Assembly: GCA_963756425.1 (NCBI GenBank)
Contig: CAVWNW010000003.1
Location: 117,642 to 181,641, forward strand
Source of the DNA: an uncultured bacterium
GTDB taxonomy: Bacteria > Actinomycetota > Acidimicrobiia > Acidimicrobiales > VFJN01
Direction of reading: 5' to 3'
Length of the DNA: 64,000 nt
Part shown: positions 1-64,000 of the stretch, in pieces
How the letters are laid out: each line of letters starts with the position of its first letter
Position numbering within the stretch: position 1 is the first letter of the stretch
Notes under the pieces: generated by a model
Seen by the model: only the letters and a program-made list of their open reading frames with translations
The model's database searches: none
Told to the model about the DNA's origin: nothing
Translations under genes and position numbers: made by a program

Positions 1-728
1 CGGACGGCTCCGGCGGGTGGCGGATCACCGGCCAGAAGGTCTGGACGTCCTATGCGCTCATGGCGCAATGGTGCATCCTCGCCGCCCGCACGTCGGTCAA
101 GGCGGCCAAGCACAAGGGCATCACCATGTACCTGGTGCCGATGGAGAGCCAGGGCATCACGGTGCGGCCGATCCCCAACCTGCTGGGGCCTCACCACCTC
201 AACGAGCTGTTCCTCGACGAGGTCAGCGTCGGTCCCGACAACGTCCTCGGCCCAGTGGACGCAGGCTGGAGCGTGATCCGCGAGGCGCTCAAGTTCGAGC
301 GGATCGGCATCGCCCGCTATGCGCGCTGTGACCGGCTGCTCACCCTGCTCCGCGAAACGCTCGGCGATCGCTGGGCCGAGCTCCCCGCGGCGCTGCGGGC
401 CCGCTGGACTCGGGCGCGCGTCCACACCCGGGCGGCGATGGTCCTCGCCTATCGGGTCGTCGACGCGCAGGCCCGGGGCATCGTGGACGACGCCGACGCC
501 AGCGTCGCGCGGGTCGCGGCGACGTTGTGCGATCAGGAGGTGGCCGAGGTGCTGCTAGAGGCACTGGCGGCCCAGGCGGTCGACGACGGCCACACCCGGC
601 ATCCGGTCCTTCACGGCGCGGTCGAGGACCACTGGCGGTACGCGCAGGCGGCGACGGTGGCATCGGGAACGATCGAGATCCAACGGATGCTCGTGGCCCG
701 TGGGGCGCTGGCGGGCGACATCCGATGA
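1..728 (+). CDS. Acyl-CoA dehydrogenase, C-terminal part (5' end upstream of window)
   Basis: Frame of ORF 60..728 stays open to the window edge. ACAD C-terminal helical-domain sequence is present (ERIGIARYA, GTIEIQRMLVARG). Stop TGA 726-728 overlaps the next ATG (ATGA). Confidence 0.8.
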   Translation, partial: DGSGGWRITGQKVWTSYALMAQWCILAARTSVKAAKHKGITMYLVPMESQGITVRPIPNLLGPHHLNELFLDEVSVGPDNVLGPVDAGWSVIREALKFERIGIARYARCDRLLTLLRETLGDRWAELPAALRARWTRARVHTRAAMVLAYRVVDAQARGIVDDADASVARVAATLCDQEVAEVLLEALAAQAVDDGHTRHPVLHGAVEDHWRYAQAATVASGTIEIQRMLVARGALAGDIR

Positions 729-1681
729 ACCTCGAGTTGCCGGAGACGGCGATCGACTTCGGTGCCGCGGCCGAGCGGGCGTTCACCGACGCCGGCGGCG
801 TGGACCTCGCACGCCGCGCCGAGGCGGAGCCCGGCCTGCGCGCCGAGCTGGTCGGCCCGCTGCTCGATCTGCTCGGGGCGCTCGACCTGCGGGTGACCGA
901 CGACCTCGACACCGCACTGGCGGGCGGCGAGCTGTGCCGGGTCGCCGGGCGCTGCGCACTGCCCTACCCCGTGATCGCCGTCCTGGCATCCGGGATCCAG
1001 GATCAGCTGCCGGCCGCGCTCGTCGACCCCGTCGTGCCCCGGGCTGATCACGGCGACCTGTTCCCCCACTGGCGGCTGGCCGCAATCGATGGGGCCGTGT
1101 GGAAGGGGCGGCCCGAGGGCCCGCCGCTCGGCACCGAGCTGGGCCCCTTCGTCGTGGACATGGTCGCCTCCGCGACCGACGCCGAGCCGGTCGACGTGCC
1201 GATGCTGCTCACGCTGACCGCCTGGCAGACCCTCGGCACCCTCGAGCGTGCATTGGAGCTCGCCGTCGAGCACGTCAACACGCGCCACCAGTTCGGCGGC
1301 CCGCTGGCCCGGTTCCAGGCGGTGCAGTTCCAGATCGCCGACGCCGCCGTGGCCGTCCAGTCGCTGCGTGTGCTGGCCCACTTCACGCTGTGGCGCCTGT
1401 GGGTGGCGCCGCTCGACCGTCTGGTGGACGCCCTGGCCCTGCGGGCCCAGGCCCTCGAGAGCGCCCACGCCGTGCTGCGCACCAGCCACCAGCTCCACGG
1501 GGCGATCGGCTTCTGCGACGAGCACGACCTGTCGATCCTCAGCCGCCACGCGCAACCCCTCCTCCGCCTGTCGGCCGGGTTCGAGGCCACCACCGAGCAG
1601 CTCATGGCCGCCGTCGACCACACTGGGTTCGACAGCCTGTTCGACGCCGGCGCTACCGCACGTGCCGCCCACAAGGGGTGA
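725..1681 (+). CDS. Acyl-CoA dehydrogenase-family protein, probable partner subunit of the upstream ACAD
   Basis: ATG 725 sits in an ATGA overlap. ACAD C-domain motifs are present (HQFGGPLARFQAVQFQIAD, HQLHGAIGFCDEHDL). The N-terminal region is atypical, as in beta-type subunits of heteromeric ACADs. Confidence 0.7.
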   Translation: MNLELPETAIDFGAAAERAFTDAGGVDLARRAEAEPGLRAELVGPLLDLLGALDLRVTDDLDTALAGGELCRVAGRCALPYPVIAVLASGIQDQLPAALVDPVVPRADHGDLFPHWRLAAIDGAVWKGRPEGPPLGTELGPFVVDMVASATDAEPVDVPMLLTLTAWQTLGTLERALELAVEHVNTRHQFGGPLARFQAVQFQIADAAVAVQSLRVLAHFTLWRLWVAPLDRLVDALALRAQALESAHAVLRTSHQLHGAIGFCDEHDLSILSRHAQPLLRLSAGFEATTEQLMAAVDHTGFDSLFDAGATARAAHKG

Positions 1682-1693
1682 CAGGAGGGGTAT

Positions 1694-2437
1694 ATGAGCA
1701 AGGTGGCGGTCGTCACCGGGGGGAGCGGCGGCATCGGCTTCGCCTGCGGCGAGGCGCTGGCGGCCGCCGGGTACGACGTCGTCCTGACCGCGCGCCGGCC
1801 CGAGCCGCTGCGGGCGGCGGCCGACAAGCTCGGCGCCCGCTGGGTCGCGGCCGACAGCGCCGACGAGGGGCAATTCGCCGCCGTGGTCGCGGCCGTCGAC
1901 CACGTCGACTTCCTGGTTCACGCCGCCGGCATCCTCGACGGCACGTTCGTGCGCAAGGAGGCGCCGGAAACGTTCGACCTTGTCATCCGGGCGAACCTGC
2001 GCTCGGCCTTCGTGGCCACCGCAGCCGTGTTGCCCAAGATGTCTCCGGGTGGGCGGATCGTCTTCGTCTCCTCGACGGCCGGGTTCCAGGGCATGAAGGG
2101 CCGATCGGCCTATTCGGCCTCCAAGGCCGGTATAAACGCCTTCGCCCAGTCGCTCGCCGCCGAGGTGGCCCGCGACGGCATCAACGTCCACGTGGTGGCG
2201 CCGGCACCGGTCGACACCCCCATGCTCGACCGGGTGACGTTCCCCATGCACGTGCTGAAGTCCCGCGACATCGCGGACGTCGTCGCCTTCCTCGATCGCC
2301 TCGACCCGAGCGTCGTGCTGCCGGAGATCGTGCTGCGGGCCGCCGCCGAGGGTCCCCTCGCCTCCGACCCGATCATGCCCGAGGCGGCGGTCCTCAAGGC
2401 CGCGCGGTCGGCCGATCGCCCGGCCGAAGGGTCCTGA
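1694..2437 (+). CDS. Short-chain dehydrogenase/reductase (SDR)
   Basis: VVTGGSGGIG Rossmann motif and YSASKAG catalytic YxxxK. AGGAGGGG RBS lies 5 nt upstream of the ATG. Confidence 0.85.
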   Translation: MSKVAVVTGGSGGIGFACGEALAAAGYDVVLTARRPEPLRAAADKLGARWVAADSADEGQFAAVVAAVDHVDFLVHAAGILDGTFVRKEAPETFDLVIRANLRSAFVATAAVLPKMSPGGRIVFVSSTAGFQGMKGRSAYSASKAGINAFAQSLAAEVARDGINVHVVAPAPVDTPMLDRVTFPMHVLKSRDIADVVAFLDRLDPSVVLPEIVLRAAAEGPLASDPIMPEAAVLKAARSADRPAEGS

Positions 2438-2446
2438 GGCCCGGGC

Positions 2447-3229
2447 ATGTCGATCGACTACGAGCAGGACGCCCACGTCGTCACCATCACGATCAACCGC
2501 CCCGAGGCGCACAACTCCCTCGACATGGAGCACTTCCGCAGCCTGCTCGGGGCGTGGACCCGGTTCCGGGACGACGAGTCGGCATGGGTGGCCGTGGTCA
2601 CCGGGACGGGCAAGGCCTTCTGCACCGGCGCCGACCTCAAGAGCTTCATCCCCGAGCTGACGGGCACGCTGGAGCGCCCCGACGGCTGGGACCGGATGGA
2701 CGCCCTCCACGCCGTCCTGCACCGGTTTCCCATCTACAAGCCGATCATCGCCGCGGTGAACGGGGTGTGCGTCGCCGGCGGGATGGAGATGCTCGGCTCG
2801 ACGGACATCCGCGTCGCCACGCCGGACGCTCGCTTCGCGGTCATGGAGCCCAAGCGGGGCCTGTTCGCGGGCGGCGGCACGACCGTCCGCCTGCTGCGCC
2901 AGATCGCGTACCCGCACGCCATGGAACTGCTGCTGACCGCCGACATGATCGACGCCGAGCGGGCGCTGACGATGGGCCTGCTCAACCGGGTCGTCCCCCC
3001 GGACGAGCTCATGCCCACGGCCTACGACTACGCGCGACGCATCGCCGAGAACGCCCCGCTGGCGGTGTTCGCCACCAAGCAGTCGGCGATCGAGGGCCTG
3101 TCGCTCGGCCTCGAGGAGGCGTTCGACAACGAGGCGCGGCACACGGACCGGGTCTTCGCGACCGAGGACGCCAAGGAGGGGCCGCGGGCGTTCGCAGAGA
3201 AGCGCTCCCCGGTCTGGCAGGGCCGCTGA
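2447..3229 (+). CDS. Enoyl-CoA hydratase/isomerase (crotonase fold)
   Basis: ITINRPEAHNSLD, VTGTGKAFCTGADL and AAVNGVCVAGGMEM motifs. Confidence 0.85.
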   Translation: MSIDYEQDAHVVTITINRPEAHNSLDMEHFRSLLGAWTRFRDDESAWVAVVTGTGKAFCTGADLKSFIPELTGTLERPDGWDRMDALHAVLHRFPIYKPIIAAVNGVCVAGGMEMLGSTDIRVATPDARFAVMEPKRGLFAGGGTTVRLLRQIAYPHAMELLLTADMIDAERALTMGLLNRVVPPDELMPTAYDYARRIAENAPLAVFATKQSAIEGLSLGLEEAFDNEARHTDRVFATEDAKEGPRAFAEKRSPVWQGR

Positions 3230-3319
3230 CGCAGCGCCCCCACCCCGTTCCGGCGTTCGGAAGCGCCGAAAACCGGCACACGCGAACGCCGGTACCGGCT
3301 CGTCGGGCCGCGCGCGGGG

Positions 3320-3811
3320 CTACGGGTGTGCCCAGCCGGGCGACGTCGGCCAGTGCCGCCGGGATCGCTTGCGCCGGTGATCCGGGTCGAAGCGGGCTGC
3401 GGCCTCGCGGTAGGCGCGGCCGGCGGTGGTCGCGGCGGCCATCCCCCAGTAGTCCATCTCGTACGACCAGCGACCGCCGCCGGCGTACTCGTAGACGGTG
3501 ATGCCGGGGAAGTCGAGCGGCCGGCCGCCCGGCTCGGGGTTGTCGCGCCGGTTCTGCATGTGGACCACGACCCGGTCCCCGTCGACGACGTGCCACTCGT
3601 AGACGGTGTAGAGCTCCGGGAACTCGTCGTTCATGAGCTGCGTGCACCAGGTCCGGAACTCGGCCGGGGTCTTGCGGCCGTAGTAGTGGTCGATGTACAC
3701 GGCCTCCTCGGTGTACAGGGCCGCCTGTGCCGCCCAGTCCTCCCCCACCGGGCCGACCCGCCACAGGTGCCGGAACGCCTCCTCCACCTCGCGGGGATCG
3801 TGCTCGTCCAT
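3320..3811 (-). CDS. NTF2/SnoaL-like fold protein
   Basis: 163-aa ORF with non-artefactual composition and a GGAGG RBS upstream of ATG 3811. The SnoaL-like pattern is a weak family call. Confidence 0.55.
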   Translation of the reverse strand: MDEHDPREVEEAFRHLWRVGPVGEDWAAQAALYTEEAVYIDHYYGRKTPAEFRTWCTQLMNDEFPELYTVYEWHVVDGDRVVVHMQNRRDNPEPGGRPLDFPGITVYEYAGGGRWSYEMDYWGMAAATTAGRAYREAAARFDPDHRRKRSRRHWPTSPGWAHP

Positions 3812-3826
3812 GGCCGTCCTCCCCGT

Positions 3827-4774
3827 TCAGTAGCCCGCCACGCGGTCGACGACCCCGGCCAGGGGCTCGCCGGCGACGTACGACCGCAGGTTGTCGACGA
3901 ACCTGTCCAGGAGCCGGCCGAGGGCTCCGGGCGCCGACCACGAGACGTGGGGGCTGAGTCGCACCCTCGGGTGCGCATACAGCGGGTGGCCGCTCGGCAG
4001 CGGTTCGGGGTCGGCGACGTCGAGCGTGGCACGGGCGACCCGCCCGTCGTCGAGGGCCTCGAGCAACGCCGCCTGGTCGATCAGGTGGCCTCGGCTCACG
4101 TTGACCACGTGGACGCCGGGTTTGACGCCGGCCAGCGCCTCGGCGCCCAGGAGATGCCACGTCGCCGGCGTGGACGGCGCGGCCACGACCAGGTGGTCCG
4201 CGGCCGCCAGAACCTCGGCGAGGTCGCACAGTCGCATCCCGGACAGCGGCGCCGGCGCGTCCGTCCGCCGGACGAAGCACACACGCATGCCGAACGCCAG
4301 CGCCCGTCGCGCCACCTCGGTGGCGATCCCGCCGGCGCCGATGAGGCCCAGCGTTCGCCCCTCCAACCCGCCCAGCTCCGCCATGGCCCAGTGCTCCGGC
4401 GGGTCGTGGACCCACACGTCGGGCAGCTGCTTCTCGAACGCGAGCATGGCCGCCAGCACGAACTCGGCGATGGGCACGGCGCTGGCGCCGCGGCTGCAGG
4501 TGAGCGTCACCTCGTCGGGCAGCGCATCGATCGGGAACCTGTCGACGCCGGTCGACAGCGAATGGACCCAGCACACACCGCGCGCCACGACCTCACCGAG
4601 GTTGGGCGTGCCCCACGGGAGCGTGAGCAGGACCTCGCCCCGGACGTCGTCGAGCAGGGCCTCGTCCGCCGGCACATCCACCACCCGCGTAGCGGGGACG
4701 GCGTCGACGATCCGCTTCGCAGCGTTGCCGCCCAGATGGTTCAGGACTGTGGGCGTGCCGGCGTCAGAACGCAC
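3827..4774 (-). CDS. D-isomer-specific 2-hydroxyacid dehydrogenase family, NAD-binding
   Basis: GRTLGLIGAGGIATEVA nucleotide-binding motif and the VNVSRG..ID / D..EPLP / P.V.LSPH pattern. GTG 4774 chosen as start, 2 nt after the upstream stop. Confidence 0.8.
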   Translation of the reverse strand: MRSDAGTPTVLNHLGGNAAKRIVDAVPATRVVDVPADEALLDDVRGEVLLTLPWGTPNLGEVVARGVCWVHSLSTGVDRFPIDALPDEVTLTCSRGASAVPIAEFVLAAMLAFEKQLPDVWVHDPPEHWAMAELGGLEGRTLGLIGAGGIATEVARRALAFGMRVCFVRRTDAPAPLSGMRLCDLAEVLAAADHLVVAAPSTPATWHLLGAEALAGVKPGVHVVNVSRGHLIDQAALLEALDDGRVARATLDVADPEPLPSGHPLYAHPRVRLSPHVSWSAPGALGRLLDRFVDNLRSYVAGEPLAGVVDRVAGY

Positions 4775-4776
4775 CT

Positions 4777-5185
4777 CTAGCCCGCGCGTCCGCCCTCGAC
4801 CGGCGCGTCGCCCCCCGGCTGCTTGATGAACACGCTGACGTGGCCGATCAAGCCGGCATCGTCCCGCTCGAACACGATGCATTCCGGGTAGGTGGTCGGC
4901 TGCCCGTCAACCTCGAACGTCTCGCTGAGCTCCACGTACGACAACCCGTCCGAGGCATGCGTCACGCCGGCTGACCCGCAGCTCGTAGCCCCGCAGCGAC
5001 GTGATGATCCCCCGGAGGAAGTCGACGTAGGCCTGCTTGCCCTCGACCACGTCGCAGAAGGGCCCGTCGCGCACCAGCCCCTCGTCGGCGATCGTCGCCG
5101 CCAGCCCATCCCAGTCGTGGGCCGCCATGCACGCCAGGTAGCGCTCGACGGCGGTCGTGGTGTCGGTGCCGGTGGTTGCGCTCAC
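4777..5185 (-). pseudogene. SnoaL/NTF2-like protein, frame-disrupted as sequenced (+1 nt near 4965-4972)
   Basis: The N-terminal half (VSATTGTDTTTAVERYLACMAAHDWDGL...GYELRVSR) and the C-terminal half (VTHASDGLSYVELSETFEVDGQPTTYPECIVFERDDAGLIGHVSVFIKQP) lie in different frames. Total length is 409 nt (3n+1). GTG 5185 overlaps the livF-like stop (GTGA). Confidence 0.6.
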
Positions 5186-5940
5186 GGGACCTCCTCGCCG
5201 ACCGCGGCGGCCACCGCAGTCTCGTCGACACCCAGGTAGTGGTCGAGCAGGTCGGCGCCCACCCCGTCGGCGGGACCGGACCACACGACGCGGCCGCGGC
5301 GGAGGATCAGGGCCACGTCGGCGAGCTCCAGGGCCCGCTCGATGAACTGCTCGATGAGCACGATGGTGACGCCCGCCGCCTTGGCGCTGGCGACCACCTC
5401 GAACGTCGACGCCACCAGCTTCGGCGCCAGGCCCAGCGACAGCTCGTCGGCCACGAGCAGGCGAGGCGGGGCGGCGAGCACGCGGGCCAGCGCCAGCATC
5501 TGCCGCTCGCCACCGGAGAGCGTCGCCCCCGCCTGGCGCCGGCGCTCGGCCAGTACCGGGAACAGCTCGAGCGCACGGTCGATCGCCGCAGACCGTTCGG
5601 GCTTGGGAACGGTCCGGCTCACGGCCAGGCGGAGGTTCTCGGCCACCGACAGCCCCGGGAAGATGCCGCGCCCCTCGAGCACGTGGGTGACACCGGCGCG
5701 GGCGACCCGGTGGGCGGGCCAGGAGGTCACGTCCCGGCCGTCGAGCCAGACCCGCCCCGCCGTGGGCGTGACCAGTCCGGAGATGGCACCCGCCAGGGTG
5801 GACTTCCCGGCGCCGTTCGCCCCCAGGACGGCGACGACCGAGCCCCGCGGGACCTCCAGCGACACGTCGAAGAGCACCCGCGAGGCGCCGTAGTCGACGT
5901 CGAGCCCCTCGACCGACAGGAACGGCGCAGCGCCGGTCAA
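5182..5940 (-). CDS. livF: Branched-chain-amino-acid-type ABC transporter ATPase (LivF-like)
   Basis: Walker A GANGAGKST, signature LSGGERQ, Walker B LLVADE. TTG 5940 overlaps the upstream TGA. Confidence 0.85.
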   Translation of the reverse strand: MTGAAPFLSVEGLDVDYGASRVLFDVSLEVPRGSVVAVLGANGAGKSTLAGAISGLVTPTAGRVWLDGRDVTSWPAHRVARAGVTHVLEGRGIFPGLSVAENLRLAVSRTVPKPERSAAIDRALELFPVLAERRRQAGATLSGGERQMLALARVLAAPPRLLVADELSLGLAPKLVASTFEVVASAKAAGVTIVLIEQFIERALELADVALILRRGRVVWSGPADGVGADLLDHYLGVDETAVAAAVGEEVP

Positions 5941-6758
5941 CCGACCCGCTCCGTGCCGATGTACGCGGCCTGCACGACGGGATCGGAGCGGATCTCGGCC
6001 GGCGTCCCCGAGGCGATGCGCCGGCCGAAGTCGAGCACGTCCACCCGGTCGGACAGCCCGAGGACGAGCTCGAAGTCGTGCTCGACCAGCACCAGCGCCA
6101 CCCCCTCGTCCTGGCACACGCGCAACAGGACCGACGCCAACTGCTCGGTCTCGCGGCTGTCGAGGCCCGACGACGGCTCGTCGAACAGCACGACCTTGGG
6201 CGCACCCGCCAGCGCGCGACCGACCTCCACCAGGCGTGCGGTGCTGAGGGGCAGCGAGTTGGCGGGCTGGTGCTGGACGTGCGTCAGCCCCAGGTTCTGC
6301 AACAGCCGGTCGACCCGCTCCCGCTCGCCGGCCCCGCGCGCCCGTGCGCCGAGCCCGATCAGGTCGCGCAGGTAGCTCTGCCGGCCGTGCAGCCAGCGAT
6401 AGCTGACCTCCAGGTGCTCCCGGACCGTGAGCTCGGCGAACAGGTGGGCGCGCTGGAACGTGCGGGCCAGGCCGCGACGAGCCCGTTCCTGGGGCGGGAG
6501 ATGCGTGACCCGCTGGCCCTCGATGAACACCTCGCCGGGCGACGGCTGGAGCAGCCCCGACAGCACGCCGAAGAGCGTGGTCTTGCCGGCGCCGTTGGGG
6601 CCCACGACCCCGAGGATGCGACCCGGTTCGACCCGCATGCTCACGTCGTCGAGCGCCGCCAGGCCGCCGAAGCGCACGGTCACGCCGCGGGCCTCGAGCA
6701 GCGCTGGCTCGGGCTCGCCCGTCGCCCCGTTGGTCCGCGTCGCTGCCACTGCCGGCAC
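5937..6758 (-). CDS. livG: Branched-chain-amino-acid-type ABC transporter ATPase (LivG-like)
   Basis: Walker A GPNGAGKTT and Walker B VVLFDEPSSGLD. GTG 6758 lies 2 nt after the permease stop. Confidence 0.85.
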   Translation of the reverse strand: MPAVAATRTNGATGEPEPALLEARGVTVRFGGLAALDDVSMRVEPGRILGVVGPNGAGKTTLFGVLSGLLQPSPGEVFIEGQRVTHLPPQERARRGLARTFQRAHLFAELTVREHLEVSYRWLHGRQSYLRDLIGLGARARGAGERERVDRLLQNLGLTHVQHQPANSLPLSTARLVEVGRALAGAPKVVLFDEPSSGLDSRETEQLASVLLRVCQDEGVALVLVEHDFELVLGLSDRVDVLDFGRRIASGTPAEIRSDPVVQAAYIGTERVG

Positions 6759-6760
6759 CC

Positions 6761-8704
6761 TCAGGCCGCCTGTGCCGTGGGCTCGGCCGCCACGGGCTCG
6801 TCCGCGGCACGCGTCCCCCGGTCCAGGCGCAGGATGTGCCGCCAGTGATCGACGGTCTGGGCCACGATGCCGCGCGGCTCGCGGGCGACCAGGATGGCGC
6901 CGAGGCCGAACAGCATGACCGGCACCTCGGCATAGGTGTCGGGCACGTAGGCGCTGAACAGCGCCGGGAACAGCGAGAACGCCACCCCGGCCAGCAGGGC
7001 GCCGACCACGCTGCGCAGGCCCCAGGTCACGACCACGGCCAGCCACACGATGCCGATGAGCGCGTTGAACGAGGCCGGCGTGGCCCGACCCGAGAAGCTG
7101 GCCATCAGCCCGCCGCCGACGCCGGCGATGAACGCCCCGATGGCGAACGTCGCCACCTTGGACCGCTCGGTCGCGACGCCGATCGTCCGGGCTGCGAGCT
7201 CGGACGACCGGATGGCCGCCAACGTCAGCCCGGTGGTGGAGCGCCGCACGTTGAGGACGAGCACCGCCGCCACCAGGAACACGCCGAGCGCGAGGAAGTA
7301 GAAGCGGAAGTCGGTGTCGAACTCGAAGCCGAACAGCGACGGGCGCGGCAGGAACTGGCCGGCGTGGAGGTTGTCGATGCGGTCGATGGAGAACAGGGCG
7401 CTGTCAGCCAGCACCGCGAAGCTGAGCGTCGCCAGTGCCAGGTACAGCTCGCCGAGCCGCAGCCCGAGGACGGCCACGAGCACGCCGAACGGCACCGCGC
7501 CCAGCGCCGCCACGAGGATGGCCGGCGTGGCCGACCAGCCGTAGAACTCGGTGAGCTGCGCCGCCCCCATGGCCCCGATGCCGGCGAACGAGATCTGGCA
7601 CAGCGAGATCATGCCGCCTTCGCCGGTCACCAGGACCAGCGACAGCATGGCGACGGAGACGGCGACGCCCGAGGCCACCACGCCCAGCCAGAACGACGTC
7701 AGCACGTAGGGGATCGCGAACACGGTCGCGACCAGCACGACCCCCACGGCCACACGCGCGTACCGCTGGCCGGCGCCGGTGGCCGCCGTCCGGGTCAGCA
7801 GCGCCGTGGTGGGCGCCTCCTCGCCGCCACGCCGGTGCTGCCGCAGGCCGTACGCCACGAGGAACACGATCATCACGACGAACGGGATGCTCGGCCGCGC
7901 GGCGCGCGCCAGCCAGCCCGAGTCGGGCAGCACCTTGGTGACGAGCGTCTGCGCCAGGCCCAGGCCGAGCGCCCCGACGAACGTCCACGGGAGGCTCGTC
8001 AGGCGGCCGATGACGACCGCGGCGAACGACGAGATCAACAGGATGCTGAACGAGACCTCGTTGAGGCCGAGCACCGGCGTGAGCAGCACCCCGGCCAGCC
8101 CCGCCATCGTCGTGCCGATCATCCAGGCCGCGGCCGTGACCACCCCGGGGTTGATGCCCAGGACCGACGCCAGCGGCCGGTGGTCGACGACCCCGCGCAC
8201 CGTCAGCCCGAACATCGTGAACCGCAGCACCACCGCCAGCGCCAGGCCGACCACCACCGCGCTCACGAACACGGCGATCTGGTTGGCGTTGAGGGTGACG
8301 CCGAAGACGTCGACCTCCGGCACCGGGGCCGTGAAGAACCCCGGGGGGAGCGCCGGTTCCTCGGCGATGAACAGCGTCTTGGCGATCGGAGGGATGGCGA
8401 CCGAGAGCCCGATCGTGGCCACCAGCTGCACGGTCGTCGGGGCGTCGGTCAGGCGCCGGAACAGCACCGCCCACAGCAGCAGGCCAAGGAGCGGGGCCAC
8501 GACCCCGATCGAGATCAGCGCCGCGCTCCACGTCGACCATCCCCGCTCGGTGTTGAGCTCGTAGAAGAGCAGGGCGATGAAGAACGCCAGCGCCCCCTGG
8601 GCGAAGTTGAAGATGCGGGACGAGACGTAGGTCAGGACGAGGCCAAGCGAGGCGATGGCGTAGATCCCGCCGAAGACGAGCCCCGAGACGATCAGGACCT
8701 TCAC
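6761..8704 (-). CDS. Fused LivH-LivM-type ABC permease (647 aa, both permease domains in one chain)
   Basis: Long hydrophobic ORF with two successive LIV-type permease halves (N-terminal LGLVLTYVSSRIFNFAQGA; second half ISLCQISFAGIGA). Confidence 0.8.
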   Translation of the reverse strand: MKVLIVSGLVFGGIYAIASLGLVLTYVSSRIFNFAQGALAFFIALLFYELNTERGWSTWSAALISIGVVAPLLGLLLWAVLFRRLTDAPTTVQLVATIGLSVAIPPIAKTLFIAEEPALPPGFFTAPVPEVDVFGVTLNANQIAVFVSAVVVGLALAVVLRFTMFGLTVRGVVDHRPLASVLGINPGVVTAAAWMIGTTMAGLAGVLLTPVLGLNEVSFSILLISSFAAVVIGRLTSLPWTFVGALGLGLAQTLVTKVLPDSGWLARAARPSIPFVVMIVFLVAYGLRQHRRGGEEAPTTALLTRTAATGAGQRYARVAVGVVLVATVFAIPYVLTSFWLGVVASGVAVSVAMLSLVLVTGEGGMISLCQISFAGIGAMGAAQLTEFYGWSATPAILVAALGAVPFGVLVAVLGLRLGELYLALATLSFAVLADSALFSIDRIDNLHAGQFLPRPSLFGFEFDTDFRFYFLALGVFLVAAVLVLNVRRSTTGLTLAAIRSSELAARTIGVATERSKVATFAIGAFIAGVGGGLMASFSGRATPASFNALIGIVWLAVVVTWGLRSVVGALLAGVAFSLFPALFSAYVPDTYAEVPVMLFGLGAILVAREPRGIVAQTVDHWRHILRLDRGTRAADEPVAAEPTAQAA

Positions 8705-8868
8705 GGGCGAGCCCCTGCCGACGCCACGCTGTTAGGACCTGAGCGAATAGCCACGTCGTCTGGGCTCACGGTGGTCAGCGCTACCGGAGGCCGAGCTGTC
8801 TCGCCTGGGCTCACGCTGCAAATCCCGTACTGCTCTGTGCCCACATGCGGGCCTATCCGCTCGGCCTC

Positions 8869-10147
8869 TTACTCGATGACTTCGCCGCAGAAGGCCTCGC
8901 CCTCGGTGACGGGCACGAACTCGCCACCCTCCACCTTGACGTAGTGGAAGCAGAGCCCATACGGCTGCCCGAAGCTCGCCTCGAAGTCGACCGCCGGGTT
9001 GAGGAGGCCGTCGGCGTCGAAGTCCGTCACCTGCCGCAGGTTCTCGATGAACGCCTCACGGGTGGGGCACTCCTCCCCGGCCTCCTGGATGCCGCGGATC
9101 AGCAGGTCACCGATGGCCCAGCCCTGCTCGACCTCCTGGGCGGGCGGGGTGTCGGGGCTGTACTGCTCGAGCGCGTCGAGCAGCTCCTGGTGGGCCGGCA
9201 GCTGCTCCTCGAACGGGACCAGGTCGGTGGAGAAGTACACGCCCTCGGCGGCGTCGCCCGCCTGCTCGAGCGTCGTCGGGCTGTATCCCGCCGGGAACAG
9301 GATGACCTTCATGTCCCCTCCGGCCTGCCGCACCGCGGAGGCGGCCGCCGAGCGCGTTCTGGGTGATGATCGGGAGGTAGAGCCCGTCGGCGCCGCTGGC
9401 CGCGACCTCCTCGGCCTCCGCGGTCCACTCCGTGTTGGCGTACGGGGCGTCGGTGCTGTTGAAGACGACCTCGCCGCCGGCGGCCTCGAACGACGTCTGC
9501 ATCCCCTCGGCCGCGGCCTGGGCGGAGGTCTGCGCGTAGCCGAGGATGGCCAGCTTCTCGACGCCCTGGTCCCGCAGGAACTCGCCGCCGGTCGTGGTCG
9601 CCGTGGGCTCGGGGGAGTTGCTTCCGCTGTAGCCGAACATGTTGTCGAACATGCCCCACTCGGGGTTCACGTTGTAGCCGACGACCGGGACGCCCTCGTC
9701 GTTCAGGTAGGGCGCAGGCCCGGCGATGACCGAGGAGGCGGCCATCACGGCGAAGACGTCCTGCTGCTCGACCAGCTCACGGGCCGCGGCCGTGGCCCGG
9801 TTGATGTCGGCGGCGTCATCGGCGGTCTCGATGACGATCTCGCGCCCACCGATGCCACCGTCAGCGTTCAGCTTGTCGATGCGCGCCTTGAAGCCGGCCT
9901 GGTGGAGGCCATCGAACGCGGCAGCCGGCGTGGTGAGCGACGACAGCTGGCCAATCTTGATCTCGTCGGCGCTGACACCGGGCGAATCACAGTCCCCGCC
10001 GCCACCCCCGGCGGCGTCCGACTCCGAGCCGCCGCCCGACGTGGTGCCGCTGTCATCGTCGTCGCCACAGGCGGCGGCGACGAGCGCGACGATGACCAGC
10101 AACAAGATCCCCAGACGGCCGACGCGGCCCTCCATCACAGCCTTCAC
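8869..10147 (-). pseudogene. LIV-type ABC substrate-binding lipoprotein, frame-disrupted as sequenced (+1 nt near 9335-9360)
   Basis: Signal peptide plus lipobox (LLLVIVALVAAAC) and the N-domain are in the frame of ORF 9107..10192 up to ..GADGLYLPIITQNA. The C-domain (..SAVRQAGGDMKVILFPAGY..) is in the frame of ORF 8869..9333. Length is 1279 nt (3n+1). AGGAGG lies 6 nt before GTG 10147. Confidence 0.65.
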
Positions 10148-10190
10148 GGCACCCCTCCTGCCATGGTTGGTCGACCTGTCCTTCGGCCGC

Positions 10191-10230
10191 ATCTATCTAT
10201 GTAACATTCATAAGATACAAATAGTAAGGG
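10191..10230. promoter_or_regulatory. AT-rich operator/promoter patch in the divergent SBP-operon / GntR region
   Basis: ATCTATCTATGTAACATTCATAAGATACAAATAGTAAGGG stands out in otherwise ~70% GC DNA. It contains the palindrome ATGT-A-ACAT (10199-10207) and a box shared with 49429-49441. Confidence 0.4.
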
Positions 10231-10376
10231 CAACGGGTCAACCGCCGCCGGGCCCGGCGGCGTCGGATTCGCCGGGCTCGTGACCTGATGTGAAAACCTT
10301 TCAGATGATGACGAGGGCCAGATGGTGATGACCGGTCGATTCCAGGGGCGCACGCGGCAGCTGAGCCAGCCAGCGC

Positions 10377-11159
10377 GTGGCCGAGATGGTGGCCGACATC
10401 CTCCGAGCACGGATCGTCGACGGTGAGCTGGCGGACGGCGACCTGCTTCCCAAGCAGGACGACCTGCTCGACGAGTTCCGTGTGTCCCGGCCGTCGATCC
10501 GAGAGGCGATGCGCATCCTCGAGACCGAGGGCCTGATCAGCGTCCGCAGGGGCAACATCGGTGGCGCCGAGGTCCACGCTCCGAAGGCGAGCAACGCCGC
10601 CTACATGCTGGGCCTGGTGATGCAGTCCCACCACGTCGACCTGGCCGACCTGGCCGAGGCCCTGCGCATCCTCGAACCCGATTGCGCGGCGCTGTGCGCG
10701 GCGCGCGACGACCGCGGCAAGGCCGTGGTGCCCCGGCTGCGTGAGCTGAACGACCAGGCCGAGGCCCACCTCGACGACGGCCCCGAGTTCACGCGGCTCG
10801 CCCGCCAGTTCCACGACGAGATGGTCGAGTCGTGCGGCAACACAACGATGATCCTGCTGGTCGGCACCCTCGAGACCCTGTGGTCATCGCTGGAGTCGCA
10901 ATGGGCCGAGACCATCGCCGCCGAGGGCCACTACCCCGAGGTCAGGTTGCGGAAGCTGGTGCTGAGGGCCCACGCCCGCCTGACCGACGCCATCGACGCC
11001 GGCAATCGCGAGCTGGCCCACCGCACCGCCCGCAAGCACCTCGACGAGTCGCAGCGGTACGTGCTCGCGACCAACGGCGACCACCGGGTGAACATCACCG
11101 GCCTGCGCTCGCACCTGGCGCCGGCGCCGGGCCGCGGCCCCGACGCGTATCTGGGCTAG
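10377..11159 (+). CDS. GntR-family transcriptional regulator, FadR/FCD-type C-terminal domain
   Basis: Winged-HTH LPKQDDLLDEFRVSRPSIREAMRILETEGLISVRRG followed by an all-helical C-domain. Divergent from the ABC operon. Confidence 0.85.
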   Translation: MAEMVADILRARIVDGELADGDLLPKQDDLLDEFRVSRPSIREAMRILETEGLISVRRGNIGGAEVHAPKASNAAYMLGLVMQSHHVDLADLAEALRILEPDCAALCAARDDRGKAVVPRLRELNDQAEAHLDDGPEFTRLARQFHDEMVESCGNTTMILLVGTLETLWSSLESQWAETIAAEGHYPEVRLRKLVLRAHARLTDAIDAGNRELAHRTARKHLDESQRYVLATNGDHRVNITGLRSHLAPAPGRGPDAYLG

Positions 11160-11207
11160 CGCCGGCGCTTCGCCGGCCCTCGTCACGCTGGGCAGGCAGC
11201 GACTCCC

Positions 11208-11301
11208 GAGGCAATAGGTTCCACTGAGACACGGATGAGGCAATAGGTTCCACCGTCGGAACTCATTGCCTCCGGCTTGCCGCGGCGGAACCGATTGCCT
11301 C
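11208..11301. repeat. Nested-palindrome intergenic element, copy 1 (four 15-nt units at offsets 0/29/50/79)
   Basis: GAGGCAATAGGTTCC at 11208 and 11237. The inverted units GGAACTCATTGCCTC and GGAACCGATTGCCTC are at 11258 and 11287. The element lies between convergent gene ends. Confidence 0.85.
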
Positions 11302-11323
11302 GGGTCTCGGCCCTCGTTGGGCG

Positions 11324-12217
11324 CTACGCGAAGTGCTTCGCCAGCAGCGGTAGCTCGCCCATGCTGTCGGGCGGGACCAGGTAGCCGGCCTCGTCGCGGA
11401 TCTCGTAGAGGTGGGCGTCCACGTCCTCGATGGTGAGGTCGGGCTTGAAGTACCCGGGCGTCACCGCAACGAAGACCCGGCCGACACGCCCTCCCCCGAC
11501 CGTGAAGACCTCGCCGGTGACCGAGCAGCGCTCGTGCGCCAACCAGGCGGCGACCGGGGCCACGAGCTCGGGGTCGAGCCAGTCGTGCATGTCGCCCAGC
11601 AGGCCGTCGGTCATCCGGGTCCGGGCCATCGGCGCGATGGCGTTCACCCTGATGCCGTGGGGCCCGCCCTCGATGGCGAGGACCCTGGTCATGCCCACCA
11701 CGCCCATCTTGGCGGCGCCGTAGTTGGCCTGGCCGAAGTTGCCGAGGATGCCGCTGGCCGACGACGTGAACACGACGCGCCCGTAGCCCCGCTCCCGCAT
11801 GACCCGCCAGGCCGGGAGGGTGACGAAGAACGAACCCCGCAGGTGGACGTCGAGCACGGGATCCAGCTCGTCGGGCGTCAGGTTGTGGAATGCCCGGTCC
11901 CGCAGGATGCCGGCGTTGTTGACGACGATGTCGATCCGGCCGAACGCCTCGAGCGCAGCGGCGACCAGCGCGCGGCCCCCCTCGGGCGTCGCGACGGTGT
12001 CGGTGTTCGCCAGTGCGACGCCGCCGCTGTCCTCGATCTCCTGTGCCACGGTGGCGGCCGGGCCGGCCGATGCCCCGGCGCCGTCGACCGAGCCGCCCAG
12101 GTCGTTCACCAACACCTGCGCGCCCCGGGCGGCCAGCAGCAGCGCGTGGGCGCGGCCGAGGCCGTTGCCGGCACCGGTCACGATCGCCACCCGGCCGTCG
12201 AACCCGAGATCCGCCAT
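11324..12217 (-). CDS. SDR, MFE-2-type (3R)-hydroxyacyl-CoA dehydrogenase-like
   Basis: VTGAGNGLGRAHA, NNAGILRD and NYGAAKMG motifs, plus a C-terminal extension typical of the MFE-2/Hsd4A N-domain group. Confidence 0.8.
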   Translation of the reverse strand: MADLGFDGRVAIVTGAGNGLGRAHALLLAARGAQVLVNDLGGSVDGAGASAGPAATVAQEIEDSGGVALANTDTVATPEGGRALVAAALEAFGRIDIVVNNAGILRDRAFHNLTPDELDPVLDVHLRGSFFVTLPAWRVMRERGYGRVVFTSSASGILGNFGQANYGAAKMGVVGMTRVLAIEGGPHGIRVNAIAPMARTRMTDGLLGDMHDWLDPELVAPVAAWLAHERCSVTGEVFTVGGGRVGRVFVAVTPGYFKPDLTIEDVDAHLYEIRDEAGYLVPPDSMGELPLLAKHFA

Positions 12218-12229
12218 CTCCGCTCCCTC

Positions 12230-14566
12230 CTAGAGGCCTGCCGGCCGGTCGCCGATCACCTGGGACTCGTGCAGGCGGTCGAGCTCCTCGGCGCTCAGCC
12301 CCAGCTCGCCGCCGAGGACCTCGTCGTTGTGCTGTCCCAGGCCGGGGGCCGGCCGGCGGCACCAGCGGTCGATGCCGCGCAGCCGGGCGAAGGGCAGGCC
12401 CGCGTACTCCGTCGACCCCGTGTCGGGGTGGTCGACCGTCTCGAAGAAGCCCCGCGTCCGGAGCTGCACGTTGTCGACGACGTCGGGGGGCAGCACCACG
12501 GACCCCGCCGCGATGCCGGCGGCGGCGAGCTCGTCCACCACGGCGTCGCGGTCGCGACCCGCGAACCACGCCGACAACTCCCGGTCGAGCAGGTCGTGCG
12601 CGGCGCGCCGGCCGCCGTGCGTCGCCAGCTGGGGATCAGCCGCCCACGCGGGATCGCCGAGCACCCGCCGGAGGCCCGCCCACTGGTCGTCGCCGGCCAC
12701 GGCCAGCGCCACCCACTGCTCCTCGCCGCGGCAGGCGTACACGTTCTGCGGTGCGGCCGCAGGCCCCCGGTTCCCCTCGCGCTCCAGCACGACGCCGTGC
12801 ACGTCGTGCTCTATGACCTGCTCGGCGGTGACGTTGAGGGCCACCTCGATCATGGGCAGCTCGAGCAGGCCGCCCTCGCCCGTCCGGTCGCGCCGGGCGA
12901 GCGCCGCCATCAGGGCGAACGCCGCGTGGATGCCCGCCAGGGGGTCGCAGGCGCCGCGGGGTGCCATGGGGGCACCGTCGGGGTAGCCGGTCAGCCAGGC
13001 CATGCCCGACAGCTGCTCCATCGTGGGCGCGAACCCGACCCGGTCCCGCCACGGGCCGTCGAGCCCGAACGCCGGCATGCGCACGACCACGGCCCGCGGG
13101 TTCACATCGAGGAGCACGTCGTCGCCGAGGCCGAACGCCTCCATGACCCGGGGCGAGAAGTTCTCGATGACCGCGTCGGCGCCGGCGACCAGCCGCTTGG
13201 CCAGGTCGACGCCCTCGGGCCGACCCAGGTCGAGCGTGACCGAGCGCTTGCCCACGTTCACGCCGTGGAACAGCCAGCTGTGCTCCCACCAGCGCTGGGT
13301 GCCTGCGGGGGGACTGGCGGCGAAGCGGATGCCGTCGGGCCGCTGGATCGACTCGACCTTCACGACGTCGGCGCCCAGGGCGGCGAGGAAGTGGGTGGCG
13401 GAGGGGCCGGCCCAGAAGGCGGTGAGGTCGACGATCCGGATCCCGCCCAGCGGCAACCCCGAGCGCCCGGGCGCGGGGGTGCGCTCCGGCACCCCACGAG
13501 CAACTGGGCGCGGCGAGAGCCGCCAGGGCGGCCGGGGCTGTCGGAAGCCGGCCGGGTTGCGTCGGAACACCCCGCGCTCCACGAAGTGGTCCATGTCCGG
13601 GATCGACGCGCCGTTGCCTAGCGGGGCCATCGGGATGCGGAACAGGCTGGCGGTCTCGACGATCTCCTCCACCGTCCGCTCGGCGAACCACGGGCGGATC
13701 AGGTCGTAGACCTCGCGGCGGCGTGGCCACCGCCCCAGCTGGTACCCCAGCTCCTTGTCCTCGGCCAACACCGGCTGCCCGACCATCGTGGCGAAGTCCT
13801 GCCACTGCTGGCCCGTCACCATCGAGGTGCCCACCCAGCCGTCCTTGGCCGGCTCGATGGACGGCACCTCGATCGAGCGGGCGAAGGACGGGAGGTCCAT
13901 GAGCCGGACGTGCAGCCACTCGAACGCCTGCATCGCCAGTGTCATGCACTCCAGCAGCGACACGTCCACGTGGTCGCCGGCGCCGGTGGCCGCCGCCCGC
14001 CGCTGCGCCGCGAGAGCCCCGGCGGCGGCGCAGACGCCCCCGACGTACTCCCCCACGCCGCCCCCGACCGACACCGGCGGCCGCTCAGGGACGCCGCGGA
14101 ACCCGGTGGCACCGCACCAGGCCTGGAGGGTGAACTCGGTGGCCGCCCGCTCGGCCCACGGACCCGTCCAGCCGAAGTCGGAGATCGTGACCAGCACCGC
14201 GGCCGGGTTGGCCACCCGCACGGCATCGACGTCGACGCCCAGGCGCGCGGCGCCCGCCGGGGTTGCGGTCAGCACGACGACGTCGGCGCCGCCCAGCGCC
14301 TCGCGCCGGTCGGCCGCGTGTCGCACCTTGCCCGCCGCCAGGTAGTGGAACAGCGGCGCGTCGCCGTTCAGCGCCGCCCCGCTCGCACTCCAGCGCCGCA
14401 GCGGATCGCCCCCGGGCGGCTCGACCTTGACCACGTCGGCGCCGGCGTCCGCCAGGAGCTTCCCGCAGTATGCGCCGGCGACGCGCTCGCTGAGCTCGAC
14501 GACACGCAGCCCCGCGAGGGGCCCGTCGGATGAGGGTGTCGCGGATGATGCACCAGGACGACGCAC
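12230..14566 (-). CDS. Tandem-fused family III CoA-transferase (two CaiB/BaiF-type domains, 778 aa)
   Basis: Two successive N-terminal signatures: LAGLRVVELSERVAGAYCGKLLADAGADVVKVEPPGGDPLRRW and LGGIRIVDLTAFWAGPSATHFLAALGADVVKVESIQRPDGIRF. Confidence 0.8.
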   Translation of the reverse strand: MRRPGASSATPSSDGPLAGLRVVELSERVAGAYCGKLLADAGADVVKVEPPGGDPLRRWSASGAALNGDAPLFHYLAAGKVRHAADRREALGGADVVVLTATPAGAARLGVDVDAVRVANPAAVLVTISDFGWTGPWAERAATEFTLQAWCGATGFRGVPERPPVSVGGGVGEYVGGVCAAAGALAAQRRAAATGAGDHVDVSLLECMTLAMQAFEWLHVRLMDLPSFARSIEVPSIEPAKDGWVGTSMVTGQQWQDFATMVGQPVLAEDKELGYQLGRWPRRREVYDLIRPWFAERTVEEIVETASLFRIPMAPLGNGASIPDMDHFVERGVFRRNPAGFRQPRPPWRLSPRPVARGVPERTPAPGRSGLPLGGIRIVDLTAFWAGPSATHFLAALGADVVKVESIQRPDGIRFAASPPAGTQRWWEHSWLFHGVNVGKRSVTLDLGRPEGVDLAKRLVAGADAVIENFSPRVMEAFGLGDDVLLDVNPRAVVVRMPAFGLDGPWRDRVGFAPTMEQLSGMAWLTGYPDGAPMAPRGACDPLAGIHAAFALMAALARRDRTGEGGLLELPMIEVALNVTAEQVIEHDVHGVVLEREGNRGPAAAPQNVYACRGEEQWVALAVAGDDQWAGLRRVLGDPAWAADPQLATHGGRRAAHDLLDRELSAWFAGRDRDAVVDELAAAGIAAGSVVLPPDVVDNVQLRTRGFFETVDHPDTGSTEYAGLPFARLRGIDRWCRRPAPGLGQHNDEVLGGELGLSAEELDRLHESQVIGDRPAGL

Positions 14567-16206
14567 TAGCGGCCCGCTGAGCGGCGGCGGAACGATACGT
14601 AGCCGGCCCGCTCACGATCCCAGGCAGCATCCGTGACGCCCCGCGCCCGGAGCTCGTGCTTGAGCACGCGGCCAACGGCGTTCTTGGGCAGCTCGGCGCA
14701 GACCTCGACGTACCGAGGGACGGCGAAGTACGGCAGCCGCTCCCGGCAGAAGTCCATGAACGGGACGACCTCCAGCGCCTCGCCGGGCTTCGCCACGACG
14801 CACACCATCACGTCGTCCTCACCCAGCTCGCTGGGCACGCCGATGGCGGCGATCTCGGCGACCGCCGGGTGCCGCAGCAGCGCCTGCTCCACCTCGAACG
14901 ACGAGATGTTCTCGCCGCGCCGCCGCATCGCGTCCTTCTTGCGGTCGACGTAGGTGAAGTTGCCCGCGTCGTCGAACCGGCCCAGGTCGCCGGTGTGGAA
15001 CCACAGGTTGCGCATCTGCTCGAGGGTGGCCGCGGGCCGGCCGTCGTAGCCCTCGAACATCGTGTGGGGCCGCCGCGGCCGGCACACGATCTCGCCCACC
15101 GTGCCGGCGGGGACCTCGTTGTCCTCGTCGTCGACGATCTTCACCTCGAAGTCGGGGTTGGCCCGGCCCGAGGCGCCCGGCGGGTTGTCGACGGCGACGC
15201 CCGCGTACGCCAGCGGGAACGCCTCGGTGGTGCCGTAGACGGTGACGATCCGGCAGCCGTAGCGCTCCTCGATGTCGTGGTAGATCTCCTTGGGCACCGG
15301 CGCCGCGGACAGGAAGCGGATGGGCAGGTCCTTGTCGCGCTCGTCCGGGGGCAGGTTCCACAGCATCACCACCAGTGCGCCGGCGAGTGCGATGCCGGCG
15401 GCGTCGTAGCGCCGCACCTGGTCCCAGGTGTTGGTGACGCTGAACACCTTCTCCAGCACGCCGGTCCCGCCCGCCAGCATCGGGCCGAGGACGGTGCCGA
15501 TCGCGCTCAGGTGGAACAGCGGCAGGGGGCCATAGACGGTCTCCCCGGGCTGGAGCCGCCAGCAGTCGACCATGGTCTGCGCCGCGGACAGCAGGTAGTG
15601 CTGCGTGACCAGAGCGCCCTTCGACCGACCGGTGGTCCCGGACGTGTAGAAGATGGCGCCCGGCCGGTTCCACGCCGGGCCTGCGGCGCCGGCCACGTCG
15701 CCGGTGTCGCCCTGCCGCAGCCGGTCGATGGGGTGCACGCTGATGCCGCCGGGTGCGCCGGGCAGGTCGCCGCTCGCCGCATCCCCATCGGCGCGCACGA
15801 AGATCGTCCGCAGGCTGGGGATGTCGGCCGCCACCGCCAGCAACCGGTCGGCCAGCGAGGCGTCGACGGCGACGGCCTTGGTCTGGCTGTCGCTGAGCTG
15901 GTTGGCCAGGAAGTCGCCGCGATAGGCGGCGTTGACAGGCACTGCGACGGCCCCGAGATAGGCGGCGCCGAACCAGGCGTCGATCCACTCCGCCGACGTC
16001 CCCATGTATATGGCCACGCGGTCGCCGGGTTCGATGCCCGAGGCCGCCAGCACGTTGGCGCTCGACACCGCCCGGGCGCGCATCTCGGCGTACGTCACCG
16101 GCTCGTCGAGGATGTACAGGAGCGGCTGGTCGGGGCGCTTCTGCGCCTGCTCGTCGAGGACCGAGGGGATCGTCAGGCGCTCGCCCACCGCCCACTCGCC
16201 GCCCAT
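14566..16206 (-). CDS. AMP-dependent acyl-CoA synthetase/ligase
   Basis: IFYTSGTTGRSKGA, YGTTE and the GDLGRFD..G...YVDRKKD motifs. ATG 16206 sits in an ATGA overlap with the Rieske gene. Confidence 0.85.
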   Translation of the reverse strand: MGGEWAVGERLTIPSVLDEQAQKRPDQPLLYILDEPVTYAEMRARAVSSANVLAASGIEPGDRVAIYMGTSAEWIDAWFGAAYLGAVAVPVNAAYRGDFLANQLSDSQTKAVAVDASLADRLLAVAADIPSLRTIFVRADGDAASGDLPGAPGGISVHPIDRLRQGDTGDVAGAAGPAWNRPGAIFYTSGTTGRSKGALVTQHYLLSAAQTMVDCWRLQPGETVYGPLPLFHLSAIGTVLGPMLAGGTGVLEKVFSVTNTWDQVRRYDAAGIALAGALVVMLWNLPPDERDKDLPIRFLSAAPVPKEIYHDIEERYGCRIVTVYGTTEAFPLAYAGVAVDNPPGASGRANPDFEVKIVDDEDNEVPAGTVGEIVCRPRRPHTMFEGYDGRPAATLEQMRNLWFHTGDLGRFDDAGNFTYVDRKKDAMRRRGENISSFEVEQALLRHPAVAEIAAIGVPSELGEDDVMVCVVAKPGEALEVVPFMDFCRERLPYFAVPRYVEVCAELPKNAVGRVLKHELRARGVTDAAWDRERAGYVSFRRRSAGR

Positions 16207-17279
16207 CACGAACCCTGCCCGTCGCCGACGCCGGCGGTTGCGCCATCCGACGGAAGCGTGTCCGGCGGGTAGAAGCGCTGCGCCCAGCGCCGGAGCGCGG
16301 CGTAGTCCTTGGCCTCCTCGACGGCGAAGTTGGGCTTGGGCAGGTACTTCATGTTCTCCCAGGTGAAGAAGTCCTGCTTGATGATCTCCTGCTGGAGCTG
16401 GATCCACTTCGCGGCCCGGCCCGTGGGCTTGTCGCCCGTGTCGCCGGGCTCCCGGATGCACGCCATCGTGAAGTAGTAGTCGGTGTAGTCGTCGTCGACG
16501 GGCGTGTGGCCCGTGATCTGGACCGAGGCCAACACCGCTGCGGGGAAGCGCACGAACCCGATGCTCAGCCCGAAGGTGTCGTAGACGACGGTCCCGTCGA
16601 CGGGGCCGTCAGGCGTGAGCCAGGTCGTCTCGTGGGCGCCCCCGTAGTTGACGTCGACCGTGGCGTGGAGGTGATGCTCGTGCAGCTCGAACGACGTCGT
16701 CTGGGCGGGGCGGTCGCCGTGGTGAACCGGCTGGATGTGGTAGGGGTCGGCGGCATTCTCGACGATCATCTGCGGGTGGACCTTGACCCGGTTCAACATC
16801 CGCGAGTGGGGGTGCAGGGGGTAGTAGTCGCCGGTCTCCAGCTCGGGCACGTGGGGCGGGTCCCACGTCGGCTCGCCGCCGTCGCGGTCGAACCACATCA
16901 GGACCATCCCGCACCACTCCATGACCGGGAACGACTGGATGCTGACGTTCTGCTTGCAGCGCTCCTTCGAGTACGGGATGAGGGCGTTGGAGCCGTCGCC
17001 CCGCCAGTGCCACCCGTGCCAGGGGCAGACGATGTCGTCGCCCTCGACGTGGCCGCCGACACCCAGATGCCCGCCGAGGTGCTGGCAGTAGGCGTCCAGC
17101 ACCGAGACCTCGCCCCCCTCGGTGCGGAAGCAGACGAGCTCCCGCCCGAAGTAGTGCAACCGTTTGACGTCCCCGGCCGCCACGTCCGACGACCAGGCCA
17201 CCACGAACCATCCGGCGGGGTAGCGATACGACGACACGGCCAACGGCGAGGCCGGCTGGCTCTCGTTCACGAGCGACAT
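16206..17279 (-). CDS. Rieske [2Fe-2S] non-heme-iron oxygenase, KshA-like
   Basis: CQHLGGHL...CPWHGWHW Rieske motif, ENAADPYHIQPVHH iron motif, and a C-terminal FFTWENMKY region as in the KshA family. GGAGG lies 8 nt before ATG 17279. Confidence 0.8.
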   Translation of the reverse strand: MSLVNESQPASPLAVSSYRYPAGWFVVAWSSDVAAGDVKRLHYFGRELVCFRTEGGEVSVLDAYCQHLGGHLGVGGHVEGDDIVCPWHGWHWRGDGSNALIPYSKERCKQNVSIQSFPVMEWCGMVLMWFDRDGGEPTWDPPHVPELETGDYYPLHPHSRMLNRVKVHPQMIVENAADPYHIQPVHHGDRPAQTTSFELHEHHLHATVDVNYGGAHETTWLTPDGPVDGTVVYDTFGLSIGFVRFPAAVLASVQITGHTPVDDDYTDYYFTMACIREPGDTGDKPTGRAAKWIQLQQEIIKQDFFTWENMKYLPKPNFAVEEAKDYAALRRWAQRFYPPDTLPSDGATAGVGDGQGS

Positions 17280-17310
17280 CACACTCCCCTCCTCGCTAAC
17301 TTATAAATGA

Positions 17311-18993
17311 TTAGCAGGTCGCACGCTCCCGTGCCCATCGATAGTCGGGCTTGCCGCTGACGAGGCGCTCGATGCCGCCCACGGCGATGTAGCGCTTCGG
17401 CACTTTGTACCCGGCCAGCGCCCCACGGGCATGGGCGTCCAGGGCGGCACCGTCGATCGCGGCGCCGCGCCCCACGACCAACGCCCGCACCTCGTGCCCC
17501 CACCGGGCGGACGGCACGCCCACCACCAGGCAGTCGGCCACGGCATCGTGCGCCAGCAGCACCCGTTCGACCTCCTCGGCGAACACCTTCTCGCCCCCGG
17601 TGTTGATGCACACTGCCTCGCGCCCCAGCAGTGTGATCGTGCCGTCCGGGCCCTTGCGCACGGCGTCGCCCGTGACGGCGAAGCGCCCGAGCGGGCCGTG
17701 CCGGAAGACCCGGGCGGTCGCCGCCTCGTCGCGGTAGTAGCCGCGGGCAACGTGTTCGACGCGTGCGAGGGAACCCGGCTCCGGGGCCCCCGGCGCCACC
17801 GCCTTGCCGTCATCGTCGAGGACGTCGTTGCCCGGCAGGAGCGTGAACGACTCCTCGATGCAGTCGGCGGTGGCCCGGGCGATGGCCTGGAGCCCGGTCT
17901 CTGACGCGCCCAGCGAGTCGCGGATCTCGAGGTGCGGCACCTCGTTCAGCAGCCGGCGCTTGGTGGCGACCGAGAGCAGGGCACTGCCGGCGGTGAGGAA
18001 CCGCAGGCTGGACGTGTCGTGCGACCTCACGGCCAGCGCGTCGGCGATCGGGACGCCGAGCGTGTCGCCGATGAGCATCCCGTCGGTGGCCCGCTCCTCC
18101 TCCACCAACCGCACGAACTCGGCGGCCGAGAACCCCGTGTCGGTGGGCAGCACCAGCGCCGTGCCGCCCCGCACGAGGGCCTGGAGGGCGACCGCCTGGG
18201 CGGCGAAGTGCACGAGTGCAGTGGTGCAGATGGAGCGCGGTGGCTCCTCCGCGAGCGCGACGTCGATGGCTGCGCCCGCCGTGGGCTCCGCCGCGGCGTC
18301 GAGCAGCTCGTGCCCGCGCAGCGACGTCACGAAGAACTCGCGGCTCGCCCAGAGCACCCCCTTGGGCGTGCCGGTGGTGCCACCCGTGCAGATCATCACC
18401 AGGTCGTCGGACGACGGGCGGGTCGCGCCCGCGGCCAGCGGCGCTGCGGCCGCAAGCGCCGCCTCGTAGTGCCGCGCCCCGGGCACCGTGTCGCCATCGG
18501 CCGCATCGCCCACCTGCAGGACCAGCGCCGGCGGGGCGGGGAGCAGGGGCAGCGCCGCCGCCACGACGGGGGCCAGCCGCCCCGAGAACACCAGGGCCCG
18601 CGCGTCCATCCGGCGCAGGAGGTCCGCCGTCTCCGTGGCGGTGTAGCGGGTGTTGACGTTGAACGCCAGGGCCCGGGCCGCCGAGGCCCCGAGGAACGCC
18701 TCGATGTACTCGGGCCCGTTCTCGAGCATGAGCCCGATGTGGTCGTGGGGGCTGCCGAGCGGCGGGACCTCGTCCGCCTCCCGGGGGCGCCCCAGCCCGC
18801 TCCCGGAGAGGACACCCGCTACCGACGAGACCCGGTCACGCAGCTCACCCCACGACACCCGCCGATCCCGGAACACGATCGCCGGGCGCTCGGGCGGGAC
18901 CCGCTCGGACACCGCCCCGAACCACGACGCCGCGGCGTGTGTGGGCGGCGTTGCCGTCGTGACCAGGCGGTTGGGGGCGCTGTCGCGCTCCAC
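17311..18993 (-). CDS. AMP-dependent acyl-CoA synthetase/ligase
   Basis: MICTGGTTGTPKGVLW and SLGASETG motifs, and the C-terminal GKPDYRWA. Confidence 0.8.
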   Translation of the reverse strand: MERDSAPNRLVTTATPPTHAAASWFGAVSERVPPERPAIVFRDRRVSWGELRDRVSSVAGVLSGSGLGRPREADEVPPLGSPHDHIGLMLENGPEYIEAFLGASAARALAFNVNTRYTATETADLLRRMDARALVFSGRLAPVVAAALPLLPAPPALVLQVGDAADGDTVPGARHYEAALAAAAPLAAGATRPSSDDLVMICTGGTTGTPKGVLWASREFFVTSLRGHELLDAAAEPTAGAAIDVALAEEPPRSICTTALVHFAAQAVALQALVRGGTALVLPTDTGFSAAEFVRLVEEERATDGMLIGDTLGVPIADALAVRSHDTSSLRFLTAGSALLSVATKRRLLNEVPHLEIRDSLGASETGLQAIARATADCIEESFTLLPGNDVLDDDGKAVAPGAPEPGSLARVEHVARGYYRDEAATARVFRHGPLGRFAVTGDAVRKGPDGTITLLGREAVCINTGGEKVFAEEVERVLLAHDAVADCLVVGVPSARWGHEVRALVVGRGAAIDGAALDAHARGALAGYKVPKRYIAVGGIERLVSGKPDYRWARERATC

Positions 18994-18999
18994 GGGGGG

Positions 19000-19764
19000 T
19001 CAGCGGCCGAAGCCGCCGCCGTCGACAGCGATGCGTTGGCCGGTCACCAGCGTGCACCGGTCGGAGACGAGGAAGCGCACGACCGAGGCGATGTCCTCGG
19101 GCTCGCAGACCCGCCCGAGTGGCACGTTGCGGTCGAGGTCGTGGATGTCGTCGACGCCCAGGGCGCCCTTGGCTACGCGGCGGCCCATATCTGTGTTGAC
19201 GAGACCCCCGGCCACCACGTTGACGCGGATGCCGTTGCGGGCCTCCTCGCGGGCGAGCGTGAACGCGAGCGCCTCGAGTCCCGCCTTCGCCATCGTGTAG
19301 GGGGCGGAGTTGGGGTCGAAGCTCTGCGTGGACTGGCTGGAGATCAGGACGACATCGCCTCGCGGCCGCGCCCGCAGGTGGGGTACCGCCAACTGGCAGA
19401 CATGGTGGGCGCCGAAGGCGTGGATGCCCATGACCCGCTCGAGGTCGGCGATCTCGGTGTCGGCGACGGTCCGGCCGCGGTTGGTCACCCCTGCGTTGTG
19501 GACGACGGCGTCGAGCTGGCCGAAGCCGGCGACGACCGCGTCCACCATCGCCTGCGTCTCCTCGAGCGAGTCGACCGACGCCTGGAACGACTCGCCCCGC
19601 CGTCCCCGCCGGGAGATCTCGGCCACCGTCTCGTCGGCGGCGTCCTTGTCGCGGCGATAGTTCACCGCCACGTCGAAGCCGTCCTCGGCGAGGCCGACGG
19701 AGATGGCCCGCCCGATCCCCCGCCCGCCGCCTGTCACCAGCGCGACCCGACCGTTCCCGTCCAT
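19000..19764 (-). CDS. SDR (FabG-like 3-oxoacyl reductase type)
   Basis: LVTGGGRGIGRA, HNAGV and YTMAKAG motifs. The true start ATG 19764 lies inside a longer artefactual ORF. Confidence 0.85.
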   Translation of the reverse strand: MDGNGRVALVTGGGRGIGRAISVGLAEDGFDVAVNYRRDKDAADETVAEISRRGRRGESFQASVDSLEETQAMVDAVVAGFGQLDAVVHNAGVTNRGRTVADTEIADLERVMGIHAFGAHHVCQLAVPHLRARPRGDVVLISSQSTQSFDPNSAPYTMAKAGLEALAFTLAREEARNGIRVNVVAGGLVNTDMGRRVAKGALGVDDIHDLDRNVPLGRVCEPEDIASVVRFLVSDRCTLVTGQRIAVDGGGFGR

Positions 19765-19790
19765 GCGCGGTCCCCCTCGTGCTCGGTCGC

Positions 19791-20564
19791 TCAGTCCAGG
19801 ATCGTGGGATCGCGGCGCAGCTCGCGCCGGGCCATCGACTCGAACAGGCCGGTGAACTGGTGCGTGTTGAAGAAGTCGCCGTAGTTGCGGGCCGCGTCTC
19901 GGTTCATTGGCGTGCCGCCCCCGGCCGCGGCGATGTGCCAGGCCTGGTGGCAGCGCCACTCGAACGACATGGCCCGCAGGTAGGCCTGTTCGATGTCCTT
20001 GGCCAGCACCAAGACGCCGTGGTTTGCCAGGAGCCCGACGTTGGCGTCGCCCATCGCCTTCACCGCCGCCTGGGCGTTGCGGGCATCGTCGACGGCGCCC
20101 CAGTACTCGTCGTAGACCGCCACCTCGCCGTGGTACAGCGCGCTGGTCTGGTCGTAGACCTCGGGGGCCCGCCCGATGTCGGCCCAGATCGTCCCCCAGC
20201 GGGAGTGGTTGTGGATGGCCACGCCGACGTCGTGGCGAGCCTTGTGCAGTTCGACGTGCAGGGTGATCGCCGGCGTGATGGTCCACGGACCATCGAGCTC
20301 CTTGCCGTCGGCGTCCATGCGCATCACGTCACTCGCCCGGAGCTCGTCCCACGTCAGCCCGAACGGATTGACGAGGAAGGTGCCGTCGGCCTGCTTGTAG
20401 GTGATGTGCCCGGCGAGGTGGTCGTTGTAGCCCTCAGAGAACAGGCACCGGGCCAGCAGCGCGAGCTCCTGGGCCGGCGTCAGCTCCGGCAGGGCCGGCG
20501 CGTAGGCCTTGGTGACCTTCATCGCCTTCATCTGTGTGGGCTTGCCGCTGTCGACGGTGGTCAT
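19791..20564 (-). CDS. Class II aldolase/adducin-domain protein
   Basis: AIHNHS and LLANHGVLVLA motifs. ATG 20564 is preferred (GGAGG 8 nt upstream) over GTG 20573. Confidence 0.75.
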   Translation of the reverse strand: MTTVDSGKPTQMKAMKVTKAYAPALPELTPAQELALLARCLFSEGYNDHLAGHITYKQADGTFLVNPFGLTWDELRASDVMRMDADGKELDGPWTITPAITLHVELHKARHDVGVAIHNHSRWGTIWADIGRAPEVYDQTSALYHGEVAVYDEYWGAVDDARNAQAAVKAMGDANVGLLANHGVLVLAKDIEQAYLRAMSFEWRCHQAWHIAAAGGGTPMNRDAARNYGDFFNTHQFTGLFESMARRELRRDPTILD

Positions 20565-20569
20565 GTCGT

Positions 20570-21670
20570 TCACCTCCGCTCGAGGATGTTCTGGAGCCGG
20601 GGGCCGTAGAAGCGCAGCGCGTTCTCACCGAGGATCTTGCGCTCGACGTCCTCGGCCAGCCCCCGCTCACGGACGTGCTTCACCGCGCCCGGGTACACGG
20701 CGTCGTGGTGCGGGTAGTCGGAGGCGAACATCACGTTGTCGGCCCAGCCCAGCCCGAGGGTCGCCTCCAGGCCGGGCTCCTCGATCTCGAAGGTGAGCCA
20801 CGACCGGCGGTTGATGGTCCCCTTGGGGTCGCCCCCGTGGAAGTCCTCGGGTGCGAGCTCGAAGTGCTCCTCGATGCGGTCCACCCACGTCGGCGCCCAG
20901 CCGCAGCCGGCCTCCAGGAAGCCGAGCCTGAGGCTGGGGAACCGCTCGAAGAGGCCCGCCAGCGTGGTGACGAGCATGCCGGTCATCTGCTCGAAGACGT
21001 GGCTGACGACGTGGCACCCGGCGTAGCTCGGCATGCGGTCGACCCCGACGGTGTCGAGGCCCGAGATGTACGCCTCGTGGAGCCCGACGGGGACATCGAG
21101 CCGCTGCGCCGCCTCCCAGAGCCGGTCGAAGTCCGGATGGTCGACCGTGCGGCCACCGACCTTGTTGGGGCGGATGACGCCGCCGACGAAGCCGTGCGCG
21201 TCGACGGCGCGTTCCAGCTCGGCGGCGGCCAGGCCGGGATCCTGTTGCGGCAGCAGCGCCACGCCGACGAGGCGATCGGGATCGGTGGAGCAGTAGCCGG
21301 CGAGCCAGTCGTTGTAGGCGGCGCACAGTGCGGCGGCGATGTCGGGGTTCTCGAGCAGCCCGAACATCATTCCCACGCTCGGGTAGAGCACGGCTGCGTC
21401 GATCCCCTCGTCCTCGAGCACCTGGAGCCGGACCCGGGGGTCGCGGCCACCCTCGCGGCGCTCCCCACCGGCCGAGACGTGGTTCTGCAGGCCGCCCGGG
21501 TACGGGTACTTCGACCGCCAGAGCCGCCCCTCGATCTCGTAGGTGACGTGGCCGCCGGCGACCGACACGAAGCGCATGGCGTGCGGCTGCATGGCCGCCG
21601 GGATGGCGTCGACGAGCTCGGCCAGGTTCTCCTCGACGTGCCCATCGGCATCGATGACCAGCGGCATCAT
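20570..21670 (-). CDS. Amidohydrolase-2 (PF04909/ACMSD-like) metal-dependent hydrolase/decarboxylase
   Basis: VIDADGHVEE at the N-terminus and FASDYPHHD near the C-terminus. Confidence 0.8.
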   Translation of the reverse strand: MMPLVIDADGHVEENLAELVDAIPAAMQPHAMRFVSVAGGHVTYEIEGRLWRSKYPYPGGLQNHVSAGGERREGGRDPRVRLQVLEDEGIDAAVLYPSVGMMFGLLENPDIAAALCAAYNDWLAGYCSTDPDRLVGVALLPQQDPGLAAAELERAVDAHGFVGGVIRPNKVGGRTVDHPDFDRLWEAAQRLDVPVGLHEAYISGLDTVGVDRMPSYAGCHVVSHVFEQMTGMLVTTLAGLFERFPSLRLGFLEAGCGWAPTWVDRIEEHFELAPEDFHGGDPKGTINRRSWLTFEIEEPGLEATLGLGWADNVMFASDYPHHDAVYPGAVKHVRERGLAEDVERKILGENALRFYGPRLQNILERR

Positions 21671-21720
21671 GGCCCCCTCGAGCGTGGATCGACGGCGGCA
21701 TCATAGGCCATCTCGGCCTT

Positions 21721-21735
21721 CATATAAAAGATATG
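21721..21735. promoter_or_regulatory. AT-rich palindrome CATAT-AAAAG-ATATG in a divergent promoter region
   Basis: The only AT-rich patch in the 200-bp divergent region between the amidohydrolase operon and the deaminase gene. Confidence 0.3.
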
Positions 21736-21870
21736 TACGCTGGGCTGCGGCCGTGGTTCCGGCGCTCCAATGCGCCGGGAACCGTCGATCCGGAACGCCG
21801 GTTCGGCCGCGCTCGGGTCGCGGAGCCGTAGGGTGGCCAGAGACCCGCGGGCCGGCAACGGGGGTGATCG

Positions 21871-22329
21871 GTGAACGACGACGAGCGCTGGCTCGAGTTG
21901 GCGCTGGAGCAGGCCCGGCTCGGGCGGACCGAGGGCGGCGTACCCATCGGCGCCGTGCTGGTGGCCGACGGGCGGGTGCTGGGCACCGGGCGCAACCGCC
22001 GGGTCCAGCTGGGCAGCGCCATCCGCCACGGGGAGACCGACGCGATCGAGAACGCCGGCAGGCTGCCGGCCACCACCTACCGGCGGGCCACGATGTACAC
22101 CACGCTTTCGCCGTGCTTCATGTGCGCCGGCACGCTCCTGCACTACGGCGTCGCCCGGGTGGTCATCGGCGAGAACGCCACCTTCCTCGGCGCCGAGGGT
22201 CTGCTGCGCCAGCAGGGCGTGGAGCTCGTCAACCTCGACTCGGCCGAGTGCCGACAGCTCATGCGGGAGTTCATCGCCGCCGAGCCGGCCCTGTGGCACG
22301 AGGACATCGGGGAGGAGGAGCCGGGATAG
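21871..22329 (+). CDS. Cytosine deaminase of the yeast Fcy1 / CMP-dCMP deaminase fold
   Basis: HGE...PCFMC zinc motifs. Collinear resemblance to yeast Fcy1 (GGVPIG.., TLYTTLSPC.MC.G, GENV/ATF, W.EDIGE). Confidence 0.8.
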   Translation: MNDDERWLELALEQARLGRTEGGVPIGAVLVADGRVLGTGRNRRVQLGSAIRHGETDAIENAGRLPATTYRRATMYTTLSPCFMCAGTLLHYGVARVVIGENATFLGAEGLLRQQGVELVNLDSAECRQLMREFIAAEPALWHEDIGEEEPG

Positions 22330-22351
22330 CGGGGCGGGACCCGGCATTCCC

Positions 22352-22445
22352 GAGGCAATGGGTTCCGGATCGGGGAGCTCGAGGTCATGGGTTCCGGCTT
22401 CGGAACCCATGACCTCGGCCTCGCCCTGGCGGAACCTATGACCTC
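22352..22445. repeat. Nested-palindrome intergenic element, copy 2 (same 0/29/50/79 geometry)
   Basis: GAGGCAATGGGTTCC 22352, GAGGTCATGGGTTCC 22381, GGAACCCATGACCTC 22402, GGAACCTATGACCTC 22431. The element starts 23 nt after the deaminase stop. Confidence 0.85.
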
Positions 22446-22722
22446 GGCTCGCTCTCGCCTGCGGTCCTCCAGGCCCGGTCGAGCCGGGCTAGGCGCGAGG
22501 GGCACGACCTCGGTTGTCGATGACATGTGTGATGGACCTCCCGGAGTGGACGAACGCGTTCCTGGTGGGGACACGCTTCGCCCGGGAGGCCCACGCGCAC
22601 GGGCTACGGCGACCGCATGGTGATTGGTCAGGCCGCGTCAACATCGGCGCATGGTGCGGAGCGTAACGCAGCGGCCGTTTCGGATCGCTCGATAACGGAG
22701 GGGCGGTCGATGGTCGACCGGG

Positions 22723-23631
22723 TCAGGGCCGAAGGACGTACCTCCCGCGCACGCCGCCCTTCGCGACCGCGCGGTGGGCGGTGGCCACCTGGTCGAGCGG
22801 GAGCACGGCGTGTACCCGCGCCGGTAGCCGGCCGCTGGCGGTGGCGTCGAGGAGCTCGGCGAGCCGAGCACCGTCGGGCTGCGTCACCACCACCTGGACG
22901 GTGACGCCGCGCTCCTCCGCCGGCGCCGCGCCCGGCTGCACGCCGACGAAGATGCCTCCGTCGCGGACCAGGGCGATGCCCTGCTCCTGGAGCACGGCGC
23001 CATCGGCTACCGCGTCCCAGCCGGGCGCGGCCTCGACGGTGAAGTCGGCACCAAGGCCGCGCACGAACCCCTCATCCTGCGCCCGGGCCAGTCCGGTGAC
23101 CCGCCAGCCGCGGTCCTGGGCGAGCGAGGCGACGTACCCGCCGACCGCGCCCGCGGCCCCGGTCACCAGCAGGCTGCGGCCTCGGCCGTCGCCCAGCAGG
23201 TCGACGATCTGGGCTGCGGCCAGGCCGTTGAGCGGGACCGTGGCTGCAGATGCCAGGTCCAGGCCGTCGGGCACGAGAGCGGTGTCGCGCACCGGAACGA
23301 CCAGTTGCTCGGCGTACGTGCCGAAGTCGCGGTCGAACCCGGTGACGAGCCCGGCGACCGGACTGCCGACCGGGAGGTCGACATCCGGACCGACCGCCGT
23401 GACGGTGCCGGCGAAGTCCCAGCCCAGGCCGGTGTGGTCGGGCTGGTCGATCAGCCCGCGCTCGTGGAACACCCCGGCGGCGAGCGCCAGGTCGACGGGA
23501 TTGACCGTGGCCCCGGCGATCTCGACCCGGACCTGGCCCGGCCCGGGCTCGACGACGGGCACGTCGATGATCTCGATGGAGTCGGGACCACCCGGGGTGC
23601 GGACGACCGCGGTGCGGAAGGTGGTGGACAT
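22723..23631 (-). CDS. MDR-family NADPH:quinone oxidoreductase / zinc-type alcohol dehydrogenase-like
   Basis: GVNPVDL-type N-domain and LVTGAAGAVGGY Rossmann motif. AGGAGG RBS lies before ATG 23631. Confidence 0.8.
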   Translation of the reverse strand: MSTTFRTAVVRTPGGPDSIEIIDVPVVEPGPGQVRVEIAGATVNPVDLALAAGVFHERGLIDQPDHTGLGWDFAGTVTAVGPDVDLPVGSPVAGLVTGFDRDFGTYAEQLVVPVRDTALVPDGLDLASAATVPLNGLAAAQIVDLLGDGRGRSLLVTGAAGAVGGYVASLAQDRGWRVTGLARAQDEGFVRGLGADFTVEAAPGWDAVADGAVLQEQGIALVRDGGIFVGVQPGAAPAEERGVTVQVVVTQPDGARLAELLDATASGRLPARVHAVLPLDQVATAHRAVAKGGVRGRYVLRP

Positions 23632-23697
23632 GTTCGCCTCCTGGGGTCGCATGAGCGGTGTTCCACCACCACGATCCACGAGTTACTCTCTATTGGG

Positions 23698-23709
23698 AAG
23701 TAGGTACTT
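23698..23709. promoter_or_regulatory. Candidate HxlR operator AAGTA-GG-TACTT
   Basis: 5-2-5 inverted repeat in the 118-bp divergent region between the quinone reductase and HxlR genes. Confidence 0.3.
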
Positions 23710-23749
23710 CAAGGTGCGTATCTCACCGTGAGGTAGGAAGGAGCAGCCG

Positions 23750-24190
23750 ATGCCCACGATGTCGGCGGCCGAGAAGCGGGCTCAGGCCAAGATGGAGTAC
23801 GACGCGTTCCTGGCGAACTGTCCCAGCCGCCAGGTCCTCGACCGGATCTCCGACAAGTGGGTGACGCTGGTCTTGGCCGCGCTCGGCAGCGAGGGCCCGC
23901 AGCCCGGGCGAGACTGCGCCGGTGAGCCGCGGCCGATGCGCTACTCCGAGCTGTCCCGGCGGCTGGCCGGGGTCAGCCAGAAGATGCTCACGCAGACACT
24001 GCGCTACCTGGAACGCGACGGCTTGCTCACCCGCACGGTGACGCCGACCGTGCCCGTCACCGTCACCTACGAGCTGACCGACCTGGGGTCCTCGCTCCAA
24101 GACGTCATGGGCGGCATCAAGGCGTGGGCGGAAGAGCACATCGACGAGGTCCACGCCAACCGCGAGAAGTACGACACCCGAGTCGGCTAG
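23750..24190 (+). CDS. HxlR-family winged-helix transcriptional regulator
   Basis: CPSRQVLDRISDKWVTLVL...YSELSRRLAGVSQKMLTQTLRYLERDGLLTR. Divergent from an oxidoreductase, as is typical for this family. Confidence 0.85.
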   Translation: MPTMSAAEKRAQAKMEYDAFLANCPSRQVLDRISDKWVTLVLAALGSEGPQPGRDCAGEPRPMRYSELSRRLAGVSQKMLTQTLRYLERDGLLTRTVTPTVPVTVTYELTDLGSSLQDVMGGIKAWAEEHIDEVHANREKYDTRVG

Positions 24191-24213
24191 TCAGCGGCGG
24201 TTACGGTGTCGAA

Positions 24214-25182
24214 ATGTTGACGACTCCCGTCTGTGAGTTGTTCGGCGTGACCCATCCGGTGGTGCTGGGCGGGATGGGCTTGGGGACCAACCCCGATCTC
24301 GTCGGCGCGGTCTCCAACGCCGGGGGGCTCGGCATCCAGGGTTGCGCGGGCCGCCCACCCGACGACATCGCGCGGCTGGCGGCCGCCATTCGGGACCGGA
24401 CCGACCGGCCGTTCGGCCTCAATCTGCTGCTGTTCATGGCAGGTGAGGCCGAATGGGCCGCGGCCGTGGCCACGCGTCCACCGGTCGTGTCGACGGCTTG
24501 GCCCAGAGCCGATCAGCCGCTCGCCGAGCTCTTCGACCTGGCGCACGAGGCGGGAGCCAAGGTGCTGCACATGGTGTCCACCGTGCCCGAGGCGGAGCGT
24601 GCGGCGGCGGCAGGAGCCGACGCGATCGTTGCGCAAGGCACGGAGGGCGGCGGCCACGTCGGGCTGATGGGGACGATGGTGCTGGTGCCGATGGTGGCCC
24701 GTGCCATCGCGCCCGTCCCCGTGATCGCCGCCGGCGGTCTCGCCGACGGTGCCGGCCTCGCCGCCGCACTGATGCTCGGTGCGCAAGGCGCGCTGTTCGG
24801 GACCCGCTTTCTCGCGACGACCGAAGCGCCGATCCCCGAAACGTACAAGCAGGTGATCGTCGACAGCGACGGCCACAACACGGTGCTGACGGAGCTACCG
24901 GACGTCGCCAGCTCGACCGTGTGGCCCGGCGCCTACGCCCGCATAGAACGCAACCGGTTCTACGAGACGTGGGCCGGGCGAGAGGGCGAGTTGCGCTTCC
25001 GCCACGCCGAGGCACTGGCATCGGCATGGCGAGCACTCGAAGCCGGCGACACTGACGACGCGTTCCTCTACACCGGCCAAACCGCTGGGCTCATCGACAC
25101 CATCGAACCCGCCCAGGTCGTCGTCGAGCGGATCGTGACCGAGGCCACCGAGCGGCTACGCGGCACAGCGTTCGTCGGCTGA
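24214..25182 (+). CDS. Nitronate monooxygenase (2-nitropropane dioxygenase, NMO) family
   Basis: HPVVLGGMG and DAIVAQGTEGGGHVG motifs. Confidence 0.8.
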   Translation: MLTTPVCELFGVTHPVVLGGMGLGTNPDLVGAVSNAGGLGIQGCAGRPPDDIARLAAAIRDRTDRPFGLNLLLFMAGEAEWAAAVATRPPVVSTAWPRADQPLAELFDLAHEAGAKVLHMVSTVPEAERAAAAGADAIVAQGTEGGGHVGLMGTMVLVPMVARAIAPVPVIAAGGLADGAGLAAALMLGAQGALFGTRFLATTEAPIPETYKQVIVDSDGHNTVLTELPDVASSTVWPGAYARIERNRFYETWAGREGELRFRHAEALASAWRALEAGDTDDAFLYTGQTAGLIDTIEPAQVVVERIVTEATERLRGTAFVG

Positions 25183-26376
25183 ACGCCACCCTGGTGGGGA
25201 AGCCCGGCTGGGGTCGTGGGGCGTGGTGTTGCGGACGCGGCCAAGCGGGTCGGTGACCTCGAGGGTGGCATCGGGCAGGAGCTTGGCGTGCCACCCGGCC
25301 TTGTGGAGCAGGTGGTGGTGCCGGGAGCACAGCAGCACGAGGTTCGAGAGCTGCGTCGGTCCGCCGAACAGCCAGGGGCGGACGTGATGACCCTCGCACC
25401 AGGCCGCCGGCCGATCACAGCCCGGGAACCGGCAACGCTGGTCGCGGACGACGAGGGCGTTGAACAGCGGGGCCGGGATGGTGCGGGTGGCGGTGCCGTA
25501 GTCGAGGATGGCTGAGCGGCCTCTGGTGAGCACCCGGTGCAGGGCGGCGTCGCACAGCAGCCGCTCGACCGTCGTGCGATCGAGGCCTGTGCCATCGACG
25601 GTCGTGGCCCCGGCGCCGCTCAATGCCCGGAAGCGCTCGATGTCGAGGACGAGGTTGATGTGGGGACGGTGGCGGCCGGCGCGCCGCGTCCGTTGGTGGT
25701 CGAGGAAGAACCGGCAGACGTCGGAGAGCGCGTCGGCCCGGCGGGCGGCGGCACTGCGGGCCGGCTCGTCGTCGGCATCGGGGGTTTGGGCGATGCGCAG
25801 GGCGGTGGCGAGCAGTTCGCCGGTTTCGGCGCCCAGGTTGGCGTCGAGACGCCACCGGCCGGCGAGCGTCCGCGACAGGTGGAGATGGTGGGGCGACTCG
25901 GGCTTGGGGTCGCGGTGGGCGGTGGCGCAGTCGGACCATGCCCGCATGGCGGTGGCGACATCCCGCACGGGGAGGTCGACCAGCGTGGGCACCAGCGCAG
26001 CCTCGTGCTCGGCGAACAGATCGAGCGTCTCGGCGTCGAGGTTGCTGGCGATGGCCTCGACCTGGCCGGTCGACAGCACGCCGTCCCGCCAGGCCCCGGC
26101 GGTGATGGGCAGGTGCGCGAGCTTGCGGGCCCGCGACGTCGTCGCCGCAGCACGCGGACGGGGCATGGCCGCCCGGTCGACGAGCCAGGCGGTCATCGAG
26201 GTGGCGCCGTCGAGCTCCCAAAGACCGGCTCGGTCGTGCGCGGCCACGGCCGAGCTGATGCGGGCCTCCAGCCGATCGCGCAGCGCAAGCAGGGCCTCCA
26301 AGGCATCACCGTCAAGAGGAATGTCGAGCCCTTCGATTGCGCTCCCCAGCTGCTCGAACACGCCACAATCGTACAC
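25156..26376 (-). CDS. DUF222 / HNH endonuclease protein (REP13E12-like family)
   Basis: C-terminal HNH region CRFPGCDRPAAWCEGHHVRPW...NLVLLCSRHHHLLH. The N-terminal DUF222-like region is helical. The 3' end overlaps the NMO 3' end by 27 nt. Confidence 0.8.
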   Translation of the reverse strand: MYDCGVFEQLGSAIEGLDIPLDGDALEALLALRDRLEARISSAVAAHDRAGLWELDGATSMTAWLVDRAAMPRPRAAATTSRARKLAHLPITAGAWRDGVLSTGQVEAIASNLDAETLDLFAEHEAALVPTLVDLPVRDVATAMRAWSDCATAHRDPKPESPHHLHLSRTLAGRWRLDANLGAETGELLATALRIAQTPDADDEPARSAAARRADALSDVCRFFLDHQRTRRAGRHRPHINLVLDIERFRALSGAGATTVDGTGLDRTTVERLLCDAALHRVLTRGRSAILDYGTATRTIPAPLFNALVVRDQRCRFPGCDRPAAWCEGHHVRPWLFGGPTQLSNLVLLCSRHHHLLHKAGWHAKLLPDATLEVTDPLGRVRNTTPHDPSRASPPGWRSADERCAA

Positions 26377-26520
26377 CAGTTCGCATACCCAGGCAAGCCG
26401 AAAACCCTGGTCAGAGCATGTTTTGGGGTAGCGGCGACCCGCACCAAGCCGGGGTCAAGGGCGGCCGAAGGCCGGCGCCAGCGAACCCTTGACGCCGGCG
26501 CACCCGAACCCGTCCAAGAC

Positions 26521-26557
26521 CCAAAAATCGACCAGGCCCCGGCGGCCAGCCGGGGCC
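26521..26557 (-). terminator. Candidate intrinsic terminator of the carotenoid oxygenase gene
   Basis: Minus-strand hairpin GGCCCCGGC-TGGCC-GCCGGGGCC (26535-26557) is followed by TGGTCGATTTTTGG. It lies 47 nt after the stop. Confidence 0.45.
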
Positions 26558-26603
26558 TGTAAGCCCTACAAACGCGAGCACCCCAGCCCAGGGCCTGCGT
26601 GCA

Positions 26604-28055
26604 TCACACCGCGATCCAGTTGCCGTGGAACCCGTACGGAACCCTCGCCGGCACGTGGACACGGGCGACGTCCTCGAGCGTGCCGGCGTCCAGCAGCACG
26701 AGGTCGGTGCGGTCGGAGAGGTCGTCGTGCACGAAGCCCATCAGCACGCCATCGTCCTCGGCGGCATCAGGCCCCGAGGGCACGAACACGAACTCGCCGG
26801 CCCGGTGGGTCGGGCCGAACGACCGTGCCTCGCTGCGGCCCGCCACGAGGTCGTGCCTGAGGAGTGCGCCGGTGAGGTCGATGTCCCCGGCGTCGGTGCC
26901 GACGGCCGGGGCGTAGCCGAAGCGGTGGCGGTGGCCGGTCAGGCGCTCGTCGATGCGCGGGAACTCCTGGCCACGATCGTCGAGCCGCTCCTCGATCACC
27001 TTGCCGGCGGACAGATCGACGGTCCAGCGATCGAGCGTCGGCGGGCCCTCGTTGGGGCCCTGCCGGTCGGAGGCGAACATCTGGGGGTGGCGGACAACGT
27101 CGAGGATGATGCGGTCGCCGCCGTCGTCGTACGCATTGAGCGGGTGGAACACGTAGCAGGGCTCGACGTCGAACCAGCGCACGTCGCTCCCGTCGCTCTC
27201 GCGGGGCATCACGCCGACGCGGGCCGGGTACTTCGGGTTCCATGCGTACGGGAAGCCGTCGCCCCCGGATCCCATGGCGGCGGCTGCCATCCGGGCGGGC
27301 AGGCGTCGCTTGCCGATGAACTGCGAGGCGAGCCACCGGCTGGGGCGGCCGAACGGGCCGGGCGCCGACTGCGCCACGAAGTCGAGGTCGAAGGTCACGG
27401 GGAGGTCGTAGATCACGACGTGACCGGCCGTCAGCGAGAAGTCGTGCATCATCGGGCTGCCGGCGACCTCGACGTCGACGGTTCGGCGGACCCGGCCATC
27501 GGTGCCGGTCACCGTGTAGTGCACCTGGTTGCCCCACCCGAAGAAGTACGAGACCGCGTGCAGCTCGCCGGTCTCGGGGTCGCGGTGCGGATGCGCCGTG
27601 TACCCGCCGGGCAACGTGCCGTCGAAGTCGCACGGCCCGACGGTGTCGAGCTCGCCGGTGAGCTCGTAGGGGACGAAGCCGGCCTCGACGATGGCGAGGA
27701 TGCTGCCGGCGTGACCGATGACGTTGGTATTGGCCGCGAAGTCGGGGCCGGCGGGGTCCGGCCCCGGCCTCGCGGGCTCGCCGAGAGCCTTCGCCACGTC
27801 GCGGGAGCGCACCCAGCGGTTGCGGTACCACTCGGCCTTGCCGTCGCGGAGGCGCACGCCGTGCACCATCCCGGAGCCGAGGAACCAGTGATACGTGTCC
27901 GGGTCGGGGGCGACGACCGGATTGGGGCCGTTGCGCAGATAACGACCGTCCAGGTGATCCGGGATCGTCCCGGTGACCTCCAGGTCGGTCGCCGTGATCT
28001 CCTCGTGAACCGGCGCGAAGTTGCCTTCGAGGTAGCGATTGCGGGTTCCCGCCAT
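26604..28055 (-). CDS. Carotenoid cleavage oxygenase / lignostilbene dioxygenase family (RPE65 fold)
   Basis: N-terminal GNFAPV.EE, conserved His-containing blocks, and C-terminal PYGFHGNWI. Confidence 0.85.
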   Translation of the reverse strand: MAGTRNRYLEGNFAPVHEEITATDLEVTGTIPDHLDGRYLRNGPNPVVAPDPDTYHWFLGSGMVHGVRLRDGKAEWYRNRWVRSRDVAKALGEPARPGPDPAGPDFAANTNVIGHAGSILAIVEAGFVPYELTGELDTVGPCDFDGTLPGGYTAHPHRDPETGELHAVSYFFGWGNQVHYTVTGTDGRVRRTVDVEVAGSPMMHDFSLTAGHVVIYDLPVTFDLDFVAQSAPGPFGRPSRWLASQFIGKRRLPARMAAAAMGSGGDGFPYAWNPKYPARVGVMPRESDGSDVRWFDVEPCYVFHPLNAYDDGGDRIILDVVRHPQMFASDRQGPNEGPPTLDRWTVDLSAGKVIEERLDDRGQEFPRIDERLTGHRHRFGYAPAVGTDAGDIDLTGALLRHDLVAGRSEARSFGPTHRAGEFVFVPSGPDAAEDDGVLMGFVHDDLSDRTDLVLLDAGTLEDVARVHVPARVPYGFHGNWIAV

Positions 28056-28067
28056 CCCACACTCCTC

Positions 28068-28108
28068 CCATAGCGATGCTATGGTAAGAATCGATAGCAC
28101 TGCTATGG
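28068..28108. promoter_or_regulatory. Tandem palindromic operator pair (likely TetR sites)
   Basis: CCATAGC-GAT-GCTATGG (28068-28084) and CGATAGC-ACT-GCTATGG (28092-28108) lie in the 54-bp divergent spacer. Confidence 0.5.
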
Positions 28109-28109
28109 C

Positions 28110-28763
28110 ATGCTGTCAACCATGAGCCCGAGAGCCGCCGACCCTGGCGTCCGCATGGCGTTGCTGGAGACCGCCGCCCGCATCATCGCCACCGAAGGCC
28201 TGGGGAAGCTCACCCTGCGCCGCCTGGCCAACGAGGTGGGCACCTCGACCATGGCGATCTACACGCACTTCGGCGGGATGACCGAGTTGCGGCGGGAGAT
28301 CAGGCGCGAAGGCTTCGCCAGGCTCGGTGCCCGCGAGGCGGCCGTGGCGACCACCGGCGACCCGGTCGCCGACGTCTGGGCTCTCGGCATGGCGTACTAC
28401 GGCAATGCCGTCGAGAACCCCAACCTGTACCAGGCGATGTTCATGGACGGTCCCGTCGACGAGGCGGACGCCGATGCCGGGCTCGAGACGTTCGGGCAGC
28501 TCGTGACCGCGGTGGAGCGCTGCATCGACGCCGGGCGGTTCGATCCCGCAGACCCCGTCGGCCTGGCGACACAGCTGTGGGCGCTCGTTCACGGGCTGGT
28601 GACGCTGCAGCTCGCACGCCTGTTGCCAGCCGACCGGGCACTCCCCTGCCTCGCCGCCGGGGCACGCAACCTCATGACCGCGTTCGGCGACGATCCCCGG
28701 GCCGTGGGATCGTCGATCTCCCGCGCCGCCGTCCGCGGCGCACGCCCACCGGTCCCCACCTGA
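28110..28763 (+). CDS. TetR/AcrR-family transcriptional regulator
   Basis: HTH LTLRRLANEVGTSTMAIYTHFGG. The start may be ATG 28122 because the second operator abuts 28110. Confidence 0.85.
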   Translation: MLSTMSPRAADPGVRMALLETAARIIATEGLGKLTLRRLANEVGTSTMAIYTHFGGMTELRREIRREGFARLGAREAAVATTGDPVADVWALGMAYYGNAVENPNLYQAMFMDGPVDEADADAGLETFGQLVTAVERCIDAGRFDPADPVGLATQLWALVHGLVTLQLARLLPADRALPCLAAGARNLMTAFGDDPRAVGSSISRAAVRGARPPVPT

Positions 28764-28784
28764 CGATCGGCGAGCCGCAAGGTG

Positions 28785-29762
28785 TCAGACGTCGACCTCG
28801 GTGCCGACGCCCCGAGCGTGCGCCGCCTCCAGGATCAACCCCGCCGCCGCCGCATCCTGCACGGCGACACCGACCGACTTGTACAGCGTGAGCTGGCCGG
28901 CGTCGGTGCGGCCACCAGGGTCACCCGCGGCGATCTCGCCGATCTCGCGCACCCGATCGGCGTCGATGGCGCCAGCCTCGATCGCCCGCGCCAGTTCCAC
29001 CGCGCCGGCCGGCGGGGCGGCCAGGGCGGCCGTGCGGGACTCGACCACGACCAGCGCGTCCCGGATCGTCCGGATGTCGACCTCACCGTCCCCGGCGGTG
29101 TTGTAGCCGACCGAGTTCACGTGCGTGCCGGGACCGAGCCACTCCCGGCGGACGACCGGCTCGGCCGCGTGGGTGGCGGCGCACACCACGTCGGCCGAGC
29201 GGACCGCATCCTCGATCGACGGGAGCGCCGTCGCCGCGGTCCCCGCCTCGAGCAGGTCATCGACCACCGCCTTGGCCGTGGCGTGATCGCGCCCGGCGAC
29301 CTGGACGGCCCGAATGCCGGGCAGCCGGGCGGCGGCCCGGGCATGACTTTGCGCCTGCACGCCGGTGCCGATCACGGACACGACGCCCGCGCCCTCGCGG
29401 GCCAACAGCCGTGTGGCCAGCATCGAGCCGGCCGCGGTGCGGGCGGCGGTCACGTGGGTGCCGTCCATGACGGCGAGCGGGGCACCGTTCGCCGGGTCGA
29501 AGCAGCAGATGATCGCCTGGTGCGTCGGGCGATCGGTGTTCTCGGGGAACACGCTGACCAGCTTCGTGGCCAGCGACCGGGATGACGGGAGGTACGCCGG
29601 CATCGCCGCCAACATGGCGTGGCGCTCGGTAACCGCGGCAGCCACCCGAGGGGGTGCTGACGCGCGACCCCGGCTCAGGTCGACCATGGCCACCGCCAGC
29701 GCATCCACCAGCCGGTCCAGATCGAGAAGGGATTCCACCTCGGTGCGAGAGAGGATCAGCAT
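28785..29762 (-). CDS. Ornithine cyclodeaminase / mu-crystallin family protein
   Basis: 325-aa ORF with the family N-terminus (ILSRTEVESLLD) and the Rossmann segment VSVIGTGVQA. Confidence 0.75.
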   Translation of the reverse strand: MLILSRTEVESLLDLDRLVDALAVAMVDLSRGRASAPPRVAAAVTERHAMLAAMPAYLPSSRSLATKLVSVFPENTDRPTHQAIICCFDPANGAPLAVMDGTHVTAARTAAGSMLATRLLAREGAGVVSVIGTGVQAQSHARAAARLPGIRAVQVAGRDHATAKAVVDDLLEAGTAATALPSIEDAVRSADVVCAATHAAEPVVRREWLGPGTHVNSVGYNTAGDGEVDIRTIRDALVVVESRTAALAAPPAGAVELARAIEAGAIDADRVREIGEIAAGDPGGRTDAGQLTLYKSVGVAVQDAAAAGLILEAAHARGVGTEVDV

Positions 29763-29822
29763 GGCGGCGCCTCCCAGACCCGAACGCCCGGCATTGTGTC
29801 ACGGGCCGCATAGCATCGCCCG

Positions 29823-30584
29823 GTGATCGACCTGGACTGGCACGCCGCCGGCGAGCATCTCGTGTCCGCCCGAGCGGGCGACGTGGCGCTGCTCCGCCTC
29901 GACCGCCCGGCGAAGCTCAACGCCCTCACGCCGGCGATGCTCCCCGCCATCGCCGAACGGATCCGCGGCCTCGCTGCGGAGTCGGCCGGGTTGGTGCTCA
30001 CCGGCACCGGGAGGGCCTTCTCGGCCGGCGATGACCTCGACGCCACGGCCGACCTGGACCGCGGGGGCTTCGAGGCGGTGATCGCAGGCTTCCAGGACAT
30101 GACGCGGGCCGTGCTCGACACCGAGGTGCCGGTGGTGGCGGCGCTCAACGGCTTGGCGGTCGGCGGGGCGGCCGAGCTGACGCTGGCCTGCGACGCCCGG
30201 GTCGGCGGGCCCGAGGCGGCCTTCTTCTTCCCGGAGAACGGCATCGGCCTCACGATCTCCAACGGCTCCACTTACCTGCTGCCCCGCATCCTGGGTACCC
30301 GGGCCCTACCCCTCGTCCTCGCCGGGGGGCGGATCGACGCCGCCGAGGGGCTCCGGGTAGGGCTGTTGACCGAGATCGCCGACGATCCGACGCAGCGGGC
30401 GGTCGACATGGTGGGGGCGTGGGCCGCCGAGGGGCACGCGACCCGATGGCACCTGCGGTTGATGCGGCCAGACCCGACGGTCGTGGAGGCGGCGATGGCT
30501 CGCGAGACGGTCGCCGCCATGGAGGTGTTCGACGCCGGCATCGCCACCGCCGGCGCCGCCGCCTTCCGTGACCGGCGGCCATGA
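29823..30584 (+). CDS. Enoyl-CoA hydratase/isomerase (crotonase fold)
   Basis: LRLDRPAKLNAL, LTGTGRAFSAGDDL and AALNGLAVGGAAEL motifs. Confidence 0.8.
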   Translation: MIDLDWHAAGEHLVSARAGDVALLRLDRPAKLNALTPAMLPAIAERIRGLAAESAGLVLTGTGRAFSAGDDLDATADLDRGGFEAVIAGFQDMTRAVLDTEVPVVAALNGLAVGGAAELTLACDARVGGPEAAFFFPENGIGLTISNGSTYLLPRILGTRALPLVLAGGRIDAAEGLRVGLLTEIADDPTQRAVDMVGAWAAEGHATRWHLRLMRPDPTVVEAAMARETVAAMEVFDAGIATAGAAAFRDRRP

Positions 30585-30764
30585 CCGTCCCGCTTCGGGG
30601 GCTGCGCCCCCGCACCCCATCGTCGCCCGGCTCCCTGGCGGTCGCACGGCCGACCGGGCATGAGCTGCGCTCATGACCGTCCCGCTTCGGGGGCTGCGCC
30701 CCCGCACCCCATCGCCGCCCGGCTCCCTGGCGGTCGCACGGCCGACCGGGCATGAGCTGCGCTC
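30581..30764 (+). repeat. 92-bp tandem direct repeat x2 (1 mismatch) between the hydratase stop and the ligase start
   Basis: Copies lie at 30581-30672 and 30673-30764 and differ only at 30623 (T) versus 30715 (C). A third ATGACCG begins the next gene at 30765. Confidence 0.95.
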
Positions 30765-32312
30765 ATGACCGCCCACCTGCGTCGAGCTGCCGACCTGGAC
30801 TGGACCCTCGGGGAGCTGGTGGAGCGGCGCGCCGCAGAGCACGGCGACCGGGTGCTGCTGCGATTCGGCGACGGCCAGACCCTGTCGTTCGCAGGGCTGG
30901 CGGCGCGGGTGGCCACCGTGCGCTACCTGCTGGCGGCGCGGGGCGTCGGGCCGGGGGATCGGGTGGCGCTGATGATGCGCAACTCGCTGCGCTACCCGGT
31001 GGCATGGCTGGCCGTCACCTCCGCGGGGATGGCGGCGGTGCCGGTGAACAGCCGGTCGGGTCCGTTGGACAGCCGCCACCTCATCGACCACAGCGGCGCC
31101 CGGCTGGTGATCGCCGACGACACCACCGCTGCGACGGTGCACGCGGCGATCGCCGGGATCGACCGGGGGGTCGCCGTCGAGGACGCGTCGCTGCCGGACT
31201 GGTCGCAGCCCGGACTGGGCCGCGGCGCGCCACCCGCCGACATGCCGGCGGGCGCACTCGCCGGCGTCCAGTACACGTCGGGGACGACCGGACTCCCCAA
31301 GGGCTGCATGCTCAGTCACCGCTTCTGGCAGCAGATCGGCCAGTCCTCCGCCGATGTGTTGCGGCTCGACGAGTCGAGCGTGCTCCTGAGCGCCCAGCCC
31401 TTCTCGTACATCGACCCGCTCTGGAACGTCGTGGCGGCCCTGCGGGCCGGCGCGGAGTTGGTGATCCTGGACGGCTTCCACCCGTCGACGTTCATGCGCT
31501 CCGTCGCCGAGTGGGGCGTGACCACCTTTTACTGCCTGGGCGCGATGCCGGTGCTGCTGATGAAGCAGCCGCCCGCGGAGCACGACCGCACCCACCGCCT
31601 CAGCCACGTGGCGTGCTCCGCCATCCCTCCCCGGCTCCACGCCGCCATCGAACAGCGTTGGGGCGTGCCGTGGTACGAGCTGTTCGGGATGACGGAGACG
31701 GGGCTGAACCTGGCCGTGCTGGAGGACGACCACGACGAGCTGGTCGGAACCGGCAGCCTGGGCAGCGTGATGAGCCACTGCGAGGCCAAGGTGGTGGACG
31801 ACGCCGGGATCGAGGCGCTGCCCGGAGCGCAGGGCGAGCTCGTGGTGCGCGGCGTCGGGCTGATGGACGGCTACTACGAGAACTCCGAGGCGACCGCGGC
31901 GTTCTTCGCGGGCGGCTGGGCCCACACCGGCGACATCGCGGTCCGCGACTCCCAGGGCCGGTTCACGCTGCGGGGACGCATCAAGGACATGATCCGTCGC
32001 GGCGGGGAGAACGTGGCCGCCGCCGAGGTCGAGGGGGTGCTGGTCAGCCACCCCGCCGTGCTCGAGTGCGCCGTCGTCGCCATGCCCGACGACGACCTCG
32101 GGGAGGAGCTGCGCGCCGTCGTCGTGCCGGTCACGGGCGAAGCGCCGTCACCCCGGGAGCTGCGGGAGCACGTCGCCGAAAGGCTGGCCCGCTTCAAGGT
32201 TCCCCGTTACTGGGAGTTTCGCTCGGAGCTCCCGCACACGCCATCCGAGCGCGTCGCCAAGCATCGCATCGGTAGGCCGGAGGCCGACCTCATCGACCTG
32301 GCGGGTGGCTGA
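30765..32312 (+). CDS. AMP-dependent acyl-CoA synthetase/ligase
   Basis: VQYTSGTTGLPKGCML, FGMTETG and GDIAVRDSQGRFTLRGRIKD motifs. Confidence 0.85.
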   Translation: MTAHLRRAADLDWTLGELVERRAAEHGDRVLLRFGDGQTLSFAGLAARVATVRYLLAARGVGPGDRVALMMRNSLRYPVAWLAVTSAGMAAVPVNSRSGPLDSRHLIDHSGARLVIADDTTAATVHAAIAGIDRGVAVEDASLPDWSQPGLGRGAPPADMPAGALAGVQYTSGTTGLPKGCMLSHRFWQQIGQSSADVLRLDESSVLLSAQPFSYIDPLWNVVAALRAGAELVILDGFHPSTFMRSVAEWGVTTFYCLGAMPVLLMKQPPAEHDRTHRLSHVACSAIPPRLHAAIEQRWGVPWYELFGMTETGLNLAVLEDDHDELVGTGSLGSVMSHCEAKVVDDAGIEALPGAQGELVVRGVGLMDGYYENSEATAAFFAGGWAHTGDIAVRDSQGRFTLRGRIKDMIRRGGENVAAAEVEGVLVSHPAVLECAVVAMPDDDLGEELRAVVVPVTGEAPSPRELREHVAERLARFKVPRYWEFRSELPHTPSERVAKHRIGRPEADLIDLAGG

Positions 32313-32323
32313 GCGGTCCCGGG

Positions 32324-34261
32324 CTAGTCGGCGTGCCCGCAATGCTCCTCGGCGGGCGGCACGTCGAGCGCCGGGTTGCGATCGAAGAACCCGAAGGGCG
32401 TGAGGAGGAAGCCGCAGTACTCGACCGGCATCACCGGCCAGTCCTCGGGCCGCACGAAGTGGGTGACGCCGAACGTGTACCACACCACCACGTCGGCATC
32501 GACGAGGGACCGGTCCTGCGCCGTCCAGCTGGGCAGGCCGTCGCGGCCCTCGTGCTGGTTCACGTAGTCGCCGGCCGCCCGCCGCTCCCGATCGGCGTAG
32601 GGCGTCACCCACAGGTTGTGGCGCGCGAACCCGGCGCGCTTACCGATCGGCGAGTCGGCGTGTGCGAACAGCGTCGGTGTGGTCGTCGCCGGGACGAGCC
32701 TGTAGGCGACGGGCTGGCCGAGGCCGTTGCGCGACTGCGGGTTCACGATCCGCCAGCTACGCGACCGCGCCGGGTCGATCTGGCGTTGCGCGCGTTGTTC
32801 GGTGTCGAGCCGCGTCGCCTTGGCGCGGAATGCGTTCATCCACGGGTTGTCGGGGCCGGGAGGCAGCGGGTCGGCGTCGACCTCGTGGACCTCGTTGACG
32901 CAGCCGTCGACGTCGAAGTCGAGCCGGGCACAGAAGAGATGCTGGTGGTGCGGGGCGGCGACGCCCTCGGCGACGACGTTCGCGAACTCCGGCTGCGTCC
33001 CCGGTTCGATGGCCATCGGTGAGACGATGCCCGTCAGCTTGACCTCCAGCTGGATGTTGCCGTCGAGGTAGAGGTACCAGTAGAAGCCGTAGTCGTAGTT
33101 GCCGACGGTGCTGATGAAGCTCAGCACCAACCGGCGGCTCCTCCGCACCTCGCCGCGTCCGCTCTGCAGGTCGACGTGCTTCCACAGGATCCCGTAGTCC
33201 TCCTCGTGGATGCAGATGGCGTTCTCGATCGCCCAGGGCTCGCCCTGCTCGTTCGCGAGCATCGCGTCGACGTAGCGGACCTCGCCGACACAGTCGCAAC
33301 CGAGCGCGAGCGGCTGCGTCAGGCGGCCGAGCCCCCACTCGCCGGCATCGAACGCGTTCTTCCAGCCGTGCAGCGGGCCGGCGTCGCCGTACGGGACGAC
33401 CATTTCGGCAATCGACGCCCGATGGAGCACCGGGCGAAGTCGTCCGTCATCCTCGTAGGCGACCTCGTGCAGGACGAGGCCCTCGTGGGGATCGAACGAC
33501 ACCCGCAGCTGCCACTTCTGCCACCGCACGAGGTTGCCGTCGACCGTGAAGCTCGGGCCGTCGGGCTGCGAGATCGAGATCGGCTTGAGGTCGGTACGCA
33601 GCGCCGGATGATCCTCGACCCAGAAGTTCGCACGGTTGGGTGGCAGGGGCACGACACCGTGGTCGATGACCTCGATCACCTCGTTGTTCCCGAGGTCGAA
33701 GTGGACGATCACGCCCTCGATCGGGCGGGCGTAGCCGTTGTCGGTCGCGTCCGCACGCAGGAACGAGATGCAGCGCGCGATCCGGCGTCCTTCCTCGCAG
33801 TCGTAGCCGAACGTCCCGGCCGGCCACGGGTCGATCTGCACCGCCTCGAGGTCGGTGATGCCCCGCCGCGCGAGCGCCGCCCGGTACTCGGGATGCTCCT
33901 TCGTGGTGGCGATCGCGTACAGCGCTTCCGTCATCAACAGCGCCGGCCGCCTGCCCTCGACCTCGTGCCACTCGCGCACCTCGCCGCGGGTGACCGACAC
34001 GACCGCCTCGACCAGCGTCAGCCCGGGACCGGGCACGATCTGCGCACCCACCTCGCGCTCGATCGGGTCACCGGCCTTCCAGCGTGCCAACTCGTCCTTG
34101 GTGGGCTCGCGCAGCACGACGTGGGCGAACAGCGCCTCGTCGCCCACCCGTCCCGTCGCCCGCAGCACCTCGACCGCGCGCGTGATCTCGTCGGCCGTGA
34201 GCATGTCGAGGGGATGAGCCATACGGAATCCTGCCGCGGGATCAGTGGCCATGACCACCAT
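32324..34261 (-). CDS. Copper-containing primary amine oxidase (TPQ cofactor)
   Basis: TPQ precursor motif TVGNYDYGF and copper-ligand block APHHQHLF. Candidate starts are 34261, 34252 and 34222. The upstream 550 aa of the 1197-aa ORF is an antisense artefact. Confidence 0.85.
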   Translation of the reverse strand: MVVMATDPAAGFRMAHPLDMLTADEITRAVEVLRATGRVGDEALFAHVVLREPTKDELARWKAGDPIEREVGAQIVPGPGLTLVEAVVSVTRGEVREWHEVEGRRPALLMTEALYAIATTKEHPEYRAALARRGITDLEAVQIDPWPAGTFGYDCEEGRRIARCISFLRADATDNGYARPIEGVIVHFDLGNNEVIEVIDHGVVPLPPNRANFWVEDHPALRTDLKPISISQPDGPSFTVDGNLVRWQKWQLRVSFDPHEGLVLHEVAYEDDGRLRPVLHRASIAEMVVPYGDAGPLHGWKNAFDAGEWGLGRLTQPLALGCDCVGEVRYVDAMLANEQGEPWAIENAICIHEEDYGILWKHVDLQSGRGEVRRSRRLVLSFISTVGNYDYGFYWYLYLDGNIQLEVKLTGIVSPMAIEPGTQPEFANVVAEGVAAPHHQHLFCARLDFDVDGCVNEVHEVDADPLPPGPDNPWMNAFRAKATRLDTEQRAQRQIDPARSRSWRIVNPQSRNGLGQPVAYRLVPATTTPTLFAHADSPIGKRAGFARHNLWVTPYADRERRAAGDYVNQHEGRDGLPSWTAQDRSLVDADVVVWYTFGVTHFVRPEDWPVMPVEYCGFLLTPFGFFDRNPALDVPPAEEHCGHAD

Positions 34262-34327
34262 TTCCGCTGCAGGTTTCGGCGGGGCGGCGGACTTTCGCCG
34301 GGGCGTGGGATCCTCGATCCTGGTGGC

Positions 34328-35950
34328 GTGCAGGGGGAACGACCGACCCAACGGTGGAACGCATCGGGCCGCCGCAGCCTTTGGGGCTGGGGGCTGGCCG
34401 CCGACGAGCCGACGGACGACCAGCGGCGCCGGCTGGCCGGGACGCTGGCCCGGCGCTACGGCGTCGAGGCACGCGTCGAGGCGGCGGTCTCGATCGACGA
34501 CGCCGAGCTGCGCGCACCGCGCGTCGCGGTTCCGGCCGCACTCAGCAGTGTGTGCTCCACCGACCGGTGGGAGCGGGCCCGCCACACCTACGGCATGGCC
34601 TACACCGATCGGCTGCGGGCCTTCCGGGGCCGGTTCGACACTCCACCCGACGTCGTGGCGTTTCCGGCGGACGAGGCAGAGCTCGAGGCGGTCCTCGACT
34701 GGTGCGACGCGTCGGGCCACGTGGTGGTGCCGTTCGGCGGCGGGTCGTCGGTGGTGTGGGGCGTGAACCCGCCCGCCGACGCCGCGAGCGTCGTGACGAT
34801 CGACCTGACGTCCATGGACCGGGTGCTCGAGGTCGACCCCACGTCCCGGGCCGCCCGGATCCAGGCCGGGGCCCTGGGCCCCGCCGTCGAGGATCAGCTG
34901 CGCCCACACGGCCTGACGCTGCGGCACTTCCCGCAGTCGTTCGAGTGGTCGACCGTGGGGGGCTGGATCGCGACCCGCTCGGGCGGCCACTACGCCACGA
35001 ACCACACGCACATCGATGACTTCGTCGAGTCCGTCCGCATGCTCACCCCGTCGGGCTGGTGGGAGTCGCGACGGCTCCCGGGGAGCGGCGCCGGTCCGAG
35101 CCCCGATCGCCTGGTGCTGGGCAGCGAGGGCACGTTGGGGATCGTGTCCGAGGCTTGGCTGAGGCTCCAGGCCCGGCCGACGTTCCGCGCCTCGGGCGGC
35201 GTGCGCTTCCCGGGCTGGGAAGCGGGCTGGCAGGCGGTACGGGCGATCGTCCAGGCGAAGCTGTGGCCGGCCAACCTCCGGATCCTCGATCCGCTCGAGG
35301 CCCAGCGGGGCGCCGGCCTCGACGGGAACACGGCGTTGGTGATCGTGGGCTTCGAGTCGGCCGACGTGTCCCAACGCGCCAACATCGAGGCCGCCGTCGC
35401 CCTCGCCCGCGACCACGGTGGCGAGATCGCCGACGACGAGATCAGGACGGCCGACGCCAGGACGCCCACCGGTCGCGGCGGCGCGGTCGGGGCCTGGCGT
35501 GACAGCTTCGTCGGCTTCGACCTCAACACCATGACGGGGCTCGGCCTGGTGACCGACACGTTCGAGACCGCGATCACGTGGGATCGCTGGCCCGACTTCG
35601 ATGCCGACGTGCGGTCGAAGGTGGGACGGGCGCTCGACGAGGTGTGCGGCGGCGGCCTGCTCAGCTGCCGGTTCACCCACGTCTACACCGACGGGCCGGC
35701 GCCCTACTACACGTTCGGGGGAATGGGCCGGCAGGGCGGCGAGGAGCAGCAGTGGGCGGAGCTCAAGGAGGCGGCCTCCGAGGCGGTCGTCGCCGCCGGG
35801 GGCACGATCACCCACCACCATGCGGTCGGGCGGATGCACCGCCCTGCCTACGATCGCCAACGGCCGCGCCTCTTCGCCGCCGCGCTCCGGGCGGCCAAGC
35901 TGGCCGTCGACCCGCATGGGCTGCTGAACCCGGGCGTCCTCGTCGACTAG
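34328..35950 (+). CDS. FAD-linked oxidase, alkyl-DHAP-synthase/GlcD-like (PCMH FAD-binding domain)
   Basis: N-terminal RWN..SLWGWG and FAD domain VVPFGGGSSVVWG. GTG 34328 is the first in-frame start, 66 bp from the divergent amine oxidase. Confidence 0.75.
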   Translation: MQGERPTQRWNASGRRSLWGWGLAADEPTDDQRRRLAGTLARRYGVEARVEAAVSIDDAELRAPRVAVPAALSSVCSTDRWERARHTYGMAYTDRLRAFRGRFDTPPDVVAFPADEAELEAVLDWCDASGHVVVPFGGGSSVVWGVNPPADAASVVTIDLTSMDRVLEVDPTSRAARIQAGALGPAVEDQLRPHGLTLRHFPQSFEWSTVGGWIATRSGGHYATNHTHIDDFVESVRMLTPSGWWESRRLPGSGAGPSPDRLVLGSEGTLGIVSEAWLRLQARPTFRASGGVRFPGWEAGWQAVRAIVQAKLWPANLRILDPLEAQRGAGLDGNTALVIVGFESADVSQRANIEAAVALARDHGGEIADDEIRTADARTPTGRGGAVGAWRDSFVGFDLNTMTGLGLVTDTFETAITWDRWPDFDADVRSKVGRALDEVCGGGLLSCRFTHVYTDGPAPYYTFGGMGRQGGEEQQWAELKEAASEAVVAAGGTITHHHAVGRMHRPAYDRQRPRLFAAALRAAKLAVDPHGLLNPGVLVD

Positions 35951-36004
35951 TGCAGTGGCGCGTAGGCGCCACCCCGGCGGCGAACCGGAACGACCGCCCG
36001 GAAC

Positions 36005-36823
36005 TCAGTCGTCGCCCCGCCTGGCCACGGCGAGGAGATGAGCGCTCAGCCCGAGCAGGGTGGGTTCGGCTTCGATCAGCCGGGTCGCCTCGAGGATGGT
36101 CTCGCGGTCGGCGTCCCGCCGCCAACGAGCCTCAAGGTGTGGCAGCCAGCCGGCTATCCCCTCGACGCCCACGAGTTCGACGACCTCCAGGCCGGTGCCG
36201 GTGATCTCCTGGCGGAGCTCGTCGGGGTGGTGGAAGAACGCGGTCGTGAACCAGTGGGGGTGGTTGTCGGGGTTGGCGTGGCGGCCGTCGGCGAGGTCGC
36301 GCCGGACGATTCGGCGGAACTCGGGCTCGAACAGGAACTCCCGCACGAGCCCATCGATCAGCGACGCGAACCGGCTGATGGCGGCGACCGCCACGGGCCC
36401 GCCCGGCTTGACGACCCGGCGGGCCTCCCGAAGCGCAGCCAGGCGATCGGCGCGCTCGACCAGGTGGTAGAGCGGGCCGAGCAGGAGCACGGCATCGAAG
36501 CTGGCGTCGGGCCCGGCCAGGTGTCGCGCGTCGCCGACCTCGGCCGTGAGTCCGAGCCCGGACAGGGCGGCAATCGCCCGTTCCACGTGCTGCGGGGTGA
36601 TGTCGACGAGGTGCACGTCGTACCCGTCCCGCAGCAGCCAGGCCGCATGCACGCCGGTTCCGCCACCGACGTCGAGGATGCGTCGGGGCGGCGGCGGGAG
36701 ATGGCGCCTCAGGACCTCGCGGGTGCGGACGAGCTCCAGTTCCGCCATCCCGCCGACGAGCCGGTCCTGCTCCCGGTTCGCCTCGTAGTGGGCGACGACG
36801 CTGCCGAGGTCGTTGGCCGTCAC
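36005..36823 (-). CDS. Class I SAM-dependent methyltransferase
   Basis: Motif I ILDVGGGTGVHA and a post-I acidic residue (HLVDI). Confidence 0.8.
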   Translation of the reverse strand: MTANDLGSVVAHYEANREQDRLVGGMAELELVRTREVLRRHLPPPPRRILDVGGGTGVHAAWLLRDGYDVHLVDITPQHVERAIAALSGLGLTAEVGDARHLAGPDASFDAVLLLGPLYHLVERADRLAALREARRVVKPGGPVAVAAISRFASLIDGLVREFLFEPEFRRIVRRDLADGRHANPDNHPHWFTTAFFHHPDELRQEITGTGLEVVELVGVEGIAGWLPHLEARWRRDADRETILEATRLIEAEPTLLGLSAHLLAVARRGDD

Positions 36824-36854
36824 GCTCCGACCATAGGGAGCGGGACGGGTGCGG

Positions 36855-37433
36855 TCAGGCGTCCTTTTCTTGGGGCGTGGGCTGGTAGACGAGGATGTAC
36901 GTCTCGCCGGCCGGCTTCGCGTCCACCAGCTTCAGGGCGGTGGCGGCCGGCGTCTCCCCGAACAGGTGCTTTCCGCCCCCGAGGACGGTGGGGAACACCA
37001 TGAACCGGTACTCGTCGACGAGGCCGTTCTCCGCCAGCGCCCGGACCAGCTGCACGCTGCCGTTGACCAGGATGTCACCGTCGATCTCCCGCTTCAGCTT
37101 GGCGACGGCGCCCGGGATGTCGTCCACGATGACGGTGGAGTTGCTCCACTCGGGGTCCTGCAGCGTCGTGGACACGACGTACTTGGGCATGCCGTTGAAC
37201 TTGTCCGCGAACTCGCCCGTCCGCGAGGGCCAAGCCTCGGCGAAGCCCTCGAACGTCACCCGCCCGAGCAGCAACGCGTCGGCGGCCATGACCTCGTCGA
37301 GCTTGAACTTGTTCCCCTCATCGCCGCGGTCGAACTGGAATGCCCAGCCACCGCGCTCCCAGCTCTCGGAACCGCCAGGATCCTCGACGATGCCGTCGAC
37401 CGAGATGAACTGCGAGACGACCACCTTGCCCAT
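36855..37433 (-). CDS. Dihydrofolate-reductase-family protein (RibD C-terminal domain type)
   Basis: VSQFISVDG, LLLGRVTFE and ILVNGS..LVRAL motifs. GGAAGGAAG RBS lies before ATG 37433. Confidence 0.8.
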   Translation of the reverse strand: MGKVVVSQFISVDGIVEDPGGSESWERGGWAFQFDRGDEGNKFKLDEVMAADALLLGRVTFEGFAEAWPSRTGEFADKFNGMPKYVVSTTLQDPEWSNSTVIVDDIPGAVAKLKREIDGDILVNGSVQLVRALAENGLVDEYRFMVFPTVLGGGKHLFGETPAATALKLVDAKPAGETYILVYQPTPQEKDA

Positions 37434-37491
37434 GACCACACTTCCTTCCGATTGGCGTGCGACCGAAATAGACGCCGCGGTGTCGTCAAAC

Positions 37492-38655
37492 TCATCGCGC
37501 CCCGGCGACCAGCGCTCCCAGGGCGCCGAGGTGGTCCTCACGCGTGCCGAACGCGAGCGCCGCCGCCCGCGCCCGGTCCGACCACAGGTGGAGATCGTCG
37601 TCGAGGGTGAACCCGATGCCACCGTGGAGCTGGTGGGCCGTCAGCGTCGTCTCGACGTAGGCGTCGCCGGCGGCCACCTTGGCGATCGCCACTGCGGCCT
37701 CCGGACTCCCGGTGTCCACGGGCGCGTCGCTCCCCAAGGAGCACCGCCACACCGCCTTCCAGGCCGCCAGGCCCGCCGCATCGATGCGGGTCGACAGGTC
37801 GGCGATGTGGTGCTGCACGGCCTGGAAGCTGCCGATCGGGCGGCCGAACTGAACCCGATCGGTGACGTACCGAACCGTCCGGTCCAGCACCGCCCGGGCA
37901 CCACCGACCATCTCCACGCATTGCAGGGCGGTGGCGACGCGGCGCACCTCCTCCGTGATCGGCCAGCCATCCGTGGGCGCACCCGCCAGCACACCGTCCA
38001 CCGGCACCCGCACCGCGGTGAACGAGACCTCGTGTTGGGCGTCGTGGGCGAACGTCGTGAGCCGGGACCGGCGCACGCCCGGTGCCCCGCTGGGCACGAC
38101 GACCAGCCGGACGGCGCCGGCGCCCGCCCCGTCGGGATCCCTGGCCACGACCACCAGGTCGTCGGCGACGCCGGCGTTGGGGACGAACAGCTTCGTTCCG
38201 TCGACCACCACGACCTCGCCCTCGACAGTCGCGGTCGTGGCCAGGGCATCGGGCGACGACGCCATCCCCTCCTCGTGGTACGCCAGCGAGACGATGCGGT
38301 CGCCGGCGAGGACCGCGGGGAGCAGAGCGGCGCGCGGCGCGTCGCCCCCGGCGCGATCGACCAGCAGCGCCGCCTCGACGGTCGAGTAGAGGGTGGTCGG
38401 CACCAGGGCGCGGCCCGCCTCCTCGTACACCACCGCCAGGTCGAGCAGGTTTCCGCCGCCGCCGCCCACTGCCTCAGGGAACGCCAGGCCGACCCATCCC
38501 AGCTCGGTCATCCCCCGCCACAGGTCGGCATCGTGACCGTCGCCACCGGGCGCGCCGACACGCCGGACCAGTTCGGGCGGGCAGGCACGCTGCAGGAAGG
38601 CGCGCGCCGACGCCCGCAGCGCCTCCTGCTCGGCGGACAGCGCCAGGTCCGTCAT
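37492..38655 (-). CDS. Acyl-CoA dehydrogenase-family protein (second subunit of a pair)
   Basis: ACAD fold motifs (RVQFGRPIGSFQAVQHHIAD, HQLHGGIGF). ATG 38655 sits in an ATGA overlap with the upstream ACAD. Confidence 0.8.
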   Translation of the reverse strand: MTDLALSAEQEALRASARAFLQRACPPELVRRVGAPGGDGHDADLWRGMTELGWVGLAFPEAVGGGGGNLLDLAVVYEEAGRALVPTTLYSTVEAALLVDRAGGDAPRAALLPAVLAGDRIVSLAYHEEGMASSPDALATTATVEGEVVVVDGTKLFVPNAGVADDLVVVARDPDGAGAGAVRLVVVPSGAPGVRRSRLTTFAHDAQHEVSFTAVRVPVDGVLAGAPTDGWPITEEVRRVATALQCVEMVGGARAVLDRTVRYVTDRVQFGRPIGSFQAVQHHIADLSTRIDAAGLAAWKAVWRCSLGSDAPVDTGSPEAAVAIAKVAAGDAYVETTLTAHQLHGGIGFTLDDDLHLWSDRARAAALAFGTREDHLGALGALVAGAR

Positions 38656-39821
38656 CGCGGCAGACCGTGGCCCCGCTGGGCGACGATGTCGCGTTGGATC
38701 TCGTTCGTCCCGCCACCGAAGCGCAGGTAGGGCGCCGCCCGGTACATGAGCTGGGCGAGGCCGGCGATCGGCGCCCGGGCGTCGTGGGGGTCGAGCTGTC
38801 CTGCCGGCCCGAGCAGGTCCAGTGCCACGGACGAGGCCCGCGCGTGCAACTCGGTGGTGAAGACCTTCGTCATCGATGCCTCCGCGCTGGCGGGCCGGTC
38901 GGCGTCGATCAGCCACGCAGCACGGTGGTTCAGCAGCCTCGCCAGCTCGACGTCGACGGCCAGCTCCGCCAAGCGGCGCTGCACCTCCGGGCGGGACGCG
39001 GGCGCCCCGCCGTCGACCGTGGCGTCACGGCACCACGCGGTGAGGTCGTCGAGCAGCCGCCGCAGGCCGCCCGTGATCCCGATCGCTACCCGTTCGAAGT
39101 CGAGCGCCTGGGTCACGTAGGCCCAGCCGCGGTCGCGCTCGCCGACCAGGTTCTCGCAGGGCACGCGCACGTCGTCGAACCAGACCTGGTTGGTGCGCAT
39201 CCCCCGCCAGGTGGTGATGCCCCGGACCTCGATCCCCGGCGCGTCGAGCGGCACGATGAGGACGGAGATCCCCCGATGCCGGGGCGCGTCGGGGTCGGTG
39301 CGGCACGCCAGCCACTCGTGGGTGCAGTACTCGGCGCCGGTGTTCCAGATCTTGGTGCCGTTGATCACCCACACATCGCCGTCCAGCGCCGCCGTCGTCC
39401 GGAGGGATGCCAGGTCGCTGCCGGCGTCGGGCTCCGAGTAGCCGATGGCGAACTCGACCTCACCCCTGCGGATGGCCGGCAGCCACCGGGCGTGCTGCTC
39501 GGGCGTGCCCGAGCGGATGATCGTCGGCGCCACCGAGGCCGCCGTCATGTCGATGGCGGGCGCCCCGGCGTACGCCAGCTCGTCCATCAGCAGCAGGTTG
39601 TCGACAAGGGACCGGCCGGGGCCGCCGTGCTCCTCGGGCCACATGAGGCACAGCCAGCCCCGGTCGAGCAGGCGGCGGCGGAACTCCCTGATGACGTCGC
39701 CGCTCCACTCGCCTCCCCCGCGACGCACCGCCTCGCGCTCGGCCGGGCCGAAGTCCTCGTCGAGGAAGGCCCGCACCTCCGCGACCCACGCCCGCTGCCG
39801 GTCTGTGAGGCCGAAGTCCAT
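38652..39821 (-). CDS. Acyl-CoA dehydrogenase
   Basis: GYSEPDAGSD, INGTKIW and the C-terminal FGGGTNEIQRDIVA motifs. Confidence 0.85.
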   Translation of the reverse strand: MDFGLTDRQRAWVAEVRAFLDEDFGPAEREAVRRGGGEWSGDVIREFRRRLLDRGWLCLMWPEEHGGPGRSLVDNLLLMDELAYAGAPAIDMTAASVAPTIIRSGTPEQHARWLPAIRRGEVEFAIGYSEPDAGSDLASLRTTAALDGDVWVINGTKIWNTGAEYCTHEWLACRTDPDAPRHRGISVLIVPLDAPGIEVRGITTWRGMRTNQVWFDDVRVPCENLVGERDRGWAYVTQALDFERVAIGITGGLRRLLDDLTAWCRDATVDGGAPASRPEVQRRLAELAVDVELARLLNHRAAWLIDADRPASAEASMTKVFTTELHARASSVALDLLGPAGQLDPHDARAPIAGLAQLMYRAAPYLRFGGGTNEIQRDIVAQRGHGLPR

Positions 39822-39828
39822 GGTCGGC

Positions 39829-40311
39829 TCAGCCGTGGTCGCGGTCGCCGGCCGGGGTGAACCGGAACAGCAGGTGGCTGTAGCGGGCGACCGGCGTGCC
39901 GTCGCCCAGGCGGTACGTGGCCGCGGTTGTGAGGAAGTGCCCCTCGCCCAGGCGGGTGCGCTTCAGCTCCGAGACGTCGACCAGCTCCTCCTCGACGTTG
40001 AGCCGGTCACCGACCCGGATCGGCCGGAAGAACTCCGCGTCGCAGCCGACGCTCACGACTGTCGTGCCGGGCAACGGCACCTGGCCGGCGAGGAGCGGGC
40101 GTGGCCGCGGGTTGCCGGGCCGCCAGTCGGGCGCCATCGCCCAGGTCATCAGCAGCGCCGGGGGCGAGACGACGGCGCCCCACTGGTCGCGGGCGAACTC
40201 CTCGTCCCAGTAGCTGGCGTTGCCGTCGTGGACCATGGCACAGAAGTACTTGATCAGCGGCCACGCCACGTCGTGGGTGGCGAACTCGACCTCGGTGCGG
40301 GTGCCGATCAT
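39829..40311 (-). CDS. Hotdog-fold protein, MaoC-dehydratase N-terminal type (HadA/HadC-like), copy B. True start probably lost to a frame shift upstream.
   Basis: Paralog of 40861..41397 (roughly half the residues identical by eye). A conserved N-terminal block (SGFDLPIGTYEEARAM) is encoded in frame upstream of ATG 40311 with no start codon. ATG 40400 lies in another frame. Confidence 0.7.
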   Translation of the reverse strand: MIGTRTEVEFATHDVAWPLIKYFCAMVHDGNASYWDEEFARDQWGAVVSPPALLMTWAMAPDWRPGNPRPRPLLAGQVPLPGTTVVSVGCDAEFFRPIRVGDRLNVEEELVDVSELKRTRLGEGHFLTTAATYRLGDGTPVARYSHLLFRFTPAGDRDHG

Positions 40312-40396
40312 CGCCCGGGCTTCCTCGTAGGTCCCGATGGGCAGGTCGAACCCCGATTCGCCCTCGACCGCCCGCCCGCGCCCGCGCGCGTCGCGG

Positions 40397-40864
40397 TCAT
40401 GAGCGCAGCTCCCGGACGGGCAGCTCCAGGGTGACGGTCGCGGGGCAACACAGCTCGCCGTCCTGGTTCTTGACCGTCAGCTCGAGGTCGACCAGGTGGC
40501 GGACCCGCGCGCCGGCCTCGTCGGTGTACCTGCGCACGACCCGCCCTTCGCCCACCATCGTGTCGCCGGCGTAGATCGACCGCTGCATCGAGATCTTCCG
40601 CCGGGCGATGAAGCTCTGCGGGCCGCCCCACTCGGTCGCCAACCGATCCACGAAGCCGAGGAAGTGCATCGTGTTGACGTAGATGGTCGGCTGGCCCTGC
40701 GACCGGGCGTACTCGGGATCGTGGTGGCCGGGGAAGTAGTCCCAGGTGGTGGCCGGGTTCATGATGACGCGGCGGTAGGTGATCTCGTCGTCCACACGCG
40801 GCAGGGCGGAGCCCTCCTCCACGTCGTCCCAGTAGCGCTGCTCGTACGAGACTCCCGGGATCAT
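40397..40864 (-). CDS. MaoC-like (R)-hydratase/dehydratase catalytic hotdog subunit (HadB-like)
   Basis: Hydratase-2-like motif WDYFPGHHDPEYA (Asp and His retained). ATGA overlaps at both ends. Confidence 0.8.
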   Translation of the reverse strand: MIPGVSYEQRYWDDVEEGSALPRVDDEITYRRVIMNPATTWDYFPGHHDPEYARSQGQPTIYVNTMHFLGFVDRLATEWGGPQSFIARRKISMQRSIYAGDTMVGEGRVVRRYTDEAGARVRHLVDLELTVKNQDGELCCPATVTLELPVRELRS

Positions 40865-41397
40865 GCGTCGTCCTCCGAAGAAGAGAAGCGGAACAGCACG
40901 TTGGTCGTCCGGGCGACGAGCTCACCGTCCTGGCGCCGGTACGTCGACACCGTGGTGACGAAGTGGCCGGTGCCCAGGCTCGTGCGCTTGGCCTCCGAGA
41001 CGTCGACCAGCTCCTCCACCACGTTCAGGTGGTCGCCGACCCGGATCGGGATGAAGTGCTCGGCGTCGTTGGAGACGTTGATGAAGGTGTCGCCGGGGAG
41101 CGGCACCCGGGCGGTGAGCAACGGAACCGGCCGTCCACCACCCGGCTTCCACTCGAGCGGGATGAGCCAGGTCATCAGCATGCCCGGCGGGGCCACCACG
41201 CCGCCCCACTGCCGCTCGGCGAAGTCGTCGTCCCAGTAGGCGGCGTTCGCGTCCCGGACCATGGCGGCGTAGTGCCGGACCATCGGCACGGTGACGGCGA
41301 TCTCGCCGAAGCGCACGGGCGTGGTCGTGCCCACCATCGCCTTCGCATCCTCGTAGGTCCCGACGGGGACGTCGTAGCCCGTGTCCTCGGTGCCCAT
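40861..41397 (-). CDS. Hotdog-fold protein, MaoC-dehydratase N-terminal type (HadA/HadC-like), copy A
   Basis: 178-aa ORF. Paralog of copy B. Its stop overlaps the start of the catalytic subunit. Confidence 0.8.
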   Translation of the reverse strand: MGTEDTGYDVPVGTYEDAKAMVGTTTPVRFGEIAVTVPMVRHYAAMVRDANAAYWDDDFAERQWGGVVAPPGMLMTWLIPLEWKPGGGRPVPLLTARVPLPGDTFINVSNDAEHFIPIRVGDHLNVVEELVDVSEAKRTSLGTGHFVTTVSTYRRQDGELVARTTNVLFRFSSSEDDA

Positions 41398-41403
41398 GCG
41401 CCC

Positions 41404-41895
41404 TCAGCGGTCGCGCACGCCGTCGCCGCGGACCAGCTTGCGGTGGTCCCACGACACGACCTTCTCGATCTCGATCCGCACCCCCAGGCGCTTCGCCATC
41501 CGGTCCCGCACCAGGGCGCGGCCGGCATCGTCGAGCGGGCCCTGGTAGCGCTCGGTCACGCTGTACGCCAGCTCGAGCTTGCGGTCCTCGTCGTCGACCG
41601 TCTCCGCCCGGCCGAGCAGCTGGACGCCGCGCAGCTCCTCGTAGACGTCACCGTCCTCGACCAGGCAGGTCACCTCGGGATCGCGGACCAGGTTCTTGTA
41701 CTTCTGGGAGCCGCGGTAGGTGAGGAAGCCCGGCGCGCCGGCGACGAACCCGTACCACATGGCGACCACGTGCGGCCGGCCGCTCGGCCCCGCCGTCGCC
41801 AGGGCCATGGTGTGGCGGCCCCGCAGGAACCGGTCGACCTCGTCAGGCCCCATGGCGATGGATGCCCGCTGCGTGCGGCGCGCCTCAGACGACAT
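41404..41895 (-). CDS. Pyridoxamine 5'-phosphate oxidase-family protein (probable F420-dependent class)
   Basis: The MALATAGPSGRPHVVAMWY split-barrel signature. Confidence 0.6.
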   Translation of the reverse strand: MSSEARRTQRASIAMGPDEVDRFLRGRHTMALATAGPSGRPHVVAMWYGFVAGAPGFLTYRGSQKYKNLVRDPEVTCLVEDGDVYEELRGVQLLGRAETVDDEDRKLELAYSVTERYQGPLDDAGRALVRDRMAKRLGVRIEIEKVVSWDHRKLVRGDGVRDR

Positions 41896-43009
41896 CGCCG
41901 TCGAGCCCGTACAGGCGTGCCGCGTTGGTCCCGAGGATGCGGACGAGCACGTCGTCGCCCAGCGCCGCGGCGTTGGCCCGCGCGGTCTCGACCGTGCCCG
42001 GGTAGTCGCAGTCCCAGTGGGGATAGTCCGACGAGAACACCAGGCTGTCGGCGCCGAGGTGCTCGACGTAGGGCTCGAGCAGCCGGTCCTCGCACTCGAA
42101 GGCGAAGAAGCACTGACCCCGCTCGATGTAGTCGCGGGGGTCGCTGGTCATCGCCGGGACCAGGTCGCCCCGCTTCTCGCGGTGCTCGTGCATCCGGTGC
42201 ACGAAGTAGGGAACCCAGCCGACGCCGGACTCCAGGAACGCCACCCGCAGCGCCGGGAAGCGGTCGAGCACGCCGCCCATCGCCAGCGCCGTGAACGCCA
42301 CCATCTGGTCGACGGGGAACGACAGGGTGTGCACCTGCGCGTAGTTGTCGAACCGCTCGGCCCCGGGCAGCGGCAGGTTCATCCCCGGCGCGCTGTGGAC
42401 TCCCACGGCGACGCCCAGGCCAGCGGCCGCCTCGAAGAAGGGCTGGAGCGCAGGGTCGTCGAGGTTCCGCGTGCCCACCACGGGTGGGATCATCACGGCC
42501 ACCATGCCGAGGTCGGCAGCCCTGCCCAGCTCGGCGACCGCGTTGTCCGGGTGCTGGAGGGGAACGATCGCGACCGCCCGCAGCCGGTCGGGATGGCGGG
42601 CACAGACCCCCGCCAACCAGTCGTTGTAGGCGCGGCAGAAGTCGAGGGCGAACGTCTGGTCCTCGAACGTCGTGGCCCCGATGCTCAGGCCGCCGTACAG
42701 GACCTGGACGTCGATGCCCTCCTTGTCGAGGTCGCGGATGCGGGCATCGAGATGGAGGGCCCCGTCGGCCGCCAGTGGATGCATCGCCGACTCGATCGGA
42801 ACGCCGCGGCCCGGTCCCTCCTGGGTCGGGAACAGCTTGCCCTCGATCAGGCTGACGGTCCTGCCCCCGGACTGTCCGGCCTGCTGCCAGCCCGGATGCC
42901 GCTCGGCCAGCGCCCGCCAGGGCGCCAGCTCGTCGTCCGGCGCGTCGAGGCGGACGACCGGCTCGTTGATGTGGGCGTCGGCGTCGATGACCAGCATCCG
43001 TGCGTCCAT
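41885..43009 (-). CDS. Amidohydrolase-2 (PF04909) metal-dependent hydrolase
   Basis: VIDADAHINEP at the N-terminus and FSSDYPHWD near the C-terminus. Paralogous in type to 20570..21670. Confidence 0.8.
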   Translation of the reverse strand: MDARMLVIDADAHINEPVVRLDAPDDELAPWRALAERHPGWQQAGQSGGRTVSLIEGKLFPTQEGPGRGVPIESAMHPLAADGALHLDARIRDLDKEGIDVQVLYGGLSIGATTFEDQTFALDFCRAYNDWLAGVCARHPDRLRAVAIVPLQHPDNAVAELGRAADLGMVAVMIPPVVGTRNLDDPALQPFFEAAAGLGVAVGVHSAPGMNLPLPGAERFDNYAQVHTLSFPVDQMVAFTALAMGGVLDRFPALRVAFLESGVGWVPYFVHRMHEHREKRGDLVPAMTSDPRDYIERGQCFFAFECEDRLLEPYVEHLGADSLVFSSDYPHWDCDYPGTVETARANAAALGDDVLVRILGTNAARLYGLDGDVV

Positions 43010-43045
43010 GTGGTCCCCTGGCCGGTAGTCGGGCTGTCCTTCTAA

Positions 43046-43058
43046 TCATATGACTGAT
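43046..43058 (+). repeat. 13-nt AT-rich direct repeat TCATATGACTGAT, left copy
   Basis: Identical to 45749-45761. With the preceding CTAN it is 16/17 identical. It overlaps the ATG of ORF 43050. Confidence 0.9.
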
Positions 43059-44348
43059 GCGGCGTGTGGGTCAGTGTTAGCCCAGATCGACGATGCTGCG
43101 CGGCTGGCCGAGGTCGAGGAGTCCCGAGAAGGTGACCTGGGGTGTCACGACCAGGGCAACCGCATCGTTTCGCCGAGGAGCGGCCGACCGTCGCCGACCG
43201 GTCTGCTGCGGCCCGCACCGGGCGCGGCCCGGCCGAAGTCGGGCAACGCGGCCAAGGGGGCAGAGCCGCTGGCCGACCGCCAGTGGGACATGCGGATGAT
43301 GGACACCGACGCGGCCCACCGCCGGGCGACCGGCAAGGGTGTCACCGTGGGGATCATCGACACGGGCATCGATGCCGCCCATCCCGACCTCGCACCGCAC
43401 TTCGATGCCCGGCTGTCACGCAACTTCACGATGGACATTCCCTCGATCGACGGGGCTTGCGAGGTGCCGACGTGCATCGACCCGGCCAATGTCGATGAGG
43501 GTGGTCACGGCTCGCATGTTGCCGGCATCGTCGGTGCGGCCCGCAACGGGATCGGCACGGAGGGTGTTGCCCCCGATGCCACCCTCGTCAATGTCCGGGC
43601 CGGCCAGGACTCGGGCTTTTTCTTCCTCTTCGAGACGGTGGCGGCACTCACTTACGCCGGTGACGCGGGCCTCGATGTGGTCAACATGAGCTTCTTCACC
43701 GACCCGTGGCTCTACAACTGTGACTCGCTCGACGACTACGTCTCCGGGCCGGTCACGCCGGAGCAGGTGGCCGAGCAGGCCTTCGTCAGGCAGACGGTCA
43801 CGGCTGGGCTCGAGTACGCCCATGATCACGGGGTGACGTTGGTGGCGGCGCTGGGTAACAGCCACGCCGACTACTCGACGCCGACCCGCTTCGACAACAT
43901 CAGCCCCGACTTCCCGCTCGGCACCGAGGTAGAGCGCACCGTGACCAACGACTGCCTCGACCTACCCACCGAGGGCCCGCACGTGATCAGCGTGTCCGCG
44001 GTCGGACCGTCGACCACCAAGGCCGACTACTCCAACTACGGGCTCGGCATCCCTGAGGTCTCGGCGCCCGGAGGCTGGTTCCGTGACTTCGTCGGCACCC
44101 CGCGGTTCTCGACGCCGACCAACCTGGTTTTGGCGCCCTACCCGCTGCACGTGGCCCAGACCGATGACCCACCGCTCGCTGACGAGAACGGCAACCCCGT
44201 CGACGATTTCTCGGTGGTGTCGTGCGATCGACGAGGCAACAACTGCGGCTTCTACACCTACTGTTCGTCGCGGGCGACCGCAGTCCGCTGCACCACACGC
44301 CGCCCGCATGGCCTGGCGCGACGGGCCCCGAGCGCGGAGACTCCCGAG
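43050..44348 (+). pseudogene. Subtilisin-like S8 serine peptidase remnant (no signal peptide, catalytic Ser block lost)
   Basis: Asp block GIIDTGID and His block HGSHVAG are present, with homology about 43263-44261 ending at ..NNCGFYTY. The expected GTSMAAPH block is absent in frame. A degraded ..QSAAPHAA.. appears in the +1 frame at 44284-44304. Confidence 0.6.
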
Positions 44349-45629
44349 GTGGCACTGGGGCATCACCATCATCACCACCATCACTACGACTCCGACGACT
44401 TGCCGCGCCGGGAGCTGGACGCACCGACGGTGCGTCGCTTCCTGGGCGGCGTCGTCGCCGTCCTGGTCGTCGCGGCGCTGGTGGGAATCGCGGTCTGGTG
44501 GCCGCATGGCGACCCGGCGGTCGACCGGGAGGCCCTCGGCTACGGCGACCGAGTCGATGCCACCGTGACAGCAGCCGAGATTGGCCCATGTAGCTACGAC
44601 CCCGAGACCGAGTGCAACAGCGTCAGCGCCCGCATATCCAGCGGGCCGGACCCCGGCACGTCCGCCACATTGGAGGCCGACATCGCCACTCGGACCGCGG
44701 TGGCGGAGCTGACGGTGGGAGACGACATCGTGCTCAACGACGCCGGCCCCGACGTCGACCCCGCAGCCCGCTACTCGTTCGCCGATGTTCAACGCCGGCT
44801 GCCACTCGTCATCCTCGCTGTCGTGTTCGCGGTGGCGGTGGTGGCGTTGGGGCGGTTGCGAGGCCTGCTGGCGCTGGCGGGCATCGGCATCACCGTGGCC
44901 GTACTCCTCGTGTTCGTGTTCCCGGCGCTGTTGCGGGGCTCCTCGCCGCTCGGGGTGGCGCTCACCGGCGGCATCGTCATCGCCGTCAGCGCCATCTATC
45001 TCGCCCACGGCGTCAGCGACCGCACCACAGTGGCCCTCGTGGGCACGATCGCCAGCCTGCTGTTGACCGCCGCCCTGGGTGCTGGTTTCGGGGCCGCCGC
45101 CCACCTCAGCGGCCTGGCCAGCGACGAGTCCGTCAACCTGTTGGCGTTCGCGCCGGAGCTCGACTTCCGTGGCCTGCTGCTCGCCGCCACCATCATCGGC
45201 GCGCTCGGCGTCCTCGACGACGTGACCATCACCCAGGTATCAGCCGTCTGGGAGCTTCACGCCAGCGATCCGCGGATCGGCGCCCGCGGGCTGTACTCGG
45301 CCGGCATCCGCATCGGTCGGGACCACATCGCATCGACCGTCAACACTCTGGTGCTCGCCTACACCGCGGCCGCACTGCCGACGCTGCTGCTGTTCACTCA
45401 GTCCGGCCTGGCCATCGGCGAGGTCCTCACCACCGAAACCCTGGCCGTCGAGATCGTCCAGACGCTGGTCGGATCCATCGGCCTGGTGGCCTCAGTACCG
45501 CTCACGACAGCCCTGGCCGCCTGGGTCGTCACCCTGTCGGGTCGTGACGAACAGCCCGATCGCTTCGACTGGCCAACTCGTCAGCCGACCGCCGAACGTC
45601 CCCAGGACATGTTCTGGGGACCGCGATGA
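44349..45629 (+). CDS. YibE/F-family integral membrane protein with N-terminal His8 tract
   Basis: GTG 44349 (GGAG 11 nt upstream), then ALGHHHHHHHHYDSDD, a TM helix and WWPHG. The YibE/F core follows (GVLDDVTITQVSAVWEL, IGRDHIASTVNTLVLAYTAAALP). Confidence 0.7.
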   Translation: MALGHHHHHHHHYDSDDLPRRELDAPTVRRFLGGVVAVLVVAALVGIAVWWPHGDPAVDREALGYGDRVDATVTAAEIGPCSYDPETECNSVSARISSGPDPGTSATLEADIATRTAVAELTVGDDIVLNDAGPDVDPAARYSFADVQRRLPLVILAVVFAVAVVALGRLRGLLALAGIGITVAVLLVFVFPALLRGSSPLGVALTGGIVIAVSAIYLAHGVSDRTTVALVGTIASLLLTAALGAGFGAAAHLSGLASDESVNLLAFAPELDFRGLLLAATIIGALGVLDDVTITQVSAVWELHASDPRIGARGLYSAGIRIGRDHIASTVNTLVLAYTAAALPTLLLFTQSGLAIGEVLTTETLAVEIVQTLVGSIGLVASVPLTTALAAWVVTLSGRDEQPDRFDWPTRQPTAERPQDMFWGPR

Positions 45630-45744
45630 CGAGGCCACCGACAGCCAAGTGCCGACGCACACCCACGATCGCCTCTGGCACCGCTAGGACTCTCGATGCA
45701 GACACCCGGCTCGGAGAGCTCGCAGGTAGCGACCGGTGTCTCAG

Positions 45745-46503
45745 CTACTCATATGACTGATAGGCGCCGTCCGGCCAGACCCAGGGAACCAGGGAGGCGA
45801 AGGGGGCCGCCAGCAATGGCGTGACCGGGGCGTCACGCCATGCATCGTCCATCAGTGGCCCGAGGGCGGTGGCCGCCTCGCCCGGGTCGCCGTCGAGGTA
45901 GCAGACCGTGATCCGGTAGTCGCCCTCGGTGTAGCGGCCCCGCCGATAGCGGGCGGCGGTGGCGAACACCCACGCCCCGGCGACCCCGGGCGTGGTGACC
46001 AGCCGGGCCAGGTGCTCGTCGTGCCGCCAGCGCAGGTACGGATCGATCCGGTCGCGGTCGGCCGGCTGCTCGACGATCAGGTAGACGCCCCGGTTGGGCC
46101 TGAAGGGAACGACCTCGGCGGAGACGAGCACGCGCGGCGCCACCCGGGCGTCCAGAAGCCGCAGCGCCCCCAGGAACCGCCGGGGGAGGTCGCGCGGGAA
46201 CCGCCCGAGGTGCGCCAGGCGGCTCCCGAGGTCGAAGAAGTCGTCGAGCGTCTGGTCGACCGGGTCACCCATCAGGTACAGCACGACGTGGTGGACGTCC
46301 TCGAACGGGCCGGACGCGTTGGACCGCGCCGTGAGGCAGGCATCGTCCGCCATCCAGCGCTGTCCATGGATGATCCCCGGTAGCTGGTACTGCTCGGGCA
46401 TGTGGTCGAGCTGGTGCCAGCCCAGGTACGCGCGGTCGCCGGCGTCGTCCCCGGACTCGCCAGCGCCGGACAGCGAGAAGAACCCGACCTTGGCGCGGTT
46501 CAC
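45745..46503 (-). CDS. Conserved hypothetical protein (no confident family)
   Basis: 252-aa ORF with protein-like composition (AYLGWHQLDHMPEQYQLPG...). GTG 46503 overlaps the upstream stop (GTGA). Confidence 0.55.
   Translation of the reverse strand: MNRAKVGFFSLSGAGESGDDAGDRAYLGWHQLDHMPEQYQLPGIIHGQRWMADDACLTARSNASGPFEDVHHVVLYLMGDPVDQTLDDFFDLGSRLAHLGRFPRDLPRRFLGALRLLDARVAPRVLVSAEVVPFRPNRGVYLIVEQPADRDRIDPYLRWRHDEHLARLVTTPGVAGAWVFATAARYRRGRYTEGDYRITVCYLDGDPGEAATALGPLMDDAWRDAPVTPLLAAPFASLVPWVWPDGAYQSYE
45749..45761 (+). repeat. 13-nt AT-rich direct repeat TCATATGACTGAT, right copy
   Basis: Lies in the last codons (..AYQSYE*) of the minus-strand gene 45745..46503, 2703 bp from the left copy. Confidence 0.9.
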
Positions 46504-47367
46504 ACCGCCTCCCGCCGGGCGCCCGCACACCGCGTGAGCGCCTCGAGCTGCTCGAGATAGTGCGCCAGTGAGTGGTGCACGACCCGGGCGGCGACGATGG
46601 TCGTCCCTGCGGCGGCCAGCGCCCCGAGCGCGTCGGTGCAGGCGGAGGCGCCATCGCTCGGGTCCAGGGCCCGCTCGGGGCTGATCACGACCTCGAACCC
46701 GTCGGGCGGCTCGACTCCGGTCAGCCAGGCCGCCACCTCCGCCGCCGAGACGCCGAACGGTGCCCAGCCGTCGGCCAGCGCCACGGCCCGCCGCAGCGAA
46801 CGCCGGGTGCGACCGCCCACCCACAGGGGGACTCGGGCCTGGAGGGCGCACGGTCTGACCACGAAGCCCTCGTAGTCGTAGTGCGCGCCGTGATACGCCG
46901 GCTGTTCCTGCGACAGCGAGGCGCGGCAGCGCGATCAGGGCGTCGTCGGCGCGTGCCCCGCGATCGGCGAACGGCGCGTCCAGCAGGTCGAACTCCTCGC
47001 GCAGGGAGCCCACGCCGACGCCCAGGATGAGGCGGCCGCCCGACACCACGTCGAGCGTCCCGTAGCGCTTGGCGATCTCGAGGGGATGGTGGTAGCCGAG
47101 CACCAGCACGTAGGTGGCCAACCGAACCCGCTCGGTCACGGCCGCCAGGTACCCGAGCGTCGCCAGCGGGTCCCAGTACGTGGCCCCTCGGACCTCCGCC
47201 ACGTCGGTGGGGATGCCGACGTGCTCACTGCACGTGAGGTGGTGGTAGCCGAGCCGATCGGCCGCACGGGCGACCTCCACCAGTTCGGCCATGCCCGCGC
47301 CCTCCTCCCAGCGGGCATGGGCGCCCGGCACGCGGGTCACCACCGGCGTGACGATCGACAGGCGCAT
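46500..47367 (-). pseudogene. Luciferase-like (LLM, probable F420-dependent) oxidoreductase, frame-disrupted as sequenced (+1 nt near 46920-46927)
   Basis: The N-part MRLSIVTPV...GVGVGSLREEFD...ADDALIAL and the C-part RASLSQEQPAYHGAHYDYEGFVVRPCALQARVPLWVGGRTRRSLRRAVALADGWAPFG lie in different frames. Length is 868 nt (3n+1). Confidence 0.65.
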
Positions 47368-47792
47368 CAGGGCGCCAGGCTCAGGTCGGCGACCACCTCG
47401 CGGGTCGAGAAGTACCAGCGCCCGCGCTCGTAGATCAGCACGTCGCGGTACCGCCCCACCGCCTCCACCTCGGGAGCACCCCCGTTCTGCCCAGGGCGGA
47501 GCGTCAGGAAGCGGCACTCCTGGCGCGCGTGGACACCGTCGACCTCCACCTGGGCGTCGGTGGTGACCCGGATGCGGTCGGGCGCGGCGGAGCGGAAGAA
47601 CCCGACGAGCTCCCGGTGGCCGGTGAACGACTCGCCCGACGCCTGCAACACACCCTCCTGCACGAAGGTGCCGACCCAGGTCTCCAGGTCGCCGGTCTCC
47701 AACGCCCGGTTGTAGCGCGCGGTGAGGTCACCGATCGCCAAGCGGCCCGCCACGGTCATGAGGGTGGTCTGTTCCTGATAGCTCATGCCCAC
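47367..47792 (-). CDS. SnoaL/NTF2-like fold protein
   Basis: 141-aa ORF with the pattern IGDLTARYNRALETGDLETW. GGAGGG lies 6 nt before GTG 47792. Its stop sits in an ATGA overlap with the LLM gene. Confidence 0.6.
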   Translation of the reverse strand: MGMSYQEQTTLMTVAGRLAIGDLTARYNRALETGDLETWVGTFVQEGVLQASGESFTGHRELVGFFRSAAPDRIRVTTDAQVEVDGVHARQECRFLTLRPGQNGGAPEVEAVGRYRDVLIYERGRWYFSTREVVADLSLAP

Positions 47793-47820
47793 GCTGTGCC
47801 CTCCGCGAGTGCTTGGCTCA

Positions 47821-49380
47821 CTAGATGCGCACCTCCCGCCCCTCCCAGTACCGGTCCCGGAGCAGCCGCTTGTACAGCTTGCCCGTGGGCAGCCGGGGCA
47901 GCTCCGGGGCGAAGTCGATCGACCTGGGGCACTTGACGGCCGCCAGGTGCTCGCGGCAATAGGCGATGAGCTGGAGCTCCAGCTCGGTGCCGGCCTCGAC
48001 CCCCGGGGCCGGCTGCACGACCGCCTTGACCTGCTCGCCCATGTCGTCGTCCGGCACTCCGAACACGGCGACGTCCATGACCGCCGGGTGCATCACCAGG
48101 GCGTTCTCGACCTCCTGCGGGTAGATGTTCACGCCCCCGGCGATGATCATGTACGCCCGCCGGTCGGTGAGGTACAGGTAACCGTCCTCGTCCAGGTGCC
48201 CGACGTCGCCCAACGTCGACCAGTTCGGGATCCGGGGATGGAGCGTGCCCCGGGTCTTGTCCGGGTCGTTGTGGTACTCGAAGGGCAGCCCGGTGGGGCT
48301 GTCGAAGTAGACGAGCCCCGTCTCCCCGACCGGCAGCTCCTCACCGGCCTCGTCACAGATGTGGAGGGGCGCGCCGAGGGAGCGCCCCACCGAGCCCCGG
48401 TGATCGAGCCATTCCTCCGACCCGATGAACGTGACGCCGTTGCCCTCGGTGCCGGCGTAGTACTCCACGAGCACCGGGCCCCACCACGCGATCATCTGCT
48501 CCTTCACGGGTACCGGACAGGGTGCCGCAGCGTGGACCGCCACGCGCAGGCTGGAGAGGTCGTGGCGCCGCTCCTCCTCGGGCAGCTTGAGCATCCGCAC
48601 GAACATCGTCGGCACGAACTGGCCGTGGGTCACGCGGTAGCGCTCGATCAGCGCCAGCGCCTGCGCGGCGTCGAACCGCTCCATGGCGACCACGGTCCCG
48701 CCGAGCGCCTGGACACCGGCGGAGAAGGTGAGCGGGGCCGCGTGGTACAGCGGCGCGGGCGACAGGTACACGGTGTCCTCGCCCACGCCGTACAGCGACT
48801 GGAGCAGCGGGATGAGAAGGGCGCTGCCCTCACGCGCGTGCCGGCCGGTCAGCGGGCGCTTGATCCCCTTCGGCCGGCCCGTCGTGCCCGAGCTGTAGAA
48901 CATGAGGTCGCCGAGCGGTTCGTCGTCCAGCGGTGCGGCCGGGTAACGGCCGATGGCGTCGTCGTACGGCTCGTGACCGCCGGGCGCCCCCGACGTCGTG
49001 TCGACCATCAGGCGAAGCTCGATCCCGGGCGTGTCGGGCACGATGCGCTCGGCCACATCGCGACGGGCCGCGGACGTGACGAGGACGCGCGCCCGGCAGT
49101 CGTTCACGACATACGCCGCCTCGTCGGCCGTCAGGTACGAGCTCACCGGCGTCAGGTACAGGCCCGACCGGAGCGCCGCCCAGGCGACCTCGAAGTAGCG
49201 GGGGTGGTTCTCCATGAAGATGGCGGCGTGGTCGCCGGCCCGCAGCCCCGCGTCCCAGAACAGCCGCGCCAACTGGCACGATCGCTCGTCGAGCTCGCGG
49301 TACGTCACCACCTCGCCACTGGTGGCCATGATCAGCGCGGCCTTGTCCGGGCTCGTGGCGGCATGAACCCGCGGGTACAC
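47821..49380 (-). CDS. AMP-dependent acyl-CoA synthetase/ligase
   Basis: MFYSSGTTGRPKGI, YAGTEG and the GDVGHLDEDGYLYLTDRRAYMI motifs. Confidence 0.85.
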   Translation of the reverse strand: MYPRVHAATSPDKAALIMATSGEVVTYRELDERSCQLARLFWDAGLRAGDHAAIFMENHPRYFEVAWAALRSGLYLTPVSSYLTADEAAYVVNDCRARVLVTSAARRDVAERIVPDTPGIELRLMVDTTSGAPGGHEPYDDAIGRYPAAPLDDEPLGDLMFYSSGTTGRPKGIKRPLTGRHAREGSALLIPLLQSLYGVGEDTVYLSPAPLYHAAPLTFSAGVQALGGTVVAMERFDAAQALALIERYRVTHGQFVPTMFVRMLKLPEEERRHDLSSLRVAVHAAAPCPVPVKEQMIAWWGPVLVEYYAGTEGNGVTFIGSEEWLDHRGSVGRSLGAPLHICDEAGEELPVGETGLVYFDSPTGLPFEYHNDPDKTRGTLHPRIPNWSTLGDVGHLDEDGYLYLTDRRAYMIIAGGVNIYPQEVENALVMHPAVMDVAVFGVPDDDMGEQVKAVVQPAPGVEAGTELELQLIAYCREHLAAVKCPRSIDFAPELPRLPTGKLYKRLLRDRYWEGREVRI

Positions 49381-49428
49381 GATCTGTCCCCCTCGCGATT
49401 TCGGATCGAGACGCTCGGATCGGGATGG

Positions 49429-49457
49429 TCTATCTGATGTATCTTTTGACTGTTAGG
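49429..49457. promoter_or_regulatory. AT-rich box TCTATCTGATGTATCTTTTGACTGTTAGG in a divergent promoter region
   Basis: Its first 13 nt match 10192-10203 apart from one extra G. It shares TCTGATGTA with the reverse complement of 60348-60356. Confidence 0.4.
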
Positions 49458-49497
49458 CACCCTAGCGCGCTCGGGCCCGGGGAAGGAGACTGCGCGG

Positions 49498-50199
49498 ATG
49501 CTGTTCCTCCACGAGGTGCACCGGGTCGCGGGCGCCAAGGAGAGGGAGTTCGAGGCCGCCTTCCGGGCAGGGTGGATGGAGGCCCTGGCCGCCGACGGGG
49601 ACGCCAGGCTGCTGTGGTTCCTGCACCACGCCCACGGCACCGGCCCCTCCTACCAGGTGGTGACGGTCACCGCCCTGGCCGACGGAGCCGCGTGGGAGCG
49701 CCTGGCGGCACGGGTCCAGCACGGCGACCTGCGTGAGTGGGCCCGCCAGGTCGACTCCTGCCGGCACGACATCCAAGCCCGCTTGCTGATGGCCCTCGAC
49801 TTCTCGCCCCTCGACGTCGACCTCGCCGCGGTGCCCACCGACGGGCGCCGCCACGACCCCGCCCTGTACATGGAGGACACGATGTGGCCCAAGCGGGGGA
49901 AGGCCGAGGAGTACGTCGCCGCCGCCGGCGCCGTGTACACGAAGATGCTCGGATCGGACCCTGCCCACCGACTCATCAGCATCGAGGCCGCCTACCAGAC
50001 CATGCCGGGCGCCGGCCGCTACCCCGAGGTCACGCTGATGCAGAAGGTGCACGACATGTCCGGGCTCGTCCGGCTTCTGACCACGGACATGCCCGAGGCG
50101 ATGGCGCGCCCGGGCAACTGGATGCACGACGCCCTGGAGTTCCGCGACCAGTGGCGGAGCAAGCTGCTGCGCACGGCGTCGTGGTCGCCGCTCAACTGA
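49498..50199 (+). CDS. Hypothetical two-domain alpha+beta protein (possibly NIPSNAP/Dabb-like), paralog 1
   Basis: 233-aa ORF beginning MLFLHEVHRVAG..FE.AFR.GW with a GGAAGGAG RBS. The family call is tentative. Confidence 0.6.
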   Translation: MLFLHEVHRVAGAKEREFEAAFRAGWMEALAADGDARLLWFLHHAHGTGPSYQVVTVTALADGAAWERLAARVQHGDLREWARQVDSCRHDIQARLLMALDFSPLDVDLAAVPTDGRRHDPALYMEDTMWPKRGKAEEYVAAAGAVYTKMLGSDPAHRLISIEAAYQTMPGAGRYPEVTLMQKVHDMSGLVRLLTTDMPEAMARPGNWMHDALEFRDQWRSKLLRTASWSPLN

Positions 50200-50222
50200 T
50201 CGCCGGGAGGGACGGGTTGGCC

Positions 50223-50930
50223 ATGCTCTTCATGCACGAGGTGCACTCGGTTGCCGGCGAGCACGAGCACGAGTTCGAGGACGCCTACCGCGACGGCTGG
50301 ATGAAGCTGCTGGCGCAGGACGATGACGCCCGGCTGCTGTGGTACCTCAACCAGGCCCACGGGAGCGGCGCGTCGTACCGGGTGGTGACGATCACCGCGA
50401 TCCGCAACGGCGCCGCCTACGAGCGCCTGGCCGAGCGGCTGCGGCGGGGCGACCTCCTCGACTGGTCGCGCGCTGTCGGCGCCCTGCGCCACGAGGTCCA
50501 GGGCAAGATGCTGCTGCCGGTCTATTGGTCGCCGATCCAGGAGATCGACCTGGCGACGGTGCCGGCCGACGGCTCCGAGCACGAGCTGTCGCTGTACATG
50601 GAGGACACGGGCTGGCCGTCGGCGCCGCTCGACGACTACATCCGGTTCTGGGACGAGGAGTACTTCCGCCACATGCGCGCCATGCCGCCCGAGCACAGCA
50701 TCCTGGAGATCGAGGCCTGCTTCCAGGTGGCCCACGGCACCCACTACCGGCCGGAGGCCATGCTCATGCAGAAGGTGCTCAACTACGGGCTGCTCCTGAA
50801 CCTGATCTCCGAGCCCGAGGACTACGACCCCGACGTGTGGCCGGGCCGGTACATGCACGGCGGCCTGCGCTACCGCGACCAGTGGGAGAGCCGGCTGCTC
50901 CGCACCAGCACGTGGTCACCGCGCTACTGA
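50223..50930 (+). CDS. Hypothetical two-domain alpha+beta protein, paralog 2
   Basis: 235-aa ORF beginning MLFMHEVHSVAG.., roughly half identical to paralog 1 by eye. GGGAGGGA RBS. Confidence 0.6.
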   Translation: MLFMHEVHSVAGEHEHEFEDAYRDGWMKLLAQDDDARLLWYLNQAHGSGASYRVVTITAIRNGAAYERLAERLRRGDLLDWSRAVGALRHEVQGKMLLPVYWSPIQEIDLATVPADGSEHELSLYMEDTGWPSAPLDDYIRFWDEEYFRHMRAMPPEHSILEIEACFQVAHGTHYRPEAMLMQKVLNYGLLLNLISEPEDYDPDVWPGRYMHGGLRYRDQWESRLLRTSTWSPRY

Positions 50931-50946
50931 CGGCCGCTCGGTTGCC

Positions 50947-52278
50947 TCAGCAGCAGCGCTCGACGAAGTGCTCGAGCTGGTCCAGGTTGCGGCACTCGAA
51001 CGTGTGGTGCGTGTAGGCCGCGTACTCGCTCATCAACGAGTCGCCGGTGTCCCACGACGAGACCGGCTCCGGGTTCAGCCAGTAGACCTTGCGGGCGCGA
51101 CGGCGCAGCTCGGCTAGCACCCACGACTGCGAGGCGTGCTGGTTGTTGCGGGCGTCGCCGAGGACGATCAGCGTCGTTCGCGGCGTCACGTCCGCGCCCC
51201 AGCGGCGCCAGAAGTCGGTCAACGCGTGGCCGTAGTCGGAATGCCCGTCGAAGCGGGTGATGCCGGCGGTGGTGCCCAGGGATCGAATCGCCTCGGCCAC
51301 GCCCGCCCGGTCGCGCAGCTGCTCGGTCACCTCCTCGATGGCGTCGACGAAGACGAACGAGCGGACCCTGCCGAACTGACTGCTCAGCGCGTAGACGAGC
51401 TGGAGCGTGAAGCGGCTGAAGTCGGCCACCGACTGGCTCACGTCGGCGAGCACCATGATCTCGGGCAACGACCGTCGGCGGCCCCGCATCACCGGCTCCA
51501 GTGGCACGCCCCCGTAGGCCAGCGAGCGCCGGATCGTGTGGCGGAAGTCCAGCCGGCCCGAGGCCGCGCGCCTGGTTTTCGCCAGCCGGGCGGCTAGGCG
51601 CCGGGCGAGCGGCTGGATCGCAGCCCGGATCTGGTCCAGCTCCCGGGCCGACGCCCGGCGGATCTCGAGCTGGTTCGCCAGCAGCCCCGCTGGTGCGTGG
51701 TCCCGTTCCGTGAACGACACGAGACGCCGGATCTCGGACTCGATCTCGTCGCGCAGCTGCTCGACTCGGAGCGCCACCGTGCGCCGCACGAGCTGCGCCT
51801 CGAGCGGCGTCAGGGCGCCGGCACCTTCGGGGACGGCGGCGTCGGTGGGCGTCACCACGGCGAGCGCCCGTTCGGGAAGGGTGGAGAAGTCGATGCGGCG
51901 GAGGGTGCGGAACAGGTGGTAGTGCACGCCGCCTGGAGGGGTTCCCAGGGCCGCATGCCGGCGGACCGCCTCCCGGGCGACTGCCCGCAGCACGGCACCG
52001 TCCCCCTGCGCCACCGCGCGCTCGACCCGGCGCCCGAACGCGTCGTCGGCCTGCGGATCGTGCGACTCGACGGCGAAGTAGGCGTCGAAAACGGTCTCGA
52101 AGGTGACCCACTCGGCCCGGCTCTTGGCCAGTGTGGAGCCCAACGCACGCCGGACGATCGCCCGCTCGTCGAGGGACACGGCATCGACGGCCCTCATGGC
52201 GTCGACGTGCTCGGTGATACCGACCTCCACGCCGGCGGCCCGCAGCTCCTCGACGAAGCCGCTGAGGACGTCGATCAC
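50947..52278 (-). CDS. VWA-domain protein, CoxE-like
   Basis: MIDAS-type block VLADVSQS and C-terminal VLGDARNN...VYWLNPEP. GGAGG lies 7 nt before GTG 52278. Confidence 0.7.
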   Translation of the reverse strand: MIDVLSGFVEELRAAGVEVGITEHVDAMRAVDAVSLDERAIVRRALGSTLAKSRAEWVTFETVFDAYFAVESHDPQADDAFGRRVERAVAQGDGAVLRAVAREAVRRHAALGTPPGGVHYHLFRTLRRIDFSTLPERALAVVTPTDAAVPEGAGALTPLEAQLVRRTVALRVEQLRDEIESEIRRLVSFTERDHAPAGLLANQLEIRRASARELDQIRAAIQPLARRLAARLAKTRRAASGRLDFRHTIRRSLAYGGVPLEPVMRGRRRSLPEIMVLADVSQSVADFSRFTLQLVYALSSQFGRVRSFVFVDAIEEVTEQLRDRAGVAEAIRSLGTTAGITRFDGHSDYGHALTDFWRRWGADVTPRTTLIVLGDARNNQHASQSWVLAELRRRARKVYWLNPEPVSSWDTGDSLMSEYAAYTHHTFECRNLDQLEHFVERCC

Positions 52279-52394
52279 CGGGCCACCTCCGTTCGTCGCG
52301 GTCGTTCGTCGCCGTCGTTCCTGGCGCAATTCTGGTTGCTCAACAACCACTTTGGCGCCAGGAACCTCAGAGCGCCTCCCTAGGCTCGTCGCCC

Positions 52395-53423
52395 ATGGAG
52401 CACATCCCCTCGGCCGACCGCTACCAGACCATGCCCTATCGCCGCTGCGGGCGCAGCGGGCTGATGCTGCCCCCGATCTCGCTCGGCTTGTGGCACAACT
52501 TCGGGCACGACCGCCCGTTCGAGCCCCAGCTGGAGATTTGCCGCCGGGCCTTCGACCTGGGCGTCACCCACTTCGACCTGGCCAACAACTACGGGCCGCC
52601 GTACGGCTCGGCGGAGGAGAACTTCGGCCGGATCCTGGCCACCGACTTCGCCGGCCACCGCGACGAGCTCGTGATCTCCACCAAGGCGGGCTACGACATG
52701 TGGCCGGGGCCGTACGGCGAGGGCGGCTCCCGCAAGTACCTGCTGGCGTCGCTCGACCAGTCTCTCGGGCGGATGGGCCTCGACTACGTCGACATCTTCT
52801 ACTCCCACCGCTTCGATCCCGACACGCCGCTGGAGGAGACGATGTCGGCGCTGGCGACGGCGATCACCCAGGGCAAGGCGCTGTACGCCGGCATCTCGTC
52901 GTACTCCTCGGCGCGCACGGTCGAGGCTGCACAGCTGCTGGCCGACCACGGCGTGCCGCTGCTGATCCACCAGCCGTCGTACTCGATGTTCAACCGCTGG
53001 ATCGAGGACGACGGCCTGCTGGACACGCTCGAGGCCGTGGGCGCCGGATGCATCGCATTCTCGCCGCTCGCCCAGGGCCTGCTCACGGATCGCTACCTGA
53101 ACGGCATCCCTGCCGACTCCCGGGTCGCGACCGGTGGCGCGATGAGCCGCGACATGCTCACCGAGGACAACCTCGCCCACGTGCGGGCGCTGGCCGAGCT
53201 GGCCGGGGAGCGCGGACAGAGCCTCGCCCAGACGGCGCTGGCCTGGGCGCTGCGTGACCCGCGGATGACGTCGCTGGTCATCGGCGCGAGCAGCGTCGCC
53301 CAGCTGGAGGCCGATCTGGCGGCGCTGGACAACCTCGCCTTCACCGATGCGGAGCTCGACGCCATCGACAAGTACGCCACCGACGCCGACATCAACCTCT
53401 GGGAGGCGTCCAGCCGGGAGTGA
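52395..53423 (+). CDS. Aldo/keto reductase, YghZ/Kv-beta-like
   Basis: GLWHNFG, FDLANNYGPPYGSAEE, STKAGYDMWPGPYG and YSHRFDP motifs. Confidence 0.85.
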   Translation: MEHIPSADRYQTMPYRRCGRSGLMLPPISLGLWHNFGHDRPFEPQLEICRRAFDLGVTHFDLANNYGPPYGSAEENFGRILATDFAGHRDELVISTKAGYDMWPGPYGEGGSRKYLLASLDQSLGRMGLDYVDIFYSHRFDPDTPLEETMSALATAITQGKALYAGISSYSSARTVEAAQLLADHGVPLLIHQPSYSMFNRWIEDDGLLDTLEAVGAGCIAFSPLAQGLLTDRYLNGIPADSRVATGGAMSRDMLTEDNLAHVRALAELAGERGQSLAQTALAWALRDPRMTSLVIGASSVAQLEADLAALDNLAFTDAELDAIDKYATDADINLWEASSRE

Positions 53424-53435
53424 CGCGGCGAGCGC

Positions 53436-53915
53436 CTAGTGACGCAGGCGTTCCAGCACGATCTCGTCGCGGATGGGTATGCCGAAGTAGCCCACCTCGG
53501 CTATGGAGGGCTTCAGGGTCTTGCGGGCTTCGTCCACCGCCCCCGGCCGGACCTGGGCGATGCGGAACCCACGGCGCTGGTAGAAGCGCAGGGCGTCGAG
53601 GTTGTCGTTGGTCGTCACCAGCCACAGGCGTCGTGCCTCCGAGCGGGCCTCCACCGCATCCATCAGCCTGGTCCCGACGCCCTCGTGCTTGTCCGTGACC
53701 TCGATGTACACAACCTCGACGTCGTCGCCGACGGGTTCGTAGGCGACGATGCCGACCAGCTCGCCGTCCCGTTCGGCCACGAGCCCCGGGCAGGCGAGCG
53801 GGTCGACGAGCGAGCCGAGCCGGACCTGGAGTCGCCCCCCGAAGTTCTCGCCGAGGAGACGCTCGGCCCACCGCCGATCGGCGTCGGTGAATGCCCGGAT
53901 GGTTACCTGTCCCAT
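53436..53915 (-). CDS. GNAT-family N-acetyltransferase
   Basis: 159-aa ORF. GNAT core GIVAYE...YIEVTDKHEGVGTRLM...FYQRRGF. Confidence 0.75.
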   Translation of the reverse strand: MGQVTIRAFTDADRRWAERLLGENFGGRLQVRLGSLVDPLACPGLVAERDGELVGIVAYEPVGDDVEVVYIEVTDKHEGVGTRLMDAVEARSEARRLWLVTTNDNLDALRFYQRRGFRIAQVRPGAVDEARKTLKPSIAEVGYFGIPIRDEIVLERLRH

Positions 53916-53954
53916 CGCCTCAGCGTTGCCACGACGCGGCAGGAGGAGCAAAGC

Positions 53955-54314
53955 ATGCGTGTGCAAGGAATCGCGTGGGCCGGTACCCGCACCGACCGGT
54001 GGACCGAGACGATCGAGATGTTCGAACGGCAGCTGGGGCTGCGCCGCAGCCACGAGCTCCCGGGCATCGCCGTGTTCACGTGCGACAACGGCGACACCGT
54101 CGAGGTCTTCACGACCGACGAGCCCGACCACCTCCACTTCAGCACCGGGCCCGTCGTCGGCTTCGCGGTGGACGACATCGAGTCGGCCCGTGCCGAGTTG
54201 GTAGCCGCGGGCATCGACGTCCTGGGGCCGGTCCAGCGCGGGGGCGGGTACGCGTGGGTGCACTTCCGGGGCACCGACGGCAACGTCTGGGAGCTCACGG
54301 CCCGTGACGCGTAG
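53955..54314 (+). CDS. VOC/glyoxalase-bleomycin-resistance-fold protein
   Basis: 119-aa ORF with an AGGAGG RBS. The pattern H..F.VDDI..A...L...G......G...A.F.DPDGN.WEL is present. Confidence 0.7.
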   Translation: MRVQGIAWAGTRTDRWTETIEMFERQLGLRRSHELPGIAVFTCDNGDTVEVFTTDEPDHLHFSTGPVVGFAVDDIESARAELVAAGIDVLGPVQRGGGYAWVHFRGTDGNVWELTARDA

Positions 54315-54338
54315 GACCCTCGTGCCGCCCACGCCGGC

Positions 54339-55388
54339 TCACGCGCCCCCGAGATAGGAGTCGTCGAGCAGCGTCGCCAGTGTCTCCATGGGCGCGCGGG
54401 TCCAGTTCTCGTCGACCTCCTGGCCTTCGTCCCACGCGGCCCGCACGGCCCGGTCCCACGTGAGGACGCGCGCGATCTTGGCGACGCGGCACGCGACGTC
54501 GAGCGTCGCCAGCAGGTCCTCGCGCGGGGCGACGGCGCTGAAGACGTCGAGGTAGGCGTCCCGGGCGTCGGCGAACCGGGGATCGTCAAGGTCCGCGCCC
54601 AGGATGCGTTGGACGAAACCCAGGGGAACGAGCATGGCGGCGAAGGGGTGGGCCACGACGCTGTCGCCCCAGTCGTAGAACCTCACGTCGCCGGCACCGT
54701 CGCCGAGGATGTTCCACGGATGGAGGTCGTTGTGGTCGAGGCTGGCTGGCAGGGAGGACGCCGCCAGCCGCTCGCACCACGAGGCGATCGTCTCGCCCAT
54801 GGCCGCCACCCGCAGGTGGGTCGCACGATCGGCCGCCCGGCCGTCGAGGTCGTCGCGGGTGGCGTCGAGCGCCTGCTCGAATCGCTCGCCCATCATGTGC
54901 GGCCGCATGTCCGCCACCCCCAGGGACAGCAGGCCGTCCACGTGCGGGGCGAGGTCCAGCTGCATCCGGCCGTACTCCGCCAGGGCCGCCGCCAGCGACT
55001 CCACCAGGTCGATGCCGGTCAGGCGCTCACCGAGGGGCTGGCCACCGTCGGGCAGCACCATCCAGCCGCGCGCCGTGTCGGTGGCGATGGGGGTCAGGAC
55101 CCGATCGGGCACCGTCGCCGCCAGCAGGTCGTACAGGCCGGCCTCGAACGCCGTCCCCGGCCCCGCCGCCTTCATCCACACCAGCCCGGCGTTCGTCCGC
55201 ACCTTCAGGACCGTTGCCCACGGCTCCACGTGCGGCTGCTCCACGTCCCCGCGCCGCTCGATCCCCGCGCCGGCGAGCCGCTCGTCGAGCCACGACACGG
55301 CGTGGGCACGCCACTCCGGGCTCGACCACACCGCCGTGCCGTGGCCGGAAAGTGCGCTCACGGGGCTAAGGACGCAGCCGTGCGGCAC
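54339..55388 (-). CDS. Phosphotransferase-family (APH/choline-kinase fold) protein
   Basis: Catalytic loop LDHNDLHPWNIL and the DWGD metal-binding motif. Confidence 0.75.
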   Translation of the reverse strand: MPHGCVLSPVSALSGHGTAVWSSPEWRAHAVSWLDERLAGAGIERRGDVEQPHVEPWATVLKVRTNAGLVWMKAAGPGTAFEAGLYDLLAATVPDRVLTPIATDTARGWMVLPDGGQPLGERLTGIDLVESLAAALAEYGRMQLDLAPHVDGLLSLGVADMRPHMMGERFEQALDATRDDLDGRAADRATHLRVAAMGETIASWCERLAASSLPASLDHNDLHPWNILGDGAGDVRFYDWGDSVVAHPFAAMLVPLGFVQRILGADLDDPRFADARDAYLDVFSAVAPREDLLATLDVACRVAKIARVLTWDRAVRAAWDEGQEVDENWTRAPMETLATLLDDSYLGGA

Positions 55389-55416
55389 AACTCATCGGCG
55401 GCGTGCCGGGCACCGC

Positions 55417-56157
55417 TCACATCAACTGGAACCCGCCGTCGACAGTGAGGACCTCGCCGGTCATGTAGGTGGACCGGGCCAGGAACAGGGCGGAGTCCGC
55501 CACCTCGTCGGCGCTCGCAACCCGCCGCAGCGGGACACGGGCGGCCGGGCCCGAGAGGTCCCCCACCTGCGACCGGAACGCGGGCGTGTCGGTGAAGCCG
55601 GGCGACAAGGCGTTGACCCGGACGCCCCTGTCCGCCCACTCCAGGGCGAGCGTCCGCGTGAGGGCGACGACCCCGGCCCGCGCCGCCCCCGAATGCGCCA
55701 TGCCGGGAAAGGGCCTTTGCCACACGCTGGCGACGACGTTCACGATGGCACCACCGACGCGGGCCAGGAGGGGGTACAGCTGGCGGCACACGAAGAAGGT
55801 GCCGGTGAGGTTCGTGTCGACGACCGCCCGCCACGCGTTGGGTGTCAGCCGCTCCGCCGGCGCATGAAACTGGCCCCCGGCCGCGTTCACCAGCACGTCG
55901 ACCCGGCGCGACCAGCCGTCGATCGCCTCCCGCAGCTCGCCGAGCCGGTCCCAGTCGCGGATGTCGGCGGGGAACGCGTGCGCCACGCCGCCGGCCTCAC
56001 CGATCCGTCCGGCGACGTCGGCGAGCGGCTCCGGCCGCCGGCCTACGAGCACGACGATGTTCCCGGCCGCGGCCAGGCGCGCGGCACACGCGGCCCCGAT
56101 GCCCGATCCGCCGCCCGTGACGACGGCGGTCGGCGAGCCGTCCGGGACGTCCGTCAC
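55417..56157 (-). CDS. SDR of the PECR/DECR subgroup (trans-2-enoyl-CoA / dienoyl-CoA reductase-like)
   Basis: VVTGGGSGIG, then NAAGGQF...NLTGTFF...GMAHSGAARAGVVALTRTLALEW. The HSGAAR variant replacing YxxxK is as I recall it from peroxisomal trans-2-enoyl-CoA reductase. Confidence 0.75.
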   Translation of the reverse strand: MTDVPDGSPTAVVTGGGSGIGAACAARLAAAGNIVVLVGRRPEPLADVAGRIGEAGGVAHAFPADIRDWDRLGELREAIDGWSRRVDVLVNAAGGQFHAPAERLTPNAWRAVVDTNLTGTFFVCRQLYPLLARVGGAIVNVVASVWQRPFPGMAHSGAARAGVVALTRTLALEWADRGVRVNALSPGFTDTPAFRSQVGDLSGPAARVPLRRVASADEVADSALFLARSTYMTGEVLTVDGGFQLM

Positions 56158-57863
56158 GCGACCGGGGCCGCGATCAGCTCCGCGTGCTCCTCGCGCAGGA
56201 ACTGCGCCCATTCGTCGTCGTCCCTCGCGAGGTGCCGCGCCGCCAGCGACCGAAGGTCCTCGAGCCGGACCTTCTGGCTCCCCGTATAGGTCAGCTCCTC
56301 GTCCTCGAAGAACAGGACCCGCCGGGGAACCTTGTACGACGCCAGAACCCCGCGCAGGTGGCCGGTGATGTCGTCGGCCGACACCGGGTCGAGGCTGCGG
56401 ACGGCGCACAGCACGACCGCCTCCCCGAACCGCGGGTGCGGCACTCCCACGACGCTCCCCAGCTTCAGCCGGCCCCAGTTCGCCACTGCGGCCTCGACCT
56501 CGGCCGGGGACACGTTGGCGCCGGATGTCTTGATCAGTCCGGAGAGACGCCCGTGCCAGTGGAGGTAGCCCGCCTCGTCGAGGTGACCGGAGTCCTTGGT
56601 CCGGAACCAGCCGTCGTCGTCGAAGCAGTCCTCGGGGGCGACCTTGTAGTAGCCGCGCATCAGGGTCACGCCCCTCACGGCGATCTCCCCCGTCTCCCCC
56701 ACCCCCAGCGGCTCGCCACTGTCGGGGTCGACGATGCGGATCGCCATGCCCGGCAACGTCACGCCGTGCGTGGTCTCTCGCAGCTCGAGCGGCGAGTTCG
56801 AGGGAATGGAGGTGCAGATGGTGAACGTCTCGGTCAGGCCGTACGCGGCCCGCGGGTCTCCCGGATCGCCCTCGATCCGGGCCAGACGCCGCAGCGCGCT
56901 GTCCTGCGCCACCCGCCGCAGCGACGACAGGTCCCGCTTGTGGGCGTCCTCGTGCTCCACCAGGGCGGCGGCCGAGTGGGGGAACGTGTGGACCGTGGTG
57001 ATCCGCTCCCGCTCGAGCAGCTCGAGCGCCTCGCCGGCGTCGAACGCTTCCTGGCACACGAAGCACGCACCGGACGCCAGCGTCCCGCCCAGCACGAACG
57101 CCAGCCCGGCGGTCCAGAAGAACGGGAACGGGCTCCAGACCCGATCGGATGGATCGAGCCCGAGCTGCTCCCGCCAGCGCCAGCTCTGCACGACCGGGCC
57201 CCTCTGGCGGTGCAGCACCGCCTTGGGGTGGGCGGTGGTGCCGGACGTGTAGATGATCAGCGCGTCGTCGCTCGGCACGACGCTGGCGGCCGCGGCGTCG
57301 AGCACTGCGTCGTCCACCGACGCGCCCGCACCGACCACGTCCCCCCAGCCCTCGACGCTGCGGTGCTCGGTAACGGGGCCGACGCACACGATGCGACGCA
57401 GGTGGGGGAAGCGGGCGACCGCGATGCGCCCGGGCTCGGCGTCGCCGATGCCCGGATGGTCGGCGACCAGCTCGTCGACGAATCGCCGGTCGACGAGCGA
57501 CGCCTGGGTGACGAGCACCGAGGCGTCGCAGTGCCCGAGGATGTAGTCGCGCTCCTCGGCGGCGGCGAGGGTGCTCACGGGCACGGCGACCGCGCCCACG
57601 AGGGTGGCGCCATAGGCGGCCACCACGAACTCGGGGCGGTTGGCGAGCATCACGGCGACCTTCGAACCCTTCGTGACACCCAGGGCGAGCAGGCCCTTCC
57701 CGAAGGCCCGCACCTCCGCATGCAGCTGCTCGTAGGTGAGCCGTCGGTCGCCGAAGACCAGAGCCTCGTTGCCTGGATAGCGCTCGGCCACCTGGGCGAT
57801 GAACCGGCCGTGCGTGAGGTCGTCGGCGGCCACCGGCAGGCCGAGATACCCCCCGCCCATCAT
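56154..57863 (-). CDS. AMP-dependent acyl-CoA synthetase/ligase
   Basis: [21 protein letters not shown] and the [28 protein letters not shown] motifs. ATGA overlap with the CCR stop. Confidence 0.85.
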
Positions 57864-59113
57864 TTCCTCCCCAGGCCCGGCTCGGGGGCGCCGACCAGCG
57901 CCACCCGGTTGCCGAACACGTCGACGCCCCGCTCCATCTCGTCGTGCGCGTCGGGTATCTCCTCGAAGCGGTACAGCTTGCCGAGGCAGGGGTCGACGAT
58001 CCCGCCCACCACCAGGTCGTTGTAGGCGCGGGCCTGCTCGTCGTTGGTCCCGTGCGATCCCTGCAGCCGCTTCTGCCGGACCCAGTGGTAGCGGAGGTCG
58101 ACGACTGCGCTGTAGCCGGTCGTCCCGGCGCAGACCACGACCATGCCACCGGCCTCGCAGACGAAGATGCTCGTCGGGATCGTCGCCTCCCCGGGATGCT
58201 CGAAGACGATGGTGGGGTTCCTGCGCTCGCCCAGCGCCTCCCAGACCTTGGCCCCGAACGCCCGGGCACCGCCGGTCCACTCCTTCTGGCCGTCGGCGTC
58301 CTCCCAGTGCGGTGCCATGCCCCAGTGCGAGAACTCCCGGCGGTTGACGTAGCCAACGGCGCCGAGCTTCTTGCAGTACTCGCCCCGCTCGTCGCCGGAC
58401 ACGACGGCCACCGGTCGCGCGCCTGCGGCCGCCGCCAACTGGATGGCCTGGGTGCCGAGGCCCCCTGACCCACCCCACACCAGCACCGGGTCGCCGTCCC
58501 GGAGGGTGTTCGGCGGCCAGCCGTGGAGCATCCGGTACGCGGTGGTGCCGACGAGCGTCGCCGCCGCGGCCTCCTCCCACGAGAGCTGGGGCGCCTTGGG
58601 CAGGCACTGGTGTGCCTGGGCGACCGTGAACTGTCCGAACGACCCGAAGTTGGTCTCGTAGCCCCAGATCCGCGCCGACGGCGCCAGCATGGGGTCTTTC
58701 CCGGCGGCGACCCAGGGGTCGTCGGCATCCCACCAGCCGTGGTGGATGACCACCTCGTCGCCGACGCCGATGTCACGTACCGCCTCGCCGACGGCGTAGA
58801 CGATGCCGGATGCGTCCGAGCCCCCGATGTGGAAGTCCCAGGGCTCGCCCGCCTTCTGGCGGACGCGGATGACGTCGATCGGCAGGCCCCGCGCCGCCCA
58901 CACGTTGTTGAAGTTGATGCCCGCAGCCATCACCGCCACCAGGACTTGGTCGGGGGCCAGCCGCGGGACGTCGACCGCCTCGACCCGGAACGCGGTCTGC
59001 GGGTCGCCGAAGCGGTCCTGGCGGATGACCTGGGCCCACATCCGCTTCGGCACCTCGCCGACGGGCGGCAGCTCACCGATCGACAGTGATTCGGTCCCTG
59101 GCATTGCGGTCAC
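57860..59113 (-). CDS. ccr: Crotonyl-CoA carboxylase/reductase (CCR) family enoyl-thioester reductase
   Basis: [32 protein letters not shown] and RLQGSHGTN blocks characteristic of CCRs. GTG 59113 overlaps the upstream stop (alternative start ATG 59104). Confidence 0.8.
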
Positions 59114-60264
59114 TCGTTGGGCAGCGAGATCTCCGCGGTGCCCTTGGCCATGACGGCGTCGCGCTGGTTCGTCATCGTGTACTCGACGAAGGCGAGGTGC
59201 TGCCCGGTGCCCGGGTCGATGTCCTTGCCTGTGACGGTGCCGTTGAGGAACGTCGCGTCGCCGGTGAACGCGGGGTTGCGGTACTGGGCGTTCGAGTGGA
59301 CGATCTCACCCCACTCACCGGACCAGTTGGTGAGGTAGTCGAGGATCCAGGCGCCCATCGTGGCGCCGTAGCCATAGCCACGGGGCATGCCGATGAGCCG
59401 CGCGTAGCGGGGCTGGACGTGGCCGCGGGACGGGCCCTGGTACAGGCCGTCGGCCCTGGTCGGATCGATGGCAGCCTTGTGCGGGTCTCGACTCATCTCG
59501 GGCAACCAGCCGGCCGCGTCGGTGGTCGACACGCCCCAGTAGTCGGCGGCGCCCCAGATGTTCATGTTGAAGGCGCGCCACTCGGTGGTGAAGCTCATCA
59601 GCGTGTGCGGCCCGATGGGGCGCGTCGGCAGGCGATCGCCCTCGTTCACGTCCTTCCACAGCAGCTTGTCGTGGCCGCGGAACGTGCCGTAGTAGGCGAA
59701 CTTCTGCTCCTCGATGTCCGCCAGGGCGTCGTCGCTCCACTCGGGGTCGTCCTTCTCGCTGAACTGGGCGCGCCGGCGCGCCTCGTCGGCGAGGTAACGG
59801 ATCGATGTCGACCGCTGCTTGGCGATCATCTCGCCGCGCTGATTGATGTACGTCGTGTCGCCCCGGGAGAACATGGTGGGGCCGGCGAACTTCGTCTCGG
59901 TGACCCGGTAGTCGAACAGCATCCGCTCGCCCTTGATGTTGTCGCCCGGCTCGATGCGGGGGCCGAAGAACCACCATTCGTCGCCACCGAAGATCATGTG
60001 CGAACCCGGGATCGTCCCCTGGATGGCCGGCGTGGCACCGTGCCCGACGTCGGTGGCCACGGCGAACGACTGCGGCGCCACGATGCGCCCGAAGCGCCCC
60101 TCGGCGGCGAAGCGGTCGTCGTAGTAGAGGCGGTTGGGGTTCTGCATGCCCTGCACCCAGCGCCGGACGTCGTTGACGTGCACCGGGTCCTTGAGGTACC
60201 CGCCGCCGAGCGGGACGCCCACCCAGCGGTCGACGTCGGACGTGTCGAGCGTTACGTCACCCAT
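59110..60264 (-). CDS. Double-hotdog MaoC-like acyl dehydratase/hydratase (N-terminal FAS1-DH-like half plus MaoC half)
   Basis: 384-aa ORF. The N-half carries RIVAPQSF...GGDEWWFF and the C-half carries [12 protein letters not shown]...FTGD....G.V. AGGAGGGG RBS. Confidence 0.7.
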
Positions 60265-60345
60265 GCGAGGGCCCCTCCTGGCGGTTCTCGGTGCGGTGGC
60301 TCGGCGATCCCGGGGAGTTTCGCCTTAGGTGTATAAGAATAGAAG

Positions 60346-60360
60346 TCTACATCAGACAGG
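60346..60360. promoter_or_regulatory. AT-rich box TCTACATCAGACAGG (reverse complement CCTGTCTGATGTAGA) upstream of the CCR cassette
   Basis: Part of the AT-rich patch 60329-60360 in the divergent region. It shares TCTGATGTA with 49433-49441. Confidence 0.35.
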
Positions 60361-60501
60361 ATGACGGCCCCTCTCGGCCGGGCTCGGGACCGCGGACGCA
60401 TCGTTGTCGAGGACCACCCGTCGAGGGTGAGGACAGGGCGTCGATGATGTTGCTCCGTTGCCGTAGGAGGCACCGTAGGTGCCGTGCAACTGGAGGTGGC
60501 C

Positions 60502-60972
60502 ATGGTCCTTGCCGACGTCGACCTTGGGGACCTGATCTGGACGACGATCTGGATCTTCTTCCTGATCCTGTTCATCTGGGTCTTCATCATGATCATCAGC
60601 GACCTGTTCCGCGACCACAAGCTGTCGGGATGGGCGAAGGCGATCTGGGTGGTCGCCCTGATCATCTTCCCGTTGATCGGGTCGCTCGTGTACCTCATCG
60701 CCCGTGGTCAGGGCATGGCCGAGCGGTCGGCGGCCCAGGAGCGGCACGCCCGAGCCGAGTTCGACGACTACGTCCGGTCGACGGCCGCGTCCGGCACGAG
60801 TGCCGCGGACGAGCTGGCGCGACTGGCGGACCTGCGCGACAAGGGCACGATCACGGAGGCCGAGTTCCAGACGATGAAGGCCAGGGTCGTGGGCGGGTCC
60901 GGCACCGGCACGATGACCGGGACGACGACCGCATCGACGGCCGGGGCGTCAACCGACACACCGACCGGCTAG
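60502..60972 (+). CDS. Small membrane protein with PLD-nuclease-N-terminal (PLDc_N) domain plus C-terminal SHOCT domain
   Basis: Two TM helices with WAKAIWVVALIIFPLIGSLVYLIARG, then LARLADLRDKGTITEAEFQTMKARV. GGAGG lies 6 nt before ATG 60502. Confidence 0.7.
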   Translation: MVLADVDLGDLIWTTIWIFFLILFIWVFIMIISDLFRDHKLSGWAKAIWVVALIIFPLIGSLVYLIARGQGMAERSAAQERHARAEFDDYVRSTAASGTSAADELARLADLRDKGTITEAEFQTMKARVVGGSGTGTMTGTTTASTAGASTDTPTG

Positions 60973-61021
60973 AGAACGACCCGCGGCGGTAGCCAGAAGA
61001 CGCTGCCCGCGAGCGCCCACT

Positions 61022-61059
61022 AGTGCCCCGGTACCGGTGCCGGGGCACTGGCGCGTTTT
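61022..61059 (+). terminator. Candidate intrinsic terminator after the PLDc_N/SHOCT gene
   Basis: 10-bp stem AGTGCCCCGG / CCGGGGCACT (61022-61049) is followed by GGCGCGTTTTCG. It lies between convergent genes. Confidence 0.5.
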
Positions 61060-61062
61060 CGT

Positions 61063-62496
61063 TCAGCCGGCGAGCTGCAGGCCGGCGACAGACTCGACGA
61101 GCCGGGGCACCGCGTCAGCGACGGCGCCAGTGTCCTCGTCGTCGGCGGCCGCTCTGAGGTCCTCCAACTGACCTCCGATCGCGTCCACATCGGCCTGCTC
61201 GAAGCGGTCGGCGATCCGGTCCCAGACCCACTCGAGCGAGCTGACGTCGCCGGCTATCTGCCCGGCGTCGGCCTCGTCGCTGGCGCTGTCGAGGGCGAGC
61301 TGGTTGGCCCAGACGTTGAACCGGCCGAGGTCGACCTCGTCCGGCGACCGGTACTGCAGCTTCAGGTCGAGGGCGGCCATCTCGACGTCGAGCGTGGCGT
61401 TGCGGGCACCCTCCGGGTTGCGGTCGTCGACCGCCGGCATCAACGCGTTGCCCCGGAGTGCGTCGAGGGCCTGGCCCATCTGCACGGCGAGCAGCGGAGG
61501 CACGGTGCCGGTCGCCCGGTGGTCCTCCCACGCGGCGGTCACCGCGTCGAATGAGCGCGTCGCCGTCTCCCAGTCACCGCTGTCGGCGGCGGCGAAGACC
61601 TCGCGCGCGCCTCGCGAGACTGCCTCGAGCTCGGGGGGCACGCCGCCGGGCCGGGCGTCGGTGGGCACGGCGAGGGCGAGCGCCTCGAGATTGCCGCCGA
61701 CACCTGAGGCGAACTCCCCGTAGCCGGGCGCGAACGTCTTGTCCTCGTAGTTCCCTTCGAGCAGGTGATTCTCGGTGCCGACCATCGCACCCGCGACCGG
61801 GCCGCGCGGTCCGTCGACGGTGACATCGAGGGTCTTGACGGTCACCTCCTCGAACACCCGGTCGGGGATGTTCTCGGGCCGGTAGGCCTGCCCGATCTGG
61901 GGGTCGGCGGGCATGATCATGCCCGGCGGGCCGTCCTTGCCGGCGATCCATGTGCCGTCGGTGTCGGCGACGACCCCGTCCTCGTAGTTGAAGACGTCCT
62001 CGCCGAAGTACCAGACGTTGCCGGCGTCATCCTGCGCATACCAGTCGAGCGCCACCTCATGGATGCGCCCGTCGAGGTACGAGACGAACTGGGAGGCCAG
62101 CGTCTCGACCTTCTGGCCGTCCACGTCGACGACCTTGGGCGCGGGCAGCAGCACGGTCTCGATCCGGAGCGGGTTGCCCTCGTCGTTGCCCAGCAGGACG
62201 GCCGAATGGAGGTCACTGATCGGGAACAGCGCGTTGTCTACCGTCGTAGGTACCGAGAACGTCGGTTCAACGAGGTCGGCCCGCTGGCTGTCGGGCGCCG
62301 TTGGCTGCGTCGGGGTGTCGGACGCCGGCGCGGCGTCCGTCGAGCCCTGGTCGACCGAGTTGGAGCCGCCGGAGTCGCTGCACGCGGCCGCTGCCAGCGC
62401 CGCGGCCAGGCAACCGCCGAGCAGTGTCCGCGACGGCCCGAGCGTGCGGGGGGATGTGTGCGCATCTCGTCGATGGCGGAGGTGATGGAGGTACAT
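61063..62496 (-). CDS. Secreted lipoprotein of unknown function
   Basis: Signal peptide with lipobox LAAAAC, a Ser/Asp/Thr-rich linker, then a 400-aa acidic domain. No family recognised. Confidence 0.6.
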   Translation of the reverse strand: MYLHHLRHRRDAHTSPRTLGPSRTLLGGCLAAALAAAACSDSGGSNSVDQGSTDAAPASDTPTQPTAPDSQRADLVEPTFSVPTTVDNALFPISDLHSAVLLGNDEGNPLRIETVLLPAPKVVDVDGQKVETLASQFVSYLDGRIHEVALDWYAQDDAGNVWYFGEDVFNYEDGVVADTDGTWIAGKDGPPGMIMPADPQIGQAYRPENIPDRVFEEVTVKTLDVTVDGPRGPVAGAMVGTENHLLEGNYEDKTFAPGYGEFASGVGGNLEALALAVPTDARPGGVPPELEAVSRGAREVFAAADSGDWETATRSFDAVTAAWEDHRATGTVPPLLAVQMGQALDALRGNALMPAVDDRNPEGARNATLDVEMAALDLKLQYRSPDEVDLGRFNVWANQLALDSASDEADAGQIAGDVSSLEWVWDRIADRFEQADVDAIGGQLEDLRAAADDEDTGAVADAVPRLVESVAGLQLAG

Positions 62497-62699
62497 GCCG
62501 TCGTCCCTTTCGTCGGGGAGTTGATCGAGCTCGAGCTCATGCCTCGGATGATGCTGGGAGCCGGCTGAGCGTCCGCTGAATCCCGCAGGGGATGTGGGCG
62601 CCGGGTGTCAGCGGGCGTTCAGGCGCCGGCGCTGATTCATCCCTTGGATAGGAGGCGGCCGCCCGTAATGTCATCGCCAACCATGCGAGGGGTTCCCCC

Positions 62700-63407
62700 G
62701 TGAGCGATCCGCCGACCGAGTCTTCCCCGGTGAGCGATGCACCGGATGGAGGCACCGCGCCCGGGGACTCCGAGACGCACGAGGTGAGCGGGGGCGAACG
62801 GCGGTTCGAGATCGTCGCCACCGTCCTCCTCGCGCTGACGGCGCTGGCCACAGCCTGGAGCGGCTACCAGGCGTCGCTGTGGGACGGGATCCAGTCGAGC
62901 AACTACACCCAGGCGTCCGCGGCCCGCACCGAGGCCTCGCAGAACCACACCGAGGCCAACCAGTTCCGGCTGGGTGACCTCAGCGAGTTCGAGAACTACA
63001 TCGACGCCACCGTCGGCGGCGATGCGCCGCTGGCCGACTTCTACCGCCAGCGGTTCCGTGACGAGTTCGAGCCGGCATTCGCGGCATGGATCGCCCTCGA
63101 CCCGTTCACCAACCCGGATGCCCCCGCGAGCCCGTTGGCGATGCCGGAGTACCGGCTCGCCGACGACCAGGAGGCGAAGGATCTCGACGCCCGTGCGGAG
63201 GCAAAGTTCAAGGAGGGCGAAGACGCCAACAACTTCTCCGACACCTACACCGCCGCGACCTTGTTCTTCGCGGCGGCGCTCTTCTTCGCCGCGATCTCCG
63301 AACGTTTCAGCTACCGGCGTGCCCGCGCCAGCCTGCTCGCCTTCGCGGCGATCGGGCTCGTCGGGGGAGCCATCCTCATGGCCACCCAACCGGTGACCAC
63401 CGGCTGA
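62700..63407 (+). CDS. Membrane protein, DUF4337-like (acidic N-terminus, two TM helices flanking a helical domain)
   Basis: FEIVATVLLALTALATAWSGYQA and ATLFFAAALFFAAI hydrophobic segments. The family call is tentative. Confidence 0.5.
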   Translation: MSDPPTESSPVSDAPDGGTAPGDSETHEVSGGERRFEIVATVLLALTALATAWSGYQASLWDGIQSSNYTQASAARTEASQNHTEANQFRLGDLSEFENYIDATVGGDAPLADFYRQRFRDEFEPAFAAWIALDPFTNPDAPASPLAMPEYRLADDQEAKDLDARAEAKFKEGEDANNFSDTYTAATLFFAAALFFAAISERFSYRRARASLLAFAAIGLVGGAILMATQPVTTG

Positions 63408-63525
63408 GGGTCAAGGCCCAGCTGGTGGTAAGCCGCGTACTTCACGAACGGCACGGCTCCGGCCGAGGGGTCCAGCCAGTCGCCGCGCTTGATCTCACCT
63501 TTCTTGACGGTCAGCCAGATCACCG

Positions 63526-64000
63526 TCAGGCCGGGGCTGCTGGTTTCGCCGCGGCTGCGCGGGCCTGCTTGCGGCTGGCCATGAGGTACTTGACGGCCTC
63601 CATGGTGAGGAAGGCGGTGACGACGGCGATCAGGATGGGTGCGGTCTGCAGCGCCCCGACCTGGGTCAGGAAGGCGGCCATCAGCACCATGGAGAACGGT
63701 GCGGGCGCGAGCGCCCCGGGGACAGCGGCGAGCAGGCAGGTGAACGCCAGCCCCAATGGCACGTCGGGGATGACCTCGTGGACGAGGACTCCGGCGGTTC
63801 CGCCGATGAACAGCGAGGGGAAGATGGGCCCGCCGACGAAACCGCTGCCCTGGCTGACGGCGAAGGTGAGCATCTTGGCGATCAAGATGGCGGCGAGGAG
63901 ACCCAGGCCCAGGGTCCCGGCGTCATCGAGTACGGTCGTGAGCTGATCGCCGCCGGAGAACATCGTCAGCGGCAGTGCCACGCCGACGATCCCGAATACC
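63526..64000 (-). CDS. ClC-family chloride channel/antiporter, C-terminal part (5' end beyond window)
   Basis: The frame is open to the window edge. ClC-like TM segments are present (GSGFVGGPIFPSLFIGGTAG). Confidence 0.7.
   Translation of the reverse strand, partial: VFGIVGVALPLTMFSGGDQLTTVLDDAGTLGLGLLAAILIAKMLTFAVSQGSGFVGGPIFPSLFIGGTAGVLVHEVIPDVPLGLAFTCLLAAVPGALAPAPFSMVLMAAFLTQVGALQTAPILIAVVTAFLTMEAVKYLMASRKQARAAAAKPAAPA

Follow-up and report, generated by a model that had tools for sequence, protein, structure and literature searches.

What holds four short words at fixed distances from one another, twice within a single 64-kb stretch of DNA (64,000 nucleotides; hereafter the window) and both times between converging genes? 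The initial annotation of this window, whose proteins are most closely related to those of Acidimicrobiales MAGs, described a 94-bp nested palindrome of two direct and two inverted 15-nt units at offsets 0, 29, 50 and 79, and offered a bidirectional terminator or mRNA stabiliser, a protein-binding array and a miniature mobile element as possible functions.

Searching the window for the unit with at most three mismatches returns eight matches against 0.49 expected (100 dinucleotide shuffles, maximum 2), at exactly the annotated positions in both copies. A relaxed pattern adds two matches, both weak and isolated, indicating that the window holds exactly two elements, copies A and B (Table 1). 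The annotated 94 bp is correct as the span of the units, but the conserved block is wider, about 100 bp, with C/G-rich triplets flanking the outer units. The inverted units of copy A lie where they had been placed, although the inner one departs from the consensus; in copy B the outer unit pair carries a mismatch at a CA/TC dinucleotide. Both copies fold into the proposed nested hairpin, with predicted energies of -67.6 kcal/mol for copy A (z = -6.3) and -77.3 kcal/mol for copy B (z = -6.5) relative to shuffled controls. The ORF calls agree with the convergent placement of both copies, and the GntR/FCD and SDR assignments at copy A are borne out by the Pfam domains of orthologues. Three of the four gaps between block and gene end measure 19-45 nt; in the fourth, about 270 bp of apparently non-coding DNA (22449-22722) separates copy B from the quinone-reductase-like ORF. 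Elsewhere in the window, a palindrome with 22-nt arms (GTTCCTGGCGCAATTCTGGTTG / CAACCACTTTGGCGCCAGGAAC; 52317-52365) lies in the intergenic region of two divergent ORFs, one ending at about 52350 on the minus strand and the other starting at 52395 on the plus strand; it resembles an operator and does not belong to the four-unit family.

Table 1. Four-unit elements of the window, their units and the genes that face them.
Feature	Position	Strand	Basis
Element copy A, ~100-bp dyad-symmetric four-unit block, family 1 (GGTTCC type)	11205..11304		boundaries from conservation profile of 72 elements
Copy A unit 1, GAGGCAATAGGTTCC	11208..11222	+	unit search
Copy A unit 2, GAGGCAATAGGTTCC, 29 nt from unit 1	11237..11251	+	unit search
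Copy A unit 3, inverted, GAGGCAATGAGTTCC, single deviation from consensus (GGAACT)	11258..11272	-	unit search
Copy A unit 4, inverted, GAGGCAATCGGTTCC	11287..11301	-	unit search
Element copy B, ~100-bp four-unit block, family 1	22349..22448		boundaries from conservation profile
Copy B unit 1, GAGGCAATGGGTTCC	22352..22366	+	unit search
Copy B unit 2, GAGGTCATGGGTTCC	22381..22395	+	unit search
Copy B unit 3, inverted, GAGGTCATGGGTTCC	22402..22416	-	unit search
Copy B unit 4, inverted, GAGGTCATAGGTTCC	22431..22445	-	unit search
GntR/FCD regulator gene; stop codon 45 nt ahead of copy A	10377..11159	+	ORF; Pfam domains of orthologue
SDR gene converging on copy A; stop codon 19 nt past block	11324..12217	-	ORF; Pfam domains of orthologue
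Deaminase-like ORF; stop codon 19 nt ahead of copy B	21871..22329	+	putative, from translation
Quinone-oxidoreductase-like ORF converging on copy B, 274 nt off	22723..23679	-	putative, from translation

The dispersed, structured extragenic element that the initial annotation deduced from two copies proved to be widespread, with at least 193 elements of the same geometry in other genomes and metagenomes. A pattern search of one genome per GTDB species, for two units 4-34 nt apart, returned at least 106 stretches, nearly all of them in MAGs of Acidimicrobiales, Acidimicrobiia or Actinomycetota, and at least 18 species-level genomes are represented among the 80 matches listed. Almost all listed matches are 44 nt long, which corresponds to the 29-nt period, and the 0+/29+/50-/79- arrangement is the commonest architecture, with 43 clean cases among the matches listed and most of the others differing by one degenerate unit. 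Aligning 72 unique full elements yields a block of about 100 bp, cCCGAGGymATgGGTTCCg-N8-gaGccc-GAGGymATgGGTTCCG-gatc-(mirror image), whose edges are sharp at -2 and +97; immediately beyond them the information content is at background level, the flanks showing no conservation. A 93-nt subfamily of at least 41 copies (L001, L006, L013, L045 and others), mostly from MFD long-read MAGs, has a third unit of 14 nt that is one base short and without the AT core (GGAACnnnnGCCTC, usually with ATCCTC after it), and this shortening renders the element asymmetric.

No named family accounts for these repeats, in agreement with the initial annotation. Rfam release 15 gives zero matches over the whole window at gathering thresholds, and an E-value scan of the element returns generic miRNA-precursor hairpins alone, at 16-19 bits compared with gathering thresholds of 53-100 bits. 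Our literature search found no paper that describes these repeats, links Acidimicrobiia to REP elements or links DUF559 to repeats. The family thus appears to be a large and undescribed one of ~100-bp palindromic intergenic repeats of Acidimicrobiia. A scan of 2.9 million viral contigs gave a single match, off-geometry (spacing 57 nt) and in a giant-virus MAG (L250:5314-5370), indicating that the family is not phage-borne. Two matches outside Acidimicrobiia, in Actinoplanes subtropicus (L039:1883-1924) and Limnoraphis (L009:4767-4889), have spacings of 42 and 51 nt and were set aside as unrelated; like the viral one, they are probably chance matches or unrelated repeats.

The pattern of conservation within the element distinguishes between a word and a stem as the object of selection. 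Of the 15 unit positions, twelve (1-4, 7-8 and 10-15) hold the same base in 94-100% of copies, while the other three (5, 6 and 9) are free to vary, as are the 14-nt spacers, whose length but not sequence is fixed; the two spacers of an element are not complementary to each other. The unit itself, GAGGymATnGGTTCC, contains neither an internal dyad nor a GTAG head, dyad symmetry being a property of the whole array. Under the nested-hairpin model, 85.0% of cells are paired, compared with 83.9% when partners are shuffled, and the variable positions are mismatched in 24-40% of cases (up to 40% at 6 and 9). Because these variable stem positions show no covariation with their hairpin partners, the hairpin is largely a by-product of one conserved word repeated four times in dyad symmetry, and selection on RNA structure is rejected as the main constraint. 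Selection on the word and its spacing is a sign of sequence-specific recognition and not of a stem kept for itself.

Comparison of relatives at the site of copy A suggests that the word can change while the geometry stays. In relatives with SDR proteins 99% and 94% identical (L107-L110), the same element is present in the SDR/GntR spacer. At the same site in a 91% relative (L111, L112), the four units read GAGGCAATGACGAAC, with offsets of 0/29/51/80; L111:3915-4009 and window positions 11205-11304 have in common the left flank and, within the first spacer, 6 nt. All four units therefore appear, from this alignment, to have been changed in place. A metagenome scan for the CGAAC unit returned at least 120 stretches in which 0/29/51/80 dominates, and the same linker motifs recur across at least 60 unique copies, identifying the CGAAC type as a sister family (family 2, the GGTTCC type being family 1). 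Two more unit types, GGTCCC and GAGT..GTCCG, have the same geometry. Families 1 and 2, the two tested, occur one per stretch: family-1 loci contain 452 family-1 and 26 family-2 units, and family-2 loci 3 and 401, respectively, the minority counts being about the level of single chance matches. Such fixed geometry combined with concerted, genome-specific change of the units is as expected for a trans-acting reader that co-evolves with its sites.

By gene contexts that rest on a crude GC3-based ORF caller, family 1 elements fall into 25 convergent, 21 tandem and 3 divergent regions (baseline intergenic regions of the same loci: 95, 284 and 78), and family 2 elements into 18, 24 and 2 (baseline: 85, 181 and 52), showing enrichment in convergent and depletion in divergent regions (5 of the 93 classified copies). 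The median distance past the facing stop codon is 48 nt for family 1 and 14 nt for family 2. These positions near stop codons are what would be expected if the element acted primarily at the RNA level, as a bidirectional hairpin terminator or 3'-end stabiliser whose stem is read by an RNA-binding factor or RNase. The hairpins of both window copies are strong, the palindromic consensus yields the same hairpin from either strand, and an actinobacterium supplies a precedent in TRIT, a sequence-conserved palindromic terminator motif of 147 copies (PMC3152330). Neither arm, however, is followed by a U-tract on either strand in either window copy, so that the element, though it forms a hairpin, is not a canonical intrinsic terminator. 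A selected stem would also have to accommodate the lack of covariation noted above and a 14 x 14-nt internal loop of fixed length and random sequence, and an RNA-level role leaves unexplained both the joint change of four units between genomes and the nuclease gene that the arrays bracket (see below). We regard such a primary role as rather unlikely; as a secondary function it is compatible with a binding array, and a contribution to termination or to the 3' end may be of this secondary kind, made plausible by the location and the strong palindrome.

The bracketed gene emerged from pairs of elements lying 0.5-3 kb apart. Seven such pairs are present in the fetched loci, six of them spaced ~1.0-1.08 kb, and five of these six enclose an ORF of about 315 aa with AbiEi_4 and DUF559 domains (Pfam). 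An AbiEi_4 + DUF559 gene stands between two arrays ~1.0-1.1 kb apart in 11 lineages (L006, L098, L022, L126, L136, L138, L234, L235, L236-238, L239 and L240), and in all the fetched contexts of homologues a four-unit element of the local type stands on either side of it: GGTCCC in L235 and L236-238, CGAAC in L239, a GAGT/GGTTCC variant in L234 and GAGT..GTCCG in L240. In L022, L126 and L236 the two flanking elements are direct repeats with 89-96% identity. Other widely spaced unit pairs were considered as the ends of an autonomous element and rejected, as those in L059 and L062 enclose ordinary genes and that in L074 encloses XdhC.

In nine of the 11 lineages the gene occupies one orthologous locus, in which two acyl-CoA dehydrogenase genes converge on the element-gene-element unit and a thiamine pyrophosphokinase (TPK) gene follows. 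It follows that the AbiEi-DUF559 gene is old and vertically inherited, like RAYT genes, and also that the bracketed cases are not independent. This concern about shared ancestry is offset by L235 and L236, in which the upstream array still adjoins the gene despite the insertion of other genes, and by L239, in which gene and arrays are found together in a different context. Counting against a gene-specific link, arrays persist and switch type at the ordinary SDR/GntR locus as well, and the 64-kb window encodes no AbiEi-DUF559 homologue. Copies A and B, with no such gene nearby, are therefore dispersed members of the family instead of operators for a neighbouring gene.

Three further observations concern this locus. 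A conserved motif, TGTCACACC(C), lies 27-53 nt before the AbiEi-DUF559 start codon at eight of ten loci (L022:3735-3767; L126, L136, L234, L235, L236, L239), with a one-base variant, TGTCATACC, in L138; situated between the upstream array and the gene and nearer the start codon, it may be a promoter or the true operator. A 74-aa C-terminal AbiEi-DUF559 remnant sits beside two tandem elements at L106:2161-2382, where the usual acyl-CoA dehydrogenase and TPK neighbours are absent, and may be a decayed second copy. Many homologues (P0121-P0240; L242-L249) come from contigs of 1.1-1.5 kb (for P0137, 14 of 16 contigs are shorter than 2 kb), which would fit short-read assemblies that break close to the repeats on either side of the gene.

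The AlphaFold model of the protein (pLDDT 89.9) comprises two modules. The N-terminal ~200 aa resemble the AbiEi antitoxin 6Y8Q by fold, and PADLOC matches the protein to AbiEi at 1e-25. The last ~100 aa are structurally similar to the catalytic domain of I-Bth0305I, a homing endonuclease (3R3P, TM 0.70-0.77), and match the DUF559 protein NGO0050 (3HRL) by both sequence and fold; the putative catalytic residues, acidic and His, do not vary among 60 homologues. In the winged-helix motif, the proteins of family 2 read GATDPxIxRR and the others GF(P/G)xxTIxRR. AbiEi-family proteins bind sets of two or four 23-bp repeats that occupy ~120 bp immediately before the genes encoding these proteins (Beck et al. 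2020, PMC7319586), a direct precedent that makes the four-site array a plausible target of the AbiEi module.

The same precedent would suit another arrangement, in which the arrays are non-mobile, vertically inherited operators of a global regulator, or sites of a nucleoid or roadblock protein, AbiEi-like or other. Invariant recognition positions with free spacers, and retention of the array at the SDR/GntR site among relatives with 94-99% protein identity, are both consistent with fixed sites. Copies have nevertheless been duplicated to unrelated sites. The elements L022_3631 and L022_4774 share 96-97% identity over the entire block, including the spacers, and have unrelated flanks, and L033/L051 and L096/L106 are pairs that each have spacers in common and unrelated flanks. 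Tandem arrays of two or three elements 42-123 bp apart occur as well (L013:2293-2692, L045:7194-7709, L067:1503-1732 and L106:2442-2693); in L045 the flanks are also duplicated, pointing to tandem duplication. Fixed operators, moreover, would be expected at promoters, whereas the copies lie at gene 3' ends and rarely in divergent regions, and the partner protein has conserved nuclease residues. We consider fixed operators improbable.

Duplicated copies, sharp boundaries, and two direct plus two inverted sites are all features that a MITE could have, that is, a deletion derivative of a DDE transposon with two transposase-binding sites per end, mobilised in trans. Transposon ends with multiple binding sites are known from Tn7, Mu, IS21 and Tn402. 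The 72 elements, however, show no target-site duplication of 2-9 bp at any of eleven boundary offsets. Among 150 neighbouring genes, which are housekeeping or metabolic, the 25 Pfam families hit most often include no transposase, and the ~1.4 Mb of fetched loci contain no longer, same-ended element enclosing a transposase, the sole recurrent enclosed gene being AbiEi-DUF559. The termini are not TG...CA. Lacking both target-site duplications and a parental element, the repeat is not a MITE in our assessment, and we consider this origin very unlikely. A genuine REP/REPIN mobilised by a RAYT (Y1 HUH transposase) is the least probable explanation, because, for all the resemblance of extragenic, palindromic, multi-copy repeats that lack target-site duplications, have genome-specific sequence types and bracket a single-copy gene, the units are non-palindromic and without a GTAG-like head, the bracketed gene encodes AbiEi + DUF559 instead of Y1_Tnp, and no Y1 family is found among those same 25 Pfam families.

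Of the functions proposed in the initial annotation, the protein-binding array is thus favoured by the conservation pattern, and copying to new sites holds, whereas the target-site duplications and parental transposase element expected of a miniature transposon were not found. In the reading that we prefer, which rests on genomic association and has in our estimate an even chance of being correct, the element would be a REPIN/BIME-like array of four protein-binding sites, cognate to the AbiEi-DUF559 endonuclease and spread to gene 3' ends. The array would consist of four ~15-19-bp recognition units, two direct at a distance of 29 nt and two mirror images, and is best read as a binding platform for a sequence-specific protein since the units, and not the hairpin, are conserved. 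The most likely partner would be the ~315-aa protein with an AbiEi-type winged helix and a DUF559 domain (Vsr / EDxHD homing-endonuclease-like), which, by analogy with REPIN-RAYT, may bind the arrays and possibly nick them. Binding or nicking would then drive or maintain duplication of the array into gene-poor 3' intergenic sites, and might also homogenise its type. Once settled, the GC-rich palindrome may act in addition as a bidirectional hairpin at converging gene ends. A more specific version, which we put forward tentatively and regard as doubtful, is a REPIN-like intragenomic replicator with a vertically inherited, non-HUH AbiEi-wHTH/DUF559 enzyme, in which nicking would lead both to duplication free of target-site duplications and to the switching of unit type in place across the genome, for instance from GGTTCC to CGAAC, that orthologous sites also show. 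We know of no PD-(D/E)XK or Vsr-like nuclease that mobilises short repeats.

This proposed binding array shares features with several known systems and is identical to none. Like REPIN-RAYT systems and the BIMEs of E. coli, the family consists of short, GC-rich, extragenic palindromic repeats that lie in multiple copies after genes without target-site duplications; its genome-specific type and its bracketed single-copy, vertically inherited nuclease/transposase gene recall REPIN-RAYT, and its fixed internal geometry recalls BIMEs. By contrast with REPIN-RAYT, which is described mainly from Proteobacteria, it is found in Acidimicrobiia, is organised as a four-site array of two direct and two inverted non-palindromic units with 14-nt spacers of random sequence, and is associated with an AbiEi wHTH + DUF559 PD-(D/E)XK nuclease instead of a Y1 HUH transposase.

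The nearest actinobacterial analogue in location and idea is TRIT (Tuberculosis Rho-independent terminator), reported in the RNIE paper as Mycobacterium-restricted (Gardner et al. 2011, PMC3152330); Arnvig 2011 contains no description of it. Both are sequence-conserved actinobacterial palindromes at gene termini, mostly bidirectional and without a canonical U-tract, TRIT numbering ~150 copies, and the authors of TRIT proposed a factor that reads the conserved stem (PMC3152330). TRIT, however, is a single hairpin located around -8 from the stop codon, compared with medians of +48 and +14 nt here, and was described without a four-unit 29-nt geometry or an associated gene.

With the operators of AbiEi and Rv2827c (type IV TA antitoxins), the family has in common the DNA-binding protein family and the presence of two or four ~20-bp repeats upstream of the gene; repeats lie just upstream of an AbiEi-family gene in L006, L022, L098, L126, L136 and L234-L240. 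AbiEi operators, however, are single-copy promoter elements of a TA operon with a DUF1814 toxin, whereas here the protein is a nuclease fusion, no AbiEii gene is adjacent and the array is dispersed. The C-terminal domain has the catalytic fold of I-Bth0305I and other EDxHD homing endonucleases and of Vsr-like DUF559 nucleases, yet, unlike homing endonuclease genes, this gene is not intron- or intein-borne and occupies a conserved locus between two full repeats, not the inside of a split site.

The partnership between repeats and enzyme in REPIN-RAYT has so far involved one enzyme class, mostly in Proteobacteria. The family described here, from an under-studied and mostly uncultured actinobacterial class, would show that such an arrangement arose more than once, a view based on the strict four-site geometry, the genome-specific unit types and the bracketed AbiEi-DUF559 gene; the non-HUH replicator, if true, would be a second, independent origin of the partnership between a repeat and a domesticated nuclease. 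DUF559/AbiEi-fusion proteins are very common and uncharacterised in Actinobacteria, and the array would give them a testable DNA target. It would also mark gene ends in Acidimicrobiia MAGs and would explain sites at which assemblies break. Finally, the apparent switching of all four units in place among close relatives raises the question of how a repeat population and its reader may co-evolve.

Follow-up and report, generated by a model that had tools for sequence, protein, structure and literature searches.

Uncultured high-G+C Actinomycetota, mostly with Acidimicrobiia-type genomes, carry a dispersed family of repeats of about 92 bp. Two of these stand head to tail between an enoyl-CoA hydratase/isomerase gene and an acyl/carnitine-CoA ligase-type gene in the 64,000-nucleotide stretch of DNA analysed here (the window). 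We think it likely that the two units are copies of a non-autonomous selfish repeat, akin to the mycobacterial MIRUs, which is tolerated through termination–reinitiation that would preserve translation of the gene downstream.

Tandem units at the hydratase–ligase junction

What occupies this junction? All the features described lie on the forward strand. The hydratase gene (29823–30584), identified from the list of open reading frames, its translation and a Pfam match to ECH_1 (E = 9e-29), encodes 253 aa, as do its orthologues, and its stop TGA (30582–30584) falls inside an ATGA. This ATGA belongs to the first of three direct repeats CATGACCG (30580–30587), which holds both the hydratase stop and the start of a small open reading frame, sORF1. 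The first 92-bp unit (30581–30672) is found by Tandem Repeats Finder (TRF), in the ORF list and by nhmmer with the family profile (E = 1e-20); its sORF1 (30581–30676) has the product MTVPLRGLRPRTPSSPGSLAVARPTGHELRS. The second CATGACCG (30672–30679) forms the joint between the units. The second unit (30673–30764; TRF, and nhmmer at E = 9e-20) has a C at 30715 and carries sORF2 (30673–30768), each sORF being of 31 codons. The third CATGACCG (30764–30771) contains the regenerated start codon of the ligase gene (30765–32312), whose translation of 515 aa matches Pfam AMP-binding (E = 7e-71) and AMP-binding_C. Nearly all close homologues of the ligase are of 515 aa, with an identical start.

A script comparison of the two units found one difference, T30623 in the first versus C30715 in the second. 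At the homologous site a T is present in all six other units from five orthologous loci, which marks C30715 as derived. TRF places the array at 30580–30771 (period 92, 2.1 copies, 99% matches) with a score of 377, by far the strongest tandem repeat in the window; the runner-up scores 56. With up to 3 mismatches allowed, both halves of the unit match the window at the two unit sites only (0 in 100 shuffles), and the family profile likewise finds just two copies there. The initial annotation had described this same arrangement: a 92-bp duplication with a single base change, set between a hydratase stop in the first ATGA and a ligase start at the third, with a 31-codon ORF in each unit. Sequence, script, TRF and ORF list confirm it. 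Exact-sequence look-ups found neither the window hydratase nor the window ligase on record; the closest match in the genome collection is 92–95% identical in nucleotide sequence.

Was the unit inserted into an ATGA junction, as was first proposed? To answer this, we compared orthologous hydratase–ligase junctions, a comparison that the initial annotation had called for. They hold no unit, one, one plus a footprint, or two. In L002–L009, with ligases 88–90% identical, the site is empty: the two genes meet in a bare 4-nt ATGA overlap, and the sequence reads CATGACGG. One unit is present in L001, L086 and L119, one unit with a 15-nt footprint in L026, and two units in both L100 and the window. 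The anchor-to-anchor distance is 61 nt at the empty site, 153 nt with one unit and 245 nt in the window. As the two genes overlap directly in ATGA where no unit is present, the unit was inserted, and the proposal is borne out. We conclude that one unit entered the hydratase/ligase overlap in an ancestor of the lineage.

A dispersed family at start codons

How widely is the unit distributed? Its 22-nt core was located in 73 genome stretches (many MAGs and Desertimonas flava) and in at least 120 metagenome contigs; the carriers are mostly Acidimicrobiia-type MAGs and D. flava, and single MAGs hold at least 10 loci with the core. Among the carriers are D. flava SYSU D60003, a 4.9-Mb contig of Ilumatobacteraceae 5N028 and Mb-scale MFD MAG contigs. 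Searched with a profile, 1.27 Mb of fetched loci yielded 235 copies. These form 201 arrays (171 single, 26 double, 4 triple), so that 30 of the 201 contain two or more units. The other units of the family are about 85–90% identical to that of the window, and length variants of 95, 152 and 89 nt exist. The boundary motif includes the palindrome TCATGA, and units of a reverse-orientation subfamily (about 89 nt) likewise have an ATGA-to-ATGA sORF, with GGAGG 5′ of the regenerated start. The cultured strain, D. flava, has a variant form flanked by GCTCGGCCGT repeats.

The copies lie directly 5′ of the start codons of genes that are unrelated to one another. Nine downstream genes encode unrelated enzymes and transporters, in which the Pfam domains begin at residues 1–48. 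In 107 of 145 arrays the right-end ATG is in frame with the downstream coding sequence, as judged by best GC3, and in 69 of the 145 an upstream coding frame terminates at the left TGA. The search of relatives suggested by the initial annotation has thus revealed a large family that is scattered, yet keeps its frame and its place at start codons, rather than copies strewn about without a conserved frame. Matches of the core in Streptomyces sp. NBC_00083 and in a Myxococcales MAG were set aside as chance 22-mers, the rest of the unit being absent. The core is absent from viral contigs, and the idea of a phage vector was rejected. A literature search found no described MIRU-like family in Acidimicrobiia.

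Where does the unit begin and end? Its left and right boundaries have only (C)ATGACC(G) in common. At 52 independent sites, identity past position 7 of the boundary equals that of the control, and a long target-site duplication is unsupported; at a few sites 9–13 nt are shared across the boundaries, which may reflect conversion. There are no terminal inverted repeats: the ends of the consensus are non-complementary with a flanking repeat of either 6 or 8 nt removed, and an inverted copy of CATGACCG lies inside the unit, at positions 74–81. Subterminal hairpins are present (see below), and the fixed motif ATGACC is consistent with an IS200/IS605-type PATE or a REP–RAYT system. We speak of mobility because of the distribution of the family and one locus with empty and filled sites, neither terminal inverted repeats nor a partner enzyme having been found.

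Mini-ORFs and hairpins within the unit

If the unit enters start codons, how is the downstream gene translated? The direct repeat (C)ATGACC(G) flanks the insertion, so that the original ATG(A) is preserved on the left and a new one is recreated on the right. The length of the unit is 2 mod 3, and no stop codon interrupts the frame set by the left ATG; a ribosome starting there would therefore read 31 codons and terminate at a TGA whose bases overlap the following ATG. In the window this predicts a relay, by termination–reinitiation, from the hydratase to sORF1, thence to sORF2 and finally to the ligase. Such a relay would keep the ligase translated despite the hairpin over its start and without a Shine–Dalgarno motif, and insertions at start codons would be tolerated because it preserves downstream translation. 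Judged from the sequences, the sORFs appear to be translated with reinitiation at their ends, the mini-ORF probably handing ribosomes on to the gene much as in mycobacterial MIRUs. We infer a selfish element that works as these do, with little harm to translation.

Is the frame of the sORF maintained? Of 88 distinct units, 86 have a start codon, a frame free of stops and a TGA at positions 94–96 that shares bases with the following ATG. Indels fall into six length classes, of which four (+60, +3, −3 and −12) preserve a multiple of 3; the remaining two, +4 and +5, are both from L080, whose contig has homopolymer errors. The unit is often open in frames +2 and +3 too (78 and 71 of the 88 units), so that an open frame taken by itself is weak evidence. 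Within 11 orthologous clusters, however, substitutions number 37/19/52 at sORF codon positions 1, 2 and 3 (p = 7e-5); read in the sORF frame, a fraction of 0.49 is synonymous, versus 0.31–0.34 and 0.19–0.20 in the other two. The same test applied to real genes gave 16/12/70. The phase signal is confined to the orthologous clusters; codon-position entropy over the whole family is not significant (p = 0.11). At the hydratase–ligase locus the peptides are near-identical although the units differ by 1–10 nt. The sORF peptides, forward and reverse, have no match in Pfam or NCBIfam. L001 has CTG as its left codon in place of ATG or GTG, so maintenance of the relay is not strict. Taken with the layout and the indel classes, the codon phase supports the relay sORFs that had been suggested from the window.

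Each unit also contains the two 7-3-7 hairpins first noticed there. Hairpin 1 (CGGGGGC-TGC-GCCCCCG) lies at 30596–30612 in the first unit, with a 7-bp stem and the loop TGC (−14.1 kcal/mol, z = −1.5), and recurs with the same sequence at 30688–30704. It is situated in the near-invariant family core CGGGGGCTGCGCCCCCGCACCCCATCG; across 84 units, 98% of cells are paired and covariation is absent. Hairpin 2 (family positions 76–98) is at 30656–30678 in the first unit (−14.9 kcal/mol, z = −2.9) and at 30748–30770 in the second (−13.7 kcal/mol, z = −3.1), its stems CATGAGC-TGC-GCTCATG occupying 30659–30675 and 30751–30767. The 3′ arm holds the sORF1 stop and sORF2 start in the first unit, and the sORF2 stop (30766–30768) and ligase ATG (30765–30767) in the second; no Shine–Dalgarno motif precedes the ligase ATG there. 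Compensatory changes support this hairpin over the start codon throughout the family: both sides have changed in 6 of 10 pairs, with double changes in 29 cells where shuffles give 6.9 ± 2.2. In 48 of the 84 units the base facing the start-codon A is a mismatch. In about a quarter of units AGGAG stands instead 8 nt 5′ of the ATG, which would allow the downstream gene to start independently. As to their role, these conserved hairpins may act in mobilisation, in making the downstream start dependent on coupling, or in both.

The repeat region as a whole folds no better than shuffles (z = −0.27), and the same is true of the whole unit. An RNAalifold structure of the family proposed another pairing within the invariant core, which lacks covariation and was not relied upon. 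Rfam returned nothing above chance for 30000–31300 (E ≤ 10) and no match at gathering score in the whole window.

Origin of the units and related elements

How did one unit become two? Neighbouring units in arrays differ by 0–9 nt, 15 of 16 pairs by 0–5 nt, and units at different loci by a median of 14, so local duplication is favoured over repeated insertion. The second copy in the window is thus probably a recent local duplication, made by slippage or unequal exchange between CATGACCG repeats. Might the entire structure be a local event, in which slippage on a chance microhomology of 7–8 nt doubled an ordinary 92-bp intergenic spacer, without a mobile element? CATGACCG does lie on either side of the unit, and the unit has a marginal similarity to the 5′ end of the ligase gene, 35 of 1000 shuffles scoring as high; that alignment also prompted the idea that the unit had decayed from a copy of this end, an idea dropped given the dispersed family. 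However, units about 85–90% identical are present at more than 200 other places, beside unrelated genes, and the ancestral junction has no spacer at all. By these comparisons a purely local event, in itself exceedingly improbable, is refuted for the origin of the unit and would apply only to the step from one copy to two. Of the origins first offered, then, the miniature insertion element stands for the unit, while slippage or unequal exchange fits the second copy; a dedicated attenuation device is conjectural. It is also hardly credible that the true genome has one copy and that the assembly either traversed a repeat loop twice or merged strain alleles with T and C. One base, it is true, separates the copies. 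But the joint, GCGCTC followed by ATGACCGTCCCGC, exists only in a multi-copy allele; as it is absent from the one-copy allele, reads must contain it. Moreover, 30 other arrays hold two or three units, some on contigs of 0.2–1.7 Mb, and the orthologous contig L100 likewise has two.

What might have moved the unit, and has it acquired a function? The units could be relics of a hairpin-guided single-strand transposon (IS200/IS605-type PATE or REP/RAYT-like), whose tyrosine/HUH transposase would recognise the hairpins and insert 3′ of CATGACC. The right end would recreate this target, favouring arrays, and the sORF would be a by-product filtered by selection. The lack of terminal inverted repeats, the two subterminal hairpins with the common centre GCTGCGC, a flanking repeat that keeps to one motif instead of varying as a duplication would, and the frequency of head-to-tail arrays are as expected of such a relic. 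Yet no partner transposase has been identified, insertion with or without target duplication looks alike in sequence, and neighbours in arrays are far more alike than loci; we consider a relic of this kind unlikely. Quite improbable, in our judgement, is exaptation, whether as a rheostat in which copy number and the start hairpin set the amount of ligase per hydratase or as a functional 31-aa peptide. The codon phase and synonymous fraction at orthologous loci, the near-identical peptides at this locus, the covariation of hairpin 2 and the differing number of units among close relatives at one junction speak for it. All of these are equally expected of a tolerated selfish element that needs an open frame; furthermore, the unit also precedes unrelated housekeeping genes, the constraint is weak compared with real genes, the peptide belongs to no Pfam or NCBIfam family, and L001 has no canonical sORF start. 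A further reading, which we regard as doubtful, posits that the units form a large and hitherto undescribed family of mobile ‘coupled mini-cistrons’ for which start codons are the homing sites. In it the sORF is translated and selected, the hairpin ties translation of the host gene to that of the element, TCATGA permits either orientation and copy number is a heritable dial. Were it true, the family would offer the comparative depth to find the mobilisation machinery of MIRU-like repeats.

The tolerated, MIRU-like selfish repeat that we prefer invites comparison with the MIRUs themselves. These have served for decades in tuberculosis strain typing, and have unit lengths of 53 and 77 bp; to our knowledge their movement and the importance of their coupled sORFs are still unsettled. 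Like theirs, the unit length here is 2 mod 3. According to PMC12548453 (citing Supply 1997) and PMC3184786, MIRUs are mobile elements with start codons as their insertion sites and with an sORF that is coupled at −4 nt, and are units of 40–100 bp dispersed at tens of loci, as is the 92-bp unit at many loci here. The likeness to those accounts extends to the start-codon or intercistronic site, co-oriented with the genes; to sORF ends that overlap the neighbours' stop and start by the −4 nt of ATGA; to head-to-tail arrays that vary in copy number between strains; and to empty and filled orthologous sites with short direct repeats. On the other hand, the hosts are Acidimicrobiia-type Actinomycetota rather than Mycobacterium, and the 92-bp unit with its 95-, 152- and 89-nt variants, the covariation-supported hairpin over the downstream start codon, and the TCATGA palindrome at the boundary with its reverse-orientation subfamily of about 89 nt are differences from MIRUs. 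One MIRU sequence, the 53-bp MAP MIRU292 (PMC7977185), was aligned locally with the unit, and on neither strand did the score exceed that of dinucleotide shuffles.

The MIRU design (insertion at start codons, ATGA-to-ATGA mini-ORFs, variation in tandem copies) thus recurs in a distant actinobacterial class without similarity to the one MIRU tested. This suggests that the design is one to which selfish DNA turns repeatedly: it takes up the base pairs where a gene is most sensitive, yet does not silence the gene. The abundance and diversity of the family suffice for empty and filled sites, covariation and codon-phase statistics and, since D. flava is a cultured carrier, the questions of coupling and of the mobilising enzyme can be approached both experimentally and computationally. 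For annotation there is a warning: 92-nt ‘intergenic spacers’ at operon junctions in these genomes are repeats, and the adjoining start codons are regenerated ones.

How do the units compare with other small repeats? With the MITEs that have terminal inverted repeats (such as Correia, ERIC and Nezha) they share small size, the lack of a coded transposase, dispersal, empty/filled polymorphism and short flanking direct repeats; they differ in that the consensus has no terminal inverted repeats under any choice of boundary, and in their strict association with start codons and conserved frame. REP/BIME and IS200/IS605-derived palindrome elements likewise have a G+C-rich hairpin core, no terminal inverted repeats and possibly a fixed target motif, but REPs lie mostly 3′ of genes and have no relay ORF. 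The Rickettsia palindromic elements, too, are selfish and tolerated since the host gene can be translated with them in place. They, however, lie in frame inside coding sequence and become part of the protein, whereas the unit described here forms a separate coupled mini-cistron upstream.

A repeated unit in the hydratase–ligase junction

What separates the enoyl-CoA hydratase ORF (29823–30584, + strand, ECH_1) from the AMP-binding CoA ligase ORF (30765–32312, + strand, AMP-binding) in the window? To answer this we read the sequence from 30301 to 31020, which contains a 92-bp unit at 30581–30672 and a second copy at 30673–30764. A script check found a single difference between the two, T30623 versus C30715. 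Tandem Repeats Finder gives the pair a score of 377 (period 92, 2.1 copies, 99% matches), while all other tandem repeats of the window score 56 or less. With up to three mismatches allowed, either half-unit matches the window at these two places only, and shuffles nowhere. An ATGA overlap marks each of the following: the hydratase stop, both boundaries of the 31-codon ORFs of the two copies (sORF1, 30581–30676; sORF2, 30673–30768) and the ligase start. The initial annotation had described a 92-bp tandem duplication with one T-to-C change, unit boundaries in ATGA stop/start overlaps, and two hairpins (hairpin 1, 30596–30612; hairpin 2, 30659–30675 and 30751–30767). All of this is borne out; the duplication is real and its first interpretation essentially right. 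A 507-codon ORF at 30752–32275 (+), which begins at an ATG inside hairpin 2 and crosses the ligase gene in another frame, was rejected as a high-G+C artefact on its Arg/Gly/Ala-rich translation.

Was the unit inserted? A protein search with the window ligase found numerous close homologues, nearly all of 515 aa. The contigs of ligases 90% and 88% identical have a 4-nt hydratase/ligase overlap from which the spacer is absent. The contig of a 96% identical ligase carries exactly one unit, 7 nt different from window copy 1 and with CTG, not ATG, at its start. Between two conserved anchors the junction measures 61 nt in eight empty contigs, 153 nt in the relatives L001, L086 and L119, and 245 nt in the window; a further contig, L100, also has two units. 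At 168 nt, the junction of relative L026 comprises one unit and the 15-nt remnant GCGCTGCGCTCATGA. These lengths show that a 92-bp piece was inserted into a bare ATGA overlap, as the initial annotation had proposed. We conclude from the comparison of sequences that the bare overlap is ancestral and that the insertion was followed by repeated changes of copy number.

Two of these junctions carry further traces. In L026 (4644–4811) the remnant follows the hydratase stop and precedes the unit; it has the look of a right end left behind when an upstream unit was lost by deletion between TCATGA repeats. In the one-unit orthologue L086 (518–670) the ligase starts ATGACCGTTCCCCTG (MTVPLRR), a copy of the unit's first 13 nt; its relatives start ATGACCGCGCACCTG (MTAHLRR). 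Two N-terminal ligase codons seem to have been rewritten by exchange between the 5' ends of unit and gene.

A dispersed family and its reading frame

How far does the unit extend beyond the window? An exact search for its near-invariant 22-nt core GCGCCCCCGCACCCCATCGYCG matched at least 120 metagenome contigs and 73 stretches of species-representative genomes; a search of viral contigs for the core found none. The genomes that bear it are almost all Acidimicrobiia, Acidimicrobiales, Ilumatobacteraceae or unclassified Actinomycetota MAGs, and a single MAG has about ten loci at most. The cultured carrier is Desertimonas flava, whose variant unit has GCTCGGCCGT flanking repeats. Exact matches in Streptomyces sp. 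NBC_00083 (L132 6096) and Myxococcales UBA1660 (L183 5441), where the rest of the unit and a profile hit are absent, were rejected as chance; they show how far the 22-mer can be trusted to mark the family. Aligned flanks yield the 92-bp consensus ATGACCGTGCATCCTCGGGGGCTGCGCCCCCGCACCCCATCGTCGCCCGGCTCGCTGGCGCTCGCGCGGTCGACCGGTCACGAGCTGCGCTC, then ATGACC. A profile built from 89 units found 235 copies in 1.27 Mb of fetched loci and two in the 64-kb window, both in the hydratase–ligase junction; the nearest contigs in the collections are 92–95% identical to the window. The unit, which the initial annotation had suggested seeking elsewhere, is one of a dispersed family with hundreds of copies, larger than a reading of the sequence alone could show.

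By number of units, 171 arrays are single, 26 are double and 4 are triple. Adjoining units differ by 0–9 nt (0–5 in 15 of 16 pairs), whereas units of different loci differ by a median of 14, so local duplication is the main route of array growth, unless arrays are homogenised. The one difference in the window pair is typical. Since all six other units at orthologous loci have T at the homologous position, C30715 is a post-duplication change.

Are the sORFs translated? A start codon at 1–3, an open frame and TGA at 94–96 occur in 86 of 88 distinct 92-nt units, so that the mini-ORFs running from ATGA to ATGA, first described in the window, are a family property. Since 78 and 71 units are also open in the two other frames, an open frame by itself is weak evidence in DNA of 72% G+C. 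Copies fall into length classes of 92 nt (102 copies), 152 nt (18), 95 nt (9), 89 nt and 80 nt, and each corresponding indel (+60, +3, −3 or −12) is divisible by three. The exceptions, of 96 and 97 nt, both lie in L080 (2025–2217) and have extra bases in homopolymer runs; this contig appears error-prone, and every unit apart from these two has a length of 2 mod 3. Across 11 orthologous clusters, substitutions at sORF codon positions 1/2/3 number 37/19/52 (columns 20/20/18; p = 7e-5), and the synonymous fraction is 0.49 in the sORF frame versus 0.31–0.34 and 0.19–0.20 in the others. In the same test, real downstream genes score 16/12/70 over their first 20 codons. At the hydratase–ligase locus, a difference of 3–7 nt between units leaves the encoded peptides identical or almost so. 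These counts amount to a constraint of coding type, weak but significant, of which translation would be the simplest reading.

In the 152-nt variant (L028, L029, L046, L062, L099, L103, L113, L122, L134 and L161) a 60-nt insert follows CCCGGCTCGCTGGCT and leaves the sORF frame open (e.g. L099 3237–3389). The insert is a long imperfect palindrome (GTCGACCCAACT...AGTTGGGTCGA) and may be a nested element.

Start codons and hairpins

Where do the copies lie? We took 145 arrays with 300-nt flanks, the coding frame being that of highest GC3. In 107 of the 145 the downstream coding frame is in phase with the right-end ATG or GTG, and in 69, in addition, the left ATGA or GTGA supplies the TGA that ends an upstream coding frame. 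Many of the remaining arrays have a GGAGG-like motif ahead of the left ATG. Nine downstream ORFs at independent sites, with Pfam domains beginning at residues 1–48, encode unrelated products: class IV and class I/II aminotransferases, ABC ATPase, Ppx/GppA, acyl-CoA dehydrogenase, fumarase, ArsA-like ATPase, MFS transporter and phosphoglucomutase. The element is therefore no cis-regulator of a single pathway. Its placement indicates that it occupies start codons generally, with the old start kept at the left and a regenerated one at the right.

The direct repeat that flanks the element amounts to little more than (C)ATGACC(G) across 52 independent sites; past position 7 the two boundaries are as alike as shuffled pairs. 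The element has no terminal inverted repeats (TIRs). Because the boundary contains the palindrome TCATGA, the reverse strand too reads from ATGA to ATGA. A reverse-orientation subfamily (L011, L013, L023, L057, L058, L063, L078, L093, L128, L165, L175 and L194) shares the core, turned round relative to the downstream gene, and lies ahead of genes on the other strand, with GGAGG or GAGGA 5–8 nt ahead of the regenerated ATG and ATGAGCG flanks. Its members are mostly 89 nt long (also 83, 86 and 101 nt), lengths that are no independent evidence since the search demanded 2 mod 3.

What of the hairpins, which share GCTGCGC? Among 84 aligned units, hairpin 1 (16–22 with 26–32) is paired in 98% of cells; being nearly invariant, with pairing partly forced by the search pattern, it is uninformative either way. 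Hairpin 2 (76–85 with 89–98), whose 3' arm spans the stop of the sORF together with the downstream start codon, has changes on both sides in 6 of 10 pairs. Its double-change cells number 29 versus 6.9 ± 2.2 in shuffles (0/500), and slid partners reach at most 13. These compensatory changes bear out the hairpin first noted over each start codon. Opposite the A of ATG the base may be T, C or G; a G places AGGAG in the arm, 8 nt ahead of the start. In the window it is T, giving a perfect 7-bp stem without a Shine–Dalgarno motif. For hairpin 2 the local energy lies between −13.7 and −14.9 kcal/mol (z about −3), but folding of the entire unit does not surpass that of shuffles.

A possible relay, its likeness to MIRUs, and neighbouring calls

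Given that the comparisons establish insertion in the ATGA junction, family membership, start-codon position, a frame-preserving design and hairpin 2, how might the ligase be translated? Ribosomes leaving the hydratase would reinitiate on sORF1, then sORF2, then the ligase, by termination–reinitiation at each ATGA. Such a relay would sustain ligase expression despite a start codon that is hidden in a stem and lacks a Shine–Dalgarno motif, and every extra unit would probably lower the yield somewhat. The second copy probably arose through slippage, or through unequal exchange, on CATGACCG. A candidate for moving the element is a hairpin-recognising single-strand transposase, with which the fixed flanking motif, the lack of TIRs and the two GCTGCGC hairpins are compatible.

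The nearest known system is the mycobacterial interspersed repetitive unit (MIRU), described as a mobile element that inserts at start codons and has an sORF coupled at −4 nt (PMC12548453, citing Supply 1997). An earlier review gives 40–100-bp units in about 40–50 copies, empty and filled sites at which short direct repeats occur, and ORFs that overlap adjacent genes (PMC3184786). All of these traits, of design and of function, recur in the 92-bp family, translational coupling as a putative one. MAP MIRU292 (53 bp, PMC7977185), the one MIRU sequence compared, aligns no better than shuffles. By analogy, then, the family would work like MIRUs and is not demonstrably homologous to them. No Rfam model matches the unit, and a literature search found no description of such a family in Acidimicrobiia. 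It represents not a new principle but a second, well-powered case of one that is poorly understood, and it adds new details: a covarying hairpin over the start codon, a constraint by codon phase, and use in either orientation.

Two calls elsewhere in the window probably need correction. The tRNA-Val(CAC) that ARAGORN places at 32707–32806 (+, 100 nt), opposite the copper amine oxidase coding region, has no Rfam tRNA counterpart and is probably a false positive. The longest copper amine oxidase ORF (32324–35917, −) has 1197 aa, with Pfam domains from residue 568; orthologues have 633–634 aa. The true start probably lies near 34228, and the rest is an open frame of the high-G+C type, overlapping a + strand FAD-oxidase gene.

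Follow-up and report, generated by a model that had tools for sequence, protein, structure and literature searches.

A compact operon on the minus strand

The 64-kb window, i.e., the whole stretch of DNA analysed here, carries four co-directional minus-strand genes lying 0-5 nt apart: a double-hotdog MaoC-like protein (59110..60264, 384 aa), an enoyl-CoA carboxylase/reductase (CCR/ECR, 57860..59113), an AMP-forming acyl-CoA ligase (56154..57863) and a PECR/DECR-type SDR (55417..56157, 246 aa). All four ORFs had been placed at these coordinates by an earlier sequence-only reading; codon-position GC is strongly coding in each (GC3 0.93-0.95), the motifs that it quoted are found in the translations, and profile, PDB and fold matches agree with its four family calls. 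The strings by which it linked the genes through 4-nt overlaps (GTGA 59110-59113, ATGA 57860-57863, GTGA 56154-56157) are likewise present, but two start sites are ambiguous. The CCR may begin at GTG 59113 (417 aa) or at ATG 59104 (414 aa), the start assigned by gene callers in relatives of 97% identity and one that leaves a 5-nt gap in place of the overlap. The ligase may begin at its first start (569 aa) or at a second ATG, 57860 (568 aa, 1-nt overlap), whose distance from the GGAGG at 57868-57872 is more favourable. Judged from the sequence, the packing is tight enough for predicted co-transcription and translational coupling under either choice of starts. The four-gene order recurs in more than 13 independent MAG/metagenome contigs (83-97% identity); it is kept in loci L001-L003, L005-L008 and L088-L090, with CCR-ligase-SDR in L093, and is not due to chance. 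The four genes, with a possible fifth, form a genuine operon, and the genome that carries it is a high-GC one of Acidimicrobiales type from soil.

A Shine-Dalgarno-like AGGAGGGG (60272..60279, minus strand), read from the sequence 7 nt 5' of the MaoC-like ATG (60264), is invariant among relatives. Farther upstream, the AT-rich element CTGTCTGATGTAGACTTCTATTCTTATACACCTAAGGCG (60321..60359, minus strand) is near-invariant while its flanks diverge in an alignment of the window with L001 and L005-L011; a sigma-70 consensus scan gave no fit and Rfam no match, and we consider it probable that it functions as the operon promoter/operator. At the other end, 28 nt downstream of the SDR, lies a gene for a 349-aa APH-family, kinase-like protein (54339..55388, minus strand; Pfam APH, E 1e-7) with no NCBIfam match and no meaningful PDB match. 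It is called at the same place in L001-L003, L010 has a corresponding ORF after its SDR, and in L094 it is absent after the ligase; by its position it is possibly a fifth operon member.

The hotdog protein, the ligase and the SDR

The MaoC-family (R)-hydratase/dehydratase-like protein matches Pfam FAS1_DH_region (MaoC N-terminal type, E 2e-23), and searches of NCBIfam profiles and PDB sequences returned no match. Its AF2 model is a double hotdog (pLDDT 94) with a helix-rich stretch of ~100 residues between the two hotdog sheets, and its top Foldseek matches, at 10-17% identity and TM 0.5-0.6, include 5I7N, 4V12 (the MSMEG_6754 dehydratase), 4E3E, 8HGN (mesaconyl-CoA hydratase), a fungal FAS DH domain and itaconyl-CoA hydratase. 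The family is strongly conserved (67-72% identity across phyla), 29 of 39 members weakly match the NCBIfam model fused_HadA_HadB, and His282 of the C-terminal domain is kept in 38 of 39 sequences. As in mycobacterial HadAB-type and MSMEG_6754-type enzymes, a non-catalytic-type hotdog is followed by a catalytic-type one; unlike these, the window protein has the long inter-hotdog region, a gene nearly always paired with a ligase, and a degenerate hydratase-2 motif in which Asn42 replaces Asp and Tyr47 replaces His. Given these replacements the enzyme may catalyse a reaction other than simple (de)hydration, and they speak against the dehydration step that we propose below.

The ligase has Pfam AMP-binding (7.9e-76) and AMP-binding_C domains; its NCBIfam matches are all below cutoff, the best being fatty-acid, FadD3 and CasG-type ligases, and its top PDB matches are FadD13 and feruloyl-CoA synthetase. 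The SDR (Pfam adh_short, adh_short_C2) is closest in NCBIfam to PRK07576 and PRK07677 (2,4-dienoyl-CoA reductase), both under cutoff, and in the PDB to 6LLN (a citronellol-catabolism dehydrogenase of Pseudomonas), PECR (1YXM), 3IMF, DECR2 and DECR1. Ketoreductase Tyr/Lys are absent, and in the YxxxK region stands HSGAARAGV, identical in human PECR (1YXM) and corresponding to the HSGAAR(A/S)G segment of PECR/DECR and 6LLN, which agrees with the earlier view of an enoyl/dienoyl-CoA reductase type rather than a ketoreductase. It differs from these relatives in its size of about 246 aa, the lack of targeting signals, the missed NCBIfam equivalog cutoffs and the presence of an ECR in the same operon. 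Two enoyl reductases in a single operon look redundant, a point against the assimilatory route discussed below.

A reductase predicted to be carboxylation-competent, with a probably opened pocket

The CCR (Pfam ADH_N and ADH_zinc_N) scores 520.7 bits with TIGR01751, the crotonyl-CoA carboxylase/reductase model (cutoff 378.6), and matches 9KVA (1.5e-188), AntE (2.8e-141), M. extorquens CCR (8e-115) and S. collinus CCR (2.7e-75). The carboxylation residues, whose loss would have told against the sequence-only reading, are all retained, with Asn, Tyr, Glu and His as equivalents of Asn81, Tyr170, Glu171 and His365, within the CO2-pocket segments NFNNVW, WGYE and GSH. The same pocket residues, including Tyr at 170, occur in M. 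extorquens CCR (4GI2), and an F170Y CCR variant acts like wild type (PMC6628652).

The residue after the catalytic His is Phe in crotonyl-specific CCRs, Val in AntE and Gly in the window CCR, as in 120 of 120 members compared from the large clade to which it belongs and which we call the GSHG clade; it is also the sole visible difference between the AntE entries 4Y0K (Val) and 4Y1B (Ala). With AntE (4Y0K) and CinF (4A0S) the window ECR shares membership of the canonical ECR family and a widened acyl pocket, its pocket pair being Ile/Gly versus Val/Val in AntE and, we presume, Ala/Gly in CinF, for which Quade et al. are said to have given Ala163/Gly362 in 2012, consistent with a four-residue numbering offset. 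In K. setae CCR the residue after the His is Phe366; it is Gly350 in the dimeric ECR of Mesorhizobium metallidurans (9KVA; bioRxiv 10.1101/2025.10.17.683039), the closest solved structure, which shares the GSHG motif and aligns over about 408 residues, although it has Asn (WGYN) where the window CCR has Glu171; within the clade this residue varies (N/E/D/Q). The exchange of Phe for Gly suggests that the pocket has been opened and takes a larger side chain than crotonyl-CoA has.

The TIGR01751 score above cutoff would also suit an ordinary crotonyl-CoA CCR of the ethylmalonyl-CoA (EMC) pathway, with the MaoC-like protein as an (R)-specific crotonase, the ligase bringing in 3-hydroxybutyrate or acetoacetate (e.g., from PHB) and the other EMC genes elsewhere. 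Some Acidimicrobiales genomes are reported to encode the pathway (PMC4337565), and relatives at about 66% identity lie in EMC clusters (L156/L157) that run ccr - MaoC-family (R)-hydratase - ecm (MM_CoA_mutase), so that a hotdog hydratase feeding a CCR has a natural precedent, which also speaks for the assimilatory route proposed below. However, canonical-type relatives of the CCR (11 loci, 62-67% identity) have Phe after the His where the window clade has Gly, the cluster hydratase is a 148-aa PhaJ type as opposed to a 384-aa divergent double hotdog accompanied by a ligase and a PECR-like SDR, that SDR lacks the ketoreductase Tyr/Lys, and L009, with MaoC-ligase-SDR, does without a CCR. Mutase, mcd, mch and mcl are likewise missing from the window, no ethylmalonyl-CoA mutase or PKS adjoins GSHG-clade CCRs in the loci examined, and no mutase homologue was found in the window or in fetched loci other than L156/L157. 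We thus consider an EMC role improbable.

An old pair with lineage-specific additions

The sequence-only reading had treated the four genes as one cassette, but in the wider comparison they are not conserved as a single unit: their order is conserved in one actinobacterial lineage but not beyond it, and only the MaoC-like and ligase genes are widely conserved. Ligase counterparts (45-57% identity) lie immediately 3' of MaoC-like genes across phyla, in 53 of 63 distant loci whose downstream sequence is long enough (Myxococcota, Spirochaetes, Gammaproteobacteria and Acidimicrobiales, without CCR). A CCR accompanies six of seven close MaoC loci versus one of 73 distant ones, and of 73 loci with a CCR relative (62-79% identity) none contains the ligase, MaoC or SDR gene. 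In L012 (labelled Micromonosporaceae) and L094, CCR, ligase and MaoC still occur side by side in one locus although identity has fallen to 57-73%, and since L009 lacks the CCR and L094 the SDR, neither is essential to the module; that either reductase is dispensable also speaks against a route relying on both. By these comparisons the cassette is composite, with the MaoC-like gene and the ligase as its old core and the CCR and PECR-like SDR as additions limited to one actinobacterial lineage. It was most likely assembled from an old two-gene module (double-hotdog MaoC-family hydratase/dehydratase, then acyl-CoA ligase) which the CCR/ECR joined in that lineage, with an ABC importer also gained in some members and the SDR in a narrower sub-lineage.

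The neighbours of the distant pairs are ACADs, SCPx-type thiolase with DUF35, CaiB-type CoA-transferases, ECH and P450, and nearby SDRs are of the classical YxxxK type, not PECR-like (23/23). The classical SDRs, thiolase/DUF35 genes and ACADs, which accompany the pair in most other lineages, fit the hydration direction, an observation against a dehydrating enzyme. Such company raises the possibility of a beta-oxidation-type (R)-specific cycle for bulky or branched acyl-CoA in the style of peroxisomal MFE-2, in which the SDR and the ECR, the latter mainly a plain reductase, would be auxiliaries clearing dienoyl or blocked enoyl intermediates. PECR/DECR-family enzymes do serve as beta-oxidation auxiliaries, and the variability of residue 171 in the ECR clade hints that selection on the CO2 site has been relaxed there. 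Yet the window ECR keeps all four CO2-pocket residues, the operon of this lineage lacks a classical dehydrogenase-type SDR, and one enoyl-CoA would be drawn on by three competing enzymes, a hydratase and two reductases; we regard such a cycle as unlikely, although likelier than the other alternatives.

Directly 5' of the pair, about 10-14 distant loci have caprolactamase-alpha-like genes, and several sister contigs (L010-L012, L091, L092, L094) carry SBP/permease/ATPase genes between MaoC and CCR. The SBPs are of family 5 (peptide/opine-type), which usually bind peptides, opines or nickel and not simple acids, an observation against the uptake of a simple acid in the route favoured below. Coupled with Asn42/Tyr47 amid otherwise extremely conserved residues, these neighbours could point to a MaoC-like enzyme that acts on the ligase product in another way: it might eliminate an amine or a different leaving group from the beta position, isomerise the product or hydrolyse its thioester, and ECR and SDR would reduce the resulting enoyl-CoA. 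Distant family members, however, still match HadA/HadB dehydratase models, and all best fold matches are hydratases/dehydratases, which leaves such alternative chemistry a slim chance.

The importer genes also bear on whether the ligase and CCR supply unusual alkylmalonyl-CoA to a polyketide or secondary-metabolite pathway outside the window. Among solved structures AntE ranks second as a match, behind 9KVA, and the enlarged pocket resembles that of extender-unit ECRs. In contrast to these, the window has no PKS context: a Pfam scan of 44 window proteins found no PKS, B12 mutase or HpcH-type lyase, and no KS motif occurs in the 64 kb or in any fetched locus, in line with the earlier statement, also upheld for ecm by the mutase-homologue search, that PKS, ecm, mcd and mcl are lacking. 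The GSHG clade moreover occurs broadly among Chloroflexota and other MAGs, with neighbourhoods of primary metabolism that vary. In sister contigs the operon includes the importer, which favours assimilation, and extender-unit supply seems very unlikely. The window itself is rich in genes of CoA-dependent catabolism. Onward genes for alkylmalonyl-CoA (mutase, epimerase, decarboxylase) are absent from the operon, a point against the carboxylating route.

A proposed assimilatory route

The analysis establishes how the genes are laid out, their families and folds, which active-site residues are kept, and how widely and in what order the genes occur. Beyond this, we tentatively infer acid activation, (R)-3-hydroxyacyl-CoA dehydration and enoyl-CoA reductive carboxylation/reduction in an assimilatory role, a reading to which we give somewhat less than an even chance. 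The ligase would activate an imported organic acid as a CoA thioester, and the MaoC-like enzyme, acting in the dehydrating direction, would turn (R)-3-hydroxyacyl-CoA into 2-enoyl-CoA. With NADPH, the ECR could then reduce this enoyl-CoA and carboxylate it at C2 in vivo, yielding alkylmalonyl-CoA, presumably destined for assimilation, from a substrate larger than crotonyl-CoA, and the SDR might reduce this enoyl thioester, or a dienoyl one, without carboxylation. The enzyme families are already known; together they probably serve to process an organic acid taken up by the cell.

The nearest analogy is propionyl-CoA synthase (Pcs) of Chloroflexus and Erythrobacter (6EQO), which shares a ligase, a dehydratase and an ECR-type MDR reductase in the same logical order, and, in line with the comparison that the sequence-only reading drew, the CCR is homologous to its reductase domain (E 1e-33 to 6EQO). 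Pcs, however, is a single fused protein (1850 residues in 6EQO) with a crotonase as dehydratase where the window has separate proteins and a double hotdog; it reduces without net carboxylation, whereas the window reductase keeps the full CO2 pocket and is, by its residues, predicted to be carboxylation-competent; and the PECR-like SDR is extra. If the assimilatory reading is true, the operon would follow the logic of Pcs for assimilation, but with the activities divided among individual proteins, a hotdog fold for the dehydratase and a reductase able to carboxylate.

A chained four-gene set on the minus strand

The sequence-only reading had proposed a chained cassette of dehydratase, CCR, acyl-CoA ligase and PECR-like reductase genes, and the existence of this set is borne out: four minus-strand ORFs are present at 55417-60264 with codon-position GC like that of real genes (GC3 0.93-0.95), within a window of ca. 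71% G+C throughout, and the three 4-nt junction strings that had been quoted are found in the sequence. In order, the genes encode a MaoC-like double-hotdog protein (384 aa, 59110-60264), a CCR/ECR homologue (57860-59113), an AMP-forming ligase (56154-57863) and an SDR (55417-56157). Two of the starts are ambiguous. That of the CCR may be GTG 59113 (GTGA overlap) or ATG 59104 (5-nt gap), the ATG (414 aa) being the choice of gene callers in 97%-identical relatives, and that of the ligase may be ATG 57863 (ATGA) or ATG 57860 (1-nt overlap, 568 aa), the latter with better spacing from GGAGG; the SDR start (GTGA) matches the start in relatives. A 1119-aa ORF in another frame of the minus strand (55417-58776) is an out-of-frame shadow of the kind common in high-GC DNA, as are several further ORFs of >500 aa that overlap real genes in other frames, and no real ORF above ca. 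1000 aa was seen in the window cassette.

The CCR homologue and the GSHG clade

The CCR homologue scores above the curated cutoff of TIGR01751 (520.7 vs. 378.55 bits) and carries both Pfam domains of the MDR fold, ADH_N and ADH_zinc_N. Its solved relatives are, best first, the Mesorhizobium metallidurans ECR 9KVA (1.5e-188), AntE, M. extorquens CCR, S. collinus CCR, K. setae ECR and CinF; a further match, at 1e-33, is the reductase domain of propionyl-CoA synthase (Pcs, 6EQO). Exact-sequence look-ups of this protein and of the MaoC-like protein returned no match, and near-identical relatives were used instead. The CO2 pocket of these enzymes is formed by N81, F170, E171 and H365 in K. setae numbering, and an F170Y variant is kinetically like the wild type (Stoffel et al.; PMC6628652). 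Whether the carboxylation residues are retained had been posed as a check in the earlier reading; all four pocket positions are kept, as NFNNVW, WGYE and GSH in an alignment with 4GI2 and 3HZZ, and the Tyr at position 170 is also found in the genuine M. extorquens CCR. The protein is thus predicted to be carboxylation-competent.

The acyl pocket appears to differ from that of crotonyl-CoA-specific CCRs, in which a bulky Phe (GSHF) closes the pocket: the residue directly after the catalytic His is Gly in the window protein (GSHG) and Phe in the S. collinus and M. extorquens CCRs. The same position holds Val in the AntE entry 4Y0K and Ala in 4Y1B, the sole visible difference between these two entries. 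Quade et al. are said to have placed the pocket positions of CinF, in 2012, at Ala163/Gly362. A 4-residue numbering offset implied by PMC6628652 is consistent with this pair, and the 9KVA preprint assigns Gly350, the residue after the His (vs. Phe366 of K. setae), to the active site (bioRxiv 10.1101/2025.10.17.683039). As the window protein has Ile/Gly at the two CinF-type positions, which would open the pocket on one side, we infer a substrate larger than crotonyl-CoA.

GSHG was present in 120/120 close homologues (P0271-P0390), in which residue 171 is Asn (86), Glu (18) or Asp (16), with Gln also in some of the clade loci (L095-L154). Given that position 171 is mostly Asn in the GSHG clade while GSHF relatives always have Glu, the alignment suggests a modified CO2/water site in the clade as a whole. 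The relatives found with the canonical Glu/Phe combination are 62-67% identical to the window CCR, none above 67%. Anaerolineae and Dehalococcoidia contribute clade members at 74-78% identity, all named CCR by their sources. The clade is large and well conserved, its metagenomic members (from Chloroflexota, Acidimicrobiia and Rhizobiales) number in the thousands, and it has one, recent, crystal structure (9KVA). Its neighbours elsewhere are varied, i.e., IclR, a binding protein, an enolase-superfamily dehydratase, HIBADH-like and aldehyde dehydrogenases, an ADP-forming acyl-CoA synthetase, ACADs and acetone-carboxylase-like genes.

The MaoC-like protein, the ligase and the SDR

The sole Pfam match of the MaoC-like protein is FAS1_DH_region (residues 14-149), and none was obtained against NCBIfam profiles or PDB sequences. 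An AF2 model built from a 39-sequence alignment that included distant representatives reached pLDDT 94 (a model from a shallow alignment of 15 sequences, at pLDDT 48, was set aside) and shows the double (or dimeric) hotdog fold of MaoC/hydratase-2 enzymes. Foldseek aligned it, at 10-17% identity and TM 0.5-0.6, to MaoC-type hotdogs and the FAS DH region, with matches that included 5I7N, 4V12, 4E3E, 8HGN (mesaconyl-CoA hydratase), FAS DH, itaconyl-CoA hydratase and MFE-2 hydratase 2; the non-FAS top matches are annotated MaoC-type dehydratases/hydratases or uncharacterised hotdog proteins. NCBIfam fused_HadA_HadB matches weakly in 29/39 family members. The hydratase-2 motif (G-D-x-N-P-[LIV]-H, with catalytic Asp and His) is degenerate, Asn42 and Tyr47 standing at the places of its Asp and His; the His is found in some relatives, and the Asp without the His in distant ones. 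The motif is absent from the C-terminal domain, where His282 is the sole conserved residue (38/39 sequences). We take the fold as shown and hydratase chemistry as predicted.

Conservation in this family is unusually high, members from Acidimicrobiales, Myxococcota and other groups sharing 67-72% identity, and its homologues number at least 3666 (E <= 1e-5). Our searches turned up no member with a name or a solved structure, and the cluster members of distant representatives were unnamed metagenomic proteins only. Three metagenomic proteins (P0265, P0184 and P0182) have AMP-binding or ACAD domains fused to the MaoC-like N-terminal region. They are fragmentary and could be either true fusions or miscalls, and were left out as evidence.

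The ligase is a generic AMP-forming acyl-CoA ligase that misses every NCBIfam equivalog cutoff, nearest to fatty-acid, FadD3 and CasG-type ligases among profiles and to FadD13 and feruloyl-CoA synthetase among structures. For the SDR, the PECR/DECR-like call of the earlier reading stands: among solved structures it is closest to 6LLN (a citronellol-catabolism dehydrogenase), human PECR, 3IMF, DECR2 and DECR1, and it combines TGGGSGIG (Rossmann TGxxxGxG) with HSGAARAGV in place of YxxxK, a string identical in PECR 1YXM and close to that of 6LLN (GHSGAARSG). With 163.4 bits against NF005811 (2,4-dienoyl-CoA reductase; cutoff 318) and 188.9 bits against PRK07576 (cutoff 321), the NCBIfam equivalog cutoffs are not reached, and we regard the SDR as a relative of PECR/DECR enzymes and not as a named equivalog. 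No useful literature was found on the function of AtuB-type SDRs. The similarity to PECR and 6LLN prompted the idea of an isoprenoid-acid (phytenoyl/citronellyl-type) substrate, which was set aside as an idea only, there being no supporting genes in the operon.

Distribution and composite nature of the operon

Gene neighbourhoods were surveyed from the MaoC side, by a scan of species-representative genomes (80 loci) and tblastn with the four window proteins, and from the CCR side, by a metagenome scan (80 loci); owing to the antisense shadow ORFs typical of high-GC DNA, neighbour counts rest on a conservation-ranked choice of ORFs and direct tblastn. At distant loci (MaoC <90% identity, at least 1.9 kb downstream), a same-strand ligase lies directly 3′ in 53/63, at 45-57% identity, and the MaoC-like/ligase module occurs widely among MAGs, those of uncultured Myxococcota included. 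The CCR accompanies it in 6/7 close vs. 1/73 distant MaoC loci, the one exception (L012) being a MAG labelled Micromonosporaceae, and the close relative L009 (92% MaoC identity) has MaoC-ligase-SDR without CCR. Seen from the other side, a ligase adjoins the CCR only in seven loci of at least 83% identity (L088-L094), of which four also have the SDR and five a MaoC gene, adjacent or ca. 5.6 kb upstream; at 62-79% identity, ligase, MaoC or SDR were found in 0/73. In L010 (binding protein at 11008-12795 of this locus), L011 and L012, MaoC is separated from CCR-ligase by genes for a family-5 binding protein, permeases and ATPases, and L094 reads MaoC-SBP-permease...CCR-ligase, without the SDR and the APH-like gene. 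The SDRs near the distant MaoC-ligase pairs are all of the classical YxxxK kind (23/23), the PECR-like type being restricted to the close lineage.

On this comparative evidence the operon is a composite: an old MaoC-like/ligase module would have gained a GSHG-type ECR in one actinobacterial lineage, the importer would have joined in several members, and the PECR-type SDR would have been acquired in a narrower sub-lineage. The cassette interpretation of the sequence-only reading therefore survives in its family calls but not in its unity, the CCR being absent from most MaoC-ligase loci. No paper on this gene combination was found.

Frequent neighbours of the distant pairs are ACADs, CaiB-type CoA-transferases, amidohydrolase_2, SCPx-type thiolase, ECH, P450 and MDR dehydrogenases. 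In about 10-14 loci of Myxococcota and related MAGs (L021, L053, L059, L077 and ca. 10 further, e.g., L062 at 485-2695), MaoC is immediately preceded by caprolactamase-alpha-like genes (hydantoinase A/B family). They score 648 bits against NCBIfam CapA, below the cutoff of 1000, and hint that the MaoC-like/ligase module may be fed at these loci by ATP-dependent ring opening or carboxylation.

Surroundings and a putative operator

Upstream of the MaoC-like gene, an AT-rich 39-nt element (CTGTCTGATGTAGACTTCTATTCTTATACACCTAAGGCG; 60321-60359, minus strand) with short palindromes (GTCT..AGAC, CTTA..TAAG) stands out from the 71% GC of the surrounding genome and is nearly invariant in all close relatives. 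We consider it a likely operator/promoter. Because both the element and a strong Shine-Dalgarno sequence upstream of the MaoC-like gene are nearly invariant across relatives, the CCR-less L009 included, a single promoter/operator serving the whole gene set would fit. No regulator gene adjoins the element, and scans of 53-62 kb of the window detected no consensus promoter, terminator or Rfam element.

At the other end, an APH-family kinase-like gene (54339-55388, minus strand) begins 28 nt 3′ of the SDR and is kept in close relatives; it had no match in NCBIfam or the PDB. In the lva pathway and in ACAD10/11, 4-hydroxyacyl-CoAs are substrates of APH-type kinases, and by analogy the gene could belong to the pathway of the operon. 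An lva-like reading (4-hydroxyacyl-CoA kinase) found no support, given the missing NCBIfam/PDB match and an SDR without ketoreductase residues. The other flanking genes are functionally unrelated (SHOCT/PLDc_N, GNAT, glyoxalase, AKR, VWA-CoxE).

Pfam scans took in 44 window proteins of ca. 57 predicted ORFs and found no PKS, B12 mutase (MM_CoA_mutase) or HpcH lyase among them. Other window genes encode five further AMP-ligases, ACADs, ECHs, SDRs, a fused double CaiB, a KshA-like Rieske oxygenase, amidohydrolase_2 proteins, a class II aldolase, an RPE65 oxygenase, a copper amine oxidase and a second, split MaoC/ACAD set. The latter (37492-43009, minus strand) comprises two ACADs, three small FAS1_DH_region/MaoC_dehydratase proteins (160, 155 and 178 aa), a PNPOx-like protein and amidohydrolase_2, and resembles ChsE/ChsH-type clusters for steroid or branched-chain side-chain degradation. 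The fused double family-III CoA-transferase (734 aa), two AMP-ligases and the KshA-like Rieske oxygenase stand in a row at 12230-18993 (minus); genes for an SDR, a class II aldolase and amidohydrolase_2 come later on that strand, at 19000-21670. On the plus strand, a 779-aa protein (43290-45629) shows an unusual fusion of an N-terminal subtilase (Peptidase_S8) and a C-terminal YibE/F membrane domain, and a neighbouring gene pair without Pfam match (233 and 259 aa; 49498-50930) stays together in the close relatives L001-L003.

Possible function

ECRs are the fastest known CO2-fixing enzymes, and to our knowledge only two settings have been assigned to them so far, namely the supply of polyketide extender units and the ethylmalonyl-CoA (EMC) pathway. 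The latter is marked by a genomic association with ecm (B12 mutase), mcd, mch and mcl, which was not found within the window, and tblastn located an ecm-type mutase neither in the window nor in any fetched locus besides L156 (6857-10473) and L157 (2-3737). These two contrast loci, from ca. 66%-identical CCR relatives, have the classic EMC arrangement of GSHF ccr, a 148-aa PhaJ-type MaoC hydratase and MM_CoA_mutase. CCR-plus-ligase cassettes for extender units sit in or beside PKS/NRPS genes, whereas a KS motif is absent from the window and every fetched locus; with importer genes and catabolic surroundings favouring assimilation, the extender-unit option named in the earlier reading looks unlikely. 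The parallel it drew with Pcs holds for the shared logic of propionyl-CoA synthase, and by analogy the window set possibly works in this manner, but it is not a member of the Pcs family: in Pcs, ligase, crotonase-type dehydratase and reductase are fused into one chain that encloses a reaction chamber, whereas the window has three separate genes and a hotdog dehydratase.

We favour an assimilatory route on three grounds, namely the importer genes, surroundings of a catabolic kind and the lack of PKS or EMC partners. In such a scheme an acid would be converted to its acyl-CoA, then to (R)-3-hydroxyacyl-CoA/2-enoyl-CoA, and the 2-enoyl-CoA would yield alkylmalonyl-CoA via the ECR or acyl-CoA via the SDR. 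Natural ccr-MaoC-mutase clusters provide an established precedent for an ECR that is fed by a hotdog hydratase. Nevertheless, a beta-oxidation-type scheme, in which the MaoC-like enzyme hydrates and both reductases are auxiliary, stays a serious rival because the carboxylating route has weaknesses of its own: the hydratase motif is non-canonical, two reductases in one operon are apparently redundant, the presence of each varies among relatives, and no gene in the operon accounts for the fate of alkylmalonyl-CoA. The carboxylating route in its full form, i.e., a carboxylation-competent ECR recruited into an uptake-linked importer/ligase/hotdog-dehydratase/ECR operon for an undescribed CO2-fixing assimilation of a >C4 hydroxy or unsaturated acid, independent of the EMC pathway and of polyketides, is one that we put forward tentatively and think rather improbable as a whole.

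What we describe are known kinds of enzymes in a new combination and not something categorically new; new chemistry is not shown here, and without it the locus would be an ordinary CoA-dependent catabolic operon. Even so, the analysis exposes a highly conserved, uncharacterised two-gene module of double-hotdog protein and ligase, and the operon is among the few places that tie the GSHG clade to functionally interpretable partners, offering a concrete protein set, plus a binding protein in sister contigs, for finding the substrate. The locus thus makes two large, uncharacterised families accessible to tests, and the carboxylating route, if true, would provide the first physiological role for both the large GSHG ECR clade and the MaoC-like/ligase module.
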